Positions 1 through 64,000 of a stretch of 64,000 nucleotides of DNA are shown piece by piece. The position numbers and the translations under genes were made by a program. A model generated the notes under the pieces. That model searched no databases and was not told the DNA's origin. It worked only from the letters and a program-made list of their open reading frames with translations. Origin of the DNA: a virus; the IMG/VR virus record IMGVR_UViG_3300051212_000701, positions 21,951 through 85,950 of that record; one strand, 5' to 3'. The first letter of the stretch is position 1, and each line of letters opens with the position of its first letter.

Positions 1-606
1 ATTCATCTGAATAGGTATTAACAATATCTCTTGTGTATTTTTATTTTCATACAAAAAGAATGCTTCTTTAACATTTCTTAATTTCATGTATGTTAAAAGC
101 TGAAGCATATGATTGCTTGATGGAGCCATTTCTGCCTGTCTGCCATCCCATACTTCTTGTTTAGCAGTTTTAATTTCACCTAAGACTTCTTCGTCGTTCC
201 AGTTAATAACTAGGTCTATAAATCCCCTTATTGGAGGATATTCATTTGTAATTTCAATTTCAGTCTTTACATCTTTTAAAGAGTTTTGCTTAAATAAATC
301 TGAAGATTGATTTGATATTAATTTCTGAAGTCTATCATGTGCTTGTGTTCCATATGCCATATTGGCTATTGCCTGTGCACCGTTGTTATCAATAAAATTT
401 GCACCACTGAATGCCATATACCAATATCTAGGGCAATTGCCGTGCCCATATCCAAAGCTGCTAGGGCTAAATGATTTCTTTGTCATTTCTCCGTCTGGTC
501 TTTTAGTAGCAAGATATGCGTCATCAAGCATTTTAGCAAACTCTTCTACGTTAAATTTACCATCATACTTTTTAAATTTTAAATTTTTTACTATTTCTTT
601 AGCCAT
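1..606 (-). CDS. Cas4-like PD-(D/E)XK exonuclease (3' end runs off window; not in ORF track)
   Basis: Hand translation from ATG at 606: MAKEIVKNLKFKKYDG...FSPSSFGYGHGNCPRYWYMAF...GTQAHDRLQ...RGFIDLV...LGEIKT...HMLQLLTYM. It contains the SPS/CPR, G-x-x-x-H, G-x-I-D, E-I-K and Q-x-x-x-Y motifs. Confidence 0.85.
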   Translation of the reverse strand, partial: MAKEIVKNLKFKKYDGKFNVEEFAKMLDDAYLATKRPDGEMTKKSFSPSSFGYGHGNCPRYWYMAFSGANFIDNNGAQAIANMAYGTQAHDRLQKLISNQSSDLFKQNSLKDVKTEIEITNEYPPIRGFIDLVINWNDEEVLGEIKTAKQEVWDGRQAEMAPSSNHMLQLLTYMKLRNVKEAFFLYENKNTQEILLIPIQMN

Positions 607-937
607 TATAACGAACGACATACTTGAGGGCATCCACAAGTTTATCTATCGACTCCTTTGCCGAATAATATATATTCTTTTTATTGTTGTTTACTGTTCC
701 AGCTTTGTCTTTGGCAATAGTAGAGTATACAGAAGCCATCATAGAGAATTTAGTTGACATTGCTTGCAACTCAATAATTAAATGAGGAGCTTTTGCCGCA
801 GGAACATCTGGATTCATTAAAAGTTTTACAACAATTGCCAAGGCCCTGTCCAGTTGCTCGTCTTTCATGTATTCATGCAGATCATTAAATTCAGTAATCT
901 GATTAATTAATTCTAACGTATTTTTATCTTCCGCCAT
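599..937 (-). CDS. hypothetical phage protein (helical)
   Basis: 112-aa ORF overlapping its neighbours in the operon. Confidence 0.75.
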   Translation of the reverse strand: MAEDKNTLELINQITEFNDLHEYMKDEQLDRALAIVVKLLMNPDVPAAKAPHLIIELQAMSTKFSMMASVYSTIAKDKAGTVNNNKKNIYYSAKESIDKLVDALKYVVRYNG

Positions 938-1037
938 CTTTATACCTCTTATCTAATTTATTAATAAATAATCCAAATGGATATCCGATCACAAATCCTA
1001 TTCCTATTCCCATCATCAAAATTGCAATAGTGTTCAT
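924..1037 (-). CDS. small single-pass membrane protein (37 aa; not in ORF track)
   Basis: MNTIAILMMGIGIGFVIGYPFGLFINKLDKRYKDGGR; TAATG overlap with the upstream gene. Confidence 0.6.
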   Translation of the reverse strand: MNTIAILMMGIGIGFVIGYPFGLFINKLDKRYKDGGR

Positions 1038-1192
1038 TATATAATCCTTGTTACTAAAGCATAACCAATCCAGAGACCAACAATGCCCATCAATCCAGCA
1101 AATACTGGGGGCGCTGGAATAGGCAATTTAAATGCACTAAATACGCCACCAACCACTGCGCCTACCAAAGTTGTCATAACAATGTCTCTCAT
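1037..1192 (-). CDS. XapX/DUF1427-domain small membrane protein (51 aa; not in ORF track)
   Basis: MRDIVMTTLVGAVVGGVFSAFKLPIPAPPVFAGLMGIVGLWIGYALVTRII: two hydrophobic helices around LPIPAPP, the XapX signature. Confidence 0.8.
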   Translation of the reverse strand: MRDIVMTTLVGAVVGGVFSAFKLPIPAPPVFAGLMGIVGLWIGYALVTRII

Positions 1193-1338
1193 TTTTTACT
1201 ATCCTTAGAATCTTTTTCTTTAGGCCATGGCCCTAGGTCAGCTTTAACTGTACCATCTTTTCTAAGTCTTACAATTCTTCCATTCTTAATTTGAGTGTCA
1301 TTAAATGGATAGCTTGCTCTTCTTTGCCCACTAGACAT
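1189..1338 (-). CDS. small basic hypothetical protein (49 aa; not in ORF track)
   Basis: MSSGQRRASYPFNDTQIKNGRIVRLRKDGTVKADLGPWPKEKDSKDSKK; fills the gap and has an ATGA overlap with the next gene. Confidence 0.65.
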   Translation of the reverse strand: MSSGQRRASYPFNDTQIKNGRIVRLRKDGTVKADLGPWPKEKDSKDSKK

Positions 1339-1639
1339 TATTATTTTCCCAACATTCTACTAGTTGTTCAAGCAGTGACCATTCGATTACTGCAAGTCTC
1401 GTTTTGCTATTGTCTTTGCCAAGGACGAGTTTGAGTACAGGATATTTATCCCTACTAACCTTAAAAGTGTCTGTACATATTTTTGACCACATAGTTTGCG
1501 AAACAGAGATTGTTTTTTCGTACTCTTTATAATCCACCACAAAAGTTCGCCACTGAGCGTCACCCTTCTGATAATTACCACGTCCACTATTTTTTTGTTG
1601 TTTTGCGCCATCTCGTTTTGCTTCCGATCTTTCTGACAT
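1331..1639 (-). CDS. Holliday junction resolvase (Hjc-like PD-(D/E)XK)
   Basis: N-terminal E, SGRG..KGD and VDYK catalytic pattern; 102 aa; lies downstream of recA. Confidence 0.7.
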   Translation of the reverse strand: MSERSEAKRDGAKQQKNSGRGNYQKGDAQWRTFVVDYKEYEKTISVSQTMWSKICTDTFKVSRDKYPVLKLVLGKDNSKTRLAVIEWSLLEQLVECWENNNV

Positions 1640-1827
1640 TATCCTACCTTAAATTGATTAGCGTGTCCATCTGGACACGTCCAAGAAATTATTAATGTGG
1701 CAGGGTCCCAGAAAGCTTCTTGAGCGTCTTTGTCACATTTACCACATGGCTTTATACCAGGGATGTTTTCTAATTCTGCTCTATGAATTATTTCTGGCTT
1801 GTTAAAAAACTCATTAAGATTTGGCAT
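1639..1827 (-). CDS. small zinc-ribbon protein
   Basis: CGKC...WTCPDGH. Confidence 0.65.
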   Translation of the reverse strand: MPNLNEFFNKPEIIHRAELENIPGIKPCGKCDKDAQEAFWDPATLIISWTCPDGHANQFKVG

Positions 1828-2818
1828 TTATTTCTTTCTTTAGCTTGTCGACGATATCTGGATTATCACGAAGGTATTGCACTGCCTTTGCCCGTCCTTG
1901 TAATCTTTCCCCATCCACGGTGTACCAAGCGCCACCTTTTTCCACGACTCCGCACATTTCGGCAACATCAAGAGTTTCTCCGACACCATCTACACCAACA
2001 TTCTCACCTTGGTAGTAGAAGTCGTATTGCCCCGAAAGATTAGGGGGTGAGACTTTGCTGTAATCAACAATCCAGTTAACTGGTCGTCCGACTCTTTGTT
2101 CGATAATTTTGTCGCCAACTTTAACGCCAGCTTTAATAGCATTAGCCTCAGCTTCAGACGACCATAGTTTAACGACAGTGGTACTGAAGAACTTGACAGC
2201 CATTCCACCTGTGGGGATGTGACTAGCATGCATAGATCCAAACTGATTTCGTTGTTGTGAGATGAGAACAAGTAGTGTGTTTTTGTTTGCATAATTTAAC
2301 ATTTTGACTGCGTGAGTCATATCCTTTGCTTCAGCGCCGATCTGCTTAGTATCTTGCAGATCTTTTAATTCATTACCGTCTTTTTCAAAATAGATTGCAG
2401 GAAGCAATGCTGAAATAGAATCAACAACAATTAGATCTACATCCGCTTCCATTAGTTTAGTAGCAACATCAACCATATCATTTACTGTTTTGGCTGGAGA
2501 GTAAATTAATTTTTCTGAATCTACTCCTAATTGTTCTGCCCAAGCTGGATCATATGATGCTTCTGCATCAATCCATGCACAAGTCTTTCCTTCTTTTTGT
2601 GCTAATGCAATCATCTGTAGGCAGAAAGATGACTTGCCAGCAGACTTGTTTCCCCAAACAAGAACTTGACGACCATACGGCAAGCCTCCACGCAACGCCA
2701 TGTTAAGACCTATGCTGGGCGTGGCCTGCTTGTGTACCTGCACTTCTTGTGCTGACTGAACTCTTGCTCTTGTTTTTGGATCTAGTTTTGCTAAGACATC
2801 GTCTAATACTATTGTCAT
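1814..2818 (-). CDS. recA: RecA/UvsX-like recombinase
   Basis: GGLPYGR, Walker A GNKSAGKS, WIDAE, Walker B LIVVDS, TGGMAVKFFS, KGGAWY. Confidence 0.95.
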   Translation of the reverse strand: MTIVLDDVLAKLDPKTRARVQSAQEVQVHKQATPSIGLNMALRGGLPYGRQVLVWGNKSAGKSSFCLQMIALAQKEGKTCAWIDAEASYDPAWAEQLGVDSEKLIYSPAKTVNDMVDVATKLMEADVDLIVVDSISALLPAIYFEKDGNELKDLQDTKQIGAEAKDMTHAVKMLNYANKNTLLVLISQQRNQFGSMHASHIPTGGMAVKFFSTTVVKLWSSEAEANAIKAGVKVGDKIIEQRVGRPVNWIVDYSKVSPPNLSGQYDFYYQGENVGVDGVGETLDVAEMCGVVEKGGAWYTVDGERLQGRAKAVQYLRDNPDIVDKLKKEINAKS

Positions 2819-2842
2819 TTATTTATCTTTTCTCTTTCTACC

Positions 2843-2851
2843 ATTATACCA
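2843..2851 (-). promoter_or_regulatory. extended -10 promoter (TGGTATAAT) for recA
   Basis: Consensus TGnTATAAT in a 34-bp intergenic gap. Confidence 0.65.
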
Positions 2852-2852
2852 T

Positions 2853-3200
2853 TTAGAACAGGTTGCCGTGAAGTCTTGGCCTGTCTTTATTTATATTTAT
2901 TTTTTTATCAAGTATTTCGTCTAAGCTGTGCTCTACAGCATTGTTGTTTCTCATAGCGGCATACAGATCAAGCGTTCTAATAAGAATGTCAGCAATTTCT
3001 TCTACAATGTGTTCTGAACCTTTGCTTTTTCTTATTGCTTCTAGTACCTCTGTTACTTCAGAATGAATTAAGGCAAGCTTGTTTCCAACCTTATCATTAG
3101 AATAATCTCCGTCCCAAAATCCTTTTTCAATTGCAGTTTCATGCAATATTGCAGACAGGGCGTCTAGTCCATACTCTGTTAATATATCATTCTGATTCAT
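2853..3200 (-). CDS. MazG-like nucleotide pyrophosphohydrolase
   Basis: LIHSEVTEVLEA...EEIADILIRTLDL motif; start placed at MNQND (3200) to minimise overlap. Confidence 0.85.
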   Translation of the reverse strand: MNQNDILTEYGLDALSAILHETAIEKGFWDGDYSNDKVGNKLALIHSEVTEVLEAIRKSKGSEHIVEEIADILIRTLDLYAAMRNNNAVEHSLDEILDKKININKDRPRLHGNLF

Positions 3201-3477
3201 TAGGTAGCTTTTCATCCATAGCATCATCAAAGTTTGCATTATACTCAAGCTCTTCAGGCTTAGGAAGTCTAAAAATAAAATTTGGTCCAGTCTCGTCGTA
3301 GTCTACGACAAGCTCTTTATCTTTATTGTTTGCCTCAAATAATGTTCTAGTAGGCACACTTACCTGACCAATAGTTTCCAGTATTGAGATCAGAACTTTG
3401 CTTGCCGTAAGCTGTGCCTGAACTTCATTAACATCAAACTCTGGTTCTTGTTGTATAGTAATTTGTTGTTCACTCAT
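3187..3477 (-). CDS. hypothetical acidic protein
   Basis: 96-aa ORF, ATGA-coupled to dnaE. Confidence 0.7.
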   Translation of the reverse strand: MSEQQITIQQEPEFDVNEVQAQLTASKVLISILETIGQVSVPTRTLFEANNKDKELVVDYDETGPNFIFRLPKPEELEYNANFDDAMDEKLPNESE

Positions 3478-6400
3478 TTTATTTCCTTTATCATTAGGGT
3501 TCCATCGTCCAACTTGGACAGAACAGCCCTACAATTCATACCCTCTCGCATTTTTGCAAGGGACATCTTATACATACTTGGGAAAGCAATTGCACGTGTA
3601 AGATCTTTATCTTTATTAGACAAAATAATATGGCTCATTGTTTTGCCAGCCTTTGTCACATAAGGAGTAAAGTTTACCACAAAATACTCGTCTTCCGCAA
3701 GGTCATACTGCTTTCTATATAAATAATCTACAAATATATCTTTTGAGTTTGGATCTACATCAGATACTTTTATATATCTAGCAATTCTATTATCGCCTAC
3801 TAAAACAAAATACATCTGTCCTGTTTCTATTTGAGTTTGCTCATTATGAAAAAGACCTATAGATCCTGTTTCATCTACAAGTTCTACTCTTGCCCAACCG
3901 TTTCCTCTTTTAATTGATTTAACCATTCCAAACATTACGAAAGAACCTAGGTCGTCAAACTCTTCGATTGGTCTGGCTTGAGCTTTGATCCTTGGAGGTA
4001 TTCCTTCCAAATTAAATGTAGGTATACCTAAATATTCATAATAATTATCTTTTTCGTTACCAGTTCTTTTGTTATCATCAAATGCTGCTGCGCCAATTGC
4101 ATTCAATGCTGATACTGCTCTACTGTTAATTCCACTGCCCTTCTTAGAAGCCTTGTCTATAAAATCTGAATAATTTTTAAACGGCCTTAGAGCAAGTATT
4201 TTATTTGCAATGCTGTCAGATATAAACTTAATTTCTGCTAATCCAAAAACAATCCTGTCTTCTTTTAAAGAAAAATATAGATCTGATTCGTTTATATGAG
4301 GCAAAGAAACACGAAGACCCAATCTTTTTGCTTCAATTAAGTATTCTGTTCTGGCGTCTTTATCATTTTCGTTTTTAAGAATTGAAAACATGAACTCAAG
4401 AGGATAATACTTCTTAAGCCAAGCAGTGTAATAAGATAGAAGGGAGTAAGCAACAGCATGACTACGATTAAAGGAATAGCCAGCGTGAGCCTCAAACATA
4501 TGCCAAAGCGTCTCTGCTTGTTTCTTAGAAATGTGTTTTGAAGCCCCATCAATAAACTTATCCTTGAACTGGTCAAATTCTTTTGCATCTTTCTTTTTAC
4601 CAATGATCTTGCGAACCTTATCAGCTTCAGACCAAGTCATCCCTCCTAAGTGTACGCAGGCTTGCATAACCTGCTCTTGATATATAATAACACCATATGT
4701 ATTTTCGGTAAAAGGACGCATAATAGGATGAATATACTGTACTGCTTCTTCCCCATGCTTTCTCTTAATATATGAAGACCCCACAGTATTCATAGCTCCT
4801 GGCCTAACCAACGCATTTGATGCTGCTAAATCTTCAAACTTATCTACTCCCATTTTAATCAGGAGATTAGTATATGGGGTTGCTTCTGCTTGAAAAATAC
4901 CCTTTGTATATCCATCGCTTAATGTTTTATATACAGAATCATCATCTAGTTTTAGTAAAGACAGGTCTATGTCTTTACCAGTTCTTTGCTTAATAGACTT
5001 TAATGTATCTGATATAACGGATAATGTTTTTAATCCAAGGGCATCTAACTTTATAAGACCTATATCTGCAACTGTATCCATGTCATATGCCACAACTGGA
5101 ATTCTTCCAGACACTTTGTCCTGTGCGTCTTCACGAGATTCAATTGGAGCGTATTTTCTAATATCATCTTTAGCTACAACAACTCCTGCGGCGTGTACTC
5201 CAACTGATCTAATGCGACCTCTTAGTCTTTCAGCAAGCCACGTCACTTCTGGGTACTTCATTCTAAATTCTTTTGTGTTTGGAGACTCAAGATAATCTTC
5301 AAACGTATCAACCTGCTTTAAGGCACGGTTAACATCAGACAATGGCACCATAAATACACGAGCAGCATCACGAATAACCCCTTTATCCTTAAAATAAGTA
5401 AATGTAGAAATAGATGCAACGTGCTTAAACTTTTTCTTAAGATAATCTTTTACTTCTTTGCGTCGACGATCTTCAAAGTCTGTATCAATATCAGGAAAAT
5501 CATTACGCTCAGGATTAATAAAACGGAAAAATAGCAAATCATATTTAATTGGATCTACATCTGTAATTCCTAGGGCATAGCAGACTAGAGAGCCTGCTGC
5601 CGATCCACGGCCTGGGCCAACCATTATGCCTTCAGTCTTAGCCCAGTTAATCATATCTGCTACTACCAGAAAGTAACTAGCAAAGTTTTTAGACTTAATA
5701 ACTGATAGCTCTTCCTCTAAACGGGCCCTGTAGACCTCATCAGAAGCCTTCTGAAGCCTCTCTAAGCCCTTTTCAGCCAACTCTTGTAGTCTCTTATCAG
5801 CATCAGTTTTAGGAACTGGCAAAAGGTCTAATCCTCGATTAAAATCATATTCTTCTACCTTATTTGAAATTTCAATTGTATTTTCAAATATATCGGCTCT
5901 ATTTATGCCAGCCTTTTTAAAATCAGACTCAATTTCTTCTCGTGACTGAATAAATAAATTATAATTTTGAAACGATATCTTTCTATCTGGATATAGATAA
6001 TTTAATCTTTCTCCAATATCTTTAATATTTCTAGACATATCTATGTCTGCATCTTTATCCATTTTAGGGGATGTAGATAAAATAAGCATAGCTTCTTCTA
6101 GAACTCTATCCTCTTCATTAGCAAAATGAGCATCGCCAGTAGCAACCGCCTTAATTTTTAATTCGTCTGCTAACTCTAAAAGTTTTTCATTTATTTCTTT
6201 TGGATTGTGAGATTGGACCTCAACGTAAAAGTCTTTGCCAAAAGTTTTAGCAAAATCTTTGAGTATAAGTTTTGCTTCTGAGAATTCCTGTTTTTCAATA
6301 GCCTTACTAACAATACCATTAAGGCATCCACTAAGTACAATAATGCCTTCCGCATATTCTTTTAATATCTCTCTATCAATACGTGGCTTATGATAAAAGC

Positions 6401-6743
6401 CTTCGTTCCATGCTAGCTCTTGTAGTGCATGGATATTGTCTAATCCTTTTTGATTTTTTGCAAGCAAGATTATATGATTATATGCTTGAATTGATTTATC
6501 TGTTTTTGATGACCTGTCAAATCTATCTGTTGGAGACAGATATGCCTCAACTCCAAGTATAGGTTTTACTCCTAGATCCCTGCATGCTATCTGCATTTCT
6601 CTATGTGAAGATAAAGTGCCATGGTCTGTTATGGCTATTGCTGTTTGTCCAGCATCTTTTGCTGCTTGTACGAGTTCGGCAGGAGAGTTAAGCCCATCCA
6701 TGAGAGAATAATATGAATGCACATGAAGATGTGTAAATGACAT
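3474..6743 (-). CDS. dnaE: DNA polymerase III alpha subunit (DnaE, family C)
   Basis: PHP domain HLHVHSYYSLMDG/TDHG, GPGRGSAAGS, catalytic PDIDTDF, HAAGVV, YSFNRSHA. Confidence 0.97.
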   Translation of the reverse strand: MSFTHLHVHSYYSLMDGLNSPAELVQAAKDAGQTAIAITDHGTLSSHREMQIACRDLGVKPILGVEAYLSPTDRFDRSSKTDKSIQAYNHIILLAKNQKGLDNIHALQELAWNEGFYHKPRIDREILKEYAEGIIVLSGCLNGIVSKAIEKQEFSEAKLILKDFAKTFGKDFYVEVQSHNPKEINEKLLELADELKIKAVATGDAHFANEEDRVLEEAMLILSTSPKMDKDADIDMSRNIKDIGERLNYLYPDRKISFQNYNLFIQSREEIESDFKKAGINRADIFENTIEISNKVEEYDFNRGLDLLPVPKTDADKRLQELAEKGLERLQKASDEVYRARLEEELSVIKSKNFASYFLVVADMINWAKTEGIMVGPGRGSAAGSLVCYALGITDVDPIKYDLLFFRFINPERNDFPDIDTDFEDRRRKEVKDYLKKKFKHVASISTFTYFKDKGVIRDAARVFMVPLSDVNRALKQVDTFEDYLESPNTKEFRMKYPEVTWLAERLRGRIRSVGVHAAGVVVAKDDIRKYAPIESREDAQDKVSGRIPVVAYDMDTVADIGLIKLDALGLKTLSVISDTLKSIKQRTGKDIDLSLLKLDDDSVYKTLSDGYTKGIFQAEATPYTNLLIKMGVDKFEDLAASNALVRPGAMNTVGSSYIKRKHGEEAVQYIHPIMRPFTENTYGVIIYQEQVMQACVHLGGMTWSEADKVRKIIGKKKDAKEFDQFKDKFIDGASKHISKKQAETLWHMFEAHAGYSFNRSHAVAYSLLSYYTAWLKKYYPLEFMFSILKNENDKDARTEYLIEAKRLGLRVSLPHINESDLYFSLKEDRIVFGLAEIKFISDSIANKILALRPFKNYSDFIDKASKKGSGINSRAVSALNAIGAAAFDDNKRTGNEKDNYYEYLGIPTFNLEGIPPRIKAQARPIEEFDDLGSFVMFGMVKSIKRGNGWARVELVDETGSIGLFHNEQTQIETGQMYFVLVGDNRIARYIKVSDVDPNSKDIFVDYLYRKQYDLAEDEYFVVNFTPYVTKAGKTMSHIILSNKDKDLTRAIAFPSMYKMSLAKMREGMNCRAVLSKLDDGTLMIKEIK

Positions 6744-6764
6744 TAACTCTCCGCCTCTACTCTA

Positions 6765-7436
6765 TTACCAGTCTACGCTGCTGCTAGATGCAGTAGTTTC
6801 GTCTGACTGTCCGCCTTCACCCATGTAAAAGGCTTCTTGTTCTGCATAAGGTACATGTCGTACTGCAGTTTTTTCTAGGTCATACAATTCTAGAGATGAG
6901 AAATCAAATGGTGACTCATCTTTTGCTAGAGGGATAATTGTATAACTTGTGTCTGTCTTAGAACCATTACGCTTGATTCTCCACATCAAGTTTGTAATGC
7001 TTCCCATTTCGCCAGCGTATTCAATTAAGGTAGGTGTAATTGTTTTGCCGCTAGTTCCTTGTGATAGGATTGCAACATACGGATCATTCTTTCCGTCATC
7101 AACTAGTACGTTGATATATAGGCGAGTTCTTGCCTTCCAACCAGCCTTTGGATCCTTGCGATGTTGTTCGTGAGCCCAATCTCGTCCTTCAGTCTCCATT
7201 GTATCAAGAGCCTTGCGACGGTAATCTTTTGGGTTTGTGTGCTCTAGTGCGATAAAACCGCATCCAAGCTTATCATTATAGTTTGGTGAATCTGGATCAA
7301 GCTCCTGTAGGAACCTAATTTTTACGCTTTCGCCGTCTTCAATCTTAAGCCAGCGACCTTTGTTTTCTTCTCCGCCTGAATACACAGGCTTATCAAGTGC
7401 TTTGTTGAGGTCCTTTAGACCCTTTACTATGCTCAT
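6765..7436 (-). CDS. single-stranded DNA-binding protein (gp32-like)
   Basis: WLKIEDGESVKIRFL, IKRNGSKTDTSY and an acidic tail ending in W; lies between primase and polymerase. Confidence 0.75.
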   Translation of the reverse strand: MSIVKGLKDLNKALDKPVYSGGEENKGRWLKIEDGESVKIRFLQELDPDSPNYNDKLGCGFIALEHTNPKDYRRKALDTMETEGRDWAHEQHRKDPKAGWKARTRLYINVLVDDGKNDPYVAILSQGTSGKTITPTLIEYAGEMGSITNLMWRIKRNGSKTDTSYTIIPLAKDESPFDFSSLELYDLEKTAVRHVPYAEQEAFYMGEGGQSDETTASSSSVDW

Positions 7437-7480
7437 TATTTCTCCTTTATAGTTGACGGTATAGATCCGTCTGTATTTTC

Positions 7481-7489
7481 ATTATATCA
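7481..7489 (-). promoter_or_regulatory. extended -10 promoter (TGATATAAT) for ssb/dnaE
   Basis: Consensus match upstream of an AAAGGAG RBS. Confidence 0.65.
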
Positions 7490-8485
7490 TGAGTTCCAGG
7501 ATCTGTATTCAATGTCGGATACAGAATTTTTTATACAGGTCTTTATTTCTTCATCAGTCATATCACCTGCATCTTTTGCTTGATGAGGATATATCTTACC
7601 ATATTCGTAAGAAGCCCACAAGATGTCTTTAAATTTTAATCTTTCAGTAATGCTTTTACCTAGCTCTCTGCCTGCCTGGTCTGCATCTGTCATAATAATA
7701 ATTTTATTAAAATGTCTATTTAATATATTCTGCTGGTCTACAGACAGGAATCCACCTAGTGTGGCTACAACATTAGGAAATCCTGCTTGATGAATTCTAA
7801 TTGCATCAAAATTTGACTCAACAACTATAACCTGATCACCAATCTTTTTTGCTCTGTGTATATTAAATAAAGTTTTGCTCTTTGCAAGATTAGTACTATT
7901 TTTAAATGACTTGCCCTCAATAGATCTTCCAACTAGTCCTATAGGGGTTCCGTCTGGACTGTGAACTGGTGTTGTTACCATGTTCATATTGCTAGAATAT
8001 CCTAGATTAAAGTAATCAATAGAATCTTGATTAATACCTCTTGAATTTAAATAAGCAATTGCTTCATTGCTTACCTTTATATTGTTGTGTAACTTATCAA
8101 GAGTTTCTTGTGAAAACTCATCGAACTCTGGCTTCTCTTCAAATAGATTAGACATGATGTCATCAAAGTTATTTAAAACTTCTGTTTCTTGTGCGGATAT
8201 AAATCTCATTGCTTCAAAGTCATTTTTATGTAACACTCTTCTTACCAGCTCAATTAGTGTGCCTGACTCTCCGCATGAAGGATTAAAGCATAGCCAAGCA
8301 CCTGTGCTTTTATTAATGCAGCAAGAAGCTGTGTGTCTGTTGGAATGAAATGGGCAGTAGAACATAACCTCATTACCTGGTTCCGCCGTAATATCAAGAC
8401 CTAATCCCTTTATGATTGATTTGATATGGTTGGGCGCATACTGCGTGGAATCAATTTTCCTTGCGTTATACCCTCTGACTGCCAT
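7487..8485 (-). CDS. dnaG: DNA primase (DnaG-type, CHC2 zinc finger + TOPRIM)
   Basis: CPFH...CFNPSC, GRSI, VVESNFDA, MTDADQAG, KDAGD; probable start at MAVRG (8485). Confidence 0.92.
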   Translation of the reverse strand: MAVRGYNARKIDSTQYAPNHIKSIIKGLGLDITAEPGNEVMFYCPFHSNRHTASCCINKSTGAWLCFNPSCGESGTLIELVRRVLHKNDFEAMRFISAQETEVLNNFDDIMSNLFEEKPEFDEFSQETLDKLHNNIKVSNEAIAYLNSRGINQDSIDYFNLGYSSNMNMVTTPVHSPDGTPIGLVGRSIEGKSFKNSTNLAKSKTLFNIHRAKKIGDQVIVVESNFDAIRIHQAGFPNVVATLGGFLSVDQQNILNRHFNKIIIMTDADQAGRELGKSITERLKFKDILWASYEYGKIYPHQAKDAGDMTDEEIKTCIKNSVSDIEYRSWNS

Positions 8486-8712
8486 GCCTTTTTCTTTCCT
8501 ACGTATACTCCGTAAAGTGTCATTAAGAACACCCACGTTTGACCATCGAATTCTACAGAAAAGTTAGTGTCTATGTCAAGAACCCTTGCATAGCCTTTGC
8601 CTCTCATGTCATGAGTTAACAAGTTTTCATATTGATACTTTAATCTTGGGATTCCAGCATCGTCATCGAACTCAACTCTTACTTGAAATCTTTTGATCTG
8701 CTTGTGATTCAT
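8410..8712 (-). CDS. hypothetical protein
   Basis: 100-aa ORF bridging helicase and primase and overlapping both. Confidence 0.65.
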   Translation of the reverse strand: MNHKQIKRFQVRVEFDDDAGIPRLKYQYENLLTHDMRGKGYARVLDIDTNFSVEFDGQTWVFLMTLYGVYVGKKKAWQSEGITQGKLIPRSMRPTISNQS

Positions 8713-9937
8713 TTTGGAATGGATTCTCGTAAATTTCTTTTACAATGCCTCGATTAATATCCCAATCTAAATAGAAATTAAAATCATGACCATGTCTATT
8801 TTTTCTAGAAACAATTTCAATCATATTTGTTTGTGGGTATCTATGCACAGCAAGTGCCATATCTGCATCGTACTCGATAGCCTTTGACCAAGCAACTTGA
8901 CTCATCATTGGCGGATTGTCCTGGTCCGATATATCGTCTGCCGTTGCAGCGGTAATGTCGATAATCGGAATATTATTTGACACAGCAAGCATCTTGAATT
9001 CACGAGAAACATTTCTATTTCTTTCAACTTCAGAATTGCTGCGCTTATTATCGTTAAATAATTGATGATAATCTAAAATAACTAAATCTGGCTTATGCTG
9101 ATCTATCTTTCCTTGTATTGTTGCAGGAGTTACTTCTGCAGCACCTTCATTTGAAACAAGAACAAAGCTATTTTTTCCCTCAAACTTTTTATTACCCCAT
9201 GATCTGAAATCGTCAATGTTAATATCTCCTTTAGACAAATCTGAGGCACGGAATATTCCAGATCCTAACATTGTAAAGATACGGTCACGCATATTTTCAG
9301 GAGACATTTCAAGAGAAACAATCATTGGCTTGAAGCCTTGCTCCCATGCTTTACATGCTAAATATGATGTAAACCATGTCTTACCACGACCTGGCCAACC
9401 AATAGCAACAATTAAATGTCCAGGGGCCATTCCTGTAGGATATGCTTTATCTATAGCGCTAAATCCAGTAAGGATTCCTGGGGCACCGCCCATTACAGAT
9501 GAACGCTCTTTAACTGCCTCATAATGTCTAGCGGCATTCTCTACGTCAATGATGTCTAAGTCACGAACATTATTTGTAAAACGACTTAAGTTAGCAAGGT
9601 CGCTTTGCATTTGTGCAAGTACTCTAGAAGCAGCATCTTCTTTTAATGCTGAACCCCCACGTATAATAATAGACTTTAATTTGCCAGAGATGTATTCGTT
9701 TTTAAGTTGATCTAAATAGTATCCAGTTTCTGCTTTAACTTCTGTAGGTTCAAAATCTTTATGACGCTCAACTAAAACGCCTGCTTCTGGTACAGCTTTA
9801 AACTTATAATAGTATGACTTCAAGCTTTCCCAAATATCTCTATGGGAAATAAATAGCTCGTCTACATTTTCGGCAAGTAGTGTGCTGATATCTTTATTTT
9901 TACATACAGCAGATATAACAGTTGCTTCTATATTCAC
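8672..9937 (-). CDS. dnaB: DnaB-like replicative helicase
   Basis: Walker A GWPGRGKT, SLEMS, ILDYHQL, IEYDAD, KNRHG. Confidence 0.93.
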   Translation of the reverse strand: MNIEATVISAVCKNKDISTLLAENVDELFISHRDIWESLKSYYYKFKAVPEAGVLVERHKDFEPTEVKAETGYYLDQLKNEYISGKLKSIIIRGGSALKEDAASRVLAQMQSDLANLSRFTNNVRDLDIIDVENAARHYEAVKERSSVMGGAPGILTGFSAIDKAYPTGMAPGHLIVAIGWPGRGKTWFTSYLACKAWEQGFKPMIVSLEMSPENMRDRIFTMLGSGIFRASDLSKGDINIDDFRSWGNKKFEGKNSFVLVSNEGAAEVTPATIQGKIDQHKPDLVILDYHQLFNDNKRSNSEVERNRNVSREFKMLAVSNNIPIIDITAATADDISDQDNPPMMSQVAWSKAIEYDADMALAVHRYPQTNMIEIVSRKNRHGHDFNFYLDWDINRGIVKEIYENPFQNESQADQKISSKS

Positions 9938-10251
9938 TCTTCGCCCTCAACCATTCTTCTTGTTTGATCCAGCAGTATGCTGCGATTAATCTTGTCTTTT
10001 TCAATCTCTTTGTGCAATACATCTATCTTGTCAAAATTATTATAGAAGAAATTTAAAGGATGGCCTAGCTTGTTAGTAGAAAAATAATAAACAAGCAGCT
10101 CCTTAGCACGGTCATATCCTACACTATCTATGACGTCTTGCATAGCCCACTTTTCACGAAACTTATTAATGCGTGGTTTCTTGTCATACTTTTCTTTGTA
10201 TAAATTCTCATACACCCCAATAAGTACGTAGGGAGCTCTCTCATTTGCCAC
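9934..10251 (-). CDS. hypothetical protein (possible helicase loader/replication accessory)
   Basis: 105-aa ORF coupled to dnaB; function inferred from position only. Confidence 0.6.
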   Translation of the reverse strand: MANERAPYVLIGVYENLYKEKYDKKPRINKFREKWAMQDVIDSVGYDRAKELLVYYFSTNKLGHPLNFFYNNFDKIDVLHKEIEKDKINRSILLDQTRRMVEGEE

Positions 10252-10444
10252 GCTTTAGCTCTTCCTCTACCTCTCGTGTTTTCTGCACAAGCTTATCTTC
10301 TACAAACTTATAAACACGCTCTGTTGCTAAATCAACATTTTCTCCAGCCCTGACATCGTCTTCTACGCCTATGCCAATCTTTATGCTTTCGTAGTTACCC
10401 AAGTTTCTAGTAAAAGACAAATCAACCTTTACCTTCGTTGTCAC
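10241..10444 (-). CDS. hypothetical protein
   Basis: 67-aa ORF, GTG start, TRNLGNYESIKI motif. Confidence 0.7.
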   Translation of the reverse strand: MTTKVKVDLSFTRNLGNYESIKIGIGVEDDVRAGENVDLATERVYKFVEDKLVQKTREVEEELKRGK

Positions 10445-10551
10445 TTGTGTTCCGCCTTTCTATGTCTTGAGAGCGCATCGTGTCCAAATATTCCCCAGCG
10501 CAATTCTATTTCTTTACTGCATATACTACATACAACAACTCTGCTAGCCAT
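10441..10551 (-). CDS. 36-aa C2H2 zinc-finger microprotein (not in ORF track)
   Basis: MASRVVVCSICSKEIELRWGIFGHDALSRHRKAEHK; TAATG and GTGA overlaps fill the gap exactly. Confidence 0.7.
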   Translation of the reverse strand: MASRVVVCSICSKEIELRWGIFGHDALSRHRKAEHK

Positions 10552-11033
10552 TATTCCGCCTTCCATACTGGTACAAAACCGTTATCGGTCTTAGTATACA
10601 ATATAATGTTGTGTTTGAAAAGACCTAATAATTCTGCCTTAGAAGGTATATTGCTTGAATGTCCAGCATCTAATATATATTGGTGTATGTCCAATATGTC
10701 CGATTCGCTAAACAAATATTTAGACCAATTTTTATTATCTGGATTACTAATTGAATATATCTTTTTAGGCTGGCGCACCTTGCCTTCAAGAATATAATCT
10801 TCAATTGTAATCCTATGTTTGTTTAACATAGAAGAAACTTCAGATATAGAATATGCTTTTGACATATTTTTTTCAACCTGAGAATATGAATACAGAACTC
10901 TTTTTTTGCTTTCATAGTGCCAGGCAATAACTTCATCTTTAGACCTTGATGCCTTAAGAACTTTATGTATTTGATCGTTTAAGAAGAAATACCGTAGTTC
11001 TTTGAGTTTTGATTTTCTACGTTTTCTAGCCAT
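10551..11033 (-). CDS. helix-turn-helix DNA-binding protein (MerR/excisionase-like HTH)
   Basis: YSISEVSSMLNKHRITIEDYILEGKV...YLFSESDI. Confidence 0.65.
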   Translation of the reverse strand: MARKRRKSKLKELRYFFLNDQIHKVLKASRSKDEVIAWHYESKKRVLYSYSQVEKNMSKAYSISEVSSMLNKHRITIEDYILEGKVRQPKKIYSISNPDNKNWSKYLFSESDILDIHQYILDAGHSSNIPSKAELLGLFKHNIILYTKTDNGFVPVWKAE

Positions 11034-11167
11034 CTGCCAAAAGCACTCGTTTCTTTATTAATCATATTTCTTTTGCCACATAGTATGCAAAACAACTCAA
11101 CATGTAGTTTTTGAGAAAAAACTCTATCAACAAAAACTCTTCCATTACATTTACCACAAGTCATCAT
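10979..11167 (-). CDS. zinc-ribbon protein
   Basis: CGKCNG...FCILCG. Confidence 0.7.
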   Translation of the reverse strand: MMTCGKCNGRVFVDRVFSQKLHVELFCILCGKRNMINKETSAFGRWLENVENQNSKNYGISS

Positions 11168-11967
11168 AGCTTAAATAACTTCCCATCTACCACACAAGAA
11201 TAATCTGGTGATACGTGGATCATCTGAATGTGTGGATATTCTCCATTTTCAATATGAGCAATAGCAAAACCTTTTTGCCAGTCGTGGTGCTGAGTATACT
11301 TCATTCCTGGACCCTTTTCATCACACATATGTCCAATCTCATAGCCTCTTAATGTTTCACCATTACCGTTATTTCTTAGCTCATAAGTTACCATGTGTGA
11401 AGCAATTCTATGGGAGTGACCACGAATTAAAGATACCTGCATGTCTTCCATATCTTTTCTAACTGATCCTGTAGCAGAAATTGAAATTCCATGATGGACA
11501 TGGATATCTCCAAATCTACGTTTAGGTAAAGAGTCGTAATATATATATTCATAGCCTAAAGAATCAAGAGACCAGAGAGCTTCTGGAGTTACCTCGTTAA
11601 TATAATCTGGCAACTTAGAATCTACATAGTTAAAGATTCTTACATCGTGATTACCTAAAGCTGAAAAAAGTTGAGCGTCTGGAAGCATGTCTCTTGTTTT
11701 AGCATAAAAATCTCTTGCACCTTTTGCTTCATGACGCATTGTCGGAACAATTAAATCTTTACTGTCTGTCTTATGAAGATTTAAAAATTCTGCTGAACGA
11801 CCTTCAGTATATTTGCTATAGCATGCCTGATCGTCAGTGTCGCCCAGATAATCTACAACATCTGGCTTAAACCATTTCATTACCTTAAACCATAGTTCGA
11901 TCATCTTGTCATCTTGATATGGAAATTGCTGATCAGATGATAGCATCCATTTTAAATCGTTTGTCAT
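11164..11967 (-). CDS. calcineurin-like metallophosphoesterase
   Basis: SDQQ, LGDTDD, GNHD, HHG, GHSH motifs; start MTNDLK at 11967. Confidence 0.88.
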   Translation of the reverse strand: MTNDLKWMLSSDQQFPYQDDKMIELWFKVMKWFKPDVVDYLGDTDDQACYSKYTEGRSAEFLNLHKTDSKDLIVPTMRHEAKGARDFYAKTRDMLPDAQLFSALGNHDVRIFNYVDSKLPDYINEVTPEALWSLDSLGYEYIYYDSLPKRRFGDIHVHHGISISATGSVRKDMEDMQVSLIRGHSHRIASHMVTYELRNNGNGETLRGYEIGHMCDEKGPGMKYTQHHDWQKGFAIAHIENGEYPHIQMIHVSPDYSCVVDGKLFKL

Positions 11968-11984
11968 TAAATACCTTAATACGT

Positions 11985-12008
11985 AAAAAGTCGCAGGCAT
12001 GCGACTTT
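11985..12008 (-). terminator. intrinsic terminator-like hairpin at the structural/replication junction
   Basis: AAAGTCGCA-TGCC-TGCGAC-TTTTT on the minus strand. Confidence 0.65.
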
Positions 12009-12047
12009 ATGTTACAGTAATTGTAACATAATGTTTTGGATTGTCAA
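12007..12047 (-). promoter_or_regulatory. sigma70-type promoter (TTGACA-16-TACAAT, extended TG) overlapped by a perfect 10-bp inverted repeat
   Basis: TTGACA at 12047-12042, TGTTACAAT at 12028-12020; TTATGTTACA-N5-TGTAACATAA at 12007-12031. Confidence 0.7.
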
Positions 12048-12050
12048 TAC

Positions 12051-12509
12051 CTATTCTGTTAAACTTGCAGTATTTCCTGAAGCAGTCCAATGGATCTTGG
12101 CTGTTGTAACAGACTTAGTTCCTTTTGGAGCTCTGCATACTATATTAAACTTATCTTTACTTGCGTTAATAATATACGGAGTATACAAAGCCACGTCTGC
12201 GGATGCAGCATATTCAATAGTAACATTAATTGTTGGTGTCTCAATAAATCCTATTGTAGAAAAGTTTACTGAAAAAGACTTCATGTCTGTTTTTAAAGTC
12301 TTGCCAGCAATGATCCCGCCAATTGTTGTGTTTAATCCCTTTGCCTCAATTACCTTTCCACCATTAATTGTTGTGCTTTCAATTTTAACTGGAGTAACAG
12401 TTTCGCCTTTAGCAATAATATTAATATTCTCAACAATTTTACGCAAGACGTCAGCTGTTACTGGATCACCATCTCCGATGGTTACTGGTGTTAGGTTATT
12501 AAAGGCCAT
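12051..12509 (-). CDS. putative minor tail/fibre-associated protein
   Basis: 152 aa; C-terminal F..TP.I...IHWTASG resembles H-type lectin/gp53-like tails; last gene of the tail operon. Confidence 0.6.
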   Translation of the reverse strand: MAFNNLTPVTIGDGDPVTADVLRKIVENINIIAKGETVTPVKIESTTINGGKVIEAKGLNTTIGGIIAGKTLKTDMKSFSVNFSTIGFIETPTINVTIEYAASADVALYTPYIINASKDKFNIVCRAPKGTKSVTTAKIHWTASGNTASLTE

Positions 12510-12511
12510 TT

Positions 12512-12661
12512 TTACTCCTCAGTTTTTTTTAATGAATTTAATTCATCATTAAGCGTTGTAATTTCTGCTCGCAAGACAGCAGACATTGTCTCATATTGTG
12601 AGACAATTTCGCCAATTCTTTGCTGTAAAGCGGCTATGATTAAATCAGTTTTTTCTGTCAT
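12512..12661 (-). CDS. small coiled-coil protein (49 aa; not in ORF track)
   Basis: MTEKTDLIIAALQQRIGEIVSQYETMSAVLRAEITTLNDELNSLKKTEE; TAATG overlap. Confidence 0.7.
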   Translation of the reverse strand: MTEKTDLIIAALQQRIGEIVSQYETMSAVLRAEITTLNDELNSLKKTEE

Positions 12662-15600
12662 TATATACCCTTCAGTGTATTTACTTCTTCTTGTAATGAT
12701 TGTACCATATTAGATAGTTCTTGTACAGCCTTTACTAGTGGGGATATAAATTCAGCATATCGTAAATTTTGTCTAGAGTCTGGGTCAGTATGATCGTCTA
12801 GCACCCAGCCAGCAAATGAATCTCCAACGCCAACGGAATCCAAAGCTTCCTTGACTTCTTGAGCAACAAATCCATAATGAGATCTTATACCCTCTCTAGA
12901 GGTTGTTTCAATAATATCTTTTCCGTTTTCATCTTGTCCTATAACTTTAGGAACTAAAATTGGTTGCTCTTCTTTTTCATCTCCTACCGTATTAATTATC
13001 TGTACTCCTTCCTCCATTACTTCTTTGATGGAGGTTTCTTTCCATTTATACGATACTGGCCTCAATAGTTTAATAAAACTTAATCCTAAATTAGAATCAC
13101 TAATATCTTTTTTAAGTCTTTCATCAGAGCTGTTTATGGATGTATCAACTGCCCAAACATCTGTCCATCTTCTTGATGACAAACCTAAAGATTGACCGTT
13201 ATCTGTTCTTGGAGACCAGTCTGATGTTACTCCATAGCCTCCAGATACTCCGTATCCATTTAAATATGCATCTGCGCTGCCGTTTATATAATATGTTGTT
13301 CCATTAGCAAAATATGCATTGCTGGCTAAATACAACTGATTCCAGCTGAATGAAGAAGTTCCTAAGCTGTAACCTGCATCAGACCAGGGGTAGCATGAGG
13401 TTGTCCATCCAGAGTTCGATGAGCTTGCATGGCCAATGGCCTTAATAACCATTGTGGTGACTCCGCCTTTGGATGCATTTGTATTTATATACCCAGTGCT
13501 TCCTTCATCTGCGCCAATTGTGATAGTTCCACCAGTTATTGTTGCTCCAGTAACGTTGCCAGCAAAAGTTGCATTTCCGTCACTAGCAATTGTAAGTTTA
13601 GGAACTCCATTATTCCATGCTAATATTCCGTCTGCATTAAATGTAATTCCACTATTAAATCCATTATTGCTTTGAGCGCCTTTATATACAGTAATTCCTG
13701 TCGTATCAATTGCTGTTAAGTTTCCAGTGCTGTTTGCTATTGCATACGATGTTGCATTTAACTTACTGTTTAAATCTGTTTTTGTTGCATATGCACCATT
13801 TGTTCTTTTTGTCCATGAACCAGTCCCAGCCGCACCAGCTGTATATATTTCATTGTTGTCTCCGCCATTAACCCACAAATCTCCAGCACGGTTTGCGGAA
13901 GGAGCGGTGCTATCACTTGTATAAAAAGTTGTATTTTTTGTTGCTAATCCGTTATTAACAATTGTTGAAACTTGACCTGAAGTTTGATAACCAGCATTTT
14001 CTATGTTTGTTACTCTACCTGCTATAGCTGTTACATTTGCAGCCTGAGATGTTGCTGCTGTTTTTACGTCGCCTAAAGTACCTCCATCTGATAATGCTGA
14101 TCCTACACTCAGAGTTCCAGAGAAGCTTGAGTTTCCAGATATCACAGCTCCTGACGCATATAATACACCTTCTTTTGTAACCTTAAATGGTGCAGTAGAT
14201 GATGAATTTCTTCCAATCCACATTCTATAGGTAGCATCGTTTGCATCAAGTCTAATAATATTATCTGTCCCAGAGGAACCCAATTCAATGTACCCTGTAC
14301 TGTCTAGTCTTGCATTGTTTTTTGCTAGCTGGGTGCCGCTTAGTGTCCATTGTGCAATTTGTCCTTTTGTTGCAGTCATTAACCCATCTGAGGACTGAAG
14401 CTTAAACGTTTCACCACTTGCATCGTACCCAAAAATACCTTCGCTATTAAATCTTACTCTAGTTCCACTTGTAGGGGATGATCCAGCATACAATGTACCG
14501 CTTGTTGTTGAGCCGTCTGGTATTGCTAATTGAACATTGCCTGTAAACTTTCCACCTGTGGCATTAATATTTCCAGTTAAATATAAGTTAGTTCCATTCC
14601 AGTACATGAACTCAGTAGGATTTCCAACTCTAAATTGTCCTGTTGTAAGCCAAAAATTGTTACCTACGTTTGTTGTAGATTTATTTAAAATTATTCCATG
14701 ATAAGTACCTGAAGTTAAACTTGGACTTGTAAGTGGATCTGTATTTAAATTAATAGATTGAGATATGCCTGTTCCTATTTTAAATAAATCCTGTGATGCA
14801 CCTCCAATTGCAATATAAGACTTTAGTCTAGCTAGGGCTCCCGCTGCTGTTCCATCTGCATCAGATGCTATAAATGTACCAGATGCGGCACCTGTCCAAT
14901 TTACAACATCGTATGGTGTTGTAGATGCTACTTGATAATAATATGTTGTATTTGGTATTAATCCTGTTGCCGTAAAAGATGTTGTTGCTCTTCCAGATAC
15001 GGATGCGTATTCCCATAAAGGTGTTGGTACGCTTGCTGGATTATCTGTAGACCATCTAATAGCATAACCTGCAGTTTTAGTATCTGTAGACTGAGCCCAT
15101 GTAATATTTGATACAAGACTAAATCCACTTAAATCTTTCGGATCAATAGATGCTGAAGCAGAAGTAGAGCCTGGATTTGCAACAGTAAAAGTTGTATCTG
15201 GATCAGCAGTTTTTATTGTTATTGGGCCAGCTACTGTTCCCTTTTTATGAGCTTCCCTAAATATATCTCTATGAACTACATAAACCCATTTATTGTTATA
15301 ATCAGAAGTAATAACACTGCATTGATTATCAGTTCCAACAAATACAACTTTAGATGACGAGTTAAATGAATTTGTATCACTTTCATATACAATAGTGTCA
15401 CCATATGTTTTAAATGTTGGTTTATCCCATGATACCGTGTAAGAAGAAACTCCTCCTACCGCCACAACATTTGTTGGTGCTTCAGACAAATCTGGTATTG
15501 TTAATTCAATTGAGTATGTTGCTGAAGGTGGTCCAACTACTGGGGTTGTTTGAGTATCATCTGGATTCTTATAGTAATAATTAAATACAAAATTATATTT

Positions 15601-15750
15601 ACCTACAAGCTTTACTGGCAAGTTTTCAATTGTGACAGAATATGAATCTTTAGACAACACACTATTTGACGTATCTACGCCTTGTGCATTATTTTGTAAG
15701 TCTGGTGTACCTACTACTTTATCGTCTAAGCCATCGTAGTCTGGTCTCAT
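12661..15750 (-). CDS. tail fibre/spike with FN3 domains and C-terminal intramolecular chaperone (peptidase S74-like)
   Basis: FN3-like PTNV..VSWDKP and GLIPNTTYYYQV; SDERLKKDI, LRPVSYKW, GFVAQEV, LVKAVQEL coiled coil. Confidence 0.88.
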   Translation of the reverse strand: MRPDYDGLDDKVVGTPDLQNNAQGVDTSNSVLSKDSYSVTIENLPVKLVGKYNFVFNYYYKNPDDTQTTPVVGPPSATYSIELTIPDLSEAPTNVVAVGGVSSYTVSWDKPTFKTYGDTIVYESDTNSFNSSSKVVFVGTDNQCSVITSDYNNKWVYVVHRDIFREAHKKGTVAGPITIKTADPDTTFTVANPGSTSASASIDPKDLSGFSLVSNITWAQSTDTKTAGYAIRWSTDNPASVPTPLWEYASVSGRATTSFTATGLIPNTTYYYQVASTTPYDVVNWTGAASGTFIASDADGTAAGALARLKSYIAIGGASQDLFKIGTGISQSINLNTDPLTSPSLTSGTYHGIILNKSTTNVGNNFWLTTGQFRVGNPTEFMYWNGTNLYLTGNINATGGKFTGNVQLAIPDGSTTSGTLYAGSSPTSGTRVRFNSEGIFGYDASGETFKLQSSDGLMTATKGQIAQWTLSGTQLAKNNARLDSTGYIELGSSGTDNIIRLDANDATYRMWIGRNSSSTAPFKVTKEGVLYASGAVISGNSSFSGTLSVGSALSDGGTLGDVKTAATSQAANVTAIAGRVTNIENAGYQTSGQVSTIVNNGLATKNTTFYTSDSTAPSANRAGDLWVNGGDNNEIYTAGAAGTGSWTKRTNGAYATKTDLNSKLNATSYAIANSTGNLTAIDTTGITVYKGAQSNNGFNSGITFNADGILAWNNGVPKLTIASDGNATFAGNVTGATITGGTITIGADEGSTGYINTNASKGGVTTMVIKAIGHASSSNSGWTTSCYPWSDAGYSLGTSSFSWNQLYLASNAYFANGTTYYINGSADAYLNGYGVSGGYGVTSDWSPRTDNGQSLGLSSRRWTDVWAVDTSINSSDERLKKDISDSNLGLSFIKLLRPVSYKWKETSIKEVMEEGVQIINTVGDEKEEQPILVPKVIGQDENGKDIIETTSREGIRSHYGFVAQEVKEALDSVGVGDSFAGWVLDDHTDPDSRQNLRYAEFISPLVKAVQELSNMVQSLQEEVNTLKGI

Positions 15751-16694
15751 TAGAACGTCAATCCTATTCTATACTCAATATCCATTTCTCTGCCGTAAGA
15801 TTTAGATATTGCATTTGTTAAAACAGATCTACTAATAATAGAAGCAGAAGAATTAAATGAATCTTCATCATTTATTCTAAGTCCGTCAAGAAGAACGGTA
15901 GTGCTTCCTGAGCTTTTAGCCTGAGCCCCTACAGAAACCTGTATAATAGATTCTGCATCTGGAGTTCCTGCCCCATATCCTGATGCATATAAATTGTCTA
16001 ATGTTTTTGCAACAATCTTATTGTCTGTAGATGAGTCTCCAGGGTATCTTATTTCAAAATAACTATTTGTTGTGCTATAAAATCTTACAAAAACATAATC
16101 AAGATTTGTGTCTTGTTGTTTAAAAGCTAAGGTTAAGCTATCATTCTGACTGTAACCAGAGAGGTCGAAGTTTGTCAATAAATTATATTTTGTAGACTGG
16201 TTTGCAGGAGATGTTAAGCTAAACCAGGTATTTCCTATTCTTGGAGCTGGAGAATACGTTGTTACTGCTGGAGAACCTGCATCATTTAGCCAGCTAAGAT
16301 TGTTTTCAAATGTAGAAATAAATCTACTTGAATAATCTGTGTTGCCTTCTGTTGCACTTGCAAACAAACCAACTTCTTTTATGCTTCCGACAATATCTGT
16401 TGGCAATGTTGTTTTATATACTACTGCATATGTAGATGCCTGTGTGCTTGGATTTGTTTGAATATCTATGCTTCCCAAACTAACTGCTGATCGATAAAAT
16501 TCAAAATCAAGTTGAGTGTTATTTACAGATGGAGTACTGTTACCTATTCCAACTGCTATGCTTTTATTGTCAAAAGTAACTGCTCCAGCAAGATAAGAGG
16601 TTAAAAATCTTTTACCAAATCTTGTTAGTATGTTTGACTGCTTGCATATTTCTTTGCCATTTTCATAAAAAACATATTCTCCTACGAGATTCAT
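15750..16694 (-). CDS. minor tail protein
   Basis: NILTRFGKRFL...IAVGIG...LDFEFYR...IKEVGLF, similar to tail-collar/baseplate N-termini; start MNLVG (16694). Confidence 0.7.
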   Translation of the reverse strand: MNLVGEYVFYENGKEICKQSNILTRFGKRFLTSYLAGAVTFDNKSIAVGIGNSTPSVNNTQLDFEFYRSAVSLGSIDIQTNPSTQASTYAVVYKTTLPTDIVGSIKEVGLFASATEGNTDYSSRFISTFENNLSWLNDAGSPAVTTYSPAPRIGNTWFSLTSPANQSTKYNLLTNFDLSGYSQNDSLTLAFKQQDTNLDYVFVRFYSTTNSYFEIRYPGDSSTDNKIVAKTLDNLYASGYGAGTPDAESIIQVSVGAQAKSSGSTTVLLDGLRINDEDSFNSSASIISRSVLTNAISKSYGREMDIEYRIGLTF

Positions 16695-16695
16695 T

Positions 16696-17049
16696 TTAGC
16701 CTCCCTTTCCATATACACCAATTACATCGTCTCCGACACTATTTTTAACATTAAAAATAAATCTTGCTCTTGGTATATTTTTTTGATCAAAATATATTTC
16801 AGATTTTACAACTGTAATATCTTCAAGGTTTGGAGCTTTTAGCTTATCCTTATTTGGATCATCTTCTTCGCTTTCATTATCATCTCCAATATTTACTTCA
16901 AAAGTAAATTTATCTTTTGGAAGTGTAGATGCTGCACCTTCATCAAGCTGAAATGTAAAAGGATCAACAAGGTCCCAGTGTTCCTTTTTAAGTACCTTGG
17001 TTAGTGGGTCATCTTCGAAAAGCTTTAGCTTTGGGTTGTTTTTTGCCAT
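16696..17049 (-). CDS. hypothetical tail-region protein
   Basis: 117-aa acidic ORF with its own extended -10 element upstream. Confidence 0.65.
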   Translation of the reverse strand: MAKNNPKLKLFEDDPLTKVLKKEHWDLVDPFTFQLDEGAASTLPKDKFTFEVNIGDDNESEEDDPNKDKLKAPNLEDITVVKSEIYFDQKNIPRARFIFNVKNSVGDDVIGVYGKGG

Positions 17050-17055
17050 ATTAAC

Positions 17056-17064
17056 ATTCTACCA
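17056..17064 (-). promoter_or_regulatory. extended -10 (TGGTAGAAT), leaderless start
   Basis: 6 nt upstream of ATG 17049. Confidence 0.55.
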
Positions 17065-17066
17065 TT

Positions 17067-20000
17067 TCAGCCAACATAAATCGACCTACATAAAATCTTT
17101 GTTGATGGTCCATCTACCCAGTCGTGATTCATGTCAAGCACTATATATTTGCCTGCTGAAAACCCTGAAGGAATAGAAGAGTCTTCGCTAGAATACAGTC
17201 CAGCTTTAGGATATGATATTTCTACTACGTCTCCTATTTGTAAAAGCGGATTAAAGAAAATAGACATTTCAACAATAGTTTGTTGTTTTGACCATTGGGT
17301 TTTCATCCATTCAGCCAAAGCTTTTGCTTCTGATTCTTTTTGTATCCAATTAGAGTCAAAAGCAAATTGCTCTTGTTTTTCTTCTTGGGTAAGATTAGGA
17401 TCCATGTATTCAAATGAATCTGATTTTACTATACTGTCACCTATAACCTTAAAGAATTTTGTTTCTCCGTCGCTCAACATCGTATAAGTTCCAGAGTTAT
17501 TCATTACGTATGCTTCCATGGTAAATGCATCAATATTTGAACCAATAATTGTTGCAAAAGGATTCATGGTTATAACAGGGTACCTTGGTATAGCTGGAGT
17601 ATTATCTCCAGATGTTATTCTGGAAGAAATTTTAATTATCTCTCTTGCTACTGGACCAAACTCTTCCATATACCCAATTTCTTCTGTAACAGAGCTTTTT
17701 GAAAGCACAAAGTTAGAAAACTGCTTTACAAGAAATGAATTTTGTCCTAAATATCCTTTATACGGATTATATACCTCTTTAGTATTAAACTCTTCATCTG
17801 TTATGGGAGAGGTATACATATAGTCATATCTTACTGTTCCTATTCCCGCCACCAGTCCAGCAACGTTTGTGGTTGCTATAGGATCTTTATCGATTGCCAA
17901 TATCTCTGTATTATCAATCATAAGTTTAAAGGTTTTAAATGTTTCTGTATTATTTGTAGTTGTATTAACCTTTAATTGAATATTATACATTTTGCCGCCC
18001 TGAATACTTTGAAACTGATTTTGATCAGTTTGGCTATCAGGAAGGGTTGTTGCTACCCCATTTACGACCTTAATAATCTTAACACATCTTTCCTTAAGGT
18101 CTCTAGCTACGGCGCTCTGTACTGGCTCTACATGGACGATATAACCTGTTGTATGAGCAGCATTAAGACATACAGCCATTCCGCCTACGCATATCTGATT
18201 TCCACTTGATGTACCATCTGAATTTTTAGCAATTGGAAAATACATGCTTGTACTTACAACAAAATTATTATATCCAGATTGAATAGTTTTTGCTGTTGTG
18301 CTGCTAATAGTATATTTGGTTGGTGATGTAGCGGTAGGAGTTGCTGTTATTAAAGAATTAACTGTCAGCATAGATCTTGGAGTCTTAAGACCATTTGAAT
18401 CTGTTGACTCTAGCGTCATTAAATTATTATTTAAAGTTGTTGTTTTAGCATCCTTATCGTACACATAAGTTGACCATCTTGATTTAATTGCTGCAAGATT
18501 AACTTCATGTGTTACTGGAGCTGGTAATAATCCAAACGCATTTCTTTGTTTAATTCTAAATTCACCTGTTGGCTTAAATGTTCCTGGTTGAGAAAGACCT
18601 TGATATTTAGCTATGTCTACATCTGATGTAATCCACTGTTCTGCTGTTGTACTCTGACCAGCTAGCTGATAAATATATTTAATTGCATCAAATTCTATAA
18701 TTTCTTTATTAATTAATAAGAAGCCAGCCTTTTGATAAAATACATGGTCTACTGCTGATTCATATACAGAAACAGGCTCTGTAAATATTGACCCACCTGC
18801 TCCAGTTGATGCATCCAAAGTTTTAACGAGTGCCGCTGCCCCTAGCTTTATGATTCCTGATTCATAAACTGGATCTGCTGAATATGTATATTGAGATGTA
18901 AGTTGTGGTGTGTACCTAACTTTAACTGCTTTTGCAGATGGAACAATAGTTTTTTTAAGGTCTATTATATTTGGAAGATTTTCTCCACTAGTTCCTTTTG
19001 CATCATATCTAAACTTAAATACTGAGTCTTTATTTTGAAATAAATATTCTCTTGTGTAAAACTGAAGAACATCATATTCATCAAAAACAGCAATCATTTG
19101 AGTATCATTACATAAGTCTTGAATGTGTTGCCACATTGTCTTTGTGCTATCTGTATAATAAAACATTGGTGTAACAGTAGAAGAATCTGTTGTAGCAGTA
19201 TTAAAATTATAATTAGTAAACCCTACACTATCAAGTAGCCTTCTTATAATTGCTTGTGATGAGTAATCTCTCATAAGAATATCTGGAGCCATAATTTTTT
19301 GTAGGTATCCTGCGCCATCTAATGCTGATATGCTTATATCGCCATACTCGCTTAGGCTAAATTCTTCTGTTGAATAAAACACTCCATAAGGAATTTTATC
19401 TGAATTTTCAATTGTAATAAAAGGCTCAACGACTATATTTTTATACAAATTTATTTTATTTTTATCAAATGGAAATGTTTTGTCATAGACAAAACCTGTG
19501 CCGTCATAACAATTTAAATCTAGGGAGAGTGAGTTTGCTGTAACCATTCCAACTGGTGTTATGCCGTCAGATGAATTTGATGACTGTTTTCTAACATCAA
19601 AAGTAACTAGTCTGTCTGTAACATCTTTTACATACTTAGCTGCTATTTCAATTATTCCCAGGTACTCGTTTGCAATGCTAACTGATGTAACCTCAACTTT
19701 TATTTCAGATATGCCTACTGGTTGAGATGGCACAGCAAATTTTGTTGTAGTCCATTGTGCGCCATCGTAGTATAGATCTACAACACCATTGTTTGGAACA
19801 ACAACATTAGTTGCAATTGTTGATTCTACTCCACTTAAATTTTTTATCTTGACAGTCCAAGCAGTTGGCTTTGAGTGTGAAGTTTCAAACTTAATTGTTA
19901 TTTTATTTGATGCAGCTGTTTTAGCAACTGGATATGCTACTGTCAACATGCAGCCAGACAGCGATGTTCCAACCGCTCTCTTACTTACCCAATATTTATA

Positions 20001-20327
20001 TTCTGTTTTTTCTCCTGGGTAATAAAGTCTGTATGTTTGATTTGTTGAAGTAGAATAAACTGTTGGATACTGATTTACACTATTATTAAGAATTAAGTAT
20101 TTAATTCCAGCCGACTTTGGTCTTCTTGGATCAATTATAGACTTGACTGGGAAAAGTTTTTTAAAAGGTAGCGTATCCCCCGAAGATGATGTAACATCTG
20201 TTGACGCTGTAATATTAACGCCATCAATTAAATCGTTCATATTATACTCAAGCCAGCATCCTGGGACAGAAGTGTATGATATAGATTTATTTATAGCATT
20301 AAGTGCAGATGTATACCCAGATAGCAT
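17067..20327 (-). CDS. large minor tail protein (tail tip/hub)
   Basis: ~1086 aa, two genes after the tape measure; C-terminal NPLLQIGDVVEI typical of hub proteins; start at 20327. Confidence 0.75.
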   Translation of the reverse strand: MLSGYTSALNAINKSISYTSVPGCWLEYNMNDLIDGVNITASTDVTSSSGDTLPFKKLFPVKSIIDPRRPKSAGIKYLILNNSVNQYPTVYSTSTNQTYRLYYPGEKTEYKYWVSKRAVGTSLSGCMLTVAYPVAKTAASNKITIKFETSHSKPTAWTVKIKNLSGVESTIATNVVVPNNGVVDLYYDGAQWTTTKFAVPSQPVGISEIKVEVTSVSIANEYLGIIEIAAKYVKDVTDRLVTFDVRKQSSNSSDGITPVGMVTANSLSLDLNCYDGTGFVYDKTFPFDKNKINLYKNIVVEPFITIENSDKIPYGVFYSTEEFSLSEYGDISISALDGAGYLQKIMAPDILMRDYSSQAIIRRLLDSVGFTNYNFNTATTDSSTVTPMFYYTDSTKTMWQHIQDLCNDTQMIAVFDEYDVLQFYTREYLFQNKDSVFKFRYDAKGTSGENLPNIIDLKKTIVPSAKAVKVRYTPQLTSQYTYSADPVYESGIIKLGAAALVKTLDASTGAGGSIFTEPVSVYESAVDHVFYQKAGFLLINKEIIEFDAIKYIYQLAGQSTTAEQWITSDVDIAKYQGLSQPGTFKPTGEFRIKQRNAFGLLPAPVTHEVNLAAIKSRWSTYVYDKDAKTTTLNNNLMTLESTDSNGLKTPRSMLTVNSLITATPTATSPTKYTISSTTAKTIQSGYNNFVVSTSMYFPIAKNSDGTSSGNQICVGGMAVCLNAAHTTGYIVHVEPVQSAVARDLKERCVKIIKVVNGVATTLPDSQTDQNQFQSIQGGKMYNIQLKVNTTTNNTETFKTFKLMIDNTEILAIDKDPIATTNVAGLVAGIGTVRYDYMYTSPITDEEFNTKEVYNPYKGYLGQNSFLVKQFSNFVLSKSSVTEEIGYMEEFGPVAREIIKISSRITSGDNTPAIPRYPVITMNPFATIIGSNIDAFTMEAYVMNNSGTYTMLSDGETKFFKVIGDSIVKSDSFEYMDPNLTQEEKQEQFAFDSNWIQKESEAKALAEWMKTQWSKQQTIVEMSIFFNPLLQIGDVVEISYPKAGLYSSEDSSIPSGFSAGKYIVLDMNHDWVDGPSTKILCRSIYVG

Positions 20328-20785
20328 TATACTTCTTCCAGACCTATGCTGACATCCCAAAATTCTTGAGCAGCATCTGATGACTTAGACTTAACATTTC
20401 TTTTTACAAGTGTATGACTACACTCAGAAAATACAACATTAATAACTTCATCTCTTGCAGTAACTGCATTATAAGAAATTTTTAACTTAAAAGAACCTTT
20501 CCCCTTGTTATGATAAAAAGTTTTTAAATCTACTGCTCCATATCCACCATCTATTGTCATTGAGCTGTATGAAGGTAGCATGCGCCAATTTGTAGAAATT
20601 GTTTTTTTGTCAGCAGTAAATAGTTTACGCATAGTTCCATTTGCCATTCTTTGCTGTTTTTCAATTCTATTATTTCCTATACTTACTGGCTCTCTGTTGT
20701 GCTCAGTTAATTTAGTCCATGTCGGATTGTCGTCAGTTGATGTATCTATATATAATACAGAACCTACTGGTAATGTTATTGCCAT
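20327..20785 (-). CDS. distal tail (Dit-like) protein
   Basis: RMANGTMR motif, C-terminal WDVSIGLEEV; immediately follows the tape measure gene. Confidence 0.7.
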   Translation of the reverse strand: MAITLPVGSVLYIDTSTDDNPTWTKLTEHNREPVSIGNNRIEKQQRMANGTMRKLFTADKKTISTNWRMLPSYSSMTIDGGYGAVDLKTFYHNKGKGSFKLKISYNAVTARDEVINVVFSECSHTLVKRNVKSKSSDAAQEFWDVSIGLEEV

Positions 20786-23700
20786 TATGACCTCCTTGGA
20801 CCCATTTCTGAAATAGATCTTCTATTTCCTTTTTCTAGAACTTCTATCGTGGCTGTTGTAACTTTTCTTACTAGAGCATCCATATTCTCTCCTTCAGACT
20901 GCATAATTGTTTGGTTTAAAACAATTGGCTGTTGAGGTGTTGATTGCGCTGCCAGACCTGCAAAACTCTTTTGTCCAGACTGAACATTGTATGTTGGAGT
21001 TGCATATGGAATATTATTTAAGTCTGGAATAACCATATTACCATACAGTAATTCTGGACCCTTATCTCCAACTATAGTAGGAACTGTTGGATCTATTGAT
21101 GTAATTCCATATCCAGCTTTTACTACAGAGAATCCAGCATATCCAGCTTCTCCTGTAACCCGCCATCTTTGTCCATTTTTATCTGTAAATGTAGAACCTA
21201 CCCACGTTCCAGTTCTATCCCCAGCTCCTCTAAATTGTTTTTTAGCTCCTGACTTTTCTAATTCTGATGCTGTTACATATGTTCCTCCAGCATACTGACC
21301 AGACTTCTTTGGGTCATCAGAAAACTTAACTGGAGTTGCTGGTGTAGGACCTGCTGAGGCTTTCATGTAATCGATATAATCTTTTCCGCCAATAATAAGC
21401 CTATCTGCAGTTATTGACTTAGATGCTAGATCTCCTGCTTGGTTTGGCTTGCTAGAACCACCATTTGGCAAACCATACCATTGACCATTAGCACCCTTCT
21501 TTGGCCCCAAATTAACTCCTGCGGCTTCTGTAGGAGCAACTAATCCCGCAAGCAAATATTTTCCAGTCTCGGTTTTTCTAAAGTCTGCTTCTGTCATTCC
21601 TGGATTTTCATCTAAATATTTTACAAGATTTAAATTATAAGCAGTTTGAGCAGCATTTAAACCATCAATAGTTTTATTTAGTGCAGCTATCTTTTTATCA
21701 AGTGTTGCTAGGCTCTCTCCAGCTGTAGCTGCTGCATCTGCAAGCTTTTGATTTGCTGCATTAATCTTTTCAATTTCAGCAATAAGAGGAGCATTTGCTT
21801 TATCTCTTGCTGCTTCAATTGCTCTTGTTTGTCCTACTGTTTGAAGATTTTGTACAGCAGACTCATATCTAAGTCTTGCTTGCGCTGCCTGTTCTGTATT
21901 GCCAGTAGACTCTGCAAACTGTAATTCAAGTCTTGCTGACTCCATTTCACGATTAAGATCAGCATCTTCTTTTGCTGCATTAAGAGCCTTTATACGTGCA
22001 TCAGCTAATTTATTTGTAGCATCAATCTGCTTTTGAAGAGCTTTAATTCTATCTCTTGCAGATATTTGATCTTTAACGTTTTGTCCCTTTGCTTGAATTG
22101 CAAGTTTTTCTCTTTGAGCCTGTAGCTTTCCTAGCGCAGAGTATTCATCAGCCAAAGCCCCGCCTGCTGACTTATTAGCATCAATAACCTTTTGCTGTAT
22201 AAGCATTCCCATGTTATACAAGGCTTGAGTTTGAGCAGCGTTAAGTTGAGAAAGATCTCCTTGTAGTCCTAAAGCTTGTAGTCTTAACTTTTGCCATACG
22301 CTTACTACTGTATCTGATGTATTGGCAAGCTCTTTAATTGCTGGATTAGCTTTTGCCATTTCTTTAATGGTTGCTGCAGTTAAAGTAGTTTGTTTGTACT
22401 GGCTCTGATTCAAATAATCCATCATTTGAATTTCAGCTTGGTACATACTAATTTTTTCAGTTTTTCCTGTTTTATCTTTCTTTGCAGCATCTTCGCTCTT
22501 TTTAATAATTTCTTCGATTCCAGCGTCTACTGCGGTTAATGCAGTATTTAATGCCGCTGCTTGTGACTGAGCATTGCCAAGTCTTGCTGCAGTGTTATAT
22601 GACTTAAGTGCACCCATAGCGGCGCCTTTGGCATCTTGCATAGCATTAAAATCTTTGTTTTGAACAGTAGCTGCAGCTGCCATATCTGCATTTTTAGATA
22701 GAGCAAACATTGCATAAATTTTCTTTGTAGCTTCATCTGCAGACATTCCCGCAGCAATAAACTGTTGTTTAAATCTAACTGCCAAGTCGCCAAGCTCTGC
22801 TTTTTTAGTAGAATTAATTAATTTAATTTGTTCATCAAAAGCACCCTTAACTTCTTCTTTAAGCTTACGATATTCAGTAATAGTCATCTTGATAGGTATG
22901 CCTGCTTGAGTCATACTTTCGTATGCAAGCTTATTTGCTTCCATTAGGTCTTTTGATCTTTGAATGCTGTCTTTAATCTTTTGATTATAATCTACAAACT
23001 TAATTCCTGCTTTTTGAGCAGCTTCTGCTGTAAGTCCGTACCCTAAAGCATTAAGTTTTTGTTGTTCTTGATATTTTTTAAATACAGTAAATCCTGCAGT
23101 TAATGCAGTTGTTATTCCAGTAATTGCTAATCCTAATGGAGTAGCTGACGCAAGAACTCTTCCAAGAACTGGACCAAGCTTTGACATAACAGCTCCTGCT
23201 TGAGAACCTGCTTTACCCATATTAATTAAATTAGCTGAAGTTTGAGCTAATGGTTTAAGTGTTGATGTTGCAGATTGAGGAAGCTTGCTTGTAACACCTC
23301 TTGTCATTCCGCTCATTGCACCCATAGGAAGTAAGAATGGAAGGATGTTTGATACATTGCTTATTGCAGCTCCAGGAGTTCCTCCTACCTTGTCGCCCAA
23401 CATATTGCCAAGCAAAGGTATTCCCATCGCTGCTAATAGTCCTGCTACTAAACCTCCTCCACGATAACCCTTAACTGGACCACCATTTGCATACCCCATT
23501 GGGCCGTTGCCTGAACCTACGTATCCACCTGAAGCATATCCTCTTCTCCACTTTCTATCAAGCATTTTACTTTCATAAGTGGTTGGAACACGTCTTGTAT
23601 TTAATCTTCCGCCTAATAATCTAGGATCTGAAAGTATTCCCTTTCTAAACATTTTACTTCCACCAGTTGTTACTGATTGCTTTTTACCAGATTCGTCTGT

Positions 23701-26700
23701 TATAACTACTGTTGTTTTTCCACCTTTTCCTGAAGCAGATGTTGGGCTAGTATAAAAGAATGGATCAGAACCTGAAGCAGCTTTAGCTTCAGCAGCTGTC
23801 ATAACTGGAAGATCTTGTCCACCTGTGTATGCTTTAAAACTTGCTGGCCTAAATCCTTTAGGCATGTTTGCTATTGTCATTGCTGTCTTAAAAGATTCTC
23901 TTTCTGACATAGGAAGAGTTCTAAGAGTATCTTTTCTTGCAAACTGATAAATTTGTGCTAGTGCGTCATCATGATAGACTCTGCCTTCAGACAATCCTTT
24001 TGCTGCTTCAAGAAGTCTTCTTTTAAATACTTTTTTCTGTGCTTCATTTAATCCTGGAAGATACCTAAATAACCTATCGTTTCTTGCAGCAAGAGCTCTA
24101 ATTAATTCAGATCTAGTTAGTCCTCTTTTACCCATTCGTAATGCTTGGTTTTCTTCTGGATAAAGCCCAAGTATATTTCTGTCAAAAACTTCTACTGGAT
24201 GATTTGGAAGTGCTCTTGCAAATGATTCTGTTCCTTTAGGAAGATGTTGTCCATAAACATCTGGTAGTTCATGTGCATACATCGCCATTGGAAGGCTTGC
24301 ATGTGCTCCAACTGGGCCCCTCGTCATATCAATCTTTAGATCATTTAGTTTATCTAAGAGAGGAACACCTAGCTTATCTACAGCTTCTTTACGTAGTACA
24401 TATTCACCCTCAGTAAGCCAAGCTGGTACTGTGTCTGTTCCGCTTGGACCACCGCCAGCCATATAGACTGGGCCACCAGTTGCCATACGACGTGGGCGTG
24501 TTGTTTCAATGCTGTATGGAGCACCAAATGTTTTTACCTTAAGATTTTGTGCAATTCTATTTAGTAGACCTCTAGTTCTTCCAGGTCTAGCTAGTTCTTT
24601 CATATTACTTTTGCCAGTAACTGGATCAACTACTGGCTGATTAAGCAATGGAACATTTGTAAGATTAATACTTCTTCCTTGAGCTCCTGCAATATCTGTT
24701 GCTGCGCCAGCCATCATGGCTTCTATCTCTGCATTTAAAGCAATTATTTTTGATCTTGCTTGGTCTACACTTATTTTTCCAGCCTGTAGGTCAGCAACTA
24801 TTGCAGCTGAGGCTTGTGCAGCGTTTGCAGTTAGCTCTGTCATCTTTGGCAACAAAGCTTGATAAGAGTCGGAAAGTTCTGATGTAATTAATCCTGTTCG
24901 CCCTACTTCTGTTTTTAATGCCTTTATTTCTGCATCAGACTGCATGGCAAGGGCTGCTGTCATGGCATGCCATCTAGCTGCTTCTTCTGCAACAATTCCA
25001 GTTGAAACTCCCTTGATTGATGTAAGACCTTCTATCTTTGGCAAATCTCCAGACATATACATCTGTGGATTTCCACCAATTTTTTGATTAACTTTAGGAG
25101 CTCCAGGAACTGTTCCAAATATTGTCTGTGTCATTCTTTCATCTGTTGTCATTCCAGAAACAGGGTTTAGATGTGACATTGATCTTGTGTCTGTTGGGCT
25201 AATTAAAGGATGTGAAGGGTTTACTTGTCTGCCAGCAACAATTGTTCCACCCATTGTTGTAAACATAGGTGTGCTTGATATTTGACCAGTTTTAGCCTTT
25301 GCTTCTAATATTGATAGTTCAGCTATCAGTCCTTCTATTGCAGTTTTTAATACTGTTGCTGCCTTTGCGTCACTATAAAATGTAGACTCAATTAAAGATC
25401 CAGCTTTTTGTGCCGCCATCATTTGTGGCGTTAACATCTTCCAGCCTTCTCCGCCCTTGAAAAAAGCTTTAAATGCAGCTGCGCCTTTAACTATATAACC
25501 AAAAAAGTTAGCAAGAACACCAGTTAGCATAATTATAGGACCTATAACTGCTGTAAGACCTGTAACAAATGTTAAAATTGTTTTAACTGGTCCAGGTAGT
25601 TTATTTACGAATTGCACTATGCTATCTACAACATTAACAAAGAATGTTTGTACCTTAAGGAATTCTTCTCCTATACCTGCAAGGTTAGCTTTTAAAGACT
25701 CGACTGCTCTCTTGTATCGTCCAGATGCTGACTCTGTAACAAGCCTTAATTCTCGCTCTGCTACTGATGCTAGGTCCTGAGAGCTTGCTTTCATTAGATC
25801 TAAAACTTGTAAAGTTTGGCTTCCTTCTTTTCCTAGATTTTCAAACAATGCCTGCATTCTTGCAAACTGAAACTTTCCGAAAAGTTGTTCAATTGCCTGT
25901 GATTTTTGTAAAGGATCGAGATTATCTAAAGCGGCTTGCAAATCCATAATCATTGCTGTTAGGTCGCCAGCGTTGTCTGTTACTATACCTTTTAGATCAA
26001 TTCCCATTTCTGCAAATTTTTCTGTTGCAACTTTTGTTGGGTTAATCAAAGAAGCAAGTGCCGACTTAAGTGCATTTGCGCCTTCTGTTGCGTTAACTCC
26101 GCCTTCACGCATAGCTGTTAGATATAATGCTAAATCTTTAACACTTCCGCCTAAACCTTGTATTACTGGACCAGCTTTAGGGATCGCTTCAATTAAATCT
26201 GCTAGGCTTGTTGAGGTTTGGTTTTCAACTGAGTTTAAAAAGTTAATAGATTCTGTTAGCTGATCTGTGTTTTGTTTAAAAGCTGTTTGAATTGCTAAAG
26301 TTGCTTTCATAGCATCTTGTCTGTCAACTTCACCAAGTACAGCAAGACGGCTTGTTTCTTTTACAGAGCCTATAAGCTCTGCACCTTGTTGTCCTGTTGC
26401 TGCAATATCAGCAGCTAACTGTATTGTTTCTTTAAATGATGTTCCATATGCAGCCGATAACTCTTTTGCCGTAGAAGAAACATCTCTTCTAATCTTTGCA
26501 AGGTCTGCAGCAGATGTTGCTGCAACTCCACCATAAACCTTTGTTAATCTTGTAAGTTCTGCATCTGCTTCTCTAAAAGCTTTTGCTGCGGCAGCACCCA
26601 TTGCTGCTAATGGGACAGTCAATCCTACAGTTAACTGACGACCTGCCCACTGAGTATTTTTACCCCAGTTAATTAGTTGAACTCCGCCATCTTGAATAAC

Positions 26701-27189
26701 CTTATTCATAATAGCAAGCTCTTGTCTTGCTAAAGCTGTTTTATTTTTTACCGCATCTAAGCCTTGTGGAATATGAACATTGTATTGCATAAGCCCTTGA
26801 GCATTTTTGCCCAAGGGTTGCACAACTGCGTTTTGTAAAGCTACCTGCTGTTTTGCAAGCTCTCTAATTAGTCCGCCTGAAGTTTTTGTATGCTCTTGAA
26901 AAGTTCTAAAGTAATCTCTTAGCTTTAATTTTCCAGAGTCTAGGTTTTTGCCAAACTTTTCTACATCTGAAGTTAAGGTTACAAAGTGTGTTGAAAACTG
27001 CCCAGTTCTTCTTAAATTTTCTGCAAATGATCGATTCATTACAGCAATCTGATTTGCTAATTTTGCATCAGATTGAATTAACTGAGCCTGTAATTTAGAT
27101 AGAGAAGCTGTTACCCTATTGACATCTGCAATAAGATTTGAAAAATCAGCATTGGCAACTATATTAGTTACAATGTTTTCATCAGCCAT
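20785..27189 (-). CDS. tape measure protein
   Basis: 2134 aa, Ala/Leu/Gln-rich helical; TP901-type core (GLTVPLAAMG, GANALKS, EQLFGK); VGDKGPEL near the C-terminus; follows the tail chaperones. Confidence 0.93.
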   Translation of the reverse strand: MADENIVTNIVANADFSNLIADVNRVTASLSKLQAQLIQSDAKLANQIAVMNRSFAENLRRTGQFSTHFVTLTSDVEKFGKNLDSGKLKLRDYFRTFQEHTKTSGGLIRELAKQQVALQNAVVQPLGKNAQGLMQYNVHIPQGLDAVKNKTALARQELAIMNKVIQDGGVQLINWGKNTQWAGRQLTVGLTVPLAAMGAAAAKAFREADAELTRLTKVYGGVAATSAADLAKIRRDVSSTAKELSAAYGTSFKETIQLAADIAATGQQGAELIGSVKETSRLAVLGEVDRQDAMKATLAIQTAFKQNTDQLTESINFLNSVENQTSTSLADLIEAIPKAGPVIQGLGGSVKDLALYLTAMREGGVNATEGANALKSALASLINPTKVATEKFAEMGIDLKGIVTDNAGDLTAMIMDLQAALDNLDPLQKSQAIEQLFGKFQFARMQALFENLGKEGSQTLQVLDLMKASSQDLASVAERELRLVTESASGRYKRAVESLKANLAGIGEEFLKVQTFFVNVVDSIVQFVNKLPGPVKTILTFVTGLTAVIGPIIMLTGVLANFFGYIVKGAAAFKAFFKGGEGWKMLTPQMMAAQKAGSLIESTFYSDAKAATVLKTAIEGLIAELSILEAKAKTGQISSTPMFTTMGGTIVAGRQVNPSHPLISPTDTRSMSHLNPVSGMTTDERMTQTIFGTVPGAPKVNQKIGGNPQMYMSGDLPKIEGLTSIKGVSTGIVAEEAARWHAMTAALAMQSDAEIKALKTEVGRTGLITSELSDSYQALLPKMTELTANAAQASAAIVADLQAGKISVDQARSKIIALNAEIEAMMAGAATDIAGAQGRSINLTNVPLLNQPVVDPVTGKSNMKELARPGRTRGLLNRIAQNLKVKTFGAPYSIETTRPRRMATGGPVYMAGGGPSGTDTVPAWLTEGEYVLRKEAVDKLGVPLLDKLNDLKIDMTRGPVGAHASLPMAMYAHELPDVYGQHLPKGTESFARALPNHPVEVFDRNILGLYPEENQALRMGKRGLTRSELIRALAARNDRLFRYLPGLNEAQKKVFKRRLLEAAKGLSEGRVYHDDALAQIYQFARKDTLRTLPMSERESFKTAMTIANMPKGFRPASFKAYTGGQDLPVMTAAEAKAASGSDPFFYTSPTSASGKGGKTTVVITDESGKKQSVTTGGSKMFRKGILSDPRLLGGRLNTRRVPTTYESKMLDRKWRRGYASGGYVGSGNGPMGYANGGPVKGYRGGGLVAGLLAAMGIPLLGNMLGDKVGGTPGAAISNVSNILPFLLPMGAMSGMTRGVTSKLPQSATSTLKPLAQTSANLINMGKAGSQAGAVMSKLGPVLGRVLASATPLGLAITGITTALTAGFTVFKKYQEQQKLNALGYGLTAEAAQKAGIKFVDYNQKIKDSIQRSKDLMEANKLAYESMTQAGIPIKMTITEYRKLKEEVKGAFDEQIKLINSTKKAELGDLAVRFKQQFIAAGMSADEATKKIYAMFALSKNADMAAAATVQNKDFNAMQDAKGAAMGALKSYNTAARLGNAQSQAAALNTALTAVDAGIEEIIKKSEDAAKKDKTGKTEKISMYQAEIQMMDYLNQSQYKQTTLTAATIKEMAKANPAIKELANTSDTVVSVWQKLRLQALGLQGDLSQLNAAQTQALYNMGMLIQQKVIDANKSAGGALADEYSALGKLQAQREKLAIQAKGQNVKDQISARDRIKALQKQIDATNKLADARIKALNAAKEDADLNREMESARLELQFAESTGNTEQAAQARLRYESAVQNLQTVGQTRAIEAARDKANAPLIAEIEKINAANQKLADAAATAGESLATLDKKIAALNKTIDGLNAAQTAYNLNLVKYLDENPGMTEADFRKTETGKYLLAGLVAPTEAAGVNLGPKKGANGQWYGLPNGGSSKPNQAGDLASKSITADRLIIGGKDYIDYMKASAGPTPATPVKFSDDPKKSGQYAGGTYVTASELEKSGAKKQFRGAGDRTGTWVGSTFTDKNGQRWRVTGEAGYAGFSVVKAGYGITSIDPTVPTIVGDKGPELLYGNMVIPDLNNIPYATPTYNVQSGQKSFAGLAAQSTPQQPIVLNQTIMQSEGENMDALVRKVTTATIEVLEKGNRRSISEMGPRRS

Positions 27190-27196
27190 TTGCTAT

Positions 27197-27565
27197 CTAC
27201 TCCTTAACATATCCTAGTCCTGCTCCTATGCCAAAGCCAGCTTCTTGAGCTAGTTGTCCTTGCAAAGACAATATGTCACTGTCATCTGCATTTATACCTA
27301 GAGCTCTCTTTCTGACTTCTTCAAAACTAGAACTGTTTTCTTTTTCTTCATCATCCTCTAAATTAATTCCTTTTAGGCTTGCAGTAAACTTTCTGTTTTC
27401 TGATTCCTTTTTAGACATTGATTTTAAAGTTTGAATAAGTTCTGGCATTGAGAGATTTGATTCTAGTTCATCGTAGTTCCGCCAATGTCCTAGAAGGAAT
27501 ACCTCTCCCTCTAAGGCAGCTAGATCTAGTTCATCCCAGCTAGAACCGCCGCCTGAGTTAAATTT
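27197..27565 (-). CDS. tail assembly chaperone, frameshift-extended (gpGT-like) C-terminal part
   Basis: The reading frame of ORF 27197..27448 stays open upstream to the slippery site (…NSGGGSSWDELDLAALEGEVFLLGHWRNYDELESNLSMPEL…). Confidence 0.8.
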   Translation of the reverse strand, partial: KFNSGGGSSWDELDLAALEGEVFLLGHWRNYDELESNLSMPELIQTLKSMSKKESENRKFTASLKGINLEDDEEKENSSSFEEVRKRALGINADDSDILSLQGQLAQEAGFGIGAGLGYVKE

Positions 27566-27864
27566 GCGTTATCTTCATCCATCTTAATTCCTCCACAGAC
27601 TTCTAGAATTCTGTTGATTGTTGGAATGTCAAGTGCTGCTTCTAACGCATCTCTGTCTTTTACCAGGTTCGGAAGTTGGCCTTCAAGCGCCACTCCGCAT
27701 GCCTCAATTAACAGATCAAGCGATTGTGATTGTTCTGTAACATCTGCAGTTTTGGTAATGACTGCCATAAACTTTCTTAGTTCTTTAATAGATAACGGCT
27801 TCAATTTTGCTATTGAGCCATCTTGTAGAGTAACTTCTTCTACGTTATATACTGTAGTTGCCAA
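27526..27864 (-). CDS. tail assembly chaperone (gpG-like)
   Basis: 112 aa, TTG start with GGAGG RBS; lies between the major tail and tape measure genes. Confidence 0.85.
   Translation of the reverse strand: MATTVYNVEEVTLQDGSIAKLKPLSIKELRKFMAVITKTADVTEQSQSLDLLIEACGVALEGQLPNLVKDRDALEAALDIPTINRILEVCGGIKMDEDNANLTQAAVLAGMN
27559..27565 (-). other. -1 programmed ribosomal frameshift heptamer A-AAT-TTA
   Basis: X XXY YYZ in the correct phase of the chaperone ORF; the -1 frame equals the frame of 27197..27448. Confidence 0.8.
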
Positions 27865-27890
27865 TTTATCCTCCTTGGATAGTCTTAATT

Positions 27891-27899
27891 ATTATAGCA
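27891..27899 (-). promoter_or_regulatory. extended -10 promoter (TGCTATAAT) for tail chaperone/tape measure
   Basis: Just downstream of the major tail terminator. Confidence 0.65.
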
Positions 27900-27917
27900 T
27901 AATGATATTACAGACAC

Positions 27918-27946
27918 AATAACAAAGCCCCCTAAAAAGGGGGCTT
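27918..27946 (-). terminator. intrinsic terminator after major tail gene
   Basis: AAGCCCCCT-TTTT-AGGGGGCTT followed by TGTTATT. Confidence 0.8.
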
Positions 27947-27962
27947 AGTTATCTTAATTTAA

Positions 27963-28646
27963 TTAAGCTGGGGTCCAAGTACGGTCAATAATCTTTCCGT
28001 ACTCTGATCCTACGTAACCTGCGTCTGGAAGAAGACGGAATGTTACTGGGAAAGATGTTGGTGTATTACGAGCAAGTGAGAATTGTGACTGTTGTACAGA
28101 CAATACACGACGTGCATAGTAAATACGCTCTGAGTTAGGTGTTGAAGTTGTTGGAGCTTGTCCAATAGCTACGAGCTGACGCTCTGTAGGAGCAACACCA
28201 AGAGATCCTGCCTCAAGGCCGAGAGTTGTTCCTCCACCTGTAAGTGTTGATTGTCCCTGTCCGAAAACTACAAGAACGTTCTCTAGTGTTCCTTCTGCCA
28301 TTTCTGTTGCGATCATAACTTCCATCGCAGACTTAAATAGCTTTGCTGTATCAAGCAACTGGTCTACAGTCACTGAATCGTATGTTGGGTTATAAGTGAT
28401 CTGAAGACCATTGTTAGTAAATCCAACGTTACGATAAGCATTGTTTGCTGTTGACTGTGCAGCGTCTAGTGTTGTACGATACGAAGTAGTTGAAGCAAAT
28501 GCTGGAACGCCATCCTTTGCAGATGTACCAGTTCTTGCTACTCCTGGCTCTGTATTTTCAACATATCCCGCTACAGTAGAGTCAGAATTCGAGATGTAGA
28601 GCGGTGAAGCTCCCACAAGAATATTTTTGGCTGAGTTAAATGCCAT
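27963..28646 (-). CDS. major tail (tube) protein
   Basis: NILVGA, VGFTNNGL, VDQL, TEMAEGTLEN, FPVTFRLLPD; strong RBS and downstream terminator. Confidence 0.88.
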   Translation of the reverse strand: MAFNSAKNILVGASPLYISNSDSTVAGYVENTEPGVARTGTSAKDGVPAFASTTSYRTTLDAAQSTANNAYRNVGFTNNGLQITYNPTYDSVTVDQLLDTAKLFKSAMEVMIATEMAEGTLENVLVVFGQGQSTLTGGGTTLGLEAGSLGVAPTERQLVAIGQAPTTSTPNSERIYYARRVLSVQQSQFSLARNTPTSFPVTFRLLPDAGYVGSEYGKIIDRTWTPA

Positions 28647-28773
28647 CTTTGTTTTTCCTCCTGTTTCAAAAAAATATATATATATATTTTGTTGCTGTCA
28701 ATCTTTGAATCTTTGGCTGGCTAGGCCCTTCCCTCTATATCCAATTATAGAGAATTATGCCCCTTAAGGCAAA

Positions 28774-29295
28774 TCAATAAAATCTGCCTGCTGTGTCAAC
28801 ATTACGGGCATATTTAACTTCTAGGATAACGTCTGAAGAGAAAAATCCAGCCAGTTCCTCGGAAGGGGTGGTAGGAGATATATCTGCTATAAATACGCTA
28901 TAGAACTTAAATTTTTCAGACAATACCATATCTCTGTTTAAATCATTGGCAGACTCGTCCATTCGCCTATATGTATCGGTCATCATATTCCTAATTTGAG
29001 CAATTTCAGAGATGTCTGTAGAGTATATTGTAAATAAAATTTGCTCGCAGCATACAACCCAATTCTCTTCATAAGAAAGGCCTATTTTGTCATAAACAAT
29101 ATGCGTCTTGCCATTTAAAAACTGATTCATTTCTGGAAGCTGCTGTACGGGGATTATTGGAATGAGTTCTTCTCCTATATTATCGCTATAGTAGTCTGAT
29201 CCTTCAAATAATCCAGCGCTTGTTAGCTCTTGCCATAGGTGTGCTCTTAAATCGTACATTACATCATACTTATATTTATTGTTTACTGGACTCAT
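28774..29295 (-). CDS. tail terminator/neck protein
   Basis: 173 aa, immediately upstream of the major tail gene. Confidence 0.65.
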   Translation of the reverse strand: MSPVNNKYKYDVMYDLRAHLWQELTSAGLFEGSDYYSDNIGEELIPIIPVQQLPEMNQFLNGKTHIVYDKIGLSYEENWVVCCEQILFTIYSTDISEIAQIRNMMTDTYRRMDESANDLNRDMVLSEKFKFYSVFIADISPTTPSEELAGFFSSDVILEVKYARNVDTAGRFY

Positions 29296-30074
29296 GAGAT
29301 TCCTCCAAATGCTGTAGATACTGCTGATGATGCTTGCATATCAACTGTATTAGGTGAAAAAGAATATTTTACTTTTTTAATATCAACTGGAAGCCTCATA
29401 GCTTTTGTAACAGATGAATTAAATATTTGCTGAAAACCAGATTTTTTAATAGAAAGATTTACAAGATTACTAGTAAAGAATCTTGCATAAGCAATTTGGA
29501 ATCTATTAGTTGCTTTACCGCCACCAGGCTTTTTTACTGTTACTGGAGCACCTTTAGGCATTCTAATTACACGTCCGTCTATTTCAAATACTAATCTTTC
29601 TGCAGCACGAGGTCTAATTACAACTGGTTCTCCAGCTTCCATTACCCTTGCTTTATTTCTAAACACATGACGAGAATTGCCATAATTTGTTGGAACCATT
29701 GACTTTGAGTCTTTAAAAGAATATCCTATTCTAAAAGACAAGCCTATTGATTCTTTGATATCTAAAGTAAAAAGTCTTGCATTTTTACTTCCCGTCTTTT
29801 TCCATTCATACACATGATGAAGTGTAGATGGATTTAGTCTTGCCTGTGCATCTATATACTCACCAAAATCTTTTTGAATTTGAGAAAATATAACACTACG
29901 AAATTTTTCTTGAAACTGTTTATTTGTTGTCAGCTTAGACATAACCTTAGATTGATAATACACTGCTGCAGAAATTTGTGCAACTGTACTATCTTTTAAA
30001 ACAATACCAGTAGTACCAGACATGTACTTATGTAGTCCGCTGGCTGCTTGTACCAATACTGCACTAGAGTCCAA
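29292..30074 (-). CDS. neck/tail-completion protein
   Basis: Basic 260-aa ORF (LHHVYEW, VIRPRAAERLVF) in the head-tail joining block. Confidence 0.6.
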   Translation of the reverse strand: MDSSAVLVQAASGLHKYMSGTTGIVLKDSTVAQISAAVYYQSKVMSKLTTNKQFQEKFRSVIFSQIQKDFGEYIDAQARLNPSTLHHVYEWKKTGSKNARLFTLDIKESIGLSFRIGYSFKDSKSMVPTNYGNSRHVFRNKARVMEAGEPVVIRPRAAERLVFEIDGRVIRMPKGAPVTVKKPGGGKATNRFQIAYARFFTSNLVNLSIKKSGFQQIFNSSVTKAMRLPVDIKKVKYSFSPNTVDMQASSAVSTAFGGIS

Positions 30075-30492
30075 TTACCTGGTTCTCCGATCTTTTAATT
30101 GTAGTGTTATAACCAACAACCACTCCAAACAAATCTGTTATAGGTGTTGTTCCCATAACTTCAAAAACAGTAGGTGTATCGGTTGGAAAGTTTTGTTCTA
30201 CCCATATTACTGTTCCTTCTGCGTCACGTAAATTAGTTATTTTTTCACGATATCCAATTTTGCCTATTGTTCTAATTTGTATGATTTGCTCATTAGTATA
30301 TTTATTACTTAAAACTTGCTTGTCTCCGCTTCTAGAAGAAGAAGAATTAGATATGATTCCTTTTGCATGACAAGGCATACTTCTATCATATTGCCATTCT
30401 TTTTTTAATTGTCCGCTGTCAGGATCTTGATAGTCTATTTGTTTATAGACGTCCATATTCATGCTTAATATAGAATCTATTAAGTCATTCAT
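30064..30492 (-). CDS. head-closure (stopper) protein
   Basis: 142 aa, beta-rich, directly after the adaptor. Confidence 0.6.
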   Translation of the reverse strand: MNDLIDSILSMNMDVYKQIDYQDPDSGQLKKEWQYDRSMPCHAKGIISNSSSSRSGDKQVLSNKYTNEQIIQIRTIGKIGYREKITNLRDAEGTVIWVEQNFPTDTPTVFEVMGTTPITDLFGVVVGYNTTIKRSENQVIGL

Positions 30493-31466
30493 TATATTAC
30501 TACCATTTGGCTTAGCACGTAATCTGCAAGCAAATTATCAACATATAGATTTCCTGTTGTTTTATGTGCATCTGGTGTATATTCAAAATCCCAGTCAAAT
30601 GTTGATATTGATTTAATATATTTATTTCTCCAGATTCTATCTTTTGAGAAATAGTCTTTCATGAGCTCTATACATGCTGTTTCTATATCATTTGGAACAT
30701 GTGTCCAGCCAAATCTTCCTTCAATTCTGTAAGCCTGATCTTTAACAAATGCTCCTTGATATGAATCATTGATAGAAGGTGGCACTAAACCGTTAGCTGA
30801 ATATACCAAATTATCCAGCGAGCTTGCTCTATTGATTCTAACTCCAAATCCAGATTCTGATATTTGTGTTTGATATATCCAGTTATTAGAGTTGCTTATA
30901 TTATCTAAAACAAGAACGTCGTTTTGATATATTCTATGTATTGTGCTAATTTTTGCTGGCAAAGGAAGAACATCTGATCCAGAGCCGTATACGGTCACAG
31001 TGTCTAGATATGGATAAAATTTTTGAGTTGTAAAACTTTCAATTGTTTTTCTTGCATATCTTTCTGCTTGAACAATTTGAAAATATGTTTTATAGTTAGG
31101 GTCTGAAGGATCTGAGCCTAAACCTAGCTCTTCCCCAGCCTGTGTTATGTCTACATATGGAGTTACAACAATAAGGTCATCTGTTTTTTCTAAGCTTTCT
31201 CCGTTTACAGAATACTCCCATTTAATAACCATTCTTCTATCTCTATTTACAAGAGAAATTGGTGGATATACTTCGTAAACTCCAACATCTGTTTCAATTT
31301 TTGTAGCAACAAGGGTAGACAAAACTGTTCCTGGATTAATATTGTAAAGAGGATCTAAACTTACATCATATATCTTAGCTGTAGGTGCAGAGTCAGCATC
31401 TGACGGAGCACCTCTCCAATATACTTTATGCTTTATTGGCGCATTAGTCCCTACTAATATTTCCAT
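30492..31466 (-). CDS. head-to-tail adaptor protein
   Basis: ARKTIESFTTQKF...GRFGWTHVPNDIETACIELM...TGNLYVDNLL..Y. Confidence 0.75.
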   Translation of the reverse strand: MEILVGTNAPIKHKVYWRGAPSDADSAPTAKIYDVSLDPLYNINPGTVLSTLVATKIETDVGVYEVYPPISLVNRDRRMVIKWEYSVNGESLEKTDDLIVVTPYVDITQAGEELGLGSDPSDPNYKTYFQIVQAERYARKTIESFTTQKFYPYLDTVTVYGSGSDVLPLPAKISTIHRIYQNDVLVLDNISNSNNWIYQTQISESGFGVRINRASSLDNLVYSANGLVPPSINDSYQGAFVKDQAYRIEGRFGWTHVPNDIETACIELMKDYFSKDRIWRNKYIKSISTFDWDFEYTPDAHKTTGNLYVDNLLADYVLSQMVVI

Positions 31467-31476
31467 TTAGTAAAGA

Positions 31477-31884
31477 TTATCCGTAGTACTCCTGAACTTC
31501 CTTTGGGGTAGCTAAACGGAAACCTTCCTCCTTGTCAAAAATTTCTTGAGCTTGATCTTCGCTCATTGCAACAAACGGGTGTTCTTTTGTAAAAGTAAAT
31601 CCTAGAATATCATATCTAAAATTTTCTCTAGTCATTCTAACCAAAACTGTGTCCTCTGCATTTATTGCTTTAGTATCTAGTCTTGGAAGAACCTCTTCGC
31701 TTAAAAATGCGTCTTCGCTTGCTTCTTTAATTGTATCTAGTGTCTTTTGATAAACCGACCAGGTTACGCCTTCTTCTGCTAATGCGGCAATAATATTTGC
31801 CTTGCTTTTAATTCCATCAGTATCTACTGCAAAGTTCTCTGCAATTTCTCTGAGTTCTGCGACTTTTAATGTCTCAAATGACAT
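31477..31884 (-). CDS. hypothetical protein with N-terminal HeH/Rho-N-like motif
   Basis: LKVAELREIA...KSKANIIAAL; directly after the capsid gene. Confidence 0.65.
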   Translation of the reverse strand: MSFETLKVAELREIAENFAVDTDGIKSKANIIAALAEEGVTWSVYQKTLDTIKEASEDAFLSEEVLPRLDTKAINAEDTVLVRMTRENFRYDILGFTFTKEHPFVAMSEDQAQEIFDKEEGFRLATPKEVQEYYG

Positions 31885-31912
31885 GTATTGCTCCTTCTAC
31901 TAGGTACTAACA

Positions 31913-31921
31913 ATTATAGCA
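31913..31921 (-). promoter_or_regulatory. extended -10 promoter (TGCTATAAT) for neck genes
   Basis: Just downstream of the capsid terminator. Confidence 0.65.
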
Positions 31922-31931
31922 TTGTTAAATT

Positions 31932-31972
31932 AAAATGAAAAGCCCCCCAAAAATTTATTCTGAGGGGCTTTT
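31932..31972 (-). terminator. intrinsic terminator after major capsid gene
   Basis: AAAAGCCCC...GGGGCTTTT followed by CATTTT. Confidence 0.75.
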
Positions 31973-31993
31973 AGCAGATCTAAATCCTATATA

Positions 31994-33046
31994 TTAGGAA
32001 GCGACCTTAACGTTCTTGACAACGACCCAGCAGTCTGCCTGCTCGATTTGTACTCCAACACGAGTATACATTGTGTACTCGATAGAGTCCTTACGTGGCC
32101 AGAAGAATCTGTAGACGGTTACGTCACGCTTGATACCAATAACAATGTTATTTGGGAATGTCAAGTGTAGATCTCCGTGTTGTCCTGATGCTCCAGTGTG
32201 AGTTCCTGTTTGTGCTTCTGGAAGAAGTGGAACTTCGACAATTGGAATACCAAATGCGAATGGTGCAACGAATCCTGCTGGACCACCGAGACCTGGTTGA
32301 GTTCCACGGATAACGCTTGAAGCGATATCTTGTGGGTTAGCTGAACCGTAGTCACCCAACTGTGATGTTGAGTATAGGTAATCCTGGATCAAGTTTGAAC
32401 CAGAAAGGAAGCGAAGGTCTGCACGGCGCTGCTTGTACTTACGTGGCATTGCCTTAAGTGCTGAGTTAAATACTGCACGAGAAATATTTGCTCCTGCTGC
32501 ATCAACTACACGACCTGTTCCCTTTGCCTTCTTTACAACGCCATCAAATGACTTGTAAAGTGCATCTCCTGTTAGGGATGTATCTCCATTGAGGACTACG
32601 TCTTCAATGTCGTTTCCTGCTTGCGTTGCCATCAAACGTGCAATATGATCTTCTAGATCTGCACCTTCGATGTTGTCCTCAAGGGACTCTGTTGAAAGCT
32701 CCCAGTCCATGCGGAGTTTCTTTGTTGTAATTGAGATCTTAGAGAAAGTTACTGCAGAGTTTGCTGCTGTATCTTCTCCTTCAGTTGCAAGCTTCATAAG
32801 CTTCTCGCCAACTGACATGCGATCAATTTCTGCTGTATCTGCCTTCAATCTTACTGTACGTGCGACCTTGCCGATTACGGTTGCGTCGAACATATAGTCA
32901 AGGAAGCGAGCAGATTGCTCTGGGTTTAGAAGACCACCATTGCCAGCTTCAGCAGCACGGTGTACTCCACCAGCTGTTGTATTAGAGGCAAATGTAGCAG
33001 TGCTTGTAGCTCCTGCGGCAGCTTTTTCTAATAGTTCATTGCTCAT
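31994..33046 (-). CDS. major capsid protein (HK97 fold)
   Basis: GGLLNPEQSARF, ESLEDNIEG, NGD, GIPIVEVP; follows protease/scaffold; terminator downstream. Confidence 0.92.
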   Translation of the reverse strand: MSNELLEKAAAGATSTATFASNTTAGGVHRAAEAGNGGLLNPEQSARFLDYMFDATVIGKVARTVRLKADTAEIDRMSVGEKLMKLATEGEDTAANSAVTFSKISITTKKLRMDWELSTESLEDNIEGADLEDHIARLMATQAGNDIEDVVLNGDTSLTGDALYKSFDGVVKKAKGTGRVVDAAGANISRAVFNSALKAMPRKYKQRRADLRFLSGSNLIQDYLYSTSQLGDYGSANPQDIASSVIRGTQPGLGGPAGFVAPFAFGIPIVEVPLLPEAQTGTHTGASGQHGDLHLTFPNNIVIGIKRDVTVYRFFWPRKDSIEYTMYTRVGVQIEQADCWVVVKNVKVAS

Positions 33047-33061
33047 TGTTTTTTACCTACC

Positions 33062-34408
33062 TTAGTTAAATATTTCGTTCACGGAACCGAGGAAAGAACC
33101 GTTCCATTTAGATTTCTTGATTGTTACCTCTTCTGATCGGCCAAGATCGGAAGACTTCTTAATTGCTGTTTCTGCCTCAACGGCGTCTACACGCTTTTGT
33201 ACTCCTGAAAGAGTACCTTTTACTTCATTTACAGCATTTGATAATGCTGTGTGTTGTTCTGCCAACTCTGTAATTCTAGCATCTACGCTCTTGCTGAATG
33301 TCTCAACTGTTTCCTTAATTGATGCAACTTGAGCAGCATTTGATTCGGATGCCTTTGTCAAAGTATCCGAGAAAAAGCCTTTTAGTTCGCCCAACATTTT
33401 TGCAAAATCAGGTTCTGCATTGACCTCAACTTCTGATACGTCGGCTGCTTTCTCCAGAGTTTCGGCAGGAGCGTCTTCTGCAGGTGCTTCTGCTGCTTCT
33501 GCGGCTGGAGCCTCTGCTTCAACTGCAACTGCTTCGGCTGGAGCCTCTGCAACTGGAGTTGTCTCTTCTGCAGCTACAGCAGTCTCTTCGACAACTGCTA
33601 CTGCTTCTGTATTTTCTGACACTTCATTACCTCCTTCTGCGTTTGCCTGTTTTGCTAATTGTGTATCAGGCAACGTAAATCTTGATTGCTTATATGCATC
33701 AAGAATCTTATCTATCTCTTTTGACTTATTTACATCTGAGCTTTCAACCCATCCAATAAGTTCCGCTGGCTTTCCAGATACTGGAGAGTCATATGTTTTT
33801 TCTGTTGAGATAAAAACAGAATCACTTTCTTCACAATAAAAAATATTTTCAACTTTTGTTTCTGCAGCAATTCCTTTAAAAACAAGCTGACCATTCATTT
33901 TTTGAATTGACAAAATGTTGCACAGCTCGTTTGCTGGAGAATCAACAATTGAAAGCTCAAGCAAAGAATATTCTTTAATAAATCTAGTTGATTTACCTGT
34001 TGATTTATTTACTTCATTATCAGATTCAATTATTTTTCCGCCAATAGAAAATCCAGACAATGTTCCGTCAAGAACTTTTTCCCATGTGTCTTGTGCGCCC
34101 TTAGATATGTATGCGTCTACATAAACTCCATTATAAAATTCTTTTGTTGTTGGATCATAAAAGGTTTCTGGCTTAAAAGAAATCATTTTGCCTACGGCAT
34201 TTGATCCGTGCATCTCACGAATGTTTCCACGAAAAGATTCAAAAGCTTTGATGGATGCTTCTGCTGTTACCACATCACCTGTTTGATCTAGGTTATCTAG
34301 TGTGGCAAATCCAGATACAGTTCTCTTTTCACGGTTTACCTTAGTAAAAGGAACCGAAAGAGAGATGCTGTTTCCATCGCTGGACCATAATGATTTTTCA
34401 ATATTCAT
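33062..34408 (-). CDS. prohead protease fused to scaffold
   Basis: VSGFAT..DQTGD, REMH, GFSIGG, ELSIVDSPAN (HK97 protease), then an Ala/Glu/Pro linker and coiled coil. Confidence 0.88.
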   Translation of the reverse strand: MNIEKSLWSSDGNSISLSVPFTKVNREKRTVSGFATLDNLDQTGDVVTAEASIKAFESFRGNIREMHGSNAVGKMISFKPETFYDPTTKEFYNGVYVDAYISKGAQDTWEKVLDGTLSGFSIGGKIIESDNEVNKSTGKSTRFIKEYSLLELSIVDSPANELCNILSIQKMNGQLVFKGIAAETKVENIFYCEESDSVFISTEKTYDSPVSGKPAELIGWVESSDVNKSKEIDKILDAYKQSRFTLPDTQLAKQANAEGGNEVSENTEAVAVVEETAVAAEETTPVAEAPAEAVAVEAEAPAAEAAEAPAEDAPAETLEKAADVSEVEVNAEPDFAKMLGELKGFFSDTLTKASESNAAQVASIKETVETFSKSVDARITELAEQHTALSNAVNEVKGTLSGVQKRVDAVEAETAIKKSSDLGRSEEVTIKKSKWNGSFLGSVNEIFN

Positions 34409-34461
34409 ATGCTTAATTATAGGTTTTTATATATCAAAAGGCAAATAGTAGTTGAGTGAGG

Positions 34462-36045
34462 CTAGTCGACCTGTCTTCCATCCCCTTTTGCATTTCTGCC
34501 TTCCCCTGAAACATCTGGGGCATTTGCCTGTCTATCTTGAGACCTTTGTCTGGTATTTAAAGCCTGAGATTTAATTTCTGCTGCCTTTGCTTGAAGGTCT
34601 ACCACTTCGTCTCCGCCATCAATAGGAATCATTCCCTTTCTAATTCTAACTTCATTAGGGGTAATTACCTGCATTCTAAGGTATCTTTCGTCAATCTTAG
34701 ACTGAGTATCTTCATCGGTCAATGTTAATTCATTGAATTTAAGAAGAAGAGCGTCTGTTTTTTCTTCAAATATTCTATTAATTTTCTTTTCAAGAATCAT
34801 TTGTGCTGGACGGCAAACTTGCTCCTTAAACATTTTATCTGCATCACGGGCTACGGCTAGGTTGACCCCTTCTGGAGTTCCTATTTTATTGATTGGCACA
34901 CGATGGGCAAGCAATATTTCATCTCTATTAGATTTACGATATTTTTCAAAAGAACCTTCTTGGCTACCAGCTTCAATTGGGTCCATTTTAAATTCAACCT
35001 TAGAGTCAGGAGAATCGGCTGGCAACGGAACATATAGAGATCTATGGTTTTTGCCCTTTAGGCCAACCTGGAAAAATTCTAGAAGTTTTCGTTCTGACTC
35101 TGCAGAAAGCTTTGCACCCTTTACCGTAATGATATATCTTGGTACAGCCTTGTTTTCAAAATAATCAATATTGTATCTACCAGATAACTCGTTACCTGCT
35201 AACGCTACCTGCGCCGCAATAATGTCTGGAACCCCGTAATAATTATTCATAGGAGTGTATTTCTTTAGATGAATAATTTCATTTGGTCTTTCTTCTTGAC
35301 TTCCAATCGGATTCTCTGTTTCTGTATCACCAAAATTACGGAAGAATACTGCTTTGCCATATAGTAATTGAACGAAGCCATCACGAAGTCTACGAACACG
35401 CATTGTTTTTGCTGGAATGTGTCCTATATAGCCTATGTTACCTGCTGTAGTTCTTCCTATTTCAATATAGCCATTTCCAGTTGCTTCGAGATCTGTATAT
35501 GCTTTAATTAAAGTTTGAGTAAATGTATCTTCTTGATTTGTTGAATCTACCCATAAATGCATATCTTGTCTTAGCTTATTGAGTTTTCTGCGAGCTCTTT
35601 CTAGCTGCTTGTCGTCTGTAATAGAATCAAATGCATCATTAGTTTTTTTAGTTTCAATAAAGTCATACCCAAGACCTACAATGTTTGCAACTTTTGCATT
35701 TATAGCTGCATAGTTATATGTAGAAATTTCATATACTTTAGAAAGATATTCAAGATTATATGGAGGCTCAATTAAATCAAATAATGCATAACCAGTAATA
35801 GCCTGAGCCAACTGTATCTGCTGTGTTTTTGTATCTTCGATTCCATCAAAAGACTTAGCCAGCTCTCTATTAACTTTTCTTCTAAATGCTGGTCCTAGGC
35901 CTCTAACCTTTTTTAAATCTTCTAAGCCTGCGGCAAATGGGTCATTACTTACTTGAGTTTCTTTTTTAAAAGAAAACCAATCTGAGTTGTTTGTAATTTC
36001 AACTATGCTGTCTGAGTTGTCATCTTCAAGAAACTCTACTGTCAT
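34462..36045 (-). CDS. portal protein
   Basis: DLEATGNGYIE, EIIHLK, YYGVPD, YFENKAVP, ILLAHRVP, ITPNEVR. Confidence 0.92.
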   Translation of the reverse strand: MTVEFLEDDNSDSIVEITNNSDWFSFKKETQVSNDPFAAGLEDLKKVRGLGPAFRRKVNRELAKSFDGIEDTKTQQIQLAQAITGYALFDLIEPPYNLEYLSKVYEISTYNYAAINAKVANIVGLGYDFIETKKTNDAFDSITDDKQLERARRKLNKLRQDMHLWVDSTNQEDTFTQTLIKAYTDLEATGNGYIEIGRTTAGNIGYIGHIPAKTMRVRRLRDGFVQLLYGKAVFFRNFGDTETENPIGSQEERPNEIIHLKKYTPMNNYYGVPDIIAAQVALAGNELSGRYNIDYFENKAVPRYIITVKGAKLSAESERKLLEFFQVGLKGKNHRSLYVPLPADSPDSKVEFKMDPIEAGSQEGSFEKYRKSNRDEILLAHRVPINKIGTPEGVNLAVARDADKMFKEQVCRPAQMILEKKINRIFEEKTDALLLKFNELTLTDEDTQSKIDERYLRMQVITPNEVRIRKGMIPIDGGDEVVDLQAKAAEIKSQALNTRQRSQDRQANAPDVSGEGRNAKGDGRQVD

Positions 36046-36383
36046 TTTAAACCACCTAATTTTTTCATTTCGTCTTTATAGTTTCCGATATCTAACGGGT
36101 CTGGAATCAATCCCCATTTTAATCTTTGTTCTTGTTCTGCGTATTCTTCATCAGTAATTTTTCGTCTTGCTGAAAGAAATTTAGGCCCGCCCTCATATAT
36201 GCCGTACGAGCGAACTTCTCTAGCCAAAGCATCGATTCTGGATCTATTGCCTTTTTTTGACGTAACCGAAAGATAATTGCCCTCATCGTCACCAATCCAG
36301 CGTCCGTCTGGCATTTCCCAGACGTATACCCCTAGAACGCTTTCTTCTTCTAAAGTCTTATAGCTTACCTTATTCATATCCAT
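36042..36383 (-). CDS. hypothetical protein upstream of portal
   Basis: 113 aa, coupled to the portal by an ATGA overlap. Confidence 0.7.
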   Translation of the reverse strand: MDMNKVSYKTLEEESVLGVYVWEMPDGRWIGDDEGNYLSVTSKKGNRSRIDALAREVRSYGIYEGGPKFLSARRKITDEEYAEQEQRLKWGLIPDPLDIGNYKDEMKKLGGLK

Positions 36384-36449
36384 ATGTCTTTATTTTACCA
36401 TTATTATTTACACAAGTCCAGAGTTTTGTCAATCAGAATGACAAAAAGT

Positions 36450-38273
36450 TTAAATGCTAGCAGACTGATATTCAGTATTATTGATTAAATAGGCTGTTCC
36501 GTCATTACCTAGGTCAGATTCGGATAATGATATTGAAGAATCTGTTACAGACAAGACATACTGATGGGTATATAGCTGGTAATGATTTGTGGCTTGATCA
36601 GAGGTCAAGGCATCTGGATATAAGGCTATATTGCTATAAAGATTGTCTCCGCCTGAAACTGAGCCATTTTGATTATAATTAAATCTAATATTACTTGTAG
36701 CAGCAGAAGATAGGATAAGCACTATATGGTGTGGCATTCCTTTTGTTAAAAATTCAGATATATTGGTTGCTGAAGAGTGGTTTACTCCATTTACATATAT
36801 GGCAGATATACCAGACTTATTTATAACCCCTGTAGATGACCATTCAAATATTTTGCTATTACTTGAAAACAATACATTTTGTGTTGTTCCCATACTTGGG
36901 GTAAAAATTAATTCTAAAGATCTTACTGAATTTGCTGAGTCTATATTAAATCCGCCGCCGTTATACATTCTAAGTCCATTATAATCGTTATAAGAAATTA
37001 TTGGATGATTGTATCTAGATAAAGAATAATCACTTAATGAATAAATTCTGTCTGAAGAATTGTCTGCATAAAAATCATTATTAGAAAAGAAATCAAGAGA
37101 CAAAGACTTTAATATTGGCAAATCTTTAGATGTATCTGAAGAAGACATTGTTACACGTAAATAAACAAGTCCGCTTGTTATTCCATCATTTTTATTAAAA
37201 AATGGTATTGGGCTATTATTTTTGCAGTTTTGCCAAGCTGTGCCGTCTTGACTTACTTGAACAATTATATTGTCTACGTCGTCTTCCCAAGATATTTGAG
37301 ATGTTACTACGTCTAACGAGCTTGGAATAATGATTGTTTCTGTAAAAGAAAATGTTTTTGTTCCTGAAGTATTAGTTTTAGCAAATGTAATATACGATTG
37401 ATCAGTTGACATAACTGCATTTTCATTAATAACTTCAGACCAAAGCTTTGTGCCTGGGTAATAGTATCTTGCTACTGGTCTCATTTTAGAATGATTTAAA
37501 CTAAATATGGATCCTCCGTCAGGATAAACAATTTGAGAATAGTCTAATTCTTTAATTCCTTCAGTATAATGTTTTGCTATTTTTAAACTACTTAAAACAT
37601 ATCTATAAAAAGATACAGAATCAACTACAAAATATTTGTTTGCAAGAGATGGTCCAGTTGTCCAGTCTGTATCGGTTTCTGTAAACACAAAATTATCTAA
37701 AGGAACTGAAGAAACCCTATTACCATTTATATATAAAGATATTGAATTTTTTGTATATGTGCATACAATATGTATTGCTTTATTATTAGAATACTTATAT
37801 CTTAATTCATTAGAATAAACCTTAAAAACAATATCTCCATTTTGATAAAATAAACCTATATTTTTAACTGGATCGCCTAATATTGTTACTTCAGAAGAAC
37901 TTGTATTTGGTAATTTTACCCATATTTCTAAAGAGAATGAGTTGTCTGAATAATATTTATTTGCAAGTCCTGGAGCATTATATGTTATTGTTGTTTCATC
38001 AGAAATTAGTGTTCCATAAATTCCGCCTGCAACTAGAGGCATTATCTTAGACCCAGATATTCCTGATACCGTTCCATTATTTATATTTCCTGAATAATCT
38101 AAAACTGCTTGTCCTGATATCTGATCGTATGAACTAAATGCGTCTCGTACAGCTTGATATGTTGGATAGTTTGAAAGTATTTGATTATAATAGTCAAATG
38201 TTCCAGACTTTACTTCATCTAAAGTGTAGTATGATATTGGAGAATCAGCCAATACAGTTCTAAAATATGACAT
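36450..38273 (-). CDS. LamG/concanavalin-A-like domain virion protein
   Basis: VLADSPISYYTLDE, FSLEIWVK, HIVCTY..SLYING, IALYPDALT..HY. Confidence 0.78.
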   Translation of the reverse strand: MSYFRTVLADSPISYYTLDEVKSGTFDYYNQILSNYPTYQAVRDAFSSYDQISGQAVLDYSGNINNGTVSGISGSKIMPLVAGGIYGTLISDETTITYNAPGLANKYYSDNSFSLEIWVKLPNTSSSEVTILGDPVKNIGLFYQNGDIVFKVYSNELRYKYSNNKAIHIVCTYTKNSISLYINGNRVSSVPLDNFVFTETDTDWTTGPSLANKYFVVDSVSFYRYVLSSLKIAKHYTEGIKELDYSQIVYPDGGSIFSLNHSKMRPVARYYYPGTKLWSEVINENAVMSTDQSYITFAKTNTSGTKTFSFTETIIIPSSLDVVTSQISWEDDVDNIIVQVSQDGTAWQNCKNNSPIPFFNKNDGITSGLVYLRVTMSSSDTSKDLPILKSLSLDFFSNNDFYADNSSDRIYSLSDYSLSRYNHPIISYNDYNGLRMYNGGGFNIDSANSVRSLELIFTPSMGTTQNVLFSSNSKIFEWSSTGVINKSGISAIYVNGVNHSSATNISEFLTKGMPHHIVLILSSAATSNIRFNYNQNGSVSGGDNLYSNIALYPDALTSDQATNHYQLYTHQYVLSVTDSSISLSESDLGNDGTAYLINNTEYQSASI

Positions 38274-38280
38274 GTTTCTC

Positions 38281-39552
38281 CTAGTTAGTTTGCTCTAAAG
38301 CTGCCACTCTTGCGGATAGCTCTTGTACCGCCTTAATTAATGGTGCAATAAATTCACCATATCTTAATCCTTGTTCTGAATTAGGGTCTGAAGGATCCAT
38401 GAGAATCCATCCAGCAAAATCATTTTGTGTGTGTAAATCTACTGCCTGCTTAACTTCTTGAGAAACAAGTCCGTAGTGATATCTTATGCCTGGTTGTGGC
38501 TCAAATGTTGGCTTACCATTTTCATCTAAAACAGGGTTTCCGTTTTCATCTACAACTTCTTTATTTTGACCAACAATAAATCTATATGATACTGGATGAA
38601 GATCATTTATAAAAGCTAATCCTAGATCTGATGTAGCAATATCTTTTTTCTGTCTTTGATCAGAAGTATTAATTGTTGATACACGGTTATAAATATTATT
38701 CCACTTATAAGTTGATGAGCCAAGATTATATGTAGTGTCTGAGAATGGGAACCAGTTTCCGCATCCAGAAGTTGATGCGCTTCCCATTGATGTAAATCCA
38801 GCTAAAGTTGCTCCTTCTAATGTCCAGCTATACAAAGGATTTGATACAGTTCCCGCTGGACCTGTTGGTCCTGCTGGGCCTTGTGGACCTGTTGGGCCAG
38901 CAACTGTTGAGGCTGCGCCTGCTGGACCTTGTGGTCCTTGAGGGCCTGTTGGTCCTGCTGGGCCTTGTGCTCCAGCAGATCCTGCCGTTCCTTGTGGGCC
39001 TTGTGTACCTTGTGGACCTTGTGGTCCTTGAGGTCCTGTTGGTCCTGTTGGTCCAGCAACTGTTGATGCGGCTCCTGTAGCACCAGTAGCACCAGTGGCA
39101 CCTGTTGGGCCTGCTGGGCCTTGGGGTCCAGCAACTGTTGAGGCTGCGCCTGTAGCGCCAGTAGGGCCTGTTGCTCCTGCTGGGCCTGCTGGGCCTTGGG
39201 GTCCAGCAACTGTTGATGCTGCTCCTTCTGGACCTGTTGATCCTGTTGGACCTGTTGATCCTGTTGGGCCTGCTGGGCCTTGTACGCCTTGTGCGCCTGT
39301 AGCGCCTGTAGGGCCTGTTGGACCCTGTGGTCCAGCAACTGTTGAATCTGCGCCTGTGGCGCCAGTGGCACCTGTTGGTCCAGTTAGTCCCTGTGGGCCT
39401 GTTGCTCCTGCTGGGCCTTGTGCTCCTGTGGCGCCTGTTGGGCCTGCTGGAATTCTAACAAGAGTCCATGCAACTCCATCCCATTTCCAGGTATTGCCTG
39501 CAAATGAGTACTCTTGGTTTAAAGATGGCGATGATGGAAATGTAATTGTCAT
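38281..39552 (-). CDS. collagen-like fibre with C-terminal intramolecular chaperone
   Basis: ~200 aa of G-X-Y (GPT/GAT/GPQ); [24 protein letters not shown]. Confidence 0.88.
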
Positions 39553-39572
39553 GTTTCTCCTGTTCTTCTTTT

Positions 39573-39581
39573 ATTATACCA
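39573..39581 (-). promoter_or_regulatory. extended -10 promoter (TGGTATAAT)
   Basis: In a 29-bp gap upstream of the collagen-chaperone fibre gene. Confidence 0.62.
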
Positions 39582-39881
39582 TTAAGGTATTGATTTTTCC
39601 CATAGCCCAGTGTCTTCATTTAGCACTGAGCCATCTTCTGGGTCTGGATATATAAAAGCATCAATGTCTTCTCTATATATCATACCTGGTTTTGCAAAAT
39701 TTTTTCTTAGAGGTTCTTGATCATAGATATGAACTCCTCCTTTTGTATTATAAGAAGTCTTAATCCATGTACCGCCTAAGTTGTCTATAATCCATTGATA
39801 GCCTTCATCAACATGATCGTTGTTTCCTACTATTACTCTTAAAACAATATTATTTTCATCTATTTCTGCCCAATGTGACAT
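39582..39881 (-). CDS. small acidic partner of glycine-rich protein
   Basis: MSHWAEIDENNIVLRVIV...WIKTSYN...LRKNFA; paralogous N-terminus to 48483..48728. Confidence 0.7.
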   Translation of the reverse strand: MSHWAEIDENNIVLRVIVGNNDHVDEGYQWIIDNLGGTWIKTSYNTKGGVHIYDQEPLRKNFAKPGMIYREDIDAFIYPDPEDGSVLNEDTGLWEKSIP

Positions 39882-39882
39882 A

Positions 39883-40779
39883 TTACACCGCTGACTTTAA
39901 ATATCTAATTATTACAATTCCAGAAGCTCCTGAACCTGCAAAAAAAGCTGATTGTTGATTATATGCATTTGATCCTCCGCCTCCACCACCGCCGCCGCCT
40001 GTGTTTGCTACTGCATCTCCAAACCAACCGTTAGGACCTGAAAAAGAATTACTTGTTCCATCATTTAATGCCCATCCGCCTGCTCCGCCTACTGAAGATC
40101 CACCAGGTGCTGAGTAGGTTGTGCTTACACTTCCACCACCGCCGCCGCCTGCATAATATCCATTATAACCTGTAGAGGTTGCTGTAGCCCATGAAATATA
40201 TGCTTGAGTACCTGGTCCGCCTGCGCCACCATTATTTGATCCTCCACCTGAACCACTACCTGCAGCTCCTCCGCCGCCACCATTTGCACTTGTTGTTCCA
40301 CCACCGCCTGAGCCTCCATTATACCCTTGTGCTGGAACTACTGATGGAACATTTCCTGCGCCTGCGCCCGCAGACACTCCCCAGCTTACTCCACCACCGC
40401 CTGAGCCTCCATTTTTATTTCCATTCCAGTTTCCAGTTCCTCCACCTGCTGCAGAAAATGAATTGAATGATGAAGCTGTATCTTGTCCGCCAACCACTAC
40501 TGGATAAGAATTTGGAGTCAATGTAAATGAAGTACTACGAACTCCTCCTGCGCCGCCACCGCCACCGCCGCCTCCGCCTGAGCCGCCGCCGCCAATTACT
40601 AAAACCTCTACATTTAAATTTGAATTGGATAGAAGAAAAGTATCGCTTGATTTAAATGTTCTGTAATAATATGTAGAGTCAGATGTTAATACGCCACCAG
40701 AAATTTCTGCTTGTTTTTTCCCCCAAGCACCAAAAGCTCTTGATGAAAAGCTTGACCATGCTGTTACTATTGGACTCAT
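39883..40779 (-). CDS. glycine-rich adhesin-like protein
   Basis: [13 protein letters not shown]...NTGGGGGG...[10 protein letters not shown]; start MSPIV at 40779 (ATGA overlap). Confidence 0.8.
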
Positions 40780-42404
40780 GCAAATTTTACCATTGATGCA
40801 AAAACATAAAAAGAAGCATCTGCTGTTTTTGTAATGGTAAATGAGTATGCATCTACTGAAGATGCATTTCCAGCCGAAGGAGCTGTTCCATTTTGCCATT
40901 TAACTGTTGTACTTGCACCATCAATTGTTAATGATGTCATATATCTTGGCGTAGCATCATTTGTGTTTAAAAATAATATTGTTGCAGATTGTCCTGCTGA
41001 TAAAATTGAATTTAATGTTGTTGTTGAATCACCTCTAACATTTAATATAAAGTTTGAAGTTGATGGAAGAATATAATACATAAAGCTAGAAGTTTTAAAG
41101 TTTATATTTATTGTCCCGCTTGCTCCAGCACTAACGATTGTTGTGGTTTCTGTTGCTGCAGTTAAATTACTATTAGTAGCCAGTACTCCAGTTGCGCCTG
41201 TAGGACCTGTTGGTCCTGTTGGTCCTGGAACTATTGAGTCTGCCCCAGTTGCTCCTGTGGCACCTGTAGCGCCTGTAGGACCTGTTGGTCCCTCTGTGCC
41301 TGTAGGACCTGTAGCACCTGTTGGTCCAACTATTTGTCCTGAAGAAGACCATGAAGATCCGTCCCAAATATAAAGGTCTCCGTCTGCATCTACTATTCTT
41401 GCATCATTAACTGAGTTTCCTGTAAGTGGTAGTGTTGCAATAGTTGGTGCGCTAGCTTTTAGATTTATAGAAAGTCCTTGTGGGCCAGTTGGACCTACTG
41501 GTCCTGTTGGTCCTGTTGGTCCTGCTAAAGAGCCACCAATTTCTACCCAAACAGAATTGTAGTAAATATACTCTCTTCCTGTTGCAGAATTAAACCAACC
41601 TTGTCCTTCATAAGGATTAGATGGAGGATTTTCTGATGTTATAGAAAATGCTCCTGCTGAACCAGTTGAGCCTGTTGCACCTGTTGGACCTGTAGGACCT
41701 GTTGGTCCTGTTGGTCCAGCAACTGTTGAATCTGCGCCTGTGGCGCCAGTAGGTCCTGTTGGTCCTGGAACTATTGAGTCTGCTCCTGTTGGACCTTCTG
41801 GACCAGCAACCCCTGTGGCACCTGTTGGACCAGTTGCTCCAGTTGCTCCTTGTGGACCTTGAATTGTTCCTACATTTTCCCATTGAGAATTAGCCTGAGA
41901 CCAAACGAATAGGGATCCATTAATTAAATATCCGTCACCAACATTTCCTGTAGGGTGTGCAGATTGTAAACTTGATAAAGATGGATAAGAACCTAATATT
42001 GTTACTGCAGTTCCTGTAGCACCTGTTGAGCCTGTTGCTCCTTGTGGACCTTGTGCACCCGTTGCACCTGTTGGTCCAGCAACTGTTGAATCTGCGCCTG
42101 TGGCGCCAGTAGGTCCTGTTGGTCCTGTAGCTCCAGTTGCACCTTGTGGGCCAGGAACTGTTGAATCTGCGCCTGTGGCGCCAGTAGGTCCTGTTGGTCC
42201 TGTAGCTCCAGTTGCACCTTGTGGGCCAGGAACTGTTGATGCTGCACCTGTAGCTCCAGTTGGACCTGTTGGACCTGTTGGACCTGGATGAGCTGTTAAA
42301 TAATCATCAATGTCTTGAGCCAAATAGCCTAAGTCTCTTGGAATGTCAGGTGACATATCCAAGGTTGGATATCTAAAATTCTTAGGCGTTAAATTGCTAG
42401 GCAT
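40776..42404 (-). CDS. collagen-like fibre protein with C-terminal adaptor domain
   Basis: Four G-X-Y tracts separated by ~45-aa knots; C-terminal KWQNGTAP...DAYSFT. Confidence 0.85.
42081..42239. repeat. perfect 75-bp tandem duplication inside collagen gene
   Basis: ttgaatctgcgcctgtggcgccagtagg... starts at 42086 and again at 42161. Confidence 0.85.
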
Positions 42405-42406
42405 TT

Positions 42407-43480
42407 TTAAATTATACCACTTTCACGGTTCTGAGCACTATGATAGAACCCTAAATTATCATGCAATCTTTGGTCATCGCTATTTAACGATACAGCTATT
42501 TCCCCATGCTTTGAGGCATCATCAAAAAACCCTAGATTATAATTTGCTAAGGCTAGTAGGTCGTGTGGCTTCCATCCCCAAGCATCTGACTCACAAAAGT
42601 AGTCAAGGTACTTTTCTTTTATGTTAAGAGCTAGCTCTGAATATTCTTTTACTTTGTTCCAATCTCTTATATCGTAAAAATATTGTGCAAGATCAACATA
42701 AGGCTCTCTTCTTTGTGGGCATTCAGCAATTGCTTGTCTTAACCAGAACTCTTGGTTTATTGGCTCACATTTTGCAATATATCTCATAGACTCACATCTT
42801 TCTGGTTTCCATTGTGACAATGGCAAAGATAAATGTCTTTTGAATTCTTCTGCTGCTTCTTTATACCTAGCATGGAAAAACAATTCTCTTGCGTAATAAT
42901 GTGCACATCTATCACTTGCTGGATCTTCTTTTGCTGCCATTTCTAAAAGTGGAAGATACTGTCCTCTTGATTTATTATTATCTGGAAGATGATATATTTT
43001 TACATTTATTTTTTGTCTTACTTCATCTATTCCATAATAACTAACCGATTCATGAATAGGAAATTTCCATCTATGTCCATTACGAGCATGCATTCTTAAT
43101 GCATCAAACTCTACACCTGGTTGACCTGCTTCTGTTATATGAGTAACAAGTGTATGTATTGGTCTTGTTACATTAGAACCTTCTAATAGTTCTAATTCTG
43201 ATCTCCAGCCTTCAGATAAAACTTCATCCATATCTAAAGATATGCAGTAATCTATATCTGCTGGAATTAAAGATAAAGCCGCATTTCTAGCATCATCAAA
43301 TCGCCAAGGGGATATAGATATTTGGAATACATTAATTCCTAATGACTTTGCTATTTCTGCGGTTTTATCTGTAGAACCAGTATCTGCAATTAAAAGATAG
43401 TCTGCATCTTTTGCTGAATTGTACCATCTTTCAACAAACTGCTCTTCATTCAGAGCAATTGTGTATACTGCTATTTTCAT
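42407..43480 (-). CDS. glycosyltransferase family 2 with C-terminal TPR repeats
   Basis: [27 protein letters not shown] (DxD), IHE, followed by TPR-like helices ([17 protein letters not shown]). Confidence 0.92.
42411..42419 (-). promoter_or_regulatory. extended -10 (TGGTATAAT), leaderless start
   Basis: 6 nt upstream of ATG 42404; no Shine-Dalgarno. Confidence 0.62.
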
Positions 43481-43508
43481 TTATTTCCCTTATTGTAGGA
43501 TATAATCA

Positions 43509-45893
43509 TTAACCGATTACAGTTATGATTCCGTTCATGCTTGCGTGGAATTGACAAATATAATACAAAGTATTTGGGGCATCTAGTGGTACTGTAAATG
43601 TAATTCCTCCTACATCATCTCCCCCGTTTGTTACACCAGTTGAGTATGTGTTTGCAGAATTATAAGCGCCACTAGTTGTCTGTAGCCAGAATGGGTGTCC
43701 AGCTGCATTTACTGTAAACACATAAGTGTGACCTCTTAATAATGTTAATCCTGGGTTTCCTGAAGTTCCATTTATACTATAACTTCCTCCCGCAGGGCTT
43801 GTTACAATATAGTTGGCTGTAATACTAGGGCCTGTAGGTCCTGTAGGGCCTGTTGGGCCACCTGCTGGTCCAGCTTCTCCTGTAGGACCTGTAGCACCTG
43901 TAATACCTACGCCTGTAGCGCCTGTAGCGCCTGTTGGTCCAGTAGCGCCTGTAGCGCCTGTTGGGCCTGTTGGGCCCTGAATACTTGATCCATTTGCGCC
44001 TGTTGGGCCTGTTGGGCCTGTTGGGCCTGTTGCGCCTACACCAGTAGCGCCAGTAGCGCCAGTAGCGCCTGTTGGGCCCTGAATACTTCCTACGTTAGTC
44101 CATTCTGAGCCTGTCCATACGTACAGCTCTCCATTAACTAAATACGCATCTCCAGTAGATCCTGTTGGATGTGCAGATTGAAGTGCTGCTAGTGTTGGAT
44201 AAGATCCCAAAATTGAAACGCCAGTTCCATCTGCACCTGCAACTCCTGTTGCTCCAGTAGGACCTGTGGCACCTGTTGGGCCTGTTGGGCCAACCGCTGT
44301 TGATGCTGCACCTGTAGCTCCAGTAGGTCCTGTTGATCCTGTAGGTCCTTGTTTTAAAGTAAAGTTTAAAATCAAATCAGTTGATGTTCCAGAATTTAAA
44401 ATTCCAGGAGCACCGTTTGGTCCAGTGTCTGTGACAGTTCCGATTGTTATTGTTGTGGGCCCTGCTGGTCCTGTTGCTCCTGTTGGACCTTGCTTAAGAA
44501 CAAAATCAAGAATTGCTGCATCTAATGCTCCACTATTTGTAACTGTTGCATTTCCTGTTGGGCCTGTAGACGTAACAGTTCCTACGTTTACCGTTGCAAC
44601 TGTTCCTGTAGGACCAGTTGGTCCTGTTGGTCCTTGTTTAAGAACAAAGTCAAGAATTGCATCTTGTGCTGTTCCTACATTAGTTACAGATGGATTTCCT
44701 GTGGGACCAGTTGATGTTGTTGTTCCTACAGCAATAGTTGCTGGGCCAGTTGCTCCTGTTGGGCCCTGAAACTGTCCTGCATCAATCCATGTTGATCCAT
44801 CCCAAACATAAAGATGAAGATCTGTTAATACAATCCAAGAGTCTCCACTTGTATTTCCTGAAGAAGGAAGAGCGGCGACGTTTGCTTGTGTTCCCTTAAT
44901 ATTAATTGATCTTCCAGCTGCTCCTGTTGGGCCAGTTCCTCCTGTGGGTCCTGTTGGACCTGTGTTACCTGTAGCCCCTGTAGGTCCAGCAAATCTTCCG
45001 CCATTTACCCACGCTGTTCCACTCCAAATATAAACTTCGCTTGTATCTTGAACTAAGTATGTTGCTCCCAACGCTCCAGATGCTGGTAAAGCTGCAAGAT
45101 TTGCAACCGTACCCTGTAGAGTAAGAGATTGTCCCGTCGCACCTGTTGGGCCTGTTGCGCCTGTTACTCCAGATGTTCCATTTACTCCTGGTGCGCCTGT
45201 AGGACCAGTTGCTCCAGTTGCTCCTGTAGTTCCTGGATTTCCAACTACTGCAAAAACCCATTCAGACAAGGTTCCTGATCCGTTTTTGGCATCTACGCTT
45301 ACAGATATACTTACATTTTTAACAACTTGAGTAATTATACCTTCTACATAAGTTGTAACATTAAGCGGATTAATTACACGAACTCTTTGTCCTGCTGTGT
45401 ATGCACCACTGTTGTTTACATAAAATACTTTCAATCCATTACTTACTTGAACCGATGTTGTTGATGTAACATCTGAATACCCAGCACCTGTTGCTCCAGT
45501 AGTCCCGCCGCCGCCAGTTCCTCCACTGAGTGTTCCAGACATGTCTACTCCAGATATTGTAAGTGAGAAGCAGTTAGGAGTTGTTGTTACTGCTGCAATA
45601 GATTCTCCTGCAGCTAAAATTAATGAATGCTCTAATCTTAAAGTTGTATTGTTTTGAACATTTACGCTTCCATACAGAGTATATGGGTCTAAGCTAGACC
45701 TGTTTACATTATAAAGATTGATTACTTGATCGCCATTTTCTCCGAGAAGGAATAGGCTGAATGGCAAAGTTGATGAACTAAAATTAGTTACAGTAAATTC
45801 TTTTATAATAATTGGAGATACTGCTGTATATATTTTTGCTGGGAATGAAGGTATTAGTGAGGGTCCAGCAAATCTAATTGGAGCATATGACAT
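43509..45893 (-). CDS. collagen-like fibre with C-terminal cupredoxin (type-1 copper)-like domain
   Basis: G-X-Y tracts with repeated knots; C-terminal GHPF...[12 protein letters not shown]. Confidence 0.82.
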
Positions 45894-45907
45894 TAACTAA
45901 ACCTCCC

Positions 45908-46624
45908 CTAGACTATAGACCACTTCGACATTAGATCCTTTTCAACAGTTTCATATTCAGCAAACTGTAAGGCTCTATCGTAAATTAGAAATTCTCCAAT
46001 TTTAAAGTTTCCATAGCTGGAAACATATCTTCCTATTGATTGTCCAGTCATTGAAGCAACTGAGCCGCTAGATACTGCACGAGAAACCTCTACTCTATTT
46101 CTTCTTACTGTTCTTTGGTTGTTTGTAAGATCATAAACCATAGTGTAGATTTCTGTTGTTCCTGCAGATGCTGCAGTAACTATAGAGCCTTGATCATCAT
46201 TATAAAATCCGAATCTATGTGTGTTTGCAGTTAAGTTTCCTGCAAATAAATTTGTTCTTGTTCCAGTATTTGTTCCGCCAAATATCCATGTATTATTATT
46301 TGCTGGCTTAGAAGCAACATAAAAAATTGTAAATGATTTTCCTGCTATATATGCTAAAGTTTGATCAGAAAATGTCATAAAGTCATCTGATCCATCAAAT
46401 TGAAGTGCTCCGAGTCCACCTAAGCCTGTAGGCAAAAACAATGGTTTATTAGATTGCGTTCCTTGAACCATATGTCTTGAAGCTCCTGATTTATCATTCC
46501 ATTGAGAAACAAAATTACTTCCATCTCTAATACATGTTGCTGGTAAGGATGCGTCTAGATGCAAACGAAGACCTACTGTAGTAAATCTTGCTCTACGGAA
46601 ATTTGAACGTTGATTAGGTAGCAA
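45908..46624 (-). CDS. LamG/lectin-like adhesin domain protein
   Basis: LHLDAS, VSQWNDKSG, FDGSDD, IGEFLIYDRAL, LMSKW. Confidence 0.78.
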   Translation of the reverse strand: MLPNQRSNFRRARFTTVGLRLHLDASLPATCIRDGSNFVSQWNDKSGASRHMVQGTQSNKPLFLPTGLGGLGALQFDGSDDFMTFSDQTLAYIAGKSFTIFYVASKPANNNTWIFGGTNTGTRTNLFAGNLTANTHRFGFYNDDQGSIVTAASAGTTEIYTMVYDLTNNQRTVRRNRVEVSRAVSSGSVASMTGQSIGRYVSSYGNFKIGEFLIYDRALQFAEYETVEKDLMSKWSIV

Positions 46625-47068
46625 TTAATTATCTCCTGTTCCGCCGTAAACTACTGGCTTTTCTGGCCATGTTACTTCTGAAATACTTGAATAAGACTTA
46701 AGTAGCTCTAGTTTATCTCTATAATTTTTCCAAGCTTGTTTGTGAGCTGTAGATAAATCTTCTTTTGTGTCAAGGCCTTCTGTTGAAATTAATTCAAATT
46801 CAATATGTGCAAGAAGCTCTTCTTTTTTATCATCTAAAGATAGTGTTTCTTTTCTAACCACATAGACCTTACCACCCTGAATATATGGCTCACAAAAAAC
46901 AAGTCTTTCATTTGCTGAATTAAATTCTATTTTATCTACTACTTCTTTTACATTATTTTCTGCAAGAAAATCTTCGTATTCACCACTAGCTGGAAATGAA
47001 GTAGAAGGAAATAGGATTGCCAGTTCTCCGACATTAACTACTTTATTATTTTCAACTATGGCGTACAT
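46625..47068 (-). CDS. tail fibre assembly chaperone-like protein
   Basis: FPSTSFP; C-terminal AWKNYRDKL...VTWPEKP. Confidence 0.72.
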   Translation of the reverse strand: MYAIVENNKVVNVGELAILFPSTSFPASGEYEDFLAENNVKEVVDKIEFNSANERLVFCEPYIQGGKVYVVRKETLSLDDKKEELLAHIEFELISTEGLDTKEDLSTAHKQAWKNYRDKLELLKSYSSISEVTWPEKPVVYGGTGDN

Positions 47069-47091
47069 GATTCTCCTTTTAAATAAGTTTA

Positions 47092-47529
47092 TTAAACGTA
47101 TAGATCGGCAAATGCATATCCGCCGTATATTGTTGTTCCACCGTCTCTGGTGTAGAAATTAAGAAGTGTTGTGTTTGTTGATAGAAGTGGTGCAACGTTA
47201 GCTGCTCCGCCACCATCCCACTTAATTCCTCCAGGCCATGTGATTGAATAGGAGCCTCCGCTTTTAATTTCTACCTGCCAAAATGCTGCTTTTGCTGTTG
47301 ATGGGAAGTTTGAAAAAACAACTGTTAGATTTCCATTAGCGTTAATTCTAAAAACTCCTGCTGCTGAAAGATCGCAAGTCGCTGTTCCTCCAGCGTTAAT
47401 AGTTCCTTTATCTGAATATTCAACTGGAATGTTGAAGTATGTATATCCCTGTCCATTAATTGGAGCTTGAAGATATGTGTATGTCCACAAAGATGGGGTT
47501 ACAGCTTGTGGGCTCATTGATACTGGCAT
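47092..47529 (-). CDS. fibre adaptor-domain protein
   Basis: ITWPGGIKWDGG..APLLS...FYTRDGGTTIYG; homologous to 56074..56448 and to the C-terminus of 40776..42404. Confidence 0.7.
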   Translation of the reverse strand: MPVSMSPQAVTPSLWTYTYLQAPINGQGYTYFNIPVEYSDKGTINAGGTATCDLSAAGVFRINANGNLTVVFSNFPSTAKAAFWQVEIKSGGSYSITWPGGIKWDGGGAANVAPLLSTNTTLLNFYTRDGGTTIYGGYAFADLYV

Positions 47530-47544
47530 TTTATTCTCCTTGTT

Positions 47545-48480
47545 TTAGCTTGACTTTATGTAATATGTAATTATGCAGATACCTGATCCGCCATTGTTTC
47601 CGCCGCCGCCTCCGCCGCCTGAACCAGTGTTTGCTTGTGCATCTGCTCTAGGGGTTCCAACATAGTCACCGTGACCTTGTCCACCACCGTTTGAACCGCC
47701 TCCGCCTGAACCTCTTCCTGAGCCGCCACCACCGCCTGCAAGACCGTATAGCCCTGCGCCTCCACGTCCGCCGACAGAATGTCTTCCTGAGTCATTAGAA
47801 TTAGCCCAACCTGGACCTCCTCCAGATGATCCTTCTGAAGAGTATCTCGAACCACCGAAGTATCCTGAATATCCTCCACGGTTTGGCCAAACATGACCGT
47901 ATTCTCCAGCTCCGTTAGCTCCGCCGCCGCCTCCGCCTGCGCCCCATGAATTTACCCAGTTTCCTTGTCCGCCTCCGCCTGAGCCTCTTCCTGTAATATT
48001 ATCTGCTCCTGGTCCACATGAACCAGACTGTCCGTCTCCTTGTGTTGAACCTCCACCGTATGCAACCATATAGAATGGCTGACCTGAAGTTCCAAATGTT
48101 GAGTTTCCGCCTTGGTTATTACAACTTCCGCCGTTTGCAATACCGATCTGAATTGATGATCCTGTTGCAATTGATGAAATGTCAAGTTTTCTTCTAAGTA
48201 ATTGTCCAGCTCCACCTCCGCCATGATTTGTTGACCCGTTAGAGCATCCACCGCCGCCGCCTCCGCCTACAAGGATTACGTCTATATATGGAGCACTGTT
48301 TACTGGTCTTGTCCAAACTCCACTACTTAAAATAGATACTTGATATGAATTATAAAATCCTGACAAGTTTGCAGCAATTAAAGGAACAGCAACAGATGTT
48401 GCAAGAGTTGTTGTTGCACTTTGTATTTGTGTATCTAGTCCTGGGACATAAATCTGATTAATTGTTCCGTATGTTGCCAT
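47545..48480 (-). CDS. glycine-rich adhesin-like protein
   Basis: SSGVWTRP..IDVILVGGGGGGG...GGSGICIITY. Confidence 0.8.
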   Translation of the reverse strand: MATYGTINQIYVPGLDTQIQSATTTLATSVAVPLIAANLSGFYNSYQVSILSSGVWTRPVNSAPYIDVILVGGGGGGGCSNGSTNHGGGGAGQLLRRKLDISSIATGSSIQIGIANGGSCNNQGGNSTFGTSGQPFYMVAYGGGSTQGDGQSGSCGPGADNITGRGSGGGGQGNWVNSWGAGGGGGGANGAGEYGHVWPNRGGYSGYFGGSRYSSEGSSGGGPGWANSNDSGRHSVGGRGGAGLYGLAGGGGGSGRGSGGGGSNGGGQGHGDYVGTPRADAQANTGSGGGGGGGNNGGSGICIITYYIKSS

Positions 48481-48482
48481 TA

Positions 48483-48728
48483 TTATTGTACCTCTATTTC
48501 AATGTAATCATCTAAACCTCTGTGCTCAGCTAAAGGTCTTAGATGTTCTGGTGCTATGAATTTTCCTTCTTTAAGCTCCCACATAATTCCTGGCTGTGGG
48601 TTATAATCTGTAATATCAACTCTTTCATACTGAGACCAGTCTGGGTGCTCAGATATAAAATCTTCATCTGCAACAATAACATTTCCTATGATATTGTCTG
48701 GAGTTAGAATTGCCCAAGCTCTTGACAT
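48483..48728 (-). CDS. small acidic partner protein
   Basis: MSRAWAILTPDNIIGNVIVAD...PGIMW...GKFIAP. Confidence 0.7.
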   Translation of the reverse strand: MSRAWAILTPDNIIGNVIVADEDFISEHPDWSQYERVDITDYNPQPGIMWELKEGKFIAPEHLRPLAEHRGLDDYIEIEVQ

Positions 48729-49006
48729 TACTCAGCACCTCCTGCAAGTTCATCTGCAACTGGTTCATCAATTGCAACTAGATGCTCTAGAGTAACTGGT
48801 GGTGCTGAAGGTGGAACATAATGTGTCCACTCTTCTGTTTCGTTATTATATGTTGATTGAGGTCCTGGCTTTGTTTCCCAGTCAGTGTAGTCAAACCAAA
48901 CTTTGTCTTTGTAGTCAGGCATATCATTAATAGCATCTAAACTTCTTACATTTAGAACATTATAGACAGTACCGTCTTCATTTAAAAATACTACATCTCT
49001 AAACAT
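48728..49006 (-). CDS. small acidic partner protein
   Basis: MFRDVVFLNEDGTVYNVL...PGPQSTYN; start at 49006. Confidence 0.65.
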   Translation of the reverse strand: MFRDVVFLNEDGTVYNVLNVRSLDAINDMPDYKDKVWFDYTDWETKPGPQSTYNNETEEWTHYVPPSAPPVTLEHLVAIDEPVADELAGGAE

Positions 49007-49008
49007 AA

Positions 49009-50004
49009 TTACGCTTTGATGTACCATTCAATAATGGCAACACCGCTACCTCCTCTATTGCCTACTCCGTTAGAATGGCTGTTTCCTCCGCCGCCTGAAC
49101 CAGTACCATTTCTACCTTCTCCACCAGAGTTATCTGTTGTTGGTGAGCCTCCCGCTCCGCCACCTGCAGAACCTCCACCGCCAGATCCGCCGCCTCCGCC
49201 GCCTCCGCCTGCAAGACCGTATTGCCCTTGTCCTCCACGTCCGCCGCAACCAATCCAAGATGTCCAGCTATGATTCATTCCGTGTCCGCCACCAGATGCT
49301 CCTGGACCATAACCAAATCCTCCTGGATATCCAGATCCTCCACGTCCGTTTTCAAGTGTTGTGTTAATAGCGTTTTGTCCAGCCTCTCCTGCTCCGCCTC
49401 CGCCGCCGCCTGCGCCATACTGATAATCTCCACCAGCTCCTCCACCGCCACCAGAGCCTCCTCCGTTTTGATTTCCCATTCCTGCGCCCATTGAACCGTT
49501 GTTGCCGCTATTACCAGTTCCATATGGATATCCGCCTCCGCCGCCGCCGTAAGCAATAACGTAAAATGGATTTCCGTTTACACCAAATGTTGAGTTACCA
49601 CCATTGTTACCGTTCGAGTTTCCTGAAACTGCTGGTCCACCATTTCCAATAGTTACTGGGATGTTTCCTCCTACTGGAACTGAAGAAATGTCTAACCATC
49701 TTTCAACTAGTTGTCCAGCTCCACCACCGCCTGAACCATTGTGAGACCATGAGTGTCCGCTTCCACCTGAACCACCGCCACCAACAAGAATTAATTTGAT
49801 TGCTGGTCCTGAGTTTGCTGGTCTTGTCCAGTTTCCTGAGCTGTATATTCTAGTTTCTCTAGGAAGGTACATTGAGCTAACTCCGCCAGCCGCAATTGCT
49901 TCTGCTGTGATACCAGCGTTGAGTCCTGCTGTAATAGCTCCATTAATTGTTGAGCTTAGACCAGGCAGGTATATTGACTGCGATGTGTTGGAAACCTGTG
50001 ACAT
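49009..50004 (-). CDS. glycine-rich adhesin-like protein
   Basis: SSGNWTRP..IKLILVGGGGSGG...GGSGVAIIEWY; paralog of 47545..48480. Confidence 0.8.
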   Translation of the reverse strand: MSQVSNTSQSIYLPGLSSTINGAITAGLNAGITAEAIAAGGVSSMYLPRETRIYSSGNWTRPANSGPAIKLILVGGGGSGGSGHSWSHNGSGGGGAGQLVERWLDISSVPVGGNIPVTIGNGGPAVSGNSNGNNGGNSTFGVNGNPFYVIAYGGGGGGYPYGTGNSGNNGSMGAGMGNQNGGGSGGGGGAGGDYQYGAGGGGGGAGEAGQNAINTTLENGRGGSGYPGGFGYGPGASGGGHGMNHSWTSWIGCGGRGGQGQYGLAGGGGGGGGSGGGGSAGGGAGGSPTTDNSGGEGRNGTGSGGGGNSHSNGVGNRGGSGVAIIEWYIKA

Positions 50005-50021
50005 TCTTTTTACTCCTTAAA

Positions 50022-50342
50022 TCAAGATGTTGTTATTTTTACGCCAGAAATAAACATTGTTACTGCGTTGTTATTTGATGCAGTTAAAAGAATGCTTTCT
50101 GCTGTGTTAAGAACTTGCTTAATATCAAGCGTCATAAATGTTTGTGGAGGAAGACTTAGCTGATAAGCCAAGAATGTTCCTGCCATCTTTACGCTGAAAT
50201 GTTGTGCTTGAGTTGTTATGTTCATTGCTGTGATAGATGTTACTACATCTGTTTCTGCTGCTGGTACTGTCCAAACACCTGTTTCGGCATTTGTAAGAGT
50301 TCCAGCATAGAATCTCGCTGGCAAACTGACTGTTGTTGGCAT
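50022..50342 (-). CDS. small beta-rich virion protein
   Basis: PARFYAG...KQVLNTAESI...FISGV; homologous to the N-terminus of 43509..45893. Confidence 0.7.
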   Translation of the reverse strand: MPTTVSLPARFYAGTLTNAETGVWTVPAAETDVVTSITAMNITTQAQHFSVKMAGTFLAYQLSLPPQTFMTLDIKQVLNTAESILLTASNNNAVTMFISGVKITTS

Positions 50343-50343
50343 A

Positions 50344-50676
50344 TTAGATTACTCCCATGTTCTGATAGATTGTAAAGTTGTTTAATTCATTAGCAACTGC
50401 TGCTACTTGTGTTGCTCCTGCTGCTGCTACCGCAGCTACTTGTGTACTTCCTGCTGATGTAACTGTCGTTACGGCGCCAGTTACCGCAGTAGAGATATCA
50501 TTGAGTTTTGTATTTGTAGCTGCCAAAACATCGTTGACTCCCAAAAGATTTCCCATTGATTCAATTGCCTTAGCTAAGTAAACCAATTCCTGTGCGCCAA
50601 GTGTAGAACCACTAAGGGCTGATACCTTAGTCTTAAAAAGATCTACTTGCGCTGTCAAGCTTGCATAATCTGGCAT
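50344..50676 (-). CDS. helical fibre-base protein
   Basis: MPDYASLTAQVDLFK..., paralog of the N-terminus of 56448..57119. Confidence 0.7.
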   Translation of the reverse strand: MPDYASLTAQVDLFKTKVSALSGSTLGAQELVYLAKAIESMGNLLGVNDVLAATNTKLNDISTAVTGAVTTVTSAGSTQVAAVAAAGATQVAAVANELNNFTIYQNMGVI

Positions 50677-50693
50677 TGTTTTCTCCTATATGA

Positions 50694-50702
50694 ATTATAT
50701 CA
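50694..50702 (-). promoter_or_regulatory. extended -10 promoter (TGATATAAT)
   Basis: Upstream of the AGGAG RBS of 50344..50676. Confidence 0.62.
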
Positions 50703-50789
50703 TAATCTCTTTGTTACCTGATGTTCCGCCCTATCTGTGTTACACATAATTATACCCCAGTGGCTTTCTAGAAGCCAGCGGGGGCGGGG

Positions 50790-51704
50790 CTATTCTATTG
50801 TCAAATAAGTCAATATTCCAACCAGGACTACTGGTACAACTAAGGCCAGTATAGCCCTATAGTGCTTCTTTATTGGAGTGTCAAAATAGGACTTGGTAAT
50901 AACCAAACATTTGTGGGTCGGAGACAGCATATAGCCTGCATAGTCTATTGCAAAAAATAGAGGCAAATATTCTACTCCATAAACTGTTGCCGATAAAGCT
51001 GTAAAGCCTGCAAACTTTCCACTACTTCCCAAGGCAAAGCTTGCAATAAATCCAGCTACGGCTACGGCAACCAGCAAGTCCTTTTCATGTGCTGAATTTA
51101 CCCAGGCATTAATTTGATCAAAGTTTGCTTTTACAATATTGCTCAATATTATAACAATGCCTACAAAAAGAAGGGTAGTGGCATATGACTTAATTTGTTT
51201 TCTATCTTCTTTCCAGGTGGTCTTTTCAATTGGTCTATCTATATTAATATCTACTTCATCTTCTTTTACAATTTTAAATATATAGTAAAAAATAACAATT
51301 GCTGCCGTCGCTAAGAGAGGCCAAATTCTTCCCATAAACTCTGCATAAGAAATGCTTAATGCTGCCATAGGGACAAGTACTGTTGCTTCTAGTGGAGACC
51401 AAAAGTAGTAGTGATGAGTGGATAGATAGTCTATGATTCCAAATATTTTTTTCTTTGAACTATTTGGAGCAATTGTGTCTAAGGCACCTGCTGATATTGA
51501 TGCTCTTCCATTTACTGGTAATACTCCTGACACCAAGGATATAAGAGCTACAACGGCTCTTTTAGATCTTACTCTTAAAGCAATAAATTTATATACTGGT
51601 AAAAATACTTGAGTTTTTTTAGCCCAGAAAGACAGGGACATAACTATTGATAGCAACAAAAGATACTGCTGATTGTCTGTAATTAAATTAGTTGTTATTT
51701 CCAT
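50790..51704 (-). CDS. DUF401-like multi-pass membrane protein (ion transporter superfamily-like)
   Basis: About 8 hydrophobic segments; GVLPVNGRASISA, HHYYFWSPL, GYMLSPTHKCL...YF. Confidence 0.72.
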   Translation of the reverse strand: MEITTNLITDNQQYLLLLSIVMSLSFWAKKTQVFLPVYKFIALRVRSKRAVVALISLVSGVLPVNGRASISAGALDTIAPNSSKKKIFGIIDYLSTHHYYFWSPLEATVLVPMAALSISYAEFMGRIWPLLATAAIVIFYYIFKIVKEDEVDINIDRPIEKTTWKEDRKQIKSYATTLLFVGIVIILSNIVKANFDQINAWVNSAHEKDLLVAVAVAGFIASFALGSSGKFAGFTALSATVYGVEYLPLFFAIDYAGYMLSPTHKCLVITKSYFDTPIKKHYRAILALVVPVVLVGILTYLTIE

Positions 51705-53349
51705 TTTTTTTCTCTACTACTACTAAGTATAATCCGTTCCACCAATTAGACTCGGACTCTATAGAATTAAGCACTTTCTTACTATATAATATTTTTAATC
51801 CTGAATCAACTATTCCTTTATGAGCACCTTTAACTACATCTGTCCAATTTGCGTCATCAAAAATTAATATGCATGTCTTTGCAAAAGATTTAGAATAATA
51901 CTTGACTGCATTTTTAGTTGATTCAAAATCATGAGGTCCGTCATAAAAAAATAAATCTATTTCAGATATCTCAGACAAATTTACCTTAAACATATCTGAA
52001 TTACAAATATAAACTTTGTTTTCTCCTATATAAGGCTTTATATTATTCTTAAACTCTGCAAGACTATTTGTATTTGGAGTATCCCAATCAGACCTGACTG
52101 CTTTTGGGGCATCTTGCCACATATCCACAAAATAAGCAGACAAGTTATTGTTCATTAGAGCTGATGCTGCTGTAGCTCCTTGATAAGAACCGACCTCTAA
52201 ATACTTAGAAGATGTTTTGGCAAGACTATTGATTAAGGACTGAACTCTGGTTGAAGTTAGTCCTGGTATGTTTATTTCTAAAGTACTATTTACTGAATCT
52301 ACAAGTTCTTTTGCTACTGCTGCAACTTTTTCATTTATATGCTTTCCATATTTAGCTGCTACTATTTTATCGCAATATCCACAATCCCAGCAGTCAAATT
52401 TGCAGTTTTTAATTTTATTTCTCCATATTGCTATGGGCTTTTCAACTAGATTTGTTTCTTCAATAAAATCATTAAAAGTATCAAAAAGAATATCTTCTTT
52501 ATTAGCATACCTTGTAATTATATCCATTGTCTCTTTTAACCTTGTATGCGATTCTCTGCCGTGCATTTTAATTACATCAATACCTAGGTCATCTATAAAC
52601 TCTTGCCAGTCCTGCCGCCAAGGCGGGAAGTTAGCTGTCTTTAAAGATACAGCAAAGTCTTCATGGTCCCATTTTGGGCAAGAAACTCTGCTTATCGGAT
52701 CATTAAAATACTGAGGTCCTGTAGTTCTAGTATTATTGAACTGATAGTGCTCATCCATCATTATACAGCCTCCGTAGCACCCTTCATTAGCCAATAAGGA
52801 CAACTTGACGCCAAATTGCTGCTTAGCTTTTTTGAAGCGCTTTAGCTTCTCGTGGTCTCTCATAAGGTCTCTATCTAAGTTGATATAGTCAAAGCCAGCC
52901 TTGGCCAACTTTTCAATATCTCTAGGCTCAGACACATTTCTTAATATTGTATTCTTTACAAAAAGATCTGGAAAAGCTTTTTTAATTTGCCCTGTTGCCA
53001 TCCAATGGGTATGTGGTATTGTAGCGGACCTTATGCCCGCATTGTAGACAGGCTCAAAGCTTGTAATAAATAAATCTAAATTCTCTTGAGAAGGCCTGAC
53101 CTCTATATTATTAAAAACAGCAGAAGCTGGTATTCCAGTTTCTGCCTGAACATATAGAGCCATATTGATTAAATAATCGTAATCTTCTTCTTTGTTTACA
53201 AACACGTCTCCCATGGCGTCTTGTGTAAAAGGAGGAATTCTGCAAGTAAAATAAAAATCATATATATACTGTTTTTGTTTTTTTAAAAAACTTACAAAAT
53301 CAGCAAACTGATTTTCATTTAGTTTAGGATTTAAAGGAACGCTAAACAT
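51688..53349 (-). CDS. peptidase U32-family Fe-S protein fused to class I SAM O-methyltransferase (Methyltransf_24-like)
   Basis: GFDYINLDRDLMRD, LLANEGCYGGC..H..SC, IKMHGRE, CKFDCWDCGYC; then YLEVGSYQGAT, FFYDGPHD, IFDDANW. Confidence 0.82.
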   Translation of the reverse strand: MFSVPLNPKLNENQFADFVSFLKKQKQYIYDFYFTCRIPPFTQDAMGDVFVNKEEDYDYLINMALYVQAETGIPASAVFNNIEVRPSQENLDLFITSFEPVYNAGIRSATIPHTHWMATGQIKKAFPDLFVKNTILRNVSEPRDIEKLAKAGFDYINLDRDLMRDHEKLKRFKKAKQQFGVKLSLLANEGCYGGCIMMDEHYQFNNTRTTGPQYFNDPISRVSCPKWDHEDFAVSLKTANFPPWRQDWQEFIDDLGIDVIKMHGRESHTRLKETMDIITRYANKEDILFDTFNDFIEETNLVEKPIAIWRNKIKNCKFDCWDCGYCDKIVAAKYGKHINEKVAAVAKELVDSVNSTLEINIPGLTSTRVQSLINSLAKTSSKYLEVGSYQGATAASALMNNNLSAYFVDMWQDAPKAVRSDWDTPNTNSLAEFKNNIKPYIGENKVYICNSDMFKVNLSEISEIDLFFYDGPHDFESTKNAVKYYSKSFAKTCILIFDDANWTDVVKGAHKGIVDSGLKILYSKKVLNSIESESNWWNGLYLVVVEKKNGNNN

Positions 53350-53354
53350 TACTC

Positions 53355-53906
53355 CTACAGATCTACTTTATAAGTGGTGTCGTCTGGATTAAGCATTATG
53401 CCAAATCTTTTGCTTAATAGTATACCACTTTCTACCCAGTCCTTGCAAGAATCTATCTCTTTTATTATTTCGCCTTTTCTTTTTAATAAATCATATTCAC
53501 TTTCGTATTTGGCAAAACGTAAGCATACTGGAGTTGATTTTGACATCTTTATTTTATTATAATAATATTTGTCCAGCATAAAATGCATTAACGCTTTATT
53601 AATAAGATAAGCGTTATATTTATCTTCTTCTGTTAAAACGTATTTATATTTATCTTTATATGGCTCTAATCTTGATTTGTCTATTTGATCATACGATGGA
53701 GTATTCTCTCTAACAGATATTTCTCCTTTATATTTATTTGCAAACTTCCAGGCTAAAGCTACCTGCTCTGGAACAACAATACAAGTTGGCATTACTATAT
53801 ATGGCAAAAGACTTTCTTCTACGCATCCGACCAAAATTCCAGAACAATCACCTATTTCTTTAAAATATGGCTTATTGTCTTCTGGGTTGTATAAGAAATA
53901 AATCAT
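53355..53906 (-). CDS. hypothetical protein
   Basis: 183-aa ORF, ATGA-coupled to the upstream coiled-coil gene. Confidence 0.7.
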   Translation of the reverse strand: MIYFLYNPEDNKPYFKEIGDCSGILVGCVEESLLPYIVMPTCIVVPEQVALAWKFANKYKGEISVRENTPSYDQIDKSRLEPYKDKYKYVLTEEDKYNAYLINKALMHFMLDKYYYNKIKMSKSTPVCLRFAKYESEYDLLKRKGEIIKEIDSCKDWVESGILLSKRFGIMLNPDDTTYKVDL

Positions 53907-54634
53907 TCTACTTCTTCCCAGAGCCCCTGTGATGACTCAGGTAGTTCTAGTCTTTTCTTTACCTCAACCTGCAATTTTTCTAGATGGGTGTTGGTCTCTA
54001 TTGCTTTTTGTACTGCATGATCTAAAGCTATCTCCCTTATTTGGGGAGGCAGTTGATCAATGGCCTCCATGTTACCGCTATTTACTCTTCCATAAAACAT
54101 TAAATCATAAGCTGCTTGAGCACCTAGCCTTATTCCCCAAAGCTCTGCCTCTAAACGCTCTTCTTCTTCATGGTTTCCAATTATGTCCATAATTCTTCTA
54201 CCATCAGGAAGCAAACCCTCTTCAGATTCATTAAATCTATCTATAAGCATCATATGCTTATCTCTTTCTTCATAAAGAAGGCTTATAGTGATTTTATGAT
54301 TATTTAAAACTCTTTCTTTTTCTTTAATAGTTAATTCATGTAATTTAATTTTTGCAGGAGATGTTTCTTGAGAAATAAGTTCTTTTTCTAGCTCTATTTC
54401 TAATCTAACTCTTTCTATTTTTAATTCTTGATCTGTTATAAGATTTTCTCTAGATCCTAACTCTAGAAGCAGCTGTCTAAGTTTTCCAAACGGGGTAAAT
54501 TGTGCTCCTGCAACAAAGTTGTCTATTTTAAATACGGGAACTCCCCAGTGTCTATTTGCAGCATACAGCAATATGTCTTGCTGTGATTTTGTGTAGCCTG
54601 AAACGTCCGACGTTAAATCGTTGATATATCTCAT
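53903..54634 (-). CDS. coiled-coil protein
   Basis: FVAGAQFTPFGKLRQLLLEL, long E/K/L heptads, YGRVNSGNMEAI. Confidence 0.72.
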   Translation of the reverse strand: MRYINDLTSDVSGYTKSQQDILLYAANRHWGVPVFKIDNFVAGAQFTPFGKLRQLLLELGSRENLITDQELKIERVRLEIELEKELISQETSPAKIKLHELTIKEKERVLNNHKITISLLYEERDKHMMLIDRFNESEEGLLPDGRRIMDIIGNHEEEERLEAELWGIRLGAQAAYDLMFYGRVNSGNMEAIDQLPPQIREIALDHAVQKAIETNTHLEKLQVEVKKRLELPESSQGLWEEVE

Positions 54635-54649
54635 TATATTGCCTATCTA

Positions 54650-55567
54650 CTAAGATCTATATGCAGAGTACGCAGAACTTCTTCCTGGAACTCCCTTTGA
54701 TTGCATTGAGCCGCCGCCTTCATATCCTGAATCGGTAGCATAATTAAAGCGCCAAGCACGGTTGTTTTGCTCTCCATTATACATTCCTACCATGTATTGA
54801 TGTGCTTGTCCCATATCAAAATTTTCTTCTCCAGAGTTTCCAATTGGTTTGCTTACGCTACCAACATTCGACTCTGTAGCAACACTAAATCTTCTTAAAT
54901 TGTATCCTCCAGAATAGCTTCCTTCATTTCCCGCATACAAGTAGTTTAATTTAGATGAAATGCCCTTTTGTTGTCCGTGAGCTCCATTACAAGGAGAACA
55001 CGCTTGAGCCTCTGTTGCAAATGTTAATTTAACTCCATTATCGTCACCATAATGAAAACCTTTTGTTTCGTGATATATTGCAGACATTGTTTGACCACTA
55101 TTTCCGCAAGCTTTACCAATGCTGCTGAGCCAGGTTTGTGTTGAAAATTGAAATCTCATAATTGCATTGTTTCCGTCTGCTGGAGCCCCATAAGCTCTAG
55201 TTTGTTCTTGATGCATAATCGTTCCAGCATTTCCAACGTTGTAAGGTGCGGAAGGACCTATCTGAGAGGTTTCTGTTCTCATGCTATATCTATTTGTTTG
55301 GCTTGAATTACCGCCTACTGTATTATTAGCTTTAAGAACATAGGCAAAAGTGTCATCACACATTCCGCCTGGGTATGCAGTAGAGTTATTTAACTGACCA
55401 CCTAGATCTACAGTTGTATCTGTTGAGTGAGCTGTTCTATTTACATTAGTCCACGGAGAGCTATTTCTATAACCAGCAAGGATATAACCCGTAGTGATTA
55501 CTTGTCTCAACAAGAATGACTTTGGCCCGCCTGAGCCACCCATATATCTATTTTGTGGAAATGGCAT
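54650..55567 (-). CDS. Kelch-like beta-propeller protein
   Basis: ~45-aa repeats: GYILAGY...HSTDT, YLYAG...FSVATES, YMVGMY...FNYATDS. Confidence 0.72.
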   Translation of the reverse strand: MPFPQNRYMGGSGGPKSFLLRQVITTGYILAGYRNSSPWTNVNRTAHSTDTTVDLGGQLNNSTAYPGGMCDDTFAYVLKANNTVGGNSSQTNRYSMRTETSQIGPSAPYNVGNAGTIMHQEQTRAYGAPADGNNAIMRFQFSTQTWLSSIGKACGNSGQTMSAIYHETKGFHYGDDNGVKLTFATEAQACSPCNGAHGQQKGISSKLNYLYAGNEGSYSGGYNLRRFSVATESNVGSVSKPIGNSGEENFDMGQAHQYMVGMYNGEQNNRAWRFNYATDSGYEGGGSMQSKGVPGRSSAYSAYRS

Positions 55568-56074
55568 TTATTCTCCTGGATTATATTTTAATGTAATTGA
55601 ATCAATGCCTAAATTTGGCCATGTTATATTAAACGGGTCTTCCTGATTAGTAACATTTCTTAATGCTGCTCTATATTCAATAATTTTTTCTTTATCTAAA
55701 TCAGAAAATTCATTGAATACGTCAGCAAGAATTAAATAATCAGTGCTAGAAATTGCATTATTTCTATGATATCTTACATCAGCCCACTTTGCTTCCGCAA
55801 CATATTTTTTTTCTTCTGGAGTTAGCTCAAGAACATTATACTTGCCAACAACAACTCCTAGTTCTTCGTCTAACTCTCTTACAAATTCTAACTTTTGATT
55901 TTTGATGTCATATTCTGGCATAGATTGAGCATCTTCAACAACATACCAATCGTCAAAACCTTCTAAGTGTGATGGCAAAATAGGTGAAGGAAAATGTGTA
56001 GAAGGATACATCTCTCTTAGCTCTTGCTCTGTAGCAAGTTTAATTAACTTATTCATTATGATTTGTGCGTACAT
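55568..56074 (-). CDS. tail fibre assembly chaperone-like protein
   Basis: WADVRYHRNNAISSTDY...YRAALRNVTNQ..PFNITWP; paralog of 46625..47068. Confidence 0.8.
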   Translation of the reverse strand: MYAQIIMNKLIKLATEQELREMYPSTHFPSPILPSHLEGFDDWYVVEDAQSMPEYDIKNQKLEFVRELDEELGVVVGKYNVLELTPEEKKYVAEAKWADVRYHRNNAISSTDYLILADVFNEFSDLDKEKIIEYRAALRNVTNQEDPFNITWPNLGIDSITLKYNPGE

Positions 56075-56448
56075 TATCTTGAGTCCTTCATGGTTAGTGT
56101 GCCTCTCCAGTTTGCTCCGTTATCGTATGTAACGAATGTTATAACATCTATTCCGCCGCTTGTTAAAGCTGGTGCTGATGCTCCTGGGTATTTTGCATTT
56201 GTAAATGTTGTTGTATAGCTTCCTCCGCCTGTAAGTTGCAAGGAGAAGCTTACAACTCCAGTCGACGGGGTGTTAATAATATTAAATGTTGTGGTTCCAT
56301 TAAGAGCGCAAGTAAAATCGTTTGACAAAGACAAGTCTAAATTTACTGTGCCGCTTGTTGTTCCTAAGTCTAGTCTTCCAGTTCTATATCCTGAAAGAGT
56401 AAGAGTTTGCGGAAGAATTGCTGCTTGAAGATCGCTTAAGGTTGCCAT
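56074..56448 (-). CDS. fibre adaptor-domain protein
   Basis: KYPGASAPALTSGGIDVITFVTYDNGANWRG; start MATLS at 56448. Confidence 0.72.
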   Translation of the reverse strand: MATLSDLQAAILPQTLTLSGYRTGRLDLGTTSGTVNLDLSLSNDFTCALNGTTTFNIINTPSTGVVSFSLQLTGGGSYTTTFTNAKYPGASAPALTSGGIDVITFVTYDNGANWRGTLTMKDSR

Positions 56449-57119
56449 TATGCTAGTACCCACCCTCTTGTTGCATTAACATAAACTAGTTTTACTGCTG
56501 CATTTTTTATGTTTACAACTAAATTTTCTTGCAGTCCTTGTATTCTTTCACCATTTCTTGCAAGCGTAAATGCTGGATTTAAAGTGTTTACAGTTCCGTT
56601 TGTTGCATCTACAGCTTCTATGGTAAATCCTAAAGTAGGACCTAGAGGTAGAGTCAATGTAATTCCTGCAGTTGTTACAAAAACTCTTTGCCCGTTAGTT
56701 AATGTTATACCAGCATCTGTTGTAATCCAAGAAGATGGTACGTTAGATACTGATGTTTGTAAGGCTGATACTGTAGACTGAAGTGTTGTATATTGTGTAG
56801 AGTTTGTAGAAACAAACCCTTCAATATTAGTTACTTTGCCTTCAAGAACAGATATATCAGCTTCTGCATCTGTTAATCTTTGTCCATTTGTTCCTGTATT
56901 AAATGCTGTTATTGCAGTATCTCTAGCTGAGTTTATTGTAGCTACTCCGTCTACTACAGCATTGTTGATGTCTGCAACACCTAGAGTATTTCCTATTGCA
57001 TTTAATGCCGCCCCAACTAATTGCAAGTCATTTGGGGTCAAAGTGCCACTCGTCATAAGAGCTGATGCGGCAGTTTTAAACTGTGTTATCTGCGAAGTTA
57101 ATGATGAGTAATCTGGCAT
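56448..57119 (-). CDS. fibre protein (coiled coil plus beta-rich C-terminus)
   Basis: MPDYSSLTSQITQFK..., heptads, ITLTLP...TLARNGERIQG...LVYVNATRGW. Confidence 0.72.
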   Translation of the reverse strand: MPDYSSLTSQITQFKTAASALMTSGTLTPNDLQLVGAALNAIGNTLGVADINNAVVDGVATINSARDTAITAFNTGTNGQRLTDAEADISVLEGKVTNIEGFVSTNSTQYTTLQSTVSALQTSVSNVPSSWITTDAGITLTNGQRVFVTTAGITLTLPLGPTLGFTIEAVDATNGTVNTLNPAFTLARNGERIQGLQENLVVNIKNAAVKLVYVNATRGWVLA

Positions 57120-57122
57120 TTT

Positions 57123-60100
57123 TTAGGCCTGCGCTTCTGTCCATGATAGCGTAGCTGATATATTAGCCGCTGATGAACCTAGATTTGTTGCAACGATTGT
57201 TAGAATATCTGGCGCATTTGGGAAACCTGGACATGCAGTGCTTCCATCTCCATTTAATATAGAGTTACCAAGATCTCTAGCCTTTGTTAGGTCTACACGA
57301 GTAACTGAGTAGTTAGAACCACCAGGATTATCGGTGTAGAATGCGAACACACGGTCTCCTCCAGAAATAGTATTTGTAGGAGAAAGTACTGGAGATCCAA
57401 CTACTCCTCCGCCGTCGTGATAAATAATTTGTGCAAGAGAACCTGAACCGACTCGGTTTTCCTGCCATGCAGTTGGGATACTTACGCCGTTTAGCGATTG
57501 AGCATTCAAAATTCCTTCAATAAGGAATTGTCCCTGAGATAAAACGTTAATATTAAACAGTTTCAGCTGCATCGTATTCATAAGCTCACGAAGTCCGAAG
57601 TTTCTTCCTGTACCGTTATCTACAGATGGTGCCAGTCTTAGAGAAATCAAAGGACGTGCCTGTTGAGTAGCTCCAAATGTCTGAACAATACCTCCGTTTG
57701 GATTTACTGCAGAAGAAGGTTCATCTGCCTGTGCTAATGCGTACTGAATTGTATTTGATGTTACGTTTGATATTAAGAATGTTCCATTGTAATAGCTTGA
57801 TGTTAAAGCTGTAGCGCCTTGGCCAACTGCTTGGAATGGAATATTAGCAGAAGGTCTACTAAACAATATTGTTGTAGAAGTTGTGCCAGTAATTGTCCAT
57901 GTTCCATTAAACACTCCATCTACTCCAGATACTGTAACTGTTTGCCCTGTTCTATGTCTGTGGGCAACAGAAGTTGTAAGTTCTGCAGTATTTGAAAACA
58001 GTCTCTTGTATGTAATTGTTGATACATCGTTTACTCCAGATACTGTTGCATTGTAACCTGCAAGCAACTGGTGAGGTGCTGATGTTGTAAGTGTTGCTAC
58101 ACCTGAAGTTCTAATTCTTGAAACAATTGTTGCTGAAACCGATCCAGAACCACCAACTTGCAAGAATCTCTGCATACCAGCGGTAAAGATGAAGGATGCG
58201 TCGTCGTCGAAGCCTCCGTCCATAATAACGGAAGATCCCCAGTGGGACATAACTGGAGCACATTCTTGAGATATAACCTGAACAGAAACCTGAGCAGATC
58301 CAGAGCCTCCTGGAATGGTTGCATCTGGTCTAAATGTGGCTGCTGTATATGTACCATTTAGATTGATTGGTTGTCCGCCATAATATGTTACATATGGCTG
58401 TCTACGAATTAAATTCATAGCGTAACCCTTTGCTACGTCGCTATATGCTCCTATAGAAGTATACTTTGCAATTTCACAATAGTTTTCATCTGAAATTCTA
58501 ACATATCCGTCTTCTGGCCAGTAGTCTACATTGTCGACATACATAACTGTGTCTTGTGGAAGAAGGTTAGACCCTCTTACTGCTGTACCGCCAGCAACAA
58601 GCTTAGAAAACTTTGTTGGCTCATTAATTGCTTCATAACGAGCTGGCAAGTTACCTGATCTCTGATAAGCCTGTACGTTTACGTTATTGTGAGAAATTTC
58701 ATGGCACCAGGTTATCTTTCCACCTTGTCCTCTAAATCCATAACGAATTGTTCCAGCTCCATACCATGAATAATCAATGTATGTCATCTGCATCTTTGAA
58801 GGATCAAATACGTGACCTGAAGGACCTGTTCCGTCAAACTTGTCTAAGTTCCATTGTGATTGCGGTATCTTAACAATCTGAGTTTTACGATACTTAACGC
58901 TTGACTGTGTAGCTCCACGATACGCTGGGGCAATTGTAAGAGAAGTATCTGATGCAATCTGCAAAACTCTGTAAGACTGTCCACGAATTACAATTTTATC
59001 TCCTGATACCAATTGCTTTCTAAATATTGTATTTGTGCCAGTTACCGTGCTGTTATATTTAATAACTGAAACATTTCCTCTAAGTTCTTGTGTTGACCAT
59101 TGACGGCAAGCATAAATTCCTTGTCCGTCATACTCAAAGAAGAATCCGTCCTGCTCAGAATAAAGTCCAGCTCTTGTGGAAGCGCCTTTCCATTTATAAG
59201 CAGTTGCATATACGTTAACTCCGCCTGGAATCTGATCAATTGCAGAAATGTTTGATGTAAACAGAACTGTATATTTAAATGTAGTAGAATCTACAACTGA
59301 AGTAACAAGGTGAATTCCGTTATAAGGATTATATTCTCCCGATACCTCTACGCCTTCCATCTTAATGTAAGCACCTGGCTGTAGATTATGTGAAGAAAGT
59401 GTTGTTACTGTTATTTGCTGAGACCCAATCGATATGCCTGTAGCAGCAATATATTCTACTTCAAATGTAGGTGTAAATTTAGTTCCTGTTGAGAACTGAA
59501 TTGATTTACCTGACTGATAGCGGAAGAATCTGCGTGATTGACGCATTGTTTGTGTTCCACAAACGTTATTTCCTGTGGACATAATAACTCCACCGTCCAT
59601 TGGTCTGTGGTTTACATACCCTTCTGGCTTTGCATAAAATCCTTGATCTGTTGTATTAATTGGATTATTAATTTGAATTGGGGCCATGAAAGACATTGAG
59701 TTTGGTGTCGCTACCGTGTCAATAAAGAAGCTTCCATAAAAATTGCTTCCTTCTTTTTGTGTAATAAGAATTGGTGTTCCTGGAAGAAGTCCATGTGGCT
59801 TTGTTGTAACCACAGTAATTCTTGAAGGAGATGCTTGATCTGATACGGCTGAAAATGCTCCTAGTTGTCCTACAACTCCGCCCATAATATGAGCATTATC
59901 AAAAATTCCTCCGCCATACACAGATGTAAGGGTTCCGTCTTGAACATTTCCGCTAACAATACCCTTTGCTGTATAGGTAAATGTATTTGCTCCTGTTGGA
60001 AATACAAGGAATGTTCCATCCGCTAAGTCTGATGTTGTCTCTTGTACAGAAACAACATCTCCAGAGCTAAGTCCGTGTGGAGTATTGCATGTTACTGTTA

Positions 60101-60608
60101 CTGTAGAAAGAGGCGCAACTCCATTTCCTTCAATAAGCTGAACATCTAAGGCGTTACCTCCAGAAGATCTTCCAAAGAATCCTGGATAATTTTGAATCAT
60201 GGTTAAAGTTTCCCACTTTGAGTTCTGAATACCATATTCAAAATCTGTATCGATCAAAGACTTTGGAGCTGCAACTCTAAGCTTTCCAACAGCGTCAACC
60301 ATATAGTCTGCTGGCTCAAATCTTTCGTTATTTTCATCATACACAACCTGCCATGAATCTGTTGGCAACATGTTGGCAGTATTGTATTTTAGGGTTAATG
60401 TAGTTGCACCGTGTGCAGGATCTGTTGTTGTATCTACGGAATAATTATAAAGTCCAAGGGCGGGGTCGGCAAAGTTGTATACAACCTTATTGGCTGTAAT
60501 GTTAGTAATTAGGAGAAGTTTTTCTCTACGAATAATTTGAGGAATTGTTAATTCGCCAGTGCCTGGTACAAACTTCAATCCTGTAAGGTTTAGAATTTTT
60601 CTTGCCAT
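57123..60608 (-). CDS. large virion structural protein
   Basis: 1161 aa; KLLLITNITANKVVYNFADP N-terminus; repeated TVT..PHGL..GD.V beta modules. Confidence 0.75.
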   Translation of the reverse strand: MARKILNLTGLKFVPGTGELTIPQIIRREKLLLITNITANKVVYNFADPALGLYNYSVDTTTDPAHGATTLTLKYNTANMLPTDSWQVVYDENNERFEPADYMVDAVGKLRVAAPKSLIDTDFEYGIQNSKWETLTMIQNYPGFFGRSSGGNALDVQLIEGNGVAPLSTVTVTCNTPHGLSSGDVVSVQETTSDLADGTFLVFPTGANTFTYTAKGIVSGNVQDGTLTSVYGGGIFDNAHIMGGVVGQLGAFSAVSDQASPSRITVVTTKPHGLLPGTPILITQKEGSNFYGSFFIDTVATPNSMSFMAPIQINNPINTTDQGFYAKPEGYVNHRPMDGGVIMSTGNNVCGTQTMRQSRRFFRYQSGKSIQFSTGTKFTPTFEVEYIAATGISIGSQQITVTTLSSHNLQPGAYIKMEGVEVSGEYNPYNGIHLVTSVVDSTTFKYTVLFTSNISAIDQIPGGVNVYATAYKWKGASTRAGLYSEQDGFFFEYDGQGIYACRQWSTQELRGNVSVIKYNSTVTGTNTIFRKQLVSGDKIVIRGQSYRVLQIASDTSLTIAPAYRGATQSSVKYRKTQIVKIPQSQWNLDKFDGTGPSGHVFDPSKMQMTYIDYSWYGAGTIRYGFRGQGGKITWCHEISHNNVNVQAYQRSGNLPARYEAINEPTKFSKLVAGGTAVRGSNLLPQDTVMYVDNVDYWPEDGYVRISDENYCEIAKYTSIGAYSDVAKGYAMNLIRRQPYVTYYGGQPINLNGTYTAATFRPDATIPGGSGSAQVSVQVISQECAPVMSHWGSSVIMDGGFDDDASFIFTAGMQRFLQVGGSGSVSATIVSRIRTSGVATLTTSAPHQLLAGYNATVSGVNDVSTITYKRLFSNTAELTTSVAHRHRTGQTVTVSGVDGVFNGTWTITGTTSTTILFSRPSANIPFQAVGQGATALTSSYYNGTFLISNVTSNTIQYALAQADEPSSAVNPNGGIVQTFGATQQARPLISLRLAPSVDNGTGRNFGLRELMNTMQLKLFNINVLSQGQFLIEGILNAQSLNGVSIPTAWQENRVGSGSLAQIIYHDGGGVVGSPVLSPTNTISGGDRVFAFYTDNPGGSNYSVTRVDLTKARDLGNSILNGDGSTACPGFPNAPDILTIVATNLGSSAANISATLSWTEAQA

Positions 60609-60620
60609 ATTTGTTTTCTC

Positions 60621-61241
60621 CTAAAATATCATGCTTGTTGCTAAAAGCGTAGCATTGTTTTGTGACATGTTTGTTAAGAATTCATACTTTGGATAATACA
60701 CACCAAGGTTTAGAACTTGATCTGCCTTCCAAGAGTTTAATTCATCAATTACATTTTGAACTGCTGTTTCACCAGCTGGTCCTGTAGGACCAGTTGGTCC
60801 TGTTATACCTTGTACTCCGTTATTTCCTGCTGGACCCTTTAAATTTCCTTGCAGAATCCAGTTGTTGCCTGTAGAATCATACTGAAATAAATCTCCAGTT
60901 GTTGTGTTTAAATATGTATCTAGTCCAGCTTTGTTTGAAGGATTAGTTGGAGTAGGATTATTAATTCCTACAAATGTGTAAGTTCCTCTTGCTCCCGCCG
61001 CACCTTGAGAACCTGGTAATCCTTGTGGACCTGTTGGACCTTGAGGAATTTGAAAATTAAATATAGCAGCGCTAGATGATCCGCCATTTGTAACTTGCGC
61101 TGATTGTCCTGCAGCAACAGTTGTTACTGTTCCAACAGAAATAGTTGCGGCTGGACCTGTTGGGCCTGTTGCGCCTTGGGGTCCTGGTCTTGATCCTGCG
61201 ACAGTTACCCAAGAGGATCCGTTCCATCTTTTTAGTGACAT
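60621..61241 (-). CDS. short collagen-like protein
   Basis: Three short G-X-Y tracts and a TISVGTVTT..VTN...FNFQIPQG knot. Confidence 0.78.
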   Translation of the reverse strand: MSLKRWNGSSWVTVAGSRPGPQGATGPTGPAATISVGTVTTVAAGQSAQVTNGGSSSAAIFNFQIPQGPTGPQGLPGSQGAAGARGTYTFVGINNPTPTNPSNKAGLDTYLNTTTGDLFQYDSTGNNWILQGNLKGPAGNNGVQGITGPTGPTGPAGETAVQNVIDELNSWKADQVLNLGVYYPKYEFLTNMSQNNATLLATSMIF

Positions 61242-61279
61242 ATTTTCATACCCCTCCTACCTAAAGTATACCAGAATGA

Positions 61280-63970
61280 TTATTCAAATCCCATCCAAGC
61301 TAGGGCCTTTAGGTCTTCAAAAACTGTTGAGTTTGAAGTTATTATTGAATTTATGTTGTTTGCTGTTACGATAGCTAGCCATTGTCCTTGACTTCTAACA
61401 TATGCCAGGCCAGTAGAGGCGTCTGCAGCAACAAACCCATTTGGAGCATTTGAAGGAAAATCTGCTTGAGTGGCATAATTAGTAAAAGTTAAATCTTTAT
61501 AATAAGTTGGAGTTTCATTTTCATTTAAATCTACCCACAATTGAACGTTATTTGGATTTGGCGCCTCTGTACCAAACTCAACAATTGCACCATCATACTC
61601 ATCTGTATCTATCCAAAGTTCTCCTGGATATGAAGGAGTTGTTGGTTCATCTGCACTATAAATTAATTCTTGAATTGGCTCAACATTATCAACCCAGAAT
61701 TCGTATTGCTGTGGGTCTGGAGCAACTCCTCCAGTATAAAATTGATTAAATGGAGTATCAATATCGTCAACATCAATCCATAGATCTCCATTTGCTGTTG
61801 CGCCAGATGGTGGAGCAATTAAACCAACAAAAAATGTGCTTGGTGGAGCAGTCACATCTGTAGGAATTAATGTAAGTCCTCCTCCTCCGCCGCCAGAGCC
61901 CTGGATATCTTGCCAAAGCAATCCGTCCCAAACCTTTAGTTTATCTAGTGGTTTGTTATAATAAATTTGTCCATGTACTGGATCTGCTGGAGGGTTATCC
62001 AAACCAATAATGACTCCGTTTGTATATGTATTTTTAGATGTCCATGTATTTGTTGTTGAAAGAGAAAGATCTGTTGCTACATATTCCCATGTTGAAGATA
62101 AGGCGTTCCAAACTTTTAACGCTCTTGTATTTCCACTTCTATATTCATCTGTATCAAACCAAAATTCTCCATCAGCTGGAGTAGTTGGTGCCGAAGCTGA
62201 CATTATTGCTTTTGATGGAGGAATTATTGTTTCTAATATAAGTCTATTTTGAGCATCATCATAAGTTGCAGTAATATTAGGGTTTTGTCCATGAGTAAAT
62301 AATGGCGCTATATAGTCCTGTGCTTCCTCTTGAGTAAGTTGAGCAGTAACTGCTAAATTAATTCTATTATTTACATCATCATAAGTTGCTGTTACGTTAG
62401 AATGATTTGAATGTATAAACAATGAAGAAGTTGAATCTTGTGCTGCCTCTGTGAATCCAGGCAGGTCGGCAGTTGTAATATCAAAGTTTAATTTTCCTGT
62501 AGTATCATCATACGTAGCGCTAAACCCTGTAGGCTCTGTATTTCCAGATACCATGCCCCCAGCAACATCCTGTATTCTCTCATCTGTGTCTACCAGAGCT
62601 AGGTACGTACTGGCAGCATCGGTTATGTTTAGCTTAGTTGCCAGTGCGTTTGTAATTGTAGTTACAAAATTAGCATCGTCTCCTATTGCTGCTGCAATTT
62701 CATTCAAAGTATCAAGAAGCGCTGGAGCCCCATCAATTAAATTTGATATTGCTGTGTTAACATAGGTTTTGTCTGCTATTACAGATGTATCTACAGATAC
62801 TGTAATTGTATTTGCTACATCGTCATATACTTTTGTAATACCATTACCTGCTGTAAGAGATGTAGCAATAGCATCCATTACTTCTTCATCATCATAGTTA
62901 GCGCTAAGGCTTAGTGTTGCTGCAGTGTCATCATAAGAAACGGTAATGTTGTAGTGTGTGCCATCTGTTATCAACTTTGCAGCTTTGTCTTGAATTCTTT
63001 CATCAATATCTAACTGTGATTGTGGAACAAATCCATTTTCATCAAGCTCTGCAACACCTTCAGCATTGCCCATTAAACTAAGAGGAATATAGGTCGCTGC
63101 TGATGTATTGCTTAATCCAGATACAGCTGTGTCGACGTATGTTTTTGATGCCATTGTGTCTGTATTTGTCCACAGACCAGTTGTGGCGTTATATATTAAA
63201 ACTTCTCCTGTTGCTGGAGCTGTTATTGCTACATTATGTAACTCTTGTAGTTCAAATCCATTTTGAATCTTAACAAATATTTCACCATTTTCTGGATGTA
63301 CTCTGGTTACAATTCCAATAAATACAAGATGATTCGGCGCTGCTGGTTTATTAACAAGTCCATATATAAGAGTTCCATTTGGACCAAGCCATACTGGATC
63401 TCCCGCCGTTGCAGTAGACGTATCTAAATTTGGCAATAATCCTTCTGAAACAACAAATCCAGAATCATTTAAAGCAAGGGTTTGTCCCATTAATCCTAAA
63501 GTTTTAGAAGATGAAGACTCTGCAGAATATGAAGCTGCAGCAACAATCATATTTGTTCCAGTTGAGCCTGAAACATAAACTGGCTGTCCTATATTTAGTG
63601 CCTGTCCAGCTTTTACTATATGCTTAACTTGTTCTGCATATCCTGCTGCTGGCACCTGGGAAACATTTAAAACAATTCTATCTGCTACCTGGTTCCATGT
63701 TGCAGTTATATTTTGATGATCGGTATGATTGAGTAATCCAGCCGCAAGATCTTTAATCTCTTCTGGATCTTGAAAGTTTAATTCTAATTGCTTTACCTTA
63801 TAGTCAAGAGAATTTGGATCGGTTGAATTATTAACACCGACCTTTTGCTCAAGGGCTTCAATTGCGTCATTTGCATTAGCATGCTGGGCGGCATGCGAAA
63901 CTTCCTTGACAGAATCCGTACTTTGAGGATTTACAAGTTCGTCTAAGCTAGTTGGAAATGACGTTGCCAT
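61280..63970 (-). CDS. acidic repeat-rich fibre/virion protein
   Basis: HAAQHANANDAIEALE N-terminus; E.QD...H.NITATYDD repeats; P....G.(L/F)W.D repeats. Confidence 0.75.
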   Translation of the reverse strand: MATSFPTSLDELVNPQSTDSVKEVSHAAQHANANDAIEALEQKVGVNNSTDPNSLDYKVKQLELNFQDPEEIKDLAAGLLNHTDHQNITATWNQVADRIVLNVSQVPAAGYAEQVKHIVKAGQALNIGQPVYVSGSTGTNMIVAAASYSAESSSSKTLGLMGQTLALNDSGFVVSEGLLPNLDTSTATAGDPVWLGPNGTLIYGLVNKPAAPNHLVFIGIVTRVHPENGEIFVKIQNGFELQELHNVAITAPATGEVLIYNATTGLWTNTDTMASKTYVDTAVSGLSNTSAATYIPLSLMGNAEGVAELDENGFVPQSQLDIDERIQDKAAKLITDGTHYNITVSYDDTAATLSLSANYDDEEVMDAIATSLTAGNGITKVYDDVANTITVSVDTSVIADKTYVNTAISNLIDGAPALLDTLNEIAAAIGDDANFVTTITNALATKLNITDAASTYLALVDTDERIQDVAGGMVSGNTEPTGFSATYDDTTGKLNFDITTADLPGFTEAAQDSTSSLFIHSNHSNVTATYDDVNNRINLAVTAQLTQEEAQDYIAPLFTHGQNPNITATYDDAQNRLILETIIPPSKAIMSASAPTTPADGEFWFDTDEYRSGNTRALKVWNALSSTWEYVATDLSLSTTNTWTSKNTYTNGVIIGLDNPPADPVHGQIYYNKPLDKLKVWDGLLWQDIQGSGGGGGGLTLIPTDVTAPPSTFFVGLIAPPSGATANGDLWIDVDDIDTPFNQFYTGGVAPDPQQYEFWVDNVEPIQELIYSADEPTTPSYPGELWIDTDEYDGAIVEFGTEAPNPNNVQLWVDLNENETPTYYKDLTFTNYATQADFPSNAPNGFVAADASTGLAYVRSQGQWLAIVTANNINSIITSNSTVFEDLKALAWMGFE

Positions 63971-64000
63971 ACTTGCTATTATACCCCCAGATTAGTTATA

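What the first reader, a model, noticed from the sequence alone, without database searches (positions are those of the whole stretch)
50790..55567. Five-gene cassette inside the fibre locus: beta-propeller, coiled coil, unknown protein, U32 Fe-S/O-methyltransferase fusion, DUF401-like membrane protein
Seen: five tightly packed, co-oriented genes (overlaps or gaps of 16 bp or less). They directly follow a fibre adaptor/chaperone pair and end at a structured intergenic region. Enzymatic and membrane genes interrupt an otherwise structural 27-kb block. Known: U32-family members are mostly not proteases; RlhA, TrhP and UbiU/V are Fe-S, O2-independent hydroxylation factors. Inference: this may be an undescribed phage modification or secretion module. 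The propeller sits in the 'fibre tip' slot of its cassette and could be the modified or displayed product, with the coiled-coil and 183-aa proteins as scaffold/adaptor, the U32-MTase as tailoring enzyme and the membrane protein supplying or exporting a substrate. An alternative is a host-envelope modification or superinfection-exclusion module.
Basis: partly seen in the sequence, partly recalled or inferred. Interest (0 to 1): 0.88.

Follow-up and report, generated by a model that had tools for sequence, protein, structure and literature searches.

The report
Conserved phage propeller and Fe-S methyltransferase cassette
Five tightly packed phage genes, including a Kelch propeller and an iron-sulfur-type barrel enzyme fused to an O-methyltransferase, form an uncharacterised cassette that recurs beside tail-fibre or virion structural genes in unrelated phages and probably adds a hydroxyl and then a methyl group to an unknown target.

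Summary
Five co-oriented minus-strand genes lie at 55567-50790, with spacings of 0, 15, -4, 5 and -17 bp, followed by a 113-bp gap.

Protein identities:
- The 305-aa protein is a six-bladed Kelch propeller (Z 30).
- The 553-aa protein is a TIM barrel whose best solved match is the U32 protein Mk0906 (Z 16.5). It has seven invariant cysteines and is fused to a cation-dependent-type O-methyltransferase (Z 16.9).
- The 304-aa protein is a DUF401-like multi-pass membrane protein.
- The 243-aa and 183-aa proteins are phage-only orphans.

"U32" holds by fold and motif order only. Pfam PF01136 and profile comparisons do not detect it.

The cassette is conserved well beyond this phage's relatives:
- 57/57 IMG/VR loci with enough flank carry the propeller and the 243-aa gene.
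- 123 cultured T4-like cyanophage records carry it as T4-GC351-354.
- Ralstonia jumbo phage RP31 carries the propeller-like, coiled-coil, U32-like and permease genes without the methyltransferase.

The window phage itself looks actinophage-like (WhiB; Streptomyces-phage-like portal).

Best reading (0.35): a hydroxylate-then-O-methylate tailoring module acting on, or through, the co-inherited propeller set. The substrate is unknown. I found no paper on it. First-stage readers of this scan flagged the same cassette on other genomes.

The parts
54650..55567 (-). 305-aa six-bladed Kelch-type beta-propeller (phrog_1417; homologue of the C-terminal part of cyanophage T4-GC351, the 'sericin 1 precursor-like protein')
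   Evidence: AF2 on a 35-row alignment gave pLDDT 89.1. The VIA wide search gave KLHL17 Kelch domain 6hrl_B at Z 30.0, rmsd 2.4, 271 of 287 residues aligned. BFVD gave the S-RIM12 'sericin 1-like' protein at E 9.6e-25. tblastn found it in 123 phage records, all cyanophages. No Pfam Kelch hit.
53903..54634 (-). 243-aa phage-only helical ('coiled-coil') protein (phrog_1409; homologue of cyanophage T4-GC353 and Ralstonia phage RP31 ORF137)
   Evidence: phrog_1409 at 6.3e-29. RP31 ORF137 matches phrog_1409 at 9.5e-67. tblastn hits P-HM2, S-ShM2 and S-CAM4. Present in 57 of 57 IMG/VR loci with enough flank. No Pfam, NCBIfam, PDB-profile or Atlas lead. I did not test the coiled-coil character.
53355..53906 (-). 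183-aa phage-only protein, a distant homologue of cyanophage T4-GC352 (phrog_1604)
   Evidence: hhalign of A5 against P-HM2 PHM2_099 gave probability 96.6%, E 4.7e-10, 160 columns. Found in 43 of 57 IMG/VR loci by tblastn. No Pfam, PHROG, NCBIfam or PDB hit.
52315..53349 (-). N-terminal domain (residues 1-345) of the 553-aa protein. It is a TIM barrel with a U32-like fold. Invariant cysteines are C191, C195 and C224, plus a C-terminal C316-x3-C320-x2-C323-x2-C326 cluster.
   Evidence: AF2 pLDDT 92.7. 5d88 U32 Mk0906 at Z 16.5, rmsd 3.1, 222 of 247 aligned, model residues 1-271. Seven invariant Cys across 72 sequences. The motifs NEGCxGxC ... SC ... KMHGR run in the same order as HGAxCxxxxGRC ... 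C..C ... KIEGR in canonical U32. PF01136 is not matched.
51688..52314 (-). C-terminal domain (residues 346-553) of the 553-aa protein: a class I SAM-dependent O-methyltransferase of the cation-dependent type
   Evidence: Pfam Methyltransf_24 at 3.2e-9, 38.1 bits against a cut-off of 26.3. Folds: TomG 5n5d Z 16.9, Rv0187 5x7f Z 16.9, MycF Z 16.6, TrmR 5zw3 Z 15.2-15.8. Invariant LEvGs..G.T, YDGPHD, DDAN and WWNG motifs in 13 sequences.
50790..51704 (-). 304-aa DUF401-like multi-pass membrane protein (phrog_14035). Its start overlaps the 553-aa gene by 17 bases.
   Evidence: Pfam DUF401 at 1.5e-11, 44.8 bits against a cut-off of 24, in two stretches. TIGR00529 scores 48.6 bits, far below its cut-off of 378.4. 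phrog_14035 at 4.4e-76. RP31 ORF135 matches phrog_14035 at 5.2e-147. GRAVY 0.59 and at least 5 strongly hydrophobic 19-residue segments. Present in 56 of 62 IMG/VR loci with enough downstream flank.
50749..50789 (-). GC-rich hairpin directly after the stop codon, followed by TATAAT. Likely end of the cassette's transcript and start of the next unit.
   Evidence: Sequence and fold. It was not picked up by the consensus terminator scan. Weak evidence.
55568..56074 (-). Context only: 168-aa tail-fibre assembly chaperone abutting the propeller gene (0-bp gap)
   Evidence: Pfam Phage_tail_APC at 5.7e-9. phrog_4912 'tail fiber assembly' at 4.4e-14.

Best explanation
This is a horizontally mobile phage tailoring cassette.

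Its catalytic core is the 553-aa protein. The N-terminal half is a very divergent U32-like TIM barrel with seven invariant cysteines. These are predicted to hold one or two Fe-S (or Fe-S plus Zn) centres. By analogy with UbiU/V, TrhP and RlhA, this half would hydroxylate an aromatic or heteroaromatic carbon without O2. The fused cation-dependent-type O-methyltransferase would then cap the new hydroxyl, turning C-H into C-OH and then C-OCH3.

The enzyme is always inherited together with a Kelch propeller and one or two phage-only helical proteins, so I take these to be its target or its target-recognition parts. The most likely target is a fibre-associated virion accessory, either the propeller set itself or something it binds. 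The translationally coupled DUF401-like permease is an optional helper. It is absent at the cyanophage loci I inspected, and may move a small anionic co-substrate or product.

Shown here: the folds, the invariant residues, the fusion and the synteny. Inferred: Fe-S binding, hydroxylase chemistry, the order of the two reactions and the substrate.
For: 1. Fold. The N-domain's best solved match among 48,161 chains is the U32 protein Mk0906 (Z 16.5, rmsd 3.1, 222 of 247 residues). The next TIM barrel is MTHFR (Z 13.4, rmsd 5.7) (confirmed).
2. Residues. Seven cysteines are invariant in 72 sequences down to 21% identity, as are E189, E200/H201 and K261-x2-G264-R265. The order strand-GC..C, C, strand-K..GR mirrors canonical U32.
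3. Methyltransferase. The C-domain passes the Pfam threshold. Its top fold matches are nearly all cation-dependent O-methyltransferases that act on freshly made hydroxyls (TomG, SafC, COMT, MycF, TrmR). The SAM motif and acidic motifs are invariant.
4. Precedent. Characterised U32 proteins are Fe-S proteins required for O2-independent, prephenate-dependent hydroxylations (passages of PMC10990095). In B. subtilis the U32 pair TrhP1/2 sits in one operon with the O-methyltransferase TrmR, and TrhO-TrmR fusions exist (passages of PMC6599085).
5. Cellular homologues. These sit beside other hydroxyl-capping or tailoring genes. In Smithella and Syntrophaceae: CysD plus CysN/APS-kinase (PAPS synthesis), two GNATs and TauE. 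In Halarcobacter: APH-family kinases. In a Campylobacterales MAG: a radical-SAM/SPASM maturase.
6. Co-inheritance.
- The propeller and the 243-aa gene are in 57 of 57 IMG/VR loci, the 183-aa gene in 43 of 57, and the permease in 56 of 62. The full gene order holds in 40 of 44.
- 123 cyanophage records have the propeller and 126 records have the enzyme, with the same organism tallies of 77/38/8.
- T4-GC351-354 are adjacent in P-HM2 and Syn19.
- RP31 has ORF139 (propeller-like), ORF137 (phrog_1409), ORF136 (U32-like) and ORF135 (phrog_14035).
7. Position. The cassette lies beside fibre or virion genes on all three backbones. Cyanophage propellers carry an N-terminal domain shared with neighbouring virion or fibre-like families (phrog_5906, 6005, 1325).
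8. Charge. Both enzyme domains are acidic (pI 5.96 and 5.46). This is a weak hint against a nucleic-acid substrate.
Against: - The U32 link does not reach sequence significance. There is no PF01136 hit even at E 10. PF01136 finds the canonical U32 genes in four of the five host genomes searched, but not the homologues of this domain. hhalign against UbiU and UbiV gave nothing, and against a 7-sequence U32 profile gave only probability 9.8%.
- The cysteine spacing (C-x3-C-x28-C plus C-x3-C-x2-C-x2-C) differs from the canonical C-x6-C-x15-C-x3-C. Metal content is untested, and three cysteines in a TIM barrel could bind Zn instead.
- No U32 protein has yet shown hydroxylase activity in vitro (PMC10990095).
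- Nothing links the enzyme physically to the propeller or the helical proteins. The synteny counts come from related, non-independent phages.
- The permease is unexplained by a protein substrate.
- The cellular contexts and the closest methyltransferase folds fit small molecules at least as well.
- S-ShM2 tolerates about 5.7 kb of inserted genes between GC353 and GC354.
Confidence: 0.35

Rival explanations
1. RNA (or DNA) base modification. The fusion would be a phage version of TrhP plus TrmR. It would make 5-hydroxy- and then 5-methoxy-pyrimidine in tRNA, rRNA or phage nucleic acid, to retune decoding or evade defence. The neighbouring genes would be unrelated fibre accessories.
For: Two of the three characterised U32 functions act on RNA (TrhP, RlhA). 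The trmR-trhP2-trhP1 operon and TrhO-TrmR fusions are exact precedents for hydroxylase plus O-methyltransferase (passages of PMC6599085). TrmR structures are among the methyltransferase matches (5zw3 Z 15.2-15.8, 8k1f Z 14.0), within about 1-2 Z of the top. A universal substrate would explain the spread across phages of cyanobacteria, Ralstonia and a probable actinobacterial host.
Against: There is no sequence-level match to TrhP or RlhA (PF01136) or to TrmR-type families. I found no extra RNA-binding domain, and the region after the barrel is only a Cys4 cluster. Both domains are acidic. The window holds no tRNA gene. This reading does not explain the strict co-inheritance with the propeller and the helical proteins, or the placement among late structural genes.
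Confidence: 0.2
2. Small-molecule, lipid or envelope-precursor tailoring at the membrane. The enzyme would hydroxylate and methylate a quinone-like, phenolic or sugar-linked metabolite. The permease would supply or export it, and the result would change host physiology or surface. This is an auxiliary-metabolic or exclusion function.
For: The permease gene overlaps the enzyme gene by 17 bp in the window and by 8 bp in RP31, and is present in 56 of 62 loci. UbiU/V act on membrane prenyl-phenols whose hydroxyls are then O-methylated (PMC10990095). The closest methyltransferase folds are catechol and sugar O-methyltransferases of natural-product pathways. Cellular homologues lie in metabolite-type clusters with PAPS synthesis, GNATs, an ATP-grasp enzyme, TauE and APH kinases.
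Against: The cyanophage loci I inspected keep the enzyme but have no adjacent permease. From recalled knowledge, the three host groups use different quinones, so no single lipid target is obvious. The propeller and the helical proteins are left unexplained.
Confidence: 0.25
3. No joint function. The three non-enzymatic genes would be ordinary fibre or virion accessories. The enzyme and permease would be an unrelated moron that has hitch-hiked in a recombination-prone fibre region.
For: The locus downstream of fibre genes is variable. S-SM1 has other genes there, and S-ShM2 has a 5.7-kb insertion inside the cassette. The cyanophage propeller has a fibre-like shared N-terminal domain. The stand-alone cellular homologues I inspected have no propeller or 243-aa neighbour.
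Against: The same partners recur on three unrelated backbones: Kyanoviridae, the PhiKZ-related RP31, and an actinophage-like 110-kb phage. Among cultured phages the tallies match (123 against 126 records). Hitch-hiking alone would not keep them together.
Confidence: 0.12
4. The N-domain is a peptidase, in line with the historical U32 'collagenase' label. It would process the phage's collagen-like or glycine-rich fibres.
For: The window encodes several collagen-like and glycine-rich fibre proteins. The fold's name-giving family was first described as collagenases (recalled).
Against: The characterised U32 members named in the passages I read act in hydroxylations, not proteolysis (PMC10990095). 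Seven invariant cysteines and a fused O-methyltransferase fit redox tailoring, not proteolysis.
Confidence: 0.03

Closest known systems
U32 family Fe-S proteins of O2-independent hydroxylation (UbiU/UbiV, TrhP, RlhA; Pfam PF01136; solved member Mk0906, PDB 5d88)
   Same: The TIM-barrel fold matches (Z 16.5, 222 of 247 residues). A strand followed by a Gly-Cys ... Cys loop, a further Cys, and a later strand ending K-x-x-G-R appear in the same order. Homologues occur in anaerobes.
   Different: It is not detected by PF01136 or by profile comparison. The Cys spacing is C-x3-C-x28-C rather than C-x6-C-x15-C-x3-C. There is an extra C-x3-C-x2-C-x2-C cluster after the barrel. No Peptidase_U32_C domain was found. 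Here it is fused to a methyltransferase and is phage-borne.
B. subtilis trmR-trhP2-trhP1 (yrrMNO) mo5U34 pathway and eukaryotic TrhO-TrmR fusions
   Same: A hydroxylase is paired or fused with a cation-dependent SAM O-methyltransferase that caps the new hydroxyl (PMC6599085 passages). TrmR is a structural match (Z 15.2-15.8).
   Different: There is no sequence-level orthology to TrhP or TrmR. The protein is acidic. It is embedded with a propeller, helical proteins and a permease among late phage genes.
T4-like cyanophage gene clusters T4-GC351-354 ('sericin 1 precursor-like protein' plus three hypothetical proteins)
   Same: These are direct homologues of four of the five genes: GC351 is the propeller, GC352 the 183-aa family, GC353 the 243-aa family and GC354 the enzyme. 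They too lie after fibre genes.
   Different: The order of GC352 and GC353 is swapped. The propeller carries a roughly 150-aa fibre-like N-terminal domain. No DUF401-like gene is adjacent. All are annotated only as hypothetical, and the T4-GC numbers do not occur in the main text of Sullivan et al. 2010.
Cation-dependent class I O-methyltransferases (TomG, SafC, COMT/CCoAOMT, MycF/SpnH; Pfam Methyltransf_24/3)
   Same: The fold matches at Z 16-17, the Pfam threshold is passed, and the SAM and acidic motifs are invariant.
   Different: It is fused behind a Fe-S-type barrel. The substrate class (catechol, sugar or nucleobase) cannot be told from the fold ties.
DUF401 / TIGR00529 membrane proteins
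   Same: It passes the Pfam DUF401 threshold and is a multi-pass membrane protein.
   Different: It is shorter (304 aa against a 393-position model), matched in only two stretches, and far below the TIGR00529 cut-off. The family itself has no known function. My 15-paper DUF401 search showed no functional study in the listing.

Membership tests
Peptidase_U32 / U32 Fe-S hydroxylase family | Match to Pfam PF01136 at the gathering threshold | tested here: not met
   No PF01136 hit at E<=0.1. None in the whole virus record at E<=10, while 10 of 14 control genomes ring. In G001-G004 PF01136 finds the canonical U32 genes but not the homologues of this domain.
Peptidase_U32 / U32 Fe-S hydroxylase family | TIM-barrel fold of the solved U32 domain (Mk0906) | tested here: met
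   5d88_A at Z 16.5, rmsd 3.1, 222 of 247 residues, model residues 1-271. It is the top TIM barrel among 48,161 chains. The next is MTHFR at Z 13.4, rmsd 5.7.
Peptidase_U32 / U32 Fe-S hydroxylase family | Four-cysteine 4Fe-4S motif (C-x6-C-x15-C-x3/4-C) | tested here: not met
   Canonical spacing is seen in three Smithella, Syntrophaceae and Halarcobacter U32 proteins (for example C170/177/193/197), and E. coli UbiU has its variant C169/176/193/232. This family instead has invariant C191-x3-C195-x28-C224 plus C316-x3-C320-x2-C323-x2-C326.
Peptidase_U32 / U32 Fe-S hydroxylase family | Profile-level homology and shared strand motifs (HGA.C / K-I-E-G-R) | tested here: inconclusive
   hhalign against a 7-sequence U32 profile gave a colinear 161-column alignment but only probability 9.8%, E 0.0032. 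Against UbiU and UbiV alone it gave nothing. NEGC..C and KMHGR resemble HGA.C..C and KIEGR by eye only.
Peptidase_U32 / U32 Fe-S hydroxylase family | Fe-S binding and prephenate-dependent hydroxylation | not testable with these tools
   This needs biochemistry.
Cation-dependent class I SAM O-methyltransferase (Methyltransf_24) | Pfam PF13578 above threshold and a Rossmann O-methyltransferase fold | tested here: met
   38.1 bits against a cut-off of 26.3. All 120 listed homologues carry PF13578. TomG and Rv0187 at Z 16.9.
Cation-dependent class I SAM O-methyltransferase (Methyltransf_24) | SAM motif I and metal-binding acidic residues conserved | tested here: inconclusive
   LEvGs..G.T, YDGPHD and DDAN are invariant in 13 sequences. 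My assignment of these as SAM or metal ligands is by recalled analogy, not by a residue-level structural alignment.
TrmR (tRNA ho5U34 O-methyltransferase) | Sequence membership in the TrmR/Methyltransf_3 families | tested here: not met
   No such Pfam or NCBIfam hit at E<=0.1. There is structural similarity only (Z 15.2-15.8).
Kelch beta-propeller | Six-bladed Kelch propeller fold | tested here: met
   6hrl_B at Z 30.0 with 271 of 287 aligned, KLHL12 at Z 28.9, Keap1 at Z 28.7.
Kelch beta-propeller | Pfam Kelch repeat match | tested here: not met
   0 Pfam families at E<=0.1. One Atlas neighbour cluster carries a Kelch family in 22% of its members.
DUF401 / TIGR00529 | Family HMM above the curated cut-off | tested here: inconclusive
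   Pfam DUF401 is met (44.8 bits against 24) but covers only two stretches. TIGR00529 scores 48.6 bits against a cut-off of 378.4.

The most novel reading that the evidence does not exclude
A phage-borne, O2-independent (prephenate-type) Fe-S hydroxylase fused to an O-methyltransferase matures a Kelch-propeller receptor-binding tip. It would do so post-translationally, with the help of two dedicated helical proteins, for example by making a methoxylated or quinone-like aromatic residue. This would be the first protein substrate for the U32 superfamily and a new kind of virion-protein maturation. The cassette would be traded between phages of cyanobacteria, Betaproteobacteria and probably Actinobacteria.
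Probability: 0.12. Interest if true: 0.85.

Novelty: new variant of a known kind. Interest (0 to 1): 0.6.

Why it matters
The enzyme family is large. There are 1,966 clusters at 90% identity. It sits in 123 cultured marine cyanophage genome records, including isolates that can be grown, yet every member I saw is annotated only as 'hypothetical'.

If the fold-based reading is right, phages of oxygenic phototrophs, of a plant pathogen and probably of freshwater Actinobacteria carry an O2-independent hydroxylase. Cellular members of that superfamily still lack an in-vitro assay and a known electron acceptor (PMC10990095).

A compact, single-chain hydroxylase plus methyltransferase with fixed partner proteins would be a tractable model for U32 chemistry. 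It could also reveal a new modification of virion proteins, RNA or host metabolites that matters for host recognition.

Tried and rejected
- Foldseek against the PDB with the whole 553-aa model gave only generic TIM barrels (pyruvate kinase, aldolase, MTHFR, BHMT) and methyltransferases. The U32 match appeared only with the VIA wide search.
- phmmer and profile searches of solved structures gave nothing useful for the 553-aa protein, A1 (only designed TIM barrels at E>=0.05), A4, A5 or A6.
- The Pfam scan of 10 stand-alone or distant N-domain homologues found no family above threshold in any of the 10.
- The ESM Atlas held no structure for the propeller or the 243-aa protein. Its feature hits were only unnamed viral clusters.
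- Complex prediction on the N-domain (A1, residues 1-345) with the 243-aa protein (A4) returned 'no answer' (score 0.00 against a mark of 0.32). This is neither for nor against binding.
- P0131, a 579-aa protein with the barrel at its C-terminus, is not a fusion with the 243-aa protein.
- RP31 ORF138 is not detectably related to the 183-aa family.
- The 259-aa Smithella neighbour is not related to the 243-aa family.
- IMG/VR scans with two stand-alone homologues (P0213, P0135) found nothing.
- The listing of cluster members gave only unnamed metagenomic sources for 10 distant homologues.
- Literature searches found no paper on this cassette:
  - DUF401.
  - U32/phage/hydroxylation/prephenate.
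  - sericin + cyanophage, 0 papers.
  - Locus tags PHM2_098-101, Syn19_046 and SShM2_051, 0 papers.
  - 'peptidase U32' + cyanophage, 0 papers.
- The T4-GC351-354 labels do not occur in the main text of PMC3037559.
- Supplementary tables were closed and may bear on virion association. These are Table S8 of PMC3037559 (S-SM1 virion proteome; S-SM1 lacks the cassette anyway) and Table S3 of PMC5468394 (32 RP31 virion proteins; ORF135-139 are not named in the main text).
- I considered the reading that the propeller is the tip of the preceding fibre cassette and rejected it. That cassette already has a 129-aa fibre-C-terminal-like gene and a chaperone.

Full report
**What is there**

- 55567..54650 (305 aa)
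- 54634..53903 (243 aa)
- 53906..53355 (183 aa)
- 53349..51688 (553 aa)
- 51704..50790 (304 aa)

One search gives the spacings. There are 0 bp after the upstream 168-aa gene, then 15, -4, 5 and -17 bp, then 113 bp before the next gene.

The upstream gene is a tail-fibre assembly chaperone (Pfam Phage_tail_APC, 5.7e-9). The 223-aa and 129-aa genes before it match tail or fibre PHROGs.

The 113-bp spacer starts with a GC-rich hairpin followed by TATAAT. The fold of the whole spacer is not exceptional (z -1.29), and the consensus scan did not call a terminator there.

The cassette (GC 0.34-0.37) is less GC-rich than the fibre genes on either side (0.40-0.455).

The surrounding block is mostly fibres, glycine-rich proteins, portal, protease and capsid-like genes. 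It also holds a glycosyltransferase.

**The phage**

The window is bases 21951-85950 of an 85,950-base IMG/VR record that CheckV rates 79% complete.

Its portal is 54-58% identical to those of 120-134-kb Streptomyces phages. The record also encodes a WhiB-family protein outside the window (E 4.2e-13, above the cut-off; among the 14 control genomes only Corynebacterium rings). The host is therefore probably an actinobacterium. This is an inference.

**The 553-aa protein**

Family searches:
- Pfam sees only Methyltransf_24 in residues 384-499 (38.1 bits, cut-off 26.3).
- PHROGs sees phrog_1458 over the full length (6.4e-165), and phrog_36869 over residues 2-332.

Family size:
- The family is large: 1,966 clusters at 90% identity at E<=1e-3 among 7,692 candidates. 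All 120 listed carry PF13578.
- The N-terminal 345 residues alone find 292 representatives at 50% clustering (170 at E<=1e-10). Many are stand-alone proteins of 320-450 aa.
- Ten of these were scanned, and none had a Pfam family above threshold.

Conserved residues. In a 72-sequence alignment reaching 21% identity, seven cysteines are invariant: C191, C195, C224, C316, C320, C323 and C326.

Structure:
- AlphaFold2 on that alignment gave pLDDT 92.7.
- An exhaustive structural comparison against 48,161 chains put the U32 protein Mk0906 (5d88: Z 16.5, rmsd 3.1, 222 of 247 residues, model residues 1-271) as the best match to the N-domain. The next TIM barrel is MTHFR at Z 13.4, rmsd 5.7. One search confirms this.
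- Plain Foldseek had shown only generic barrels.
- The C-domain matches cation-dependent O-methyltransferases: TomG and Rv0187 at Z 16.9, LiOMT 16.8, MycF 16.6, SafC 16.2, and TrmR 15.2-15.8.
- Its SAM-type and acidic motifs are invariant in 13 sequences.

**Is it a U32 protein?**

By sequence, no:
- PF01136 finds nothing in the whole record even at E 10.
- In four bacterial genomes that carry both kinds of gene, PF01136 finds the canonical U32 genes but not the homologues of this domain.
- hhalign against E. coli UbiU and UbiV finds nothing.
- hhalign against a seven-sequence U32 profile gives a colinear 161-column alignment (residues 2-179 against 3-164), but only 9.8% probability.

By eye, the motif order is the same. 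Canonical U32 reads strand-HGA.C-x6-C ... C-x3-C ... strand-KIEGR. This family reads strand-NEGC-x3-C ... SC ... strand-KMHGR, with an added C-x3-C-x2-C-x2-C after the barrel.

I therefore call it U32-like: a remote branch outside the Pfam model, with a different and larger cysteine set.

What the literature says. Passages of PMC10990095 state that:
- U32 proteins are Fe-S proteins;
- UbiU/V, TrhP and RlhA act in O2-independent hydroxylations with prephenate as the oxygen donor;
- most of the twelve subfamilies are uncharacterised;
- no direct in-vitro activity has been shown.

Passages of PMC6599085 show two things. B. subtilis trhP1/trhP2 share an operon with the O-methyltransferase trmR. 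TrhO-TrmR fusions exist in some eukaryotes. These are the precedents for a 'hydroxylate, then methylate' reading.

**The other four proteins**

The 305-aa protein:
- It folds (pLDDT 89.1) into a six-bladed Kelch propeller (KLHL17 at Z 30.0, 271 of 287 residues).
- Its closest viral model is the cyanophage 'sericin 1-like' protein (E 9.6e-25). A 292-aa protein of Ralstonia phage RP12 is also matched (E 2.4e-10, TM 0.71/0.74).

The 304-aa protein:
- It passes the DUF401 threshold in two stretches.
- It is hydrophobic, with at least five strong segments.

The 243-aa protein (phrog_1409) and the 183-aa protein have no Pfam, NCBIfam, PDB or Atlas lead. I did not test the coiled-coil character of the 243-aa protein.

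**Co-occurrence**

IMG/VR relatives. Of 80 loci fetched with the enzyme (55-86% identity):
- the propeller and the 243-aa gene are upstream in 57 of the 57 loci with at least 5.6 kb of flank;
- the 183-aa gene is found in 43 of those 57;
- the permease is downstream in 56 of the 62 loci with at least 4 kb of flank;
- the full gene order holds in 40 of the 44 loci with both flanks.

These loci are related to one another, so they are not independent.

Cultured phages:
- The enzyme is in 126 records: 77 'Synechococcus', 38 'Cyanophage', 8 'Prochlorococcus' and 3 Ralstonia.
- The propeller is in 123 records with the same 77/38/8 tallies.

T4-like cyanophages:
- In P-HM2 and Syn19 the homologues are the adjacent T4-GC351 (propeller), 352, 353 (243-aa family) and 354 (enzyme), placed after fibre genes.
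- GC352 is homologous to the 183-aa family (hhalign probability 96.6%). All four soluble genes are therefore shared, with two of them swapped in order.
- S-ShM2 has about 5.7 kb of auxiliary genes inserted between GC353 and GC354.
- S-SM1 has other genes at this locus.

Ralstonia phage RP31. This is a PhiKZ-related jumbo phage according to the abstract of PMC5468394. Its genes run in this order:
- ORF139, 292 aa;
- ORF138;
- ORF137, matching phrog_1409 at 9.5e-67;
- ORF136, the barrel only, 39.6% identical over residues 2-331;
- ORF135, matching phrog_14035 at 5.2e-147.

ORF139 aligns weakly over its full length to the propeller profile (E 4e-4, probability 34%, 239 columns). It has the same length as the RP12 protein matched by structure.

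The cassette, with or without the methyltransferase and the permease, therefore sits on three unrelated phage backbones.

**Cellular relatives**

A motif scan of 185,579 species genomes gave 75 stretches, and 6 of them encode a homologue:
- two Smithella MAGs;
- a Syntrophaceae MAG;
- a Halarcobacter chromosome;
- a Campylobacterales MAG;
- a Cloacimonadota contig that looks phage-like (dCTP deaminase, DNA ligase).

Their gene neighbourhoods:
- Smithella and Syntrophaceae share this order: GNAT, U32-like, a 259-aa unknown, GNAT, TauE, CysD-like, then a CysN/APS-kinase fusion. An ATP-grasp gene lies nearby.
- Halarcobacter has a two-component system, then the U32-like gene, then APH-family kinases (one above the Pfam cut-off, one below).
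- The Campylobacterales MAG has a TPR protein, an unknown, the U32-like gene, DUF6445 and a radical-SAM/SPASM gene.

None of the neighbours I scanned or compared resembled the propeller or the 243-aa protein (one search tested one).

The recurring theme is enzymes that cap or use hydroxyl groups: methyl, sulfate donor, phosphate and acetyl. A peptide maturase appears once. This fits a hydroxylating tailoring enzyme, but it is guilt by association.

**Virion link**

Syn19 GC351 has about 150 extra N-terminal residues. These match phrog_5906 (1.1e-16), a 'virion structural protein' family (phrog_6005, 4.4e-9), and phrog_1325 and phrog_2415.

Those last two are the families of the genes that follow the cassette in P-HM2 and S-CAM4. 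phrog_5906 also matches the C-terminus of a fibre protein in this window.

A shared N-terminal module with different C-terminal heads is what interchangeable fibre or tip proteins look like. Display of the propeller on cyanophage virions is therefore plausible, but unproven. The window's own propeller lacks that module.

**Weighing the readings**

The enzymology (Fe-S barrel hydroxylates, fused methyltransferase caps) is the best-supported step. I give it roughly even odds.

For the substrate I see three live options:
- One of the co-inherited proteins, or something the propeller binds. Favoured by the strict co-inheritance on three backbones, the late or structural placement, the fibre-like N-terminus of cyanophage propellers, the acidic enzyme (pI 5.8) and one peptide-maturase context.
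- RNA or DNA bases. Favoured by the known U32 functions and the TrhP/TrmR precedent. Weakened by the lack of any sequence-level kinship, RNA-binding domain or basic surface, and by the unexplained partners.
- A membrane-associated small molecule. Favoured by the translationally coupled permease, the catechol- or sugar-type methyltransferase fold ties and the metabolite-like cellular contexts. Weakened by the permease being absent at the cyanophage loci I inspected and by the unexplained propeller.

I commit to the first at 0.35. The others stand at 0.20 and 0.25, 'no joint function' at 0.12 and a peptidase at 0.03.

**Novelty**

- I found no paper on the cassette.
- The T4-GC labels are absent from the main text of the paper that defined the T4-GC clusters.
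- The supplementary tables that might show virion association were closed.
- First-stage readers of this scan noted the same cassette on seven other stretches of other genomes. Those notes are unchecked and added no data.
- The parts belong to known kinds: Kelch, U32-like barrel, O-methyltransferase and DUF401.
- What is new is a divergent U32-like subfamily with an extra Cys4 cluster, its fusion to a methyltransferase, and its fixed partnership with a propeller and phage-only proteins.

I rate it a new variant of a known kind, with moderate-to-high interest. It is abundant, present in culturable cyanophages, and directly testable.

Noticed in passing
G000:C1:9573-9746 (outside the window; locus L173): The record encodes a WhiB-family protein (E 4.2e-13, above the Pfam cut-off). 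Together with a portal 54-58% identical to those of 120-134-kb Streptomyces phages, this points to an actinobacterial host, despite the window's GC content of 32-46%.
   Followed up: partly
window 56448-57119 and 50344-50676: Two genes begin with nearly the same N-terminus (MPDYSSLTSQI... and MPDYASLTAQV...). Each heads a small fibre cassette of adaptor, tip and small proteins. This suggests several interchangeable fibre modules that share one attachment domain.
   Followed up: no
window 49009-50004, 47545-48480, 39883-40899: Three paralogous, extremely glycine-rich proteins (331, 311 and 338 aa; phrog_2295). They have long poly-Gly runs, and the opposite strand is open over much of their length.
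   Followed up: no
window 42407-43480: A glycosyltransferase gene (phrog_13126, 1.4e-117) lies between two collagen-like fibre genes. It is a second enzymatic gene inside the 'structural' block.
   Followed up: no
L164 (Smithella, G002:C9:13000-32999) and L165 (Syntrophaceae): A conserved chromosomal cluster with this order: GNAT, U32-like barrel, 259-aa unknown, GNAT, TauE, CysD-like, CysN/APS-kinase fusion, plus an ATP-grasp gene. It looks like an uncharacterised sulfation-type tailoring pathway that uses the same barrel family.
   Followed up: partly
L002 (S-ShM2) 1236-6982: Four 2OG-Fe(II) oxygenase genes, petE and gnd are inserted between the cyanophage homologues of the 243-aa gene and the enzyme gene. 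S-CAM4 also has 2OG oxygenases on both sides of the cassette.
   Followed up: no
L117 (Cloacimonadota MAG contig, 3937 b): The barrel (370 aa) and the start of the methyltransferase appear as separate ORFs (370 aa, then 85 aa) next to dCTP-deaminase-like and DNA-ligase genes. This is probably a phage contig binned into a MAG, with a split or frameshifted fusion.
   Followed up: no

Follow-up and report, generated by a model that had tools for sequence, protein, structure and literature searches.

What chemistry is encoded by a phage gene that joins a cysteine-rich barrel to a methyltransferase in a single chain, and what might it act on in a region of fibre genes? The gene lies in a window of 64,000 nucleotides (the whole stretch of DNA that was analysed), in which the relevant features are as follows.

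50790..51704, minus strand: DUF401-like membrane protein of 304 aa, downstream of the enzyme gene with a 17-nt overlap
51688..53349, minus strand: enzyme gene, an ATG-started ORF of 553 aa encoding a U32-like barrel and a methyltransferase
51709..52281, minus strand: C-terminal domain (residues ~357-547), a SAM methyltransferase putatively akin to the cation-dependent O-methyltransferases
52315..53349, minus strand: N-terminal domain (N-domain), residues 1-345, a TIM barrel of a divergent U32-superfamily branch
52372..52404, minus strand: second cysteine group, C316-x3-C320-x2-C323-x2-C326, after the barrel, marked by cysteine invariance
52555..52569, minus strand: K261-M-H-G-R265 motif in the last barrel strand, marked by conservation
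52678..52785, minus strand: first cysteine group, E189-x-C191-x3-C195...E200-H201...C224, directly after barrel strand 182-186 (secondary structure)
53355..53906, minus strand: p183, a protein of 183 aa, 5 nt upstream of the enzyme gene
53903..54634, minus strand: cassette member of 243 aa, a putative coiled-coil (phrog_1409, E 6e-29)
54650..55567, minus strand: first cassette gene, a glycine-rich protein of 305 aa and putative propeller (phrog_1417, E 6.5e-48)

All motifs quoted in the first-pass annotation are present in the 553-aa translation: NEGCYGGC (188-195), H201, C224, KMHGR (261-265) and CKFDCWDCGYC (316-326) in the N-domain, and EVGSYQG (385-391), DGPH (470-473) and DD (498-499) in the C-terminal domain. 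The whole enzyme corresponds to phrog_1458, a group of unknown function (PHROG comparison, E 6e-165), and matches 126 phage records, every one annotated as hypothetical; the enzyme and eight relatives have no useful NCBIfam match. At E<=1e-5 there are at least 1966 fused homologues, with 292 representatives at 50% identity, and, as judged from their sequences, conservation of the enzyme motifs across relatives is beyond chance.

The C-terminal domain belongs to a methyltransferase family and is O-methyltransferase-like in structure. Methyltransf_24 (PF13578) exceeds its Pfam cut-off over residues 384-499 (38.1 bits versus 26.3) and matches 29 of 32 fused homologues. E385, G387, G391, D409, D470, G471, D498, D499 and N501 are retained in 30-31 of the 32, and H473 in 28; D470, D498, D499 and N501 may be equivalent to the metal ligands of cation-dependent O-methyltransferases. 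The domain has a Rossmann-type pattern of strands and helices (pLDDT >90), and the top 18 rows of its structural comparison are all O-methyltransferases, followed within about 1 Z unit by enzymes that are not. The Pfam score, the SAM motif and the nearest structures thus bear out the initial assignment to class I SAM methyltransferases. Relative to cation-dependent class I O-methyltransferases (TomG, COMT, SafC, MeT1, MycF, NovP), identity is only 10-18%, and Pfam files the domain under Methyltransf_24 rather than Methyltransf_3, which matches in only 2 of the 32 homologues (E 0.033).

The N-domain is a TIM barrel with remote homology to the U32 family, of which there are 12 published groups. 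Its top structural match is the U32 protein Mk0906 (PDB 5D88), which leads the next fold by 3.4 Z units; the first-pass annotation had tied its case to this domain modelling as a U32 barrel, and a barrel with a U32 protein as its nearest solved structure is what we find. By hhalign, the family matches a 10-sequence canonical U32 alignment (83.6%, E 8e-6, 143 columns). The gap is bridged by two intermediates of ~400 aa from one genome (L117 and L118 of G004), which score 38.7 and 35.8 bits against a Pfam U32 cut-off of 22.4, give E values of 1.3e-23 and 3.3e-13 with the profile of the present family and keep the same cysteine groups; local jackhmmer profiles could drift. In a language-model atlas, used as a lead only, the nearest clusters are named or partly annotated Peptidase_U32 (scores 0.95-0.96). 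At the family level the domain goes unrecognized. PF01136 (Peptidase_U32) has no match on the enzyme at E<=0.1, and so its gathering cut-off is not reached; it matches 0 of 20 scanned relatives and nothing in the whole 85,950-base record, versus 8 of 14 control genomes. Nothing useful came from hhalign with single UbiU or UbiV sequences or from single-sequence searches of the PDB with either domain, and the best profile matches in the PDB were designed TIM barrels (alignment A1, E 0.037) and AcrIIA13 (alignment A2, E 0.16). The proposed U32 membership therefore holds for fold, profile-profile match and intermediates, but not for Pfam family PF01136: the N-domain represents a U32-superfamily branch that has diverged deeply and is invisible to Pfam.

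The cysteines of this branch are arranged differently from those of known U32 proteins. In an alignment of 61 relatives, 21-47% identical to the N-domain of the window, C191, C195, C224, C316, C320, C323 and C326 are invariant in 61 of 61 sequences, as they are in separate alignments A2, A4 and A5; the sole other cysteine of the domain is C36. In the same 61 sequences, conservation reaches 90% or more at E189, E200, H201, K261, G264 and R265, and polar residues at the ends of barrel strands are nearly invariant (D31, N80, K132, T134, D159, R160, R164, E189, E200, H201, D258, K261, R265). The published U32 Fe-S motif is CX6CX15CX3/4C, formed in UbiU by C169, C176, C193 and C232 (PMC6747719), and canonical U32 sequences read HGALC-x6-C-x15-C-x3-C. 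This four-cysteine motif is absent from the N-domain, which instead has C191-x3-C195-x28-C224 and C316-x3-C-x2-C-x2-C, or seven invariant cysteines in one phage chain where U32 proteins (UbiU/UbiV, TrhP (YegQ), RlhA (YdcP), Mk0906) have four per subunit. NEGCxGGC, initially read as the U32 core, does not follow the published or canonical pattern, and KMHGR can be placed on V-K-I-E-G-R of UbiU only by a permissive, low-confidence hhalign extension. CxxxCxxCxxC, proposed as the site of an extra cluster, is real and invariant, but since the entire cysteine arrangement differs, it is not simply an addition to an otherwise normal U32 core. The second group is retained in cellular relatives of ~410 aa and in the U32 intermediates, with L117 having CX4C in the first gap. 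From their invariance, the seven cysteines most likely hold one or more iron-sulfur cofactors.

The barrel and methyltransferase have undergone fusion and fission. In a first set of close viral loci (the best 80 of 562 relatives) the two are fused in 79 of 80. In a second set (the best 80 of 478 relatives) they are unfused in 66 of 80, and in 63 of these 66 a separate methyltransferase gene starts at the end of the N-domain gene or 0-46 nt before it; overlaps of 37-46 nt are possibly overestimated because ORF starts were taken as the first ATG/GTG/TTG after a stop. The two sets have at least five contigs in common (L095/L185, L097/L186, L100/L197, L104/L196, L107/L194), which rules out adding up their counts. 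In other phages, N-domain genes of 297-372 aa stand alone and precede separate methyltransferase genes, confirming a domain boundary near residue 345. Five longer, odd relatives (P0131, P0215, P0268, P0149, P0265) are without a cassette-protein domain, and in three the extra part shows only weak partial similarity to the N-domain; methyltransferase matches in that scan were disregarded because the profile was built from whole fused ORFs.

Whether fused or split, the enzyme is linked to a cassette of fibre-region genes. Of the viral loci that have >2.5 kb of upstream sequence, 74 of 74 carry homologues of p183, phrog_1409 and phrog_1417 there, as does cyanophage P-HM2, and phrog_1409 and phrog_1417 homologues are in 79 of the 80 second-set loci (other phages have 1-3 copies of phrog_1417). 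ORF137 and ORF139 of the Ralstonia jumbo phage RP31 represent phrog_1409 and phrog_1417, and in this phage the barrel stands alone with no methyltransferase within 6 kb. p183 itself has no Pfam or PHROG match, and its best atlas score, 0.83, gives no lead. The downstream gene passes the Pfam cut-off for DUF401 (PF04165; 44.8 bits versus 24), and of the best 80 of 562 viral relatives, 56 have a DUF401 gene in this downstream, same-strand position, as does RP31. By phmmer, the downstream protein has matches in 30 of 30 cellular DUF401 loci examined, and within 1.5 kb of these genes 0 of 30 loci contain a neighbour that is U32 or resembles the N-domain (one phylum; 30 of 90 DUF401-holding genomes). 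Around the cassette, promoter-like sites (25 versus 25.6 in shuffles) and terminator-like sites (4 versus 4.1) show no excess and so define no operon boundaries. We suggest that these patterns are best explained by a mobile, fibre-region cassette that often includes the DUF401 gene.

Cellular relatives of ~410 aa, an uncurated set (alignment A4) from Dehalogenimonas, Dehalococcoidales, Arcobacter, Phycisphaerae and other MAGs, were found by the same searches and have the same seven invariant cysteines and E-x-C-x3-C...EH as the N-domain. Unlike the phage enzyme, they are longer, with an insert, and no methyltransferase, DUF401 gene or cassette partner is nearby. They occur in anaerobes with varied neighbours (rdhA, B12-radical SAM, PFOR) and show no conservation of neighbourhood.

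Taken as a whole, these data are best explained, with a probability of about 40%, by a two-step tailoring enzyme in which U32-type oxidation or hydroxylation is followed by O-methylation. The three-cysteine group would sit on the barrel's catalytic face and the four-cysteine group after the barrel, together providing the iron-sulfur cofactor or cofactors; the barrel would oxidize or hydroxylate a substrate carbon, and the C-terminal domain would methylate the new hydroxyl with SAM to give a methoxy group. On this reading the target would probably end up methoxylated, the type of product that the fusion predicts, with its mass signature. That metal is bound, that the barrel hydroxylates, that methylation comes second and falls on oxygen, and what the substrate might be are all inferred. 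There is a precedent, in that O-methylation follows in two of the three characterised U32 pathways; UbiG is the methylating enzyme of the ubiquinone pathway. UbiU/V hydroxylations yield ubiquinone (PMC10990095), and in B. subtilis, as the first-pass annotation stated, trmR is in one operon with trhP1 and trhP2 (yrrM-yrrN-yrrO; PMC6599085), the product of which is mo5U34 in tRNA. UbiU/UbiV, TrhP and RlhA are each required for a hydroxylation of aromatic ring carbons that depends on prephenate and not on O2, and outside the U32 proteins no enzymes are known to be linked to a hydroxylation with this organic oxygen donor.

The enzyme would act within a cassette of putative propeller protein or proteins, putative coiled-coil, p183, enzyme and often DUF401. 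Given this setting, host RNA is a less likely target than a protein residue, in the cassette or in a fibre, or else a small or lipophilic molecule that is handled together with DUF401. A speculative extension, which we hold unlikely, is that the phage uses the cassette to decorate its receptor-binding propeller or fibre protein, or some ligand carried by that protein, with methoxy groups via O2-independent Fe-S hydroxylation and then O-methylation. If true, a U32-type enzyme would for the first time be seen to act on protein and to occur in viruses, with two clusters in a single chain where UbiU-UbiV needs a heterodimer.

It is possible, if rather doubtful, that the same architecture serves another chemistry, with an Fe-S or metal barrel that acts as a lyase or isomerase, or in radical or redox reactions through the C-terminal CX3CX2C-containing motif, and a methyltransferase acting on a group that the barrel exposes or otherwise creates. 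CX3CX2C is the radical-SAM motif, near the start of the barrel in those enzymes. C316-x3-C320-x2-C323 has this spacing, and B12-radical-SAM genes are next to or near the relative at 3 of the 25 cellular loci, each from Dehalococcoidia, and next to or near one intermediate. The noncanonical cysteine arrangement also fits, as does the account in PMC10990095, where in-vitro hydroxylase activity is shown for no canonical U32 protein. However, residues 316-323 come after the barrel, all four cysteines of the group are invariant, leaving no obvious open iron site, and the best fold and profile matches are U32 rather than radical SAM enzymes. Membership of the radical SAM family itself was rejected on the position of the motif and the lack of a Radical_SAM (PF04055) Pfam match. 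Alternatively, the cysteines could bind structural zinc, with the barrel a non-catalytic binding or scaffold module and the methyltransferase the sole enzyme. A zinc knuckle can be built from four cysteines spaced over 11 residues, and a PDB profile match to a zinc-finger protein over the second group is weak (E 0.37), but the near-invariance of polar residues where barrel strands end is a typical active-site pattern and RP31 keeps the barrel without a methyltransferase, making this improbable.

Another rival is a phage version of TrhP plus TrmR that would hydroxylate U34 or another pyrimidine of host RNA and methylate it to a 5-methoxy base, tuning translation. We see little chance of this. 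Orthology was rejected for want of an NCBIfam equivalog match to TrhP or TrmR, and TrmR, although among the O-methyltransferases nearest in structure, is no closer than catechol or sugar O-methyltransferases. The 64-kb window has no tRNA genes, and in three very different phage groups the gene is tied to fibre-region cassette genes rather than to nucleic-acid metabolism genes. Processing of neighbouring fibre proteins by a PrtC-like collagenase was also raised initially; the U32 family was historically labelled a peptidase, and the window has collagen-like tail-fibre genes at 40776-45893. This idea finds no support and is very improbable, as the cassette recurs regardless of collagen genes (e.g., P-HM2, RP31), a fused methyltransferase has no role in proteolysis, and the characterised U32 proteins described in PMC10990095 and PMC6747719 are Fe-S proteins linked to hydroxylation, not proteolysis.

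Among U32 proteins most subfamilies are uncharacterised, and an in-vitro assay does not yet exist (PMC10990095). Regardless of the reaction, the family adds to U32 a large, diverse branch with its own seven-cysteine signature, genetically joined to an O-methyltransferase. Its strict tie to genes of the fibre region points to a chemical modification, so far unrecognised, that is connected with host recognition. Members are known from phages infecting cyanobacteria, Ralstonia and uncultured hosts; those carried by the culturable cyanophages P-HM2, S-RIM2 and Syn19 and by Ralstonia phage RP31 make the predicted modification directly testable.

The enzyme gene (51688-53349, minus strand) is an ORF with an ATG start that encodes 553 aa, and its translation contains every motif that the first-pass annotation had claimed for it (NEGCYGGC at 188-195, H201, C224, KMHGR at 261-265, CKFDCWDCGYC at 316-326, EVGSYQG at 385-391, DGPH at 470-473, and DD at 498-499). 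It is closely packed with its neighbors. The downstream 304-aa gene, which is DUF401-like, overlaps it by 17 nt, and the ORF listing places three genes upstream, of 183 aa (p183; 5-nt gap), 243 aa (putative coiled-coil), and 305 aa (putative propeller). Methyltransf_24 is the sole Pfam match of the protein (residues 384-499; 38.1 bits vs. a cut-off of 26.3), with none to Peptidase_U32; NCBIfam had no match and PDB sequence searches with the enzyme domains were empty. In PHROGs, the whole protein corresponds to phrog_1458, a family of unknown function (E = 6e-165), and residues 1-332 match phrog_36869, a profile of 346 positions.

The N-domain (residues 1-345) is a divergent barrel of the U32 superfamily, a conclusion on which several lines of evidence agree. 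We built a canonical U32 alignment from ten genes: Escherichia coli UbiU and UbiV, and eight that came from three cellular genomes among those searched. Against it, hhalign aligned the N-domain family with 83.6% probability (E = 8e-6) over 143 columns, representing the first five beta/alpha units. Two proteins of ∼400 aa from one cellular genome (G004) exceed the U32 cut-off of Pfam (38.7 and 35.8 bits), are matched by the N-domain family profile at E values of 1.3e-23 and 3.3e-13, and both keep the Cys groups of the family. The nearest clusters in a language-model atlas, taken as a lead only, are named or partly annotated Peptidase_U32 (scores of 0.95-0.96). Comparisons of the N-domain with single UbiU or UbiV sequences in hhalign fail. 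The PF01136 model, which gives matches in 8 of 14 control genomes, has none across the entire 85,950-base virus record. The earlier assignment to U32 stands as a superfamily relationship, not as membership of the Pfam family.

Seven cysteines (C191, C195, C224, C316, C320, C323, and C326) are invariant across 61 aligned sequences, in which conservation is 90% or higher at E189, E200, H201, D258, K261, G264, R265, and further polar positions; the N-domain has one Cys besides these seven. The first Cys group comes directly after barrel strand 182-186; the second is located beyond the barrel. UbiU is described as ligating a [4Fe-4S] cluster via C169, C176, C193, and C232, and CX6CX15CX3/4C as common to most U32 families (PMC6747719). 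Our canonical alignment reads HGALC-x6-C-x15-C-x3-C, whereas the phage family is without the HGALC-x6-C part. In a permissive, low-confidence hhalign extension, phage C191-x3-C195 falls on the final CX3C of the U32 motif and phage K-M-H-G-R on K-I-E-G-R of UbiU. Binding of Fe-S by the N-domain is plausible, possibly as two clusters. The Cys loops were poorly modeled in the shallower full-length structure run.

The N-domain and methyltransferase are fused in 79 of 80 loci of a first viral set (best 80 of 562 relatives). Divergent stand-alone proteins served as seeds for another scan, which yielded a second set of 80 loci (best 80 of 478 relatives); the sets share at least five contigs and their counts are not additive. 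In this second set, 66 loci have an unfused N-domain gene (297-372 aa) and the other 14 a fused one. In 63 of the 66, a separate methyltransferase-domain gene begins at the end of the N-domain gene or up to 46 nt before it. Fusion in some genomes and adjacency in others is classical evidence of a shared pathway, and the two halves of the enzyme probably work together. One second-set N-domain gene (372 aa; 5974-7089 of IMGVR_UViG_3300026521_000471, a 224-kb contig; locus L122) has neither cassette partners nor a methyltransferase or DUF401 gene within 6 kb, and is the sole such case among these best 80 of 478.

Homologs of the 305-, 243-, and 183-aa genes are upstream on the same strand in all 74 first-set loci with more than 2.5 kb of upstream sequence. 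Of the 80 second-set loci, 79 have the 305- and 243-aa homologs and 78 have p183. The most frequent order there is putative propeller (one to three copies), putative coiled-coil, p183, N-domain, methyltransferase, and, 0.9-1.9 kb on, DUF401. In split-gene phages (L121-L200; e.g., L126, 37-3424), the propeller-like gene can occur in two or three tandem copies before the coiled-coil gene, and the 0.9-1.9 kb between the methyltransferase gene and DUF401 is occupied by one or more unassigned genes. Of the 80 first-set loci, 56 have a DUF401-like gene downstream in the same orientation; among the 68 whose downstream sequence is 3 kb or longer, 50 do. In cyanophage P-HM2, the three upstream genes are all present as T4-like gene clusters 351-353, and the flank has no DUF401-like gene. 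The Ralstonia jumbo phage RP31 has propeller-like ORF139, coiled-coil-like ORF137, a stand-alone N-domain (ORF136), and DUF401 (ORF135), with no methyltransferase within 6 kb of ORF136. In the window, the block sits among virion genes, with a virion structural protein upstream and collagen-like tail fibers, a glycosyltransferase, portal, protease, and tape measure downstream, including:

40776-42404 and 43509-45893, collagen-like tail-fiber genes flanking the glycosyltransferase gene on either side
42407-43480, minus strand, glycosyltransferase (phrog_13126, beta-1,4-glycosyltransferase, E = 1e-117)
20785-27189, minus strand, very long tape measure protein of 2134 aa (phrog_10030)

Tape-measure profiles match only the first ∼840 residues of the latter.

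A group of ∼410-aa relatives comprises 25 loci in cellular genomes and MAGs, of which some MAG contigs could be viral. Hosts include Dehalogenimonas (three copies, complete chromosome), Dehalococcoidales, Arcobacter, Deltaproteobacteria, Phycisphaerae, and Brocadiia bins, and neighbors vary (reductive dehalogenases, B12-radical SAM with PqqD, xylose-isomerase-like barrel, FtsH, DAHP synthase, and PFOR). The three Dehalogenimonas copies (CP139473.1; L008, L009, and L014) have seven Cys and reductive dehalogenase genes near each. A B12-radical SAM/PqqD gene and a further radical SAM gene come after one of the copies, a layout typical of peptide-maturation clusters, and another copy adjoins the gene for DAHP synthase, the first enzyme of the shikimate pathway. 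An Arcobacteraceae MAG contig (L005) has tandem paralogs of this family (95-1714 and 1726-3387; ORFs of 539 and 553 aa). The two G004 intermediates are located as follows:

L119 (G004:C19:17000-31000), 6241-7413, minus strand, in the cluster LuxE, LuxC, SDR, U32-like gene, B12-radical SAM, MMPL transporter
L120 (G004:C52:1-12000), 5221-6429, minus strand, in the cluster cytochrome c, U32-like gene, fatty-acyl reductase with a weak SCP2 match, aminotransferase, MMPL-like protein

These lipid-type clusters come from one genome and give no more than a hint of lipophilic substrates for some members. In one phylum, 90 of 301 genomes have cellular DUF401 genes, and none of the 30 loci examined there has a U32-like neighbor within 1.5 kb.

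Beyond fold, homology, and gene linkage, we infer function. The substrates linked to U32 proteins in PMC10990095 and PMC6599085 are all aromatic or heteroaromatic ring carbons. Prephenate is given as the oxygen donor of UbiU/V, and direct U32 activity is described as not yet reconstituted (PMC10990095). The tRNA pathway goes on to O-methylate the hydroxyl with a COMT-like enzyme whose gene shares the operon (PMC6599085). On this precedent, the fusion would most simply encode oxidation or hydroxylation followed by O-methylation, to which we assign a probability of about 40%: the N-domain barrel would oxidize or hydroxylate a substrate, and the C-domain would O-methylate the new hydroxyl. The main rival, that the barrel has a different Fe-S chemistry, draws on the altered Cys pattern relative to canonical U32 and seems rather doubtful. 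That the Cys hold structural zinc in an inactive barrel is improbable.

We rate modification of RNA in the manner of TrhP and TrmR as no likelier than structural zinc, given that the window has no tRNA genes and that the enzyme gene is linked to fiber genes. A collagenase, a label the first-pass annotation had itself considered less well supported, is very improbable. Strict linkage to the putative propeller, coiled-coil, and p183 genes favors a cassette or fiber protein as substrate; DUF401 and the lipid-type clusters favor a small or lipophilic molecule.

Surface-level literature searches turned up neither a phage-encoded U32-like enzyme nor a function for DUF401. Our analysis adds Pfam-passing intermediates, a profile-profile link to U32, split-gene forms, quantified cassette linkage, cellular relatives with their gene contexts, and a negative DUF401 neighborhood test.

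Homologs of the enzyme were found by tblastn in 126 phage records, 123 from cyanomyoviruses of Synechococcus or Prochlorococcus and three from Ralstonia jumbo phages. None reaches 60% identity, and every match listed carries a hypothetical annotation; the N-domain is the better-conserved half (identity up to 57%). A large protein database holds 1966 homologs at E ≤ 1e-5, with PF13578 in 120 of 120 among the matches listed. An exhaustive search with residues 1-345 recovered 292 representatives at 50% identity, among them numerous stand-alone proteins (330-380 aa) and a distant group with lengths of 400-460 aa; Pfam assigned no family to any of 20 N-domain relatives scanned. Three database proteins of 544-579 aa (P0131, P0215, and P0268) have 170-230 additional N-terminal residues, in which the N-domain profile matches a second time, though only weakly and in part (i-E of 2e-4 to 0.03); a partial duplication or the merging of ORFs in gene calling might explain this.
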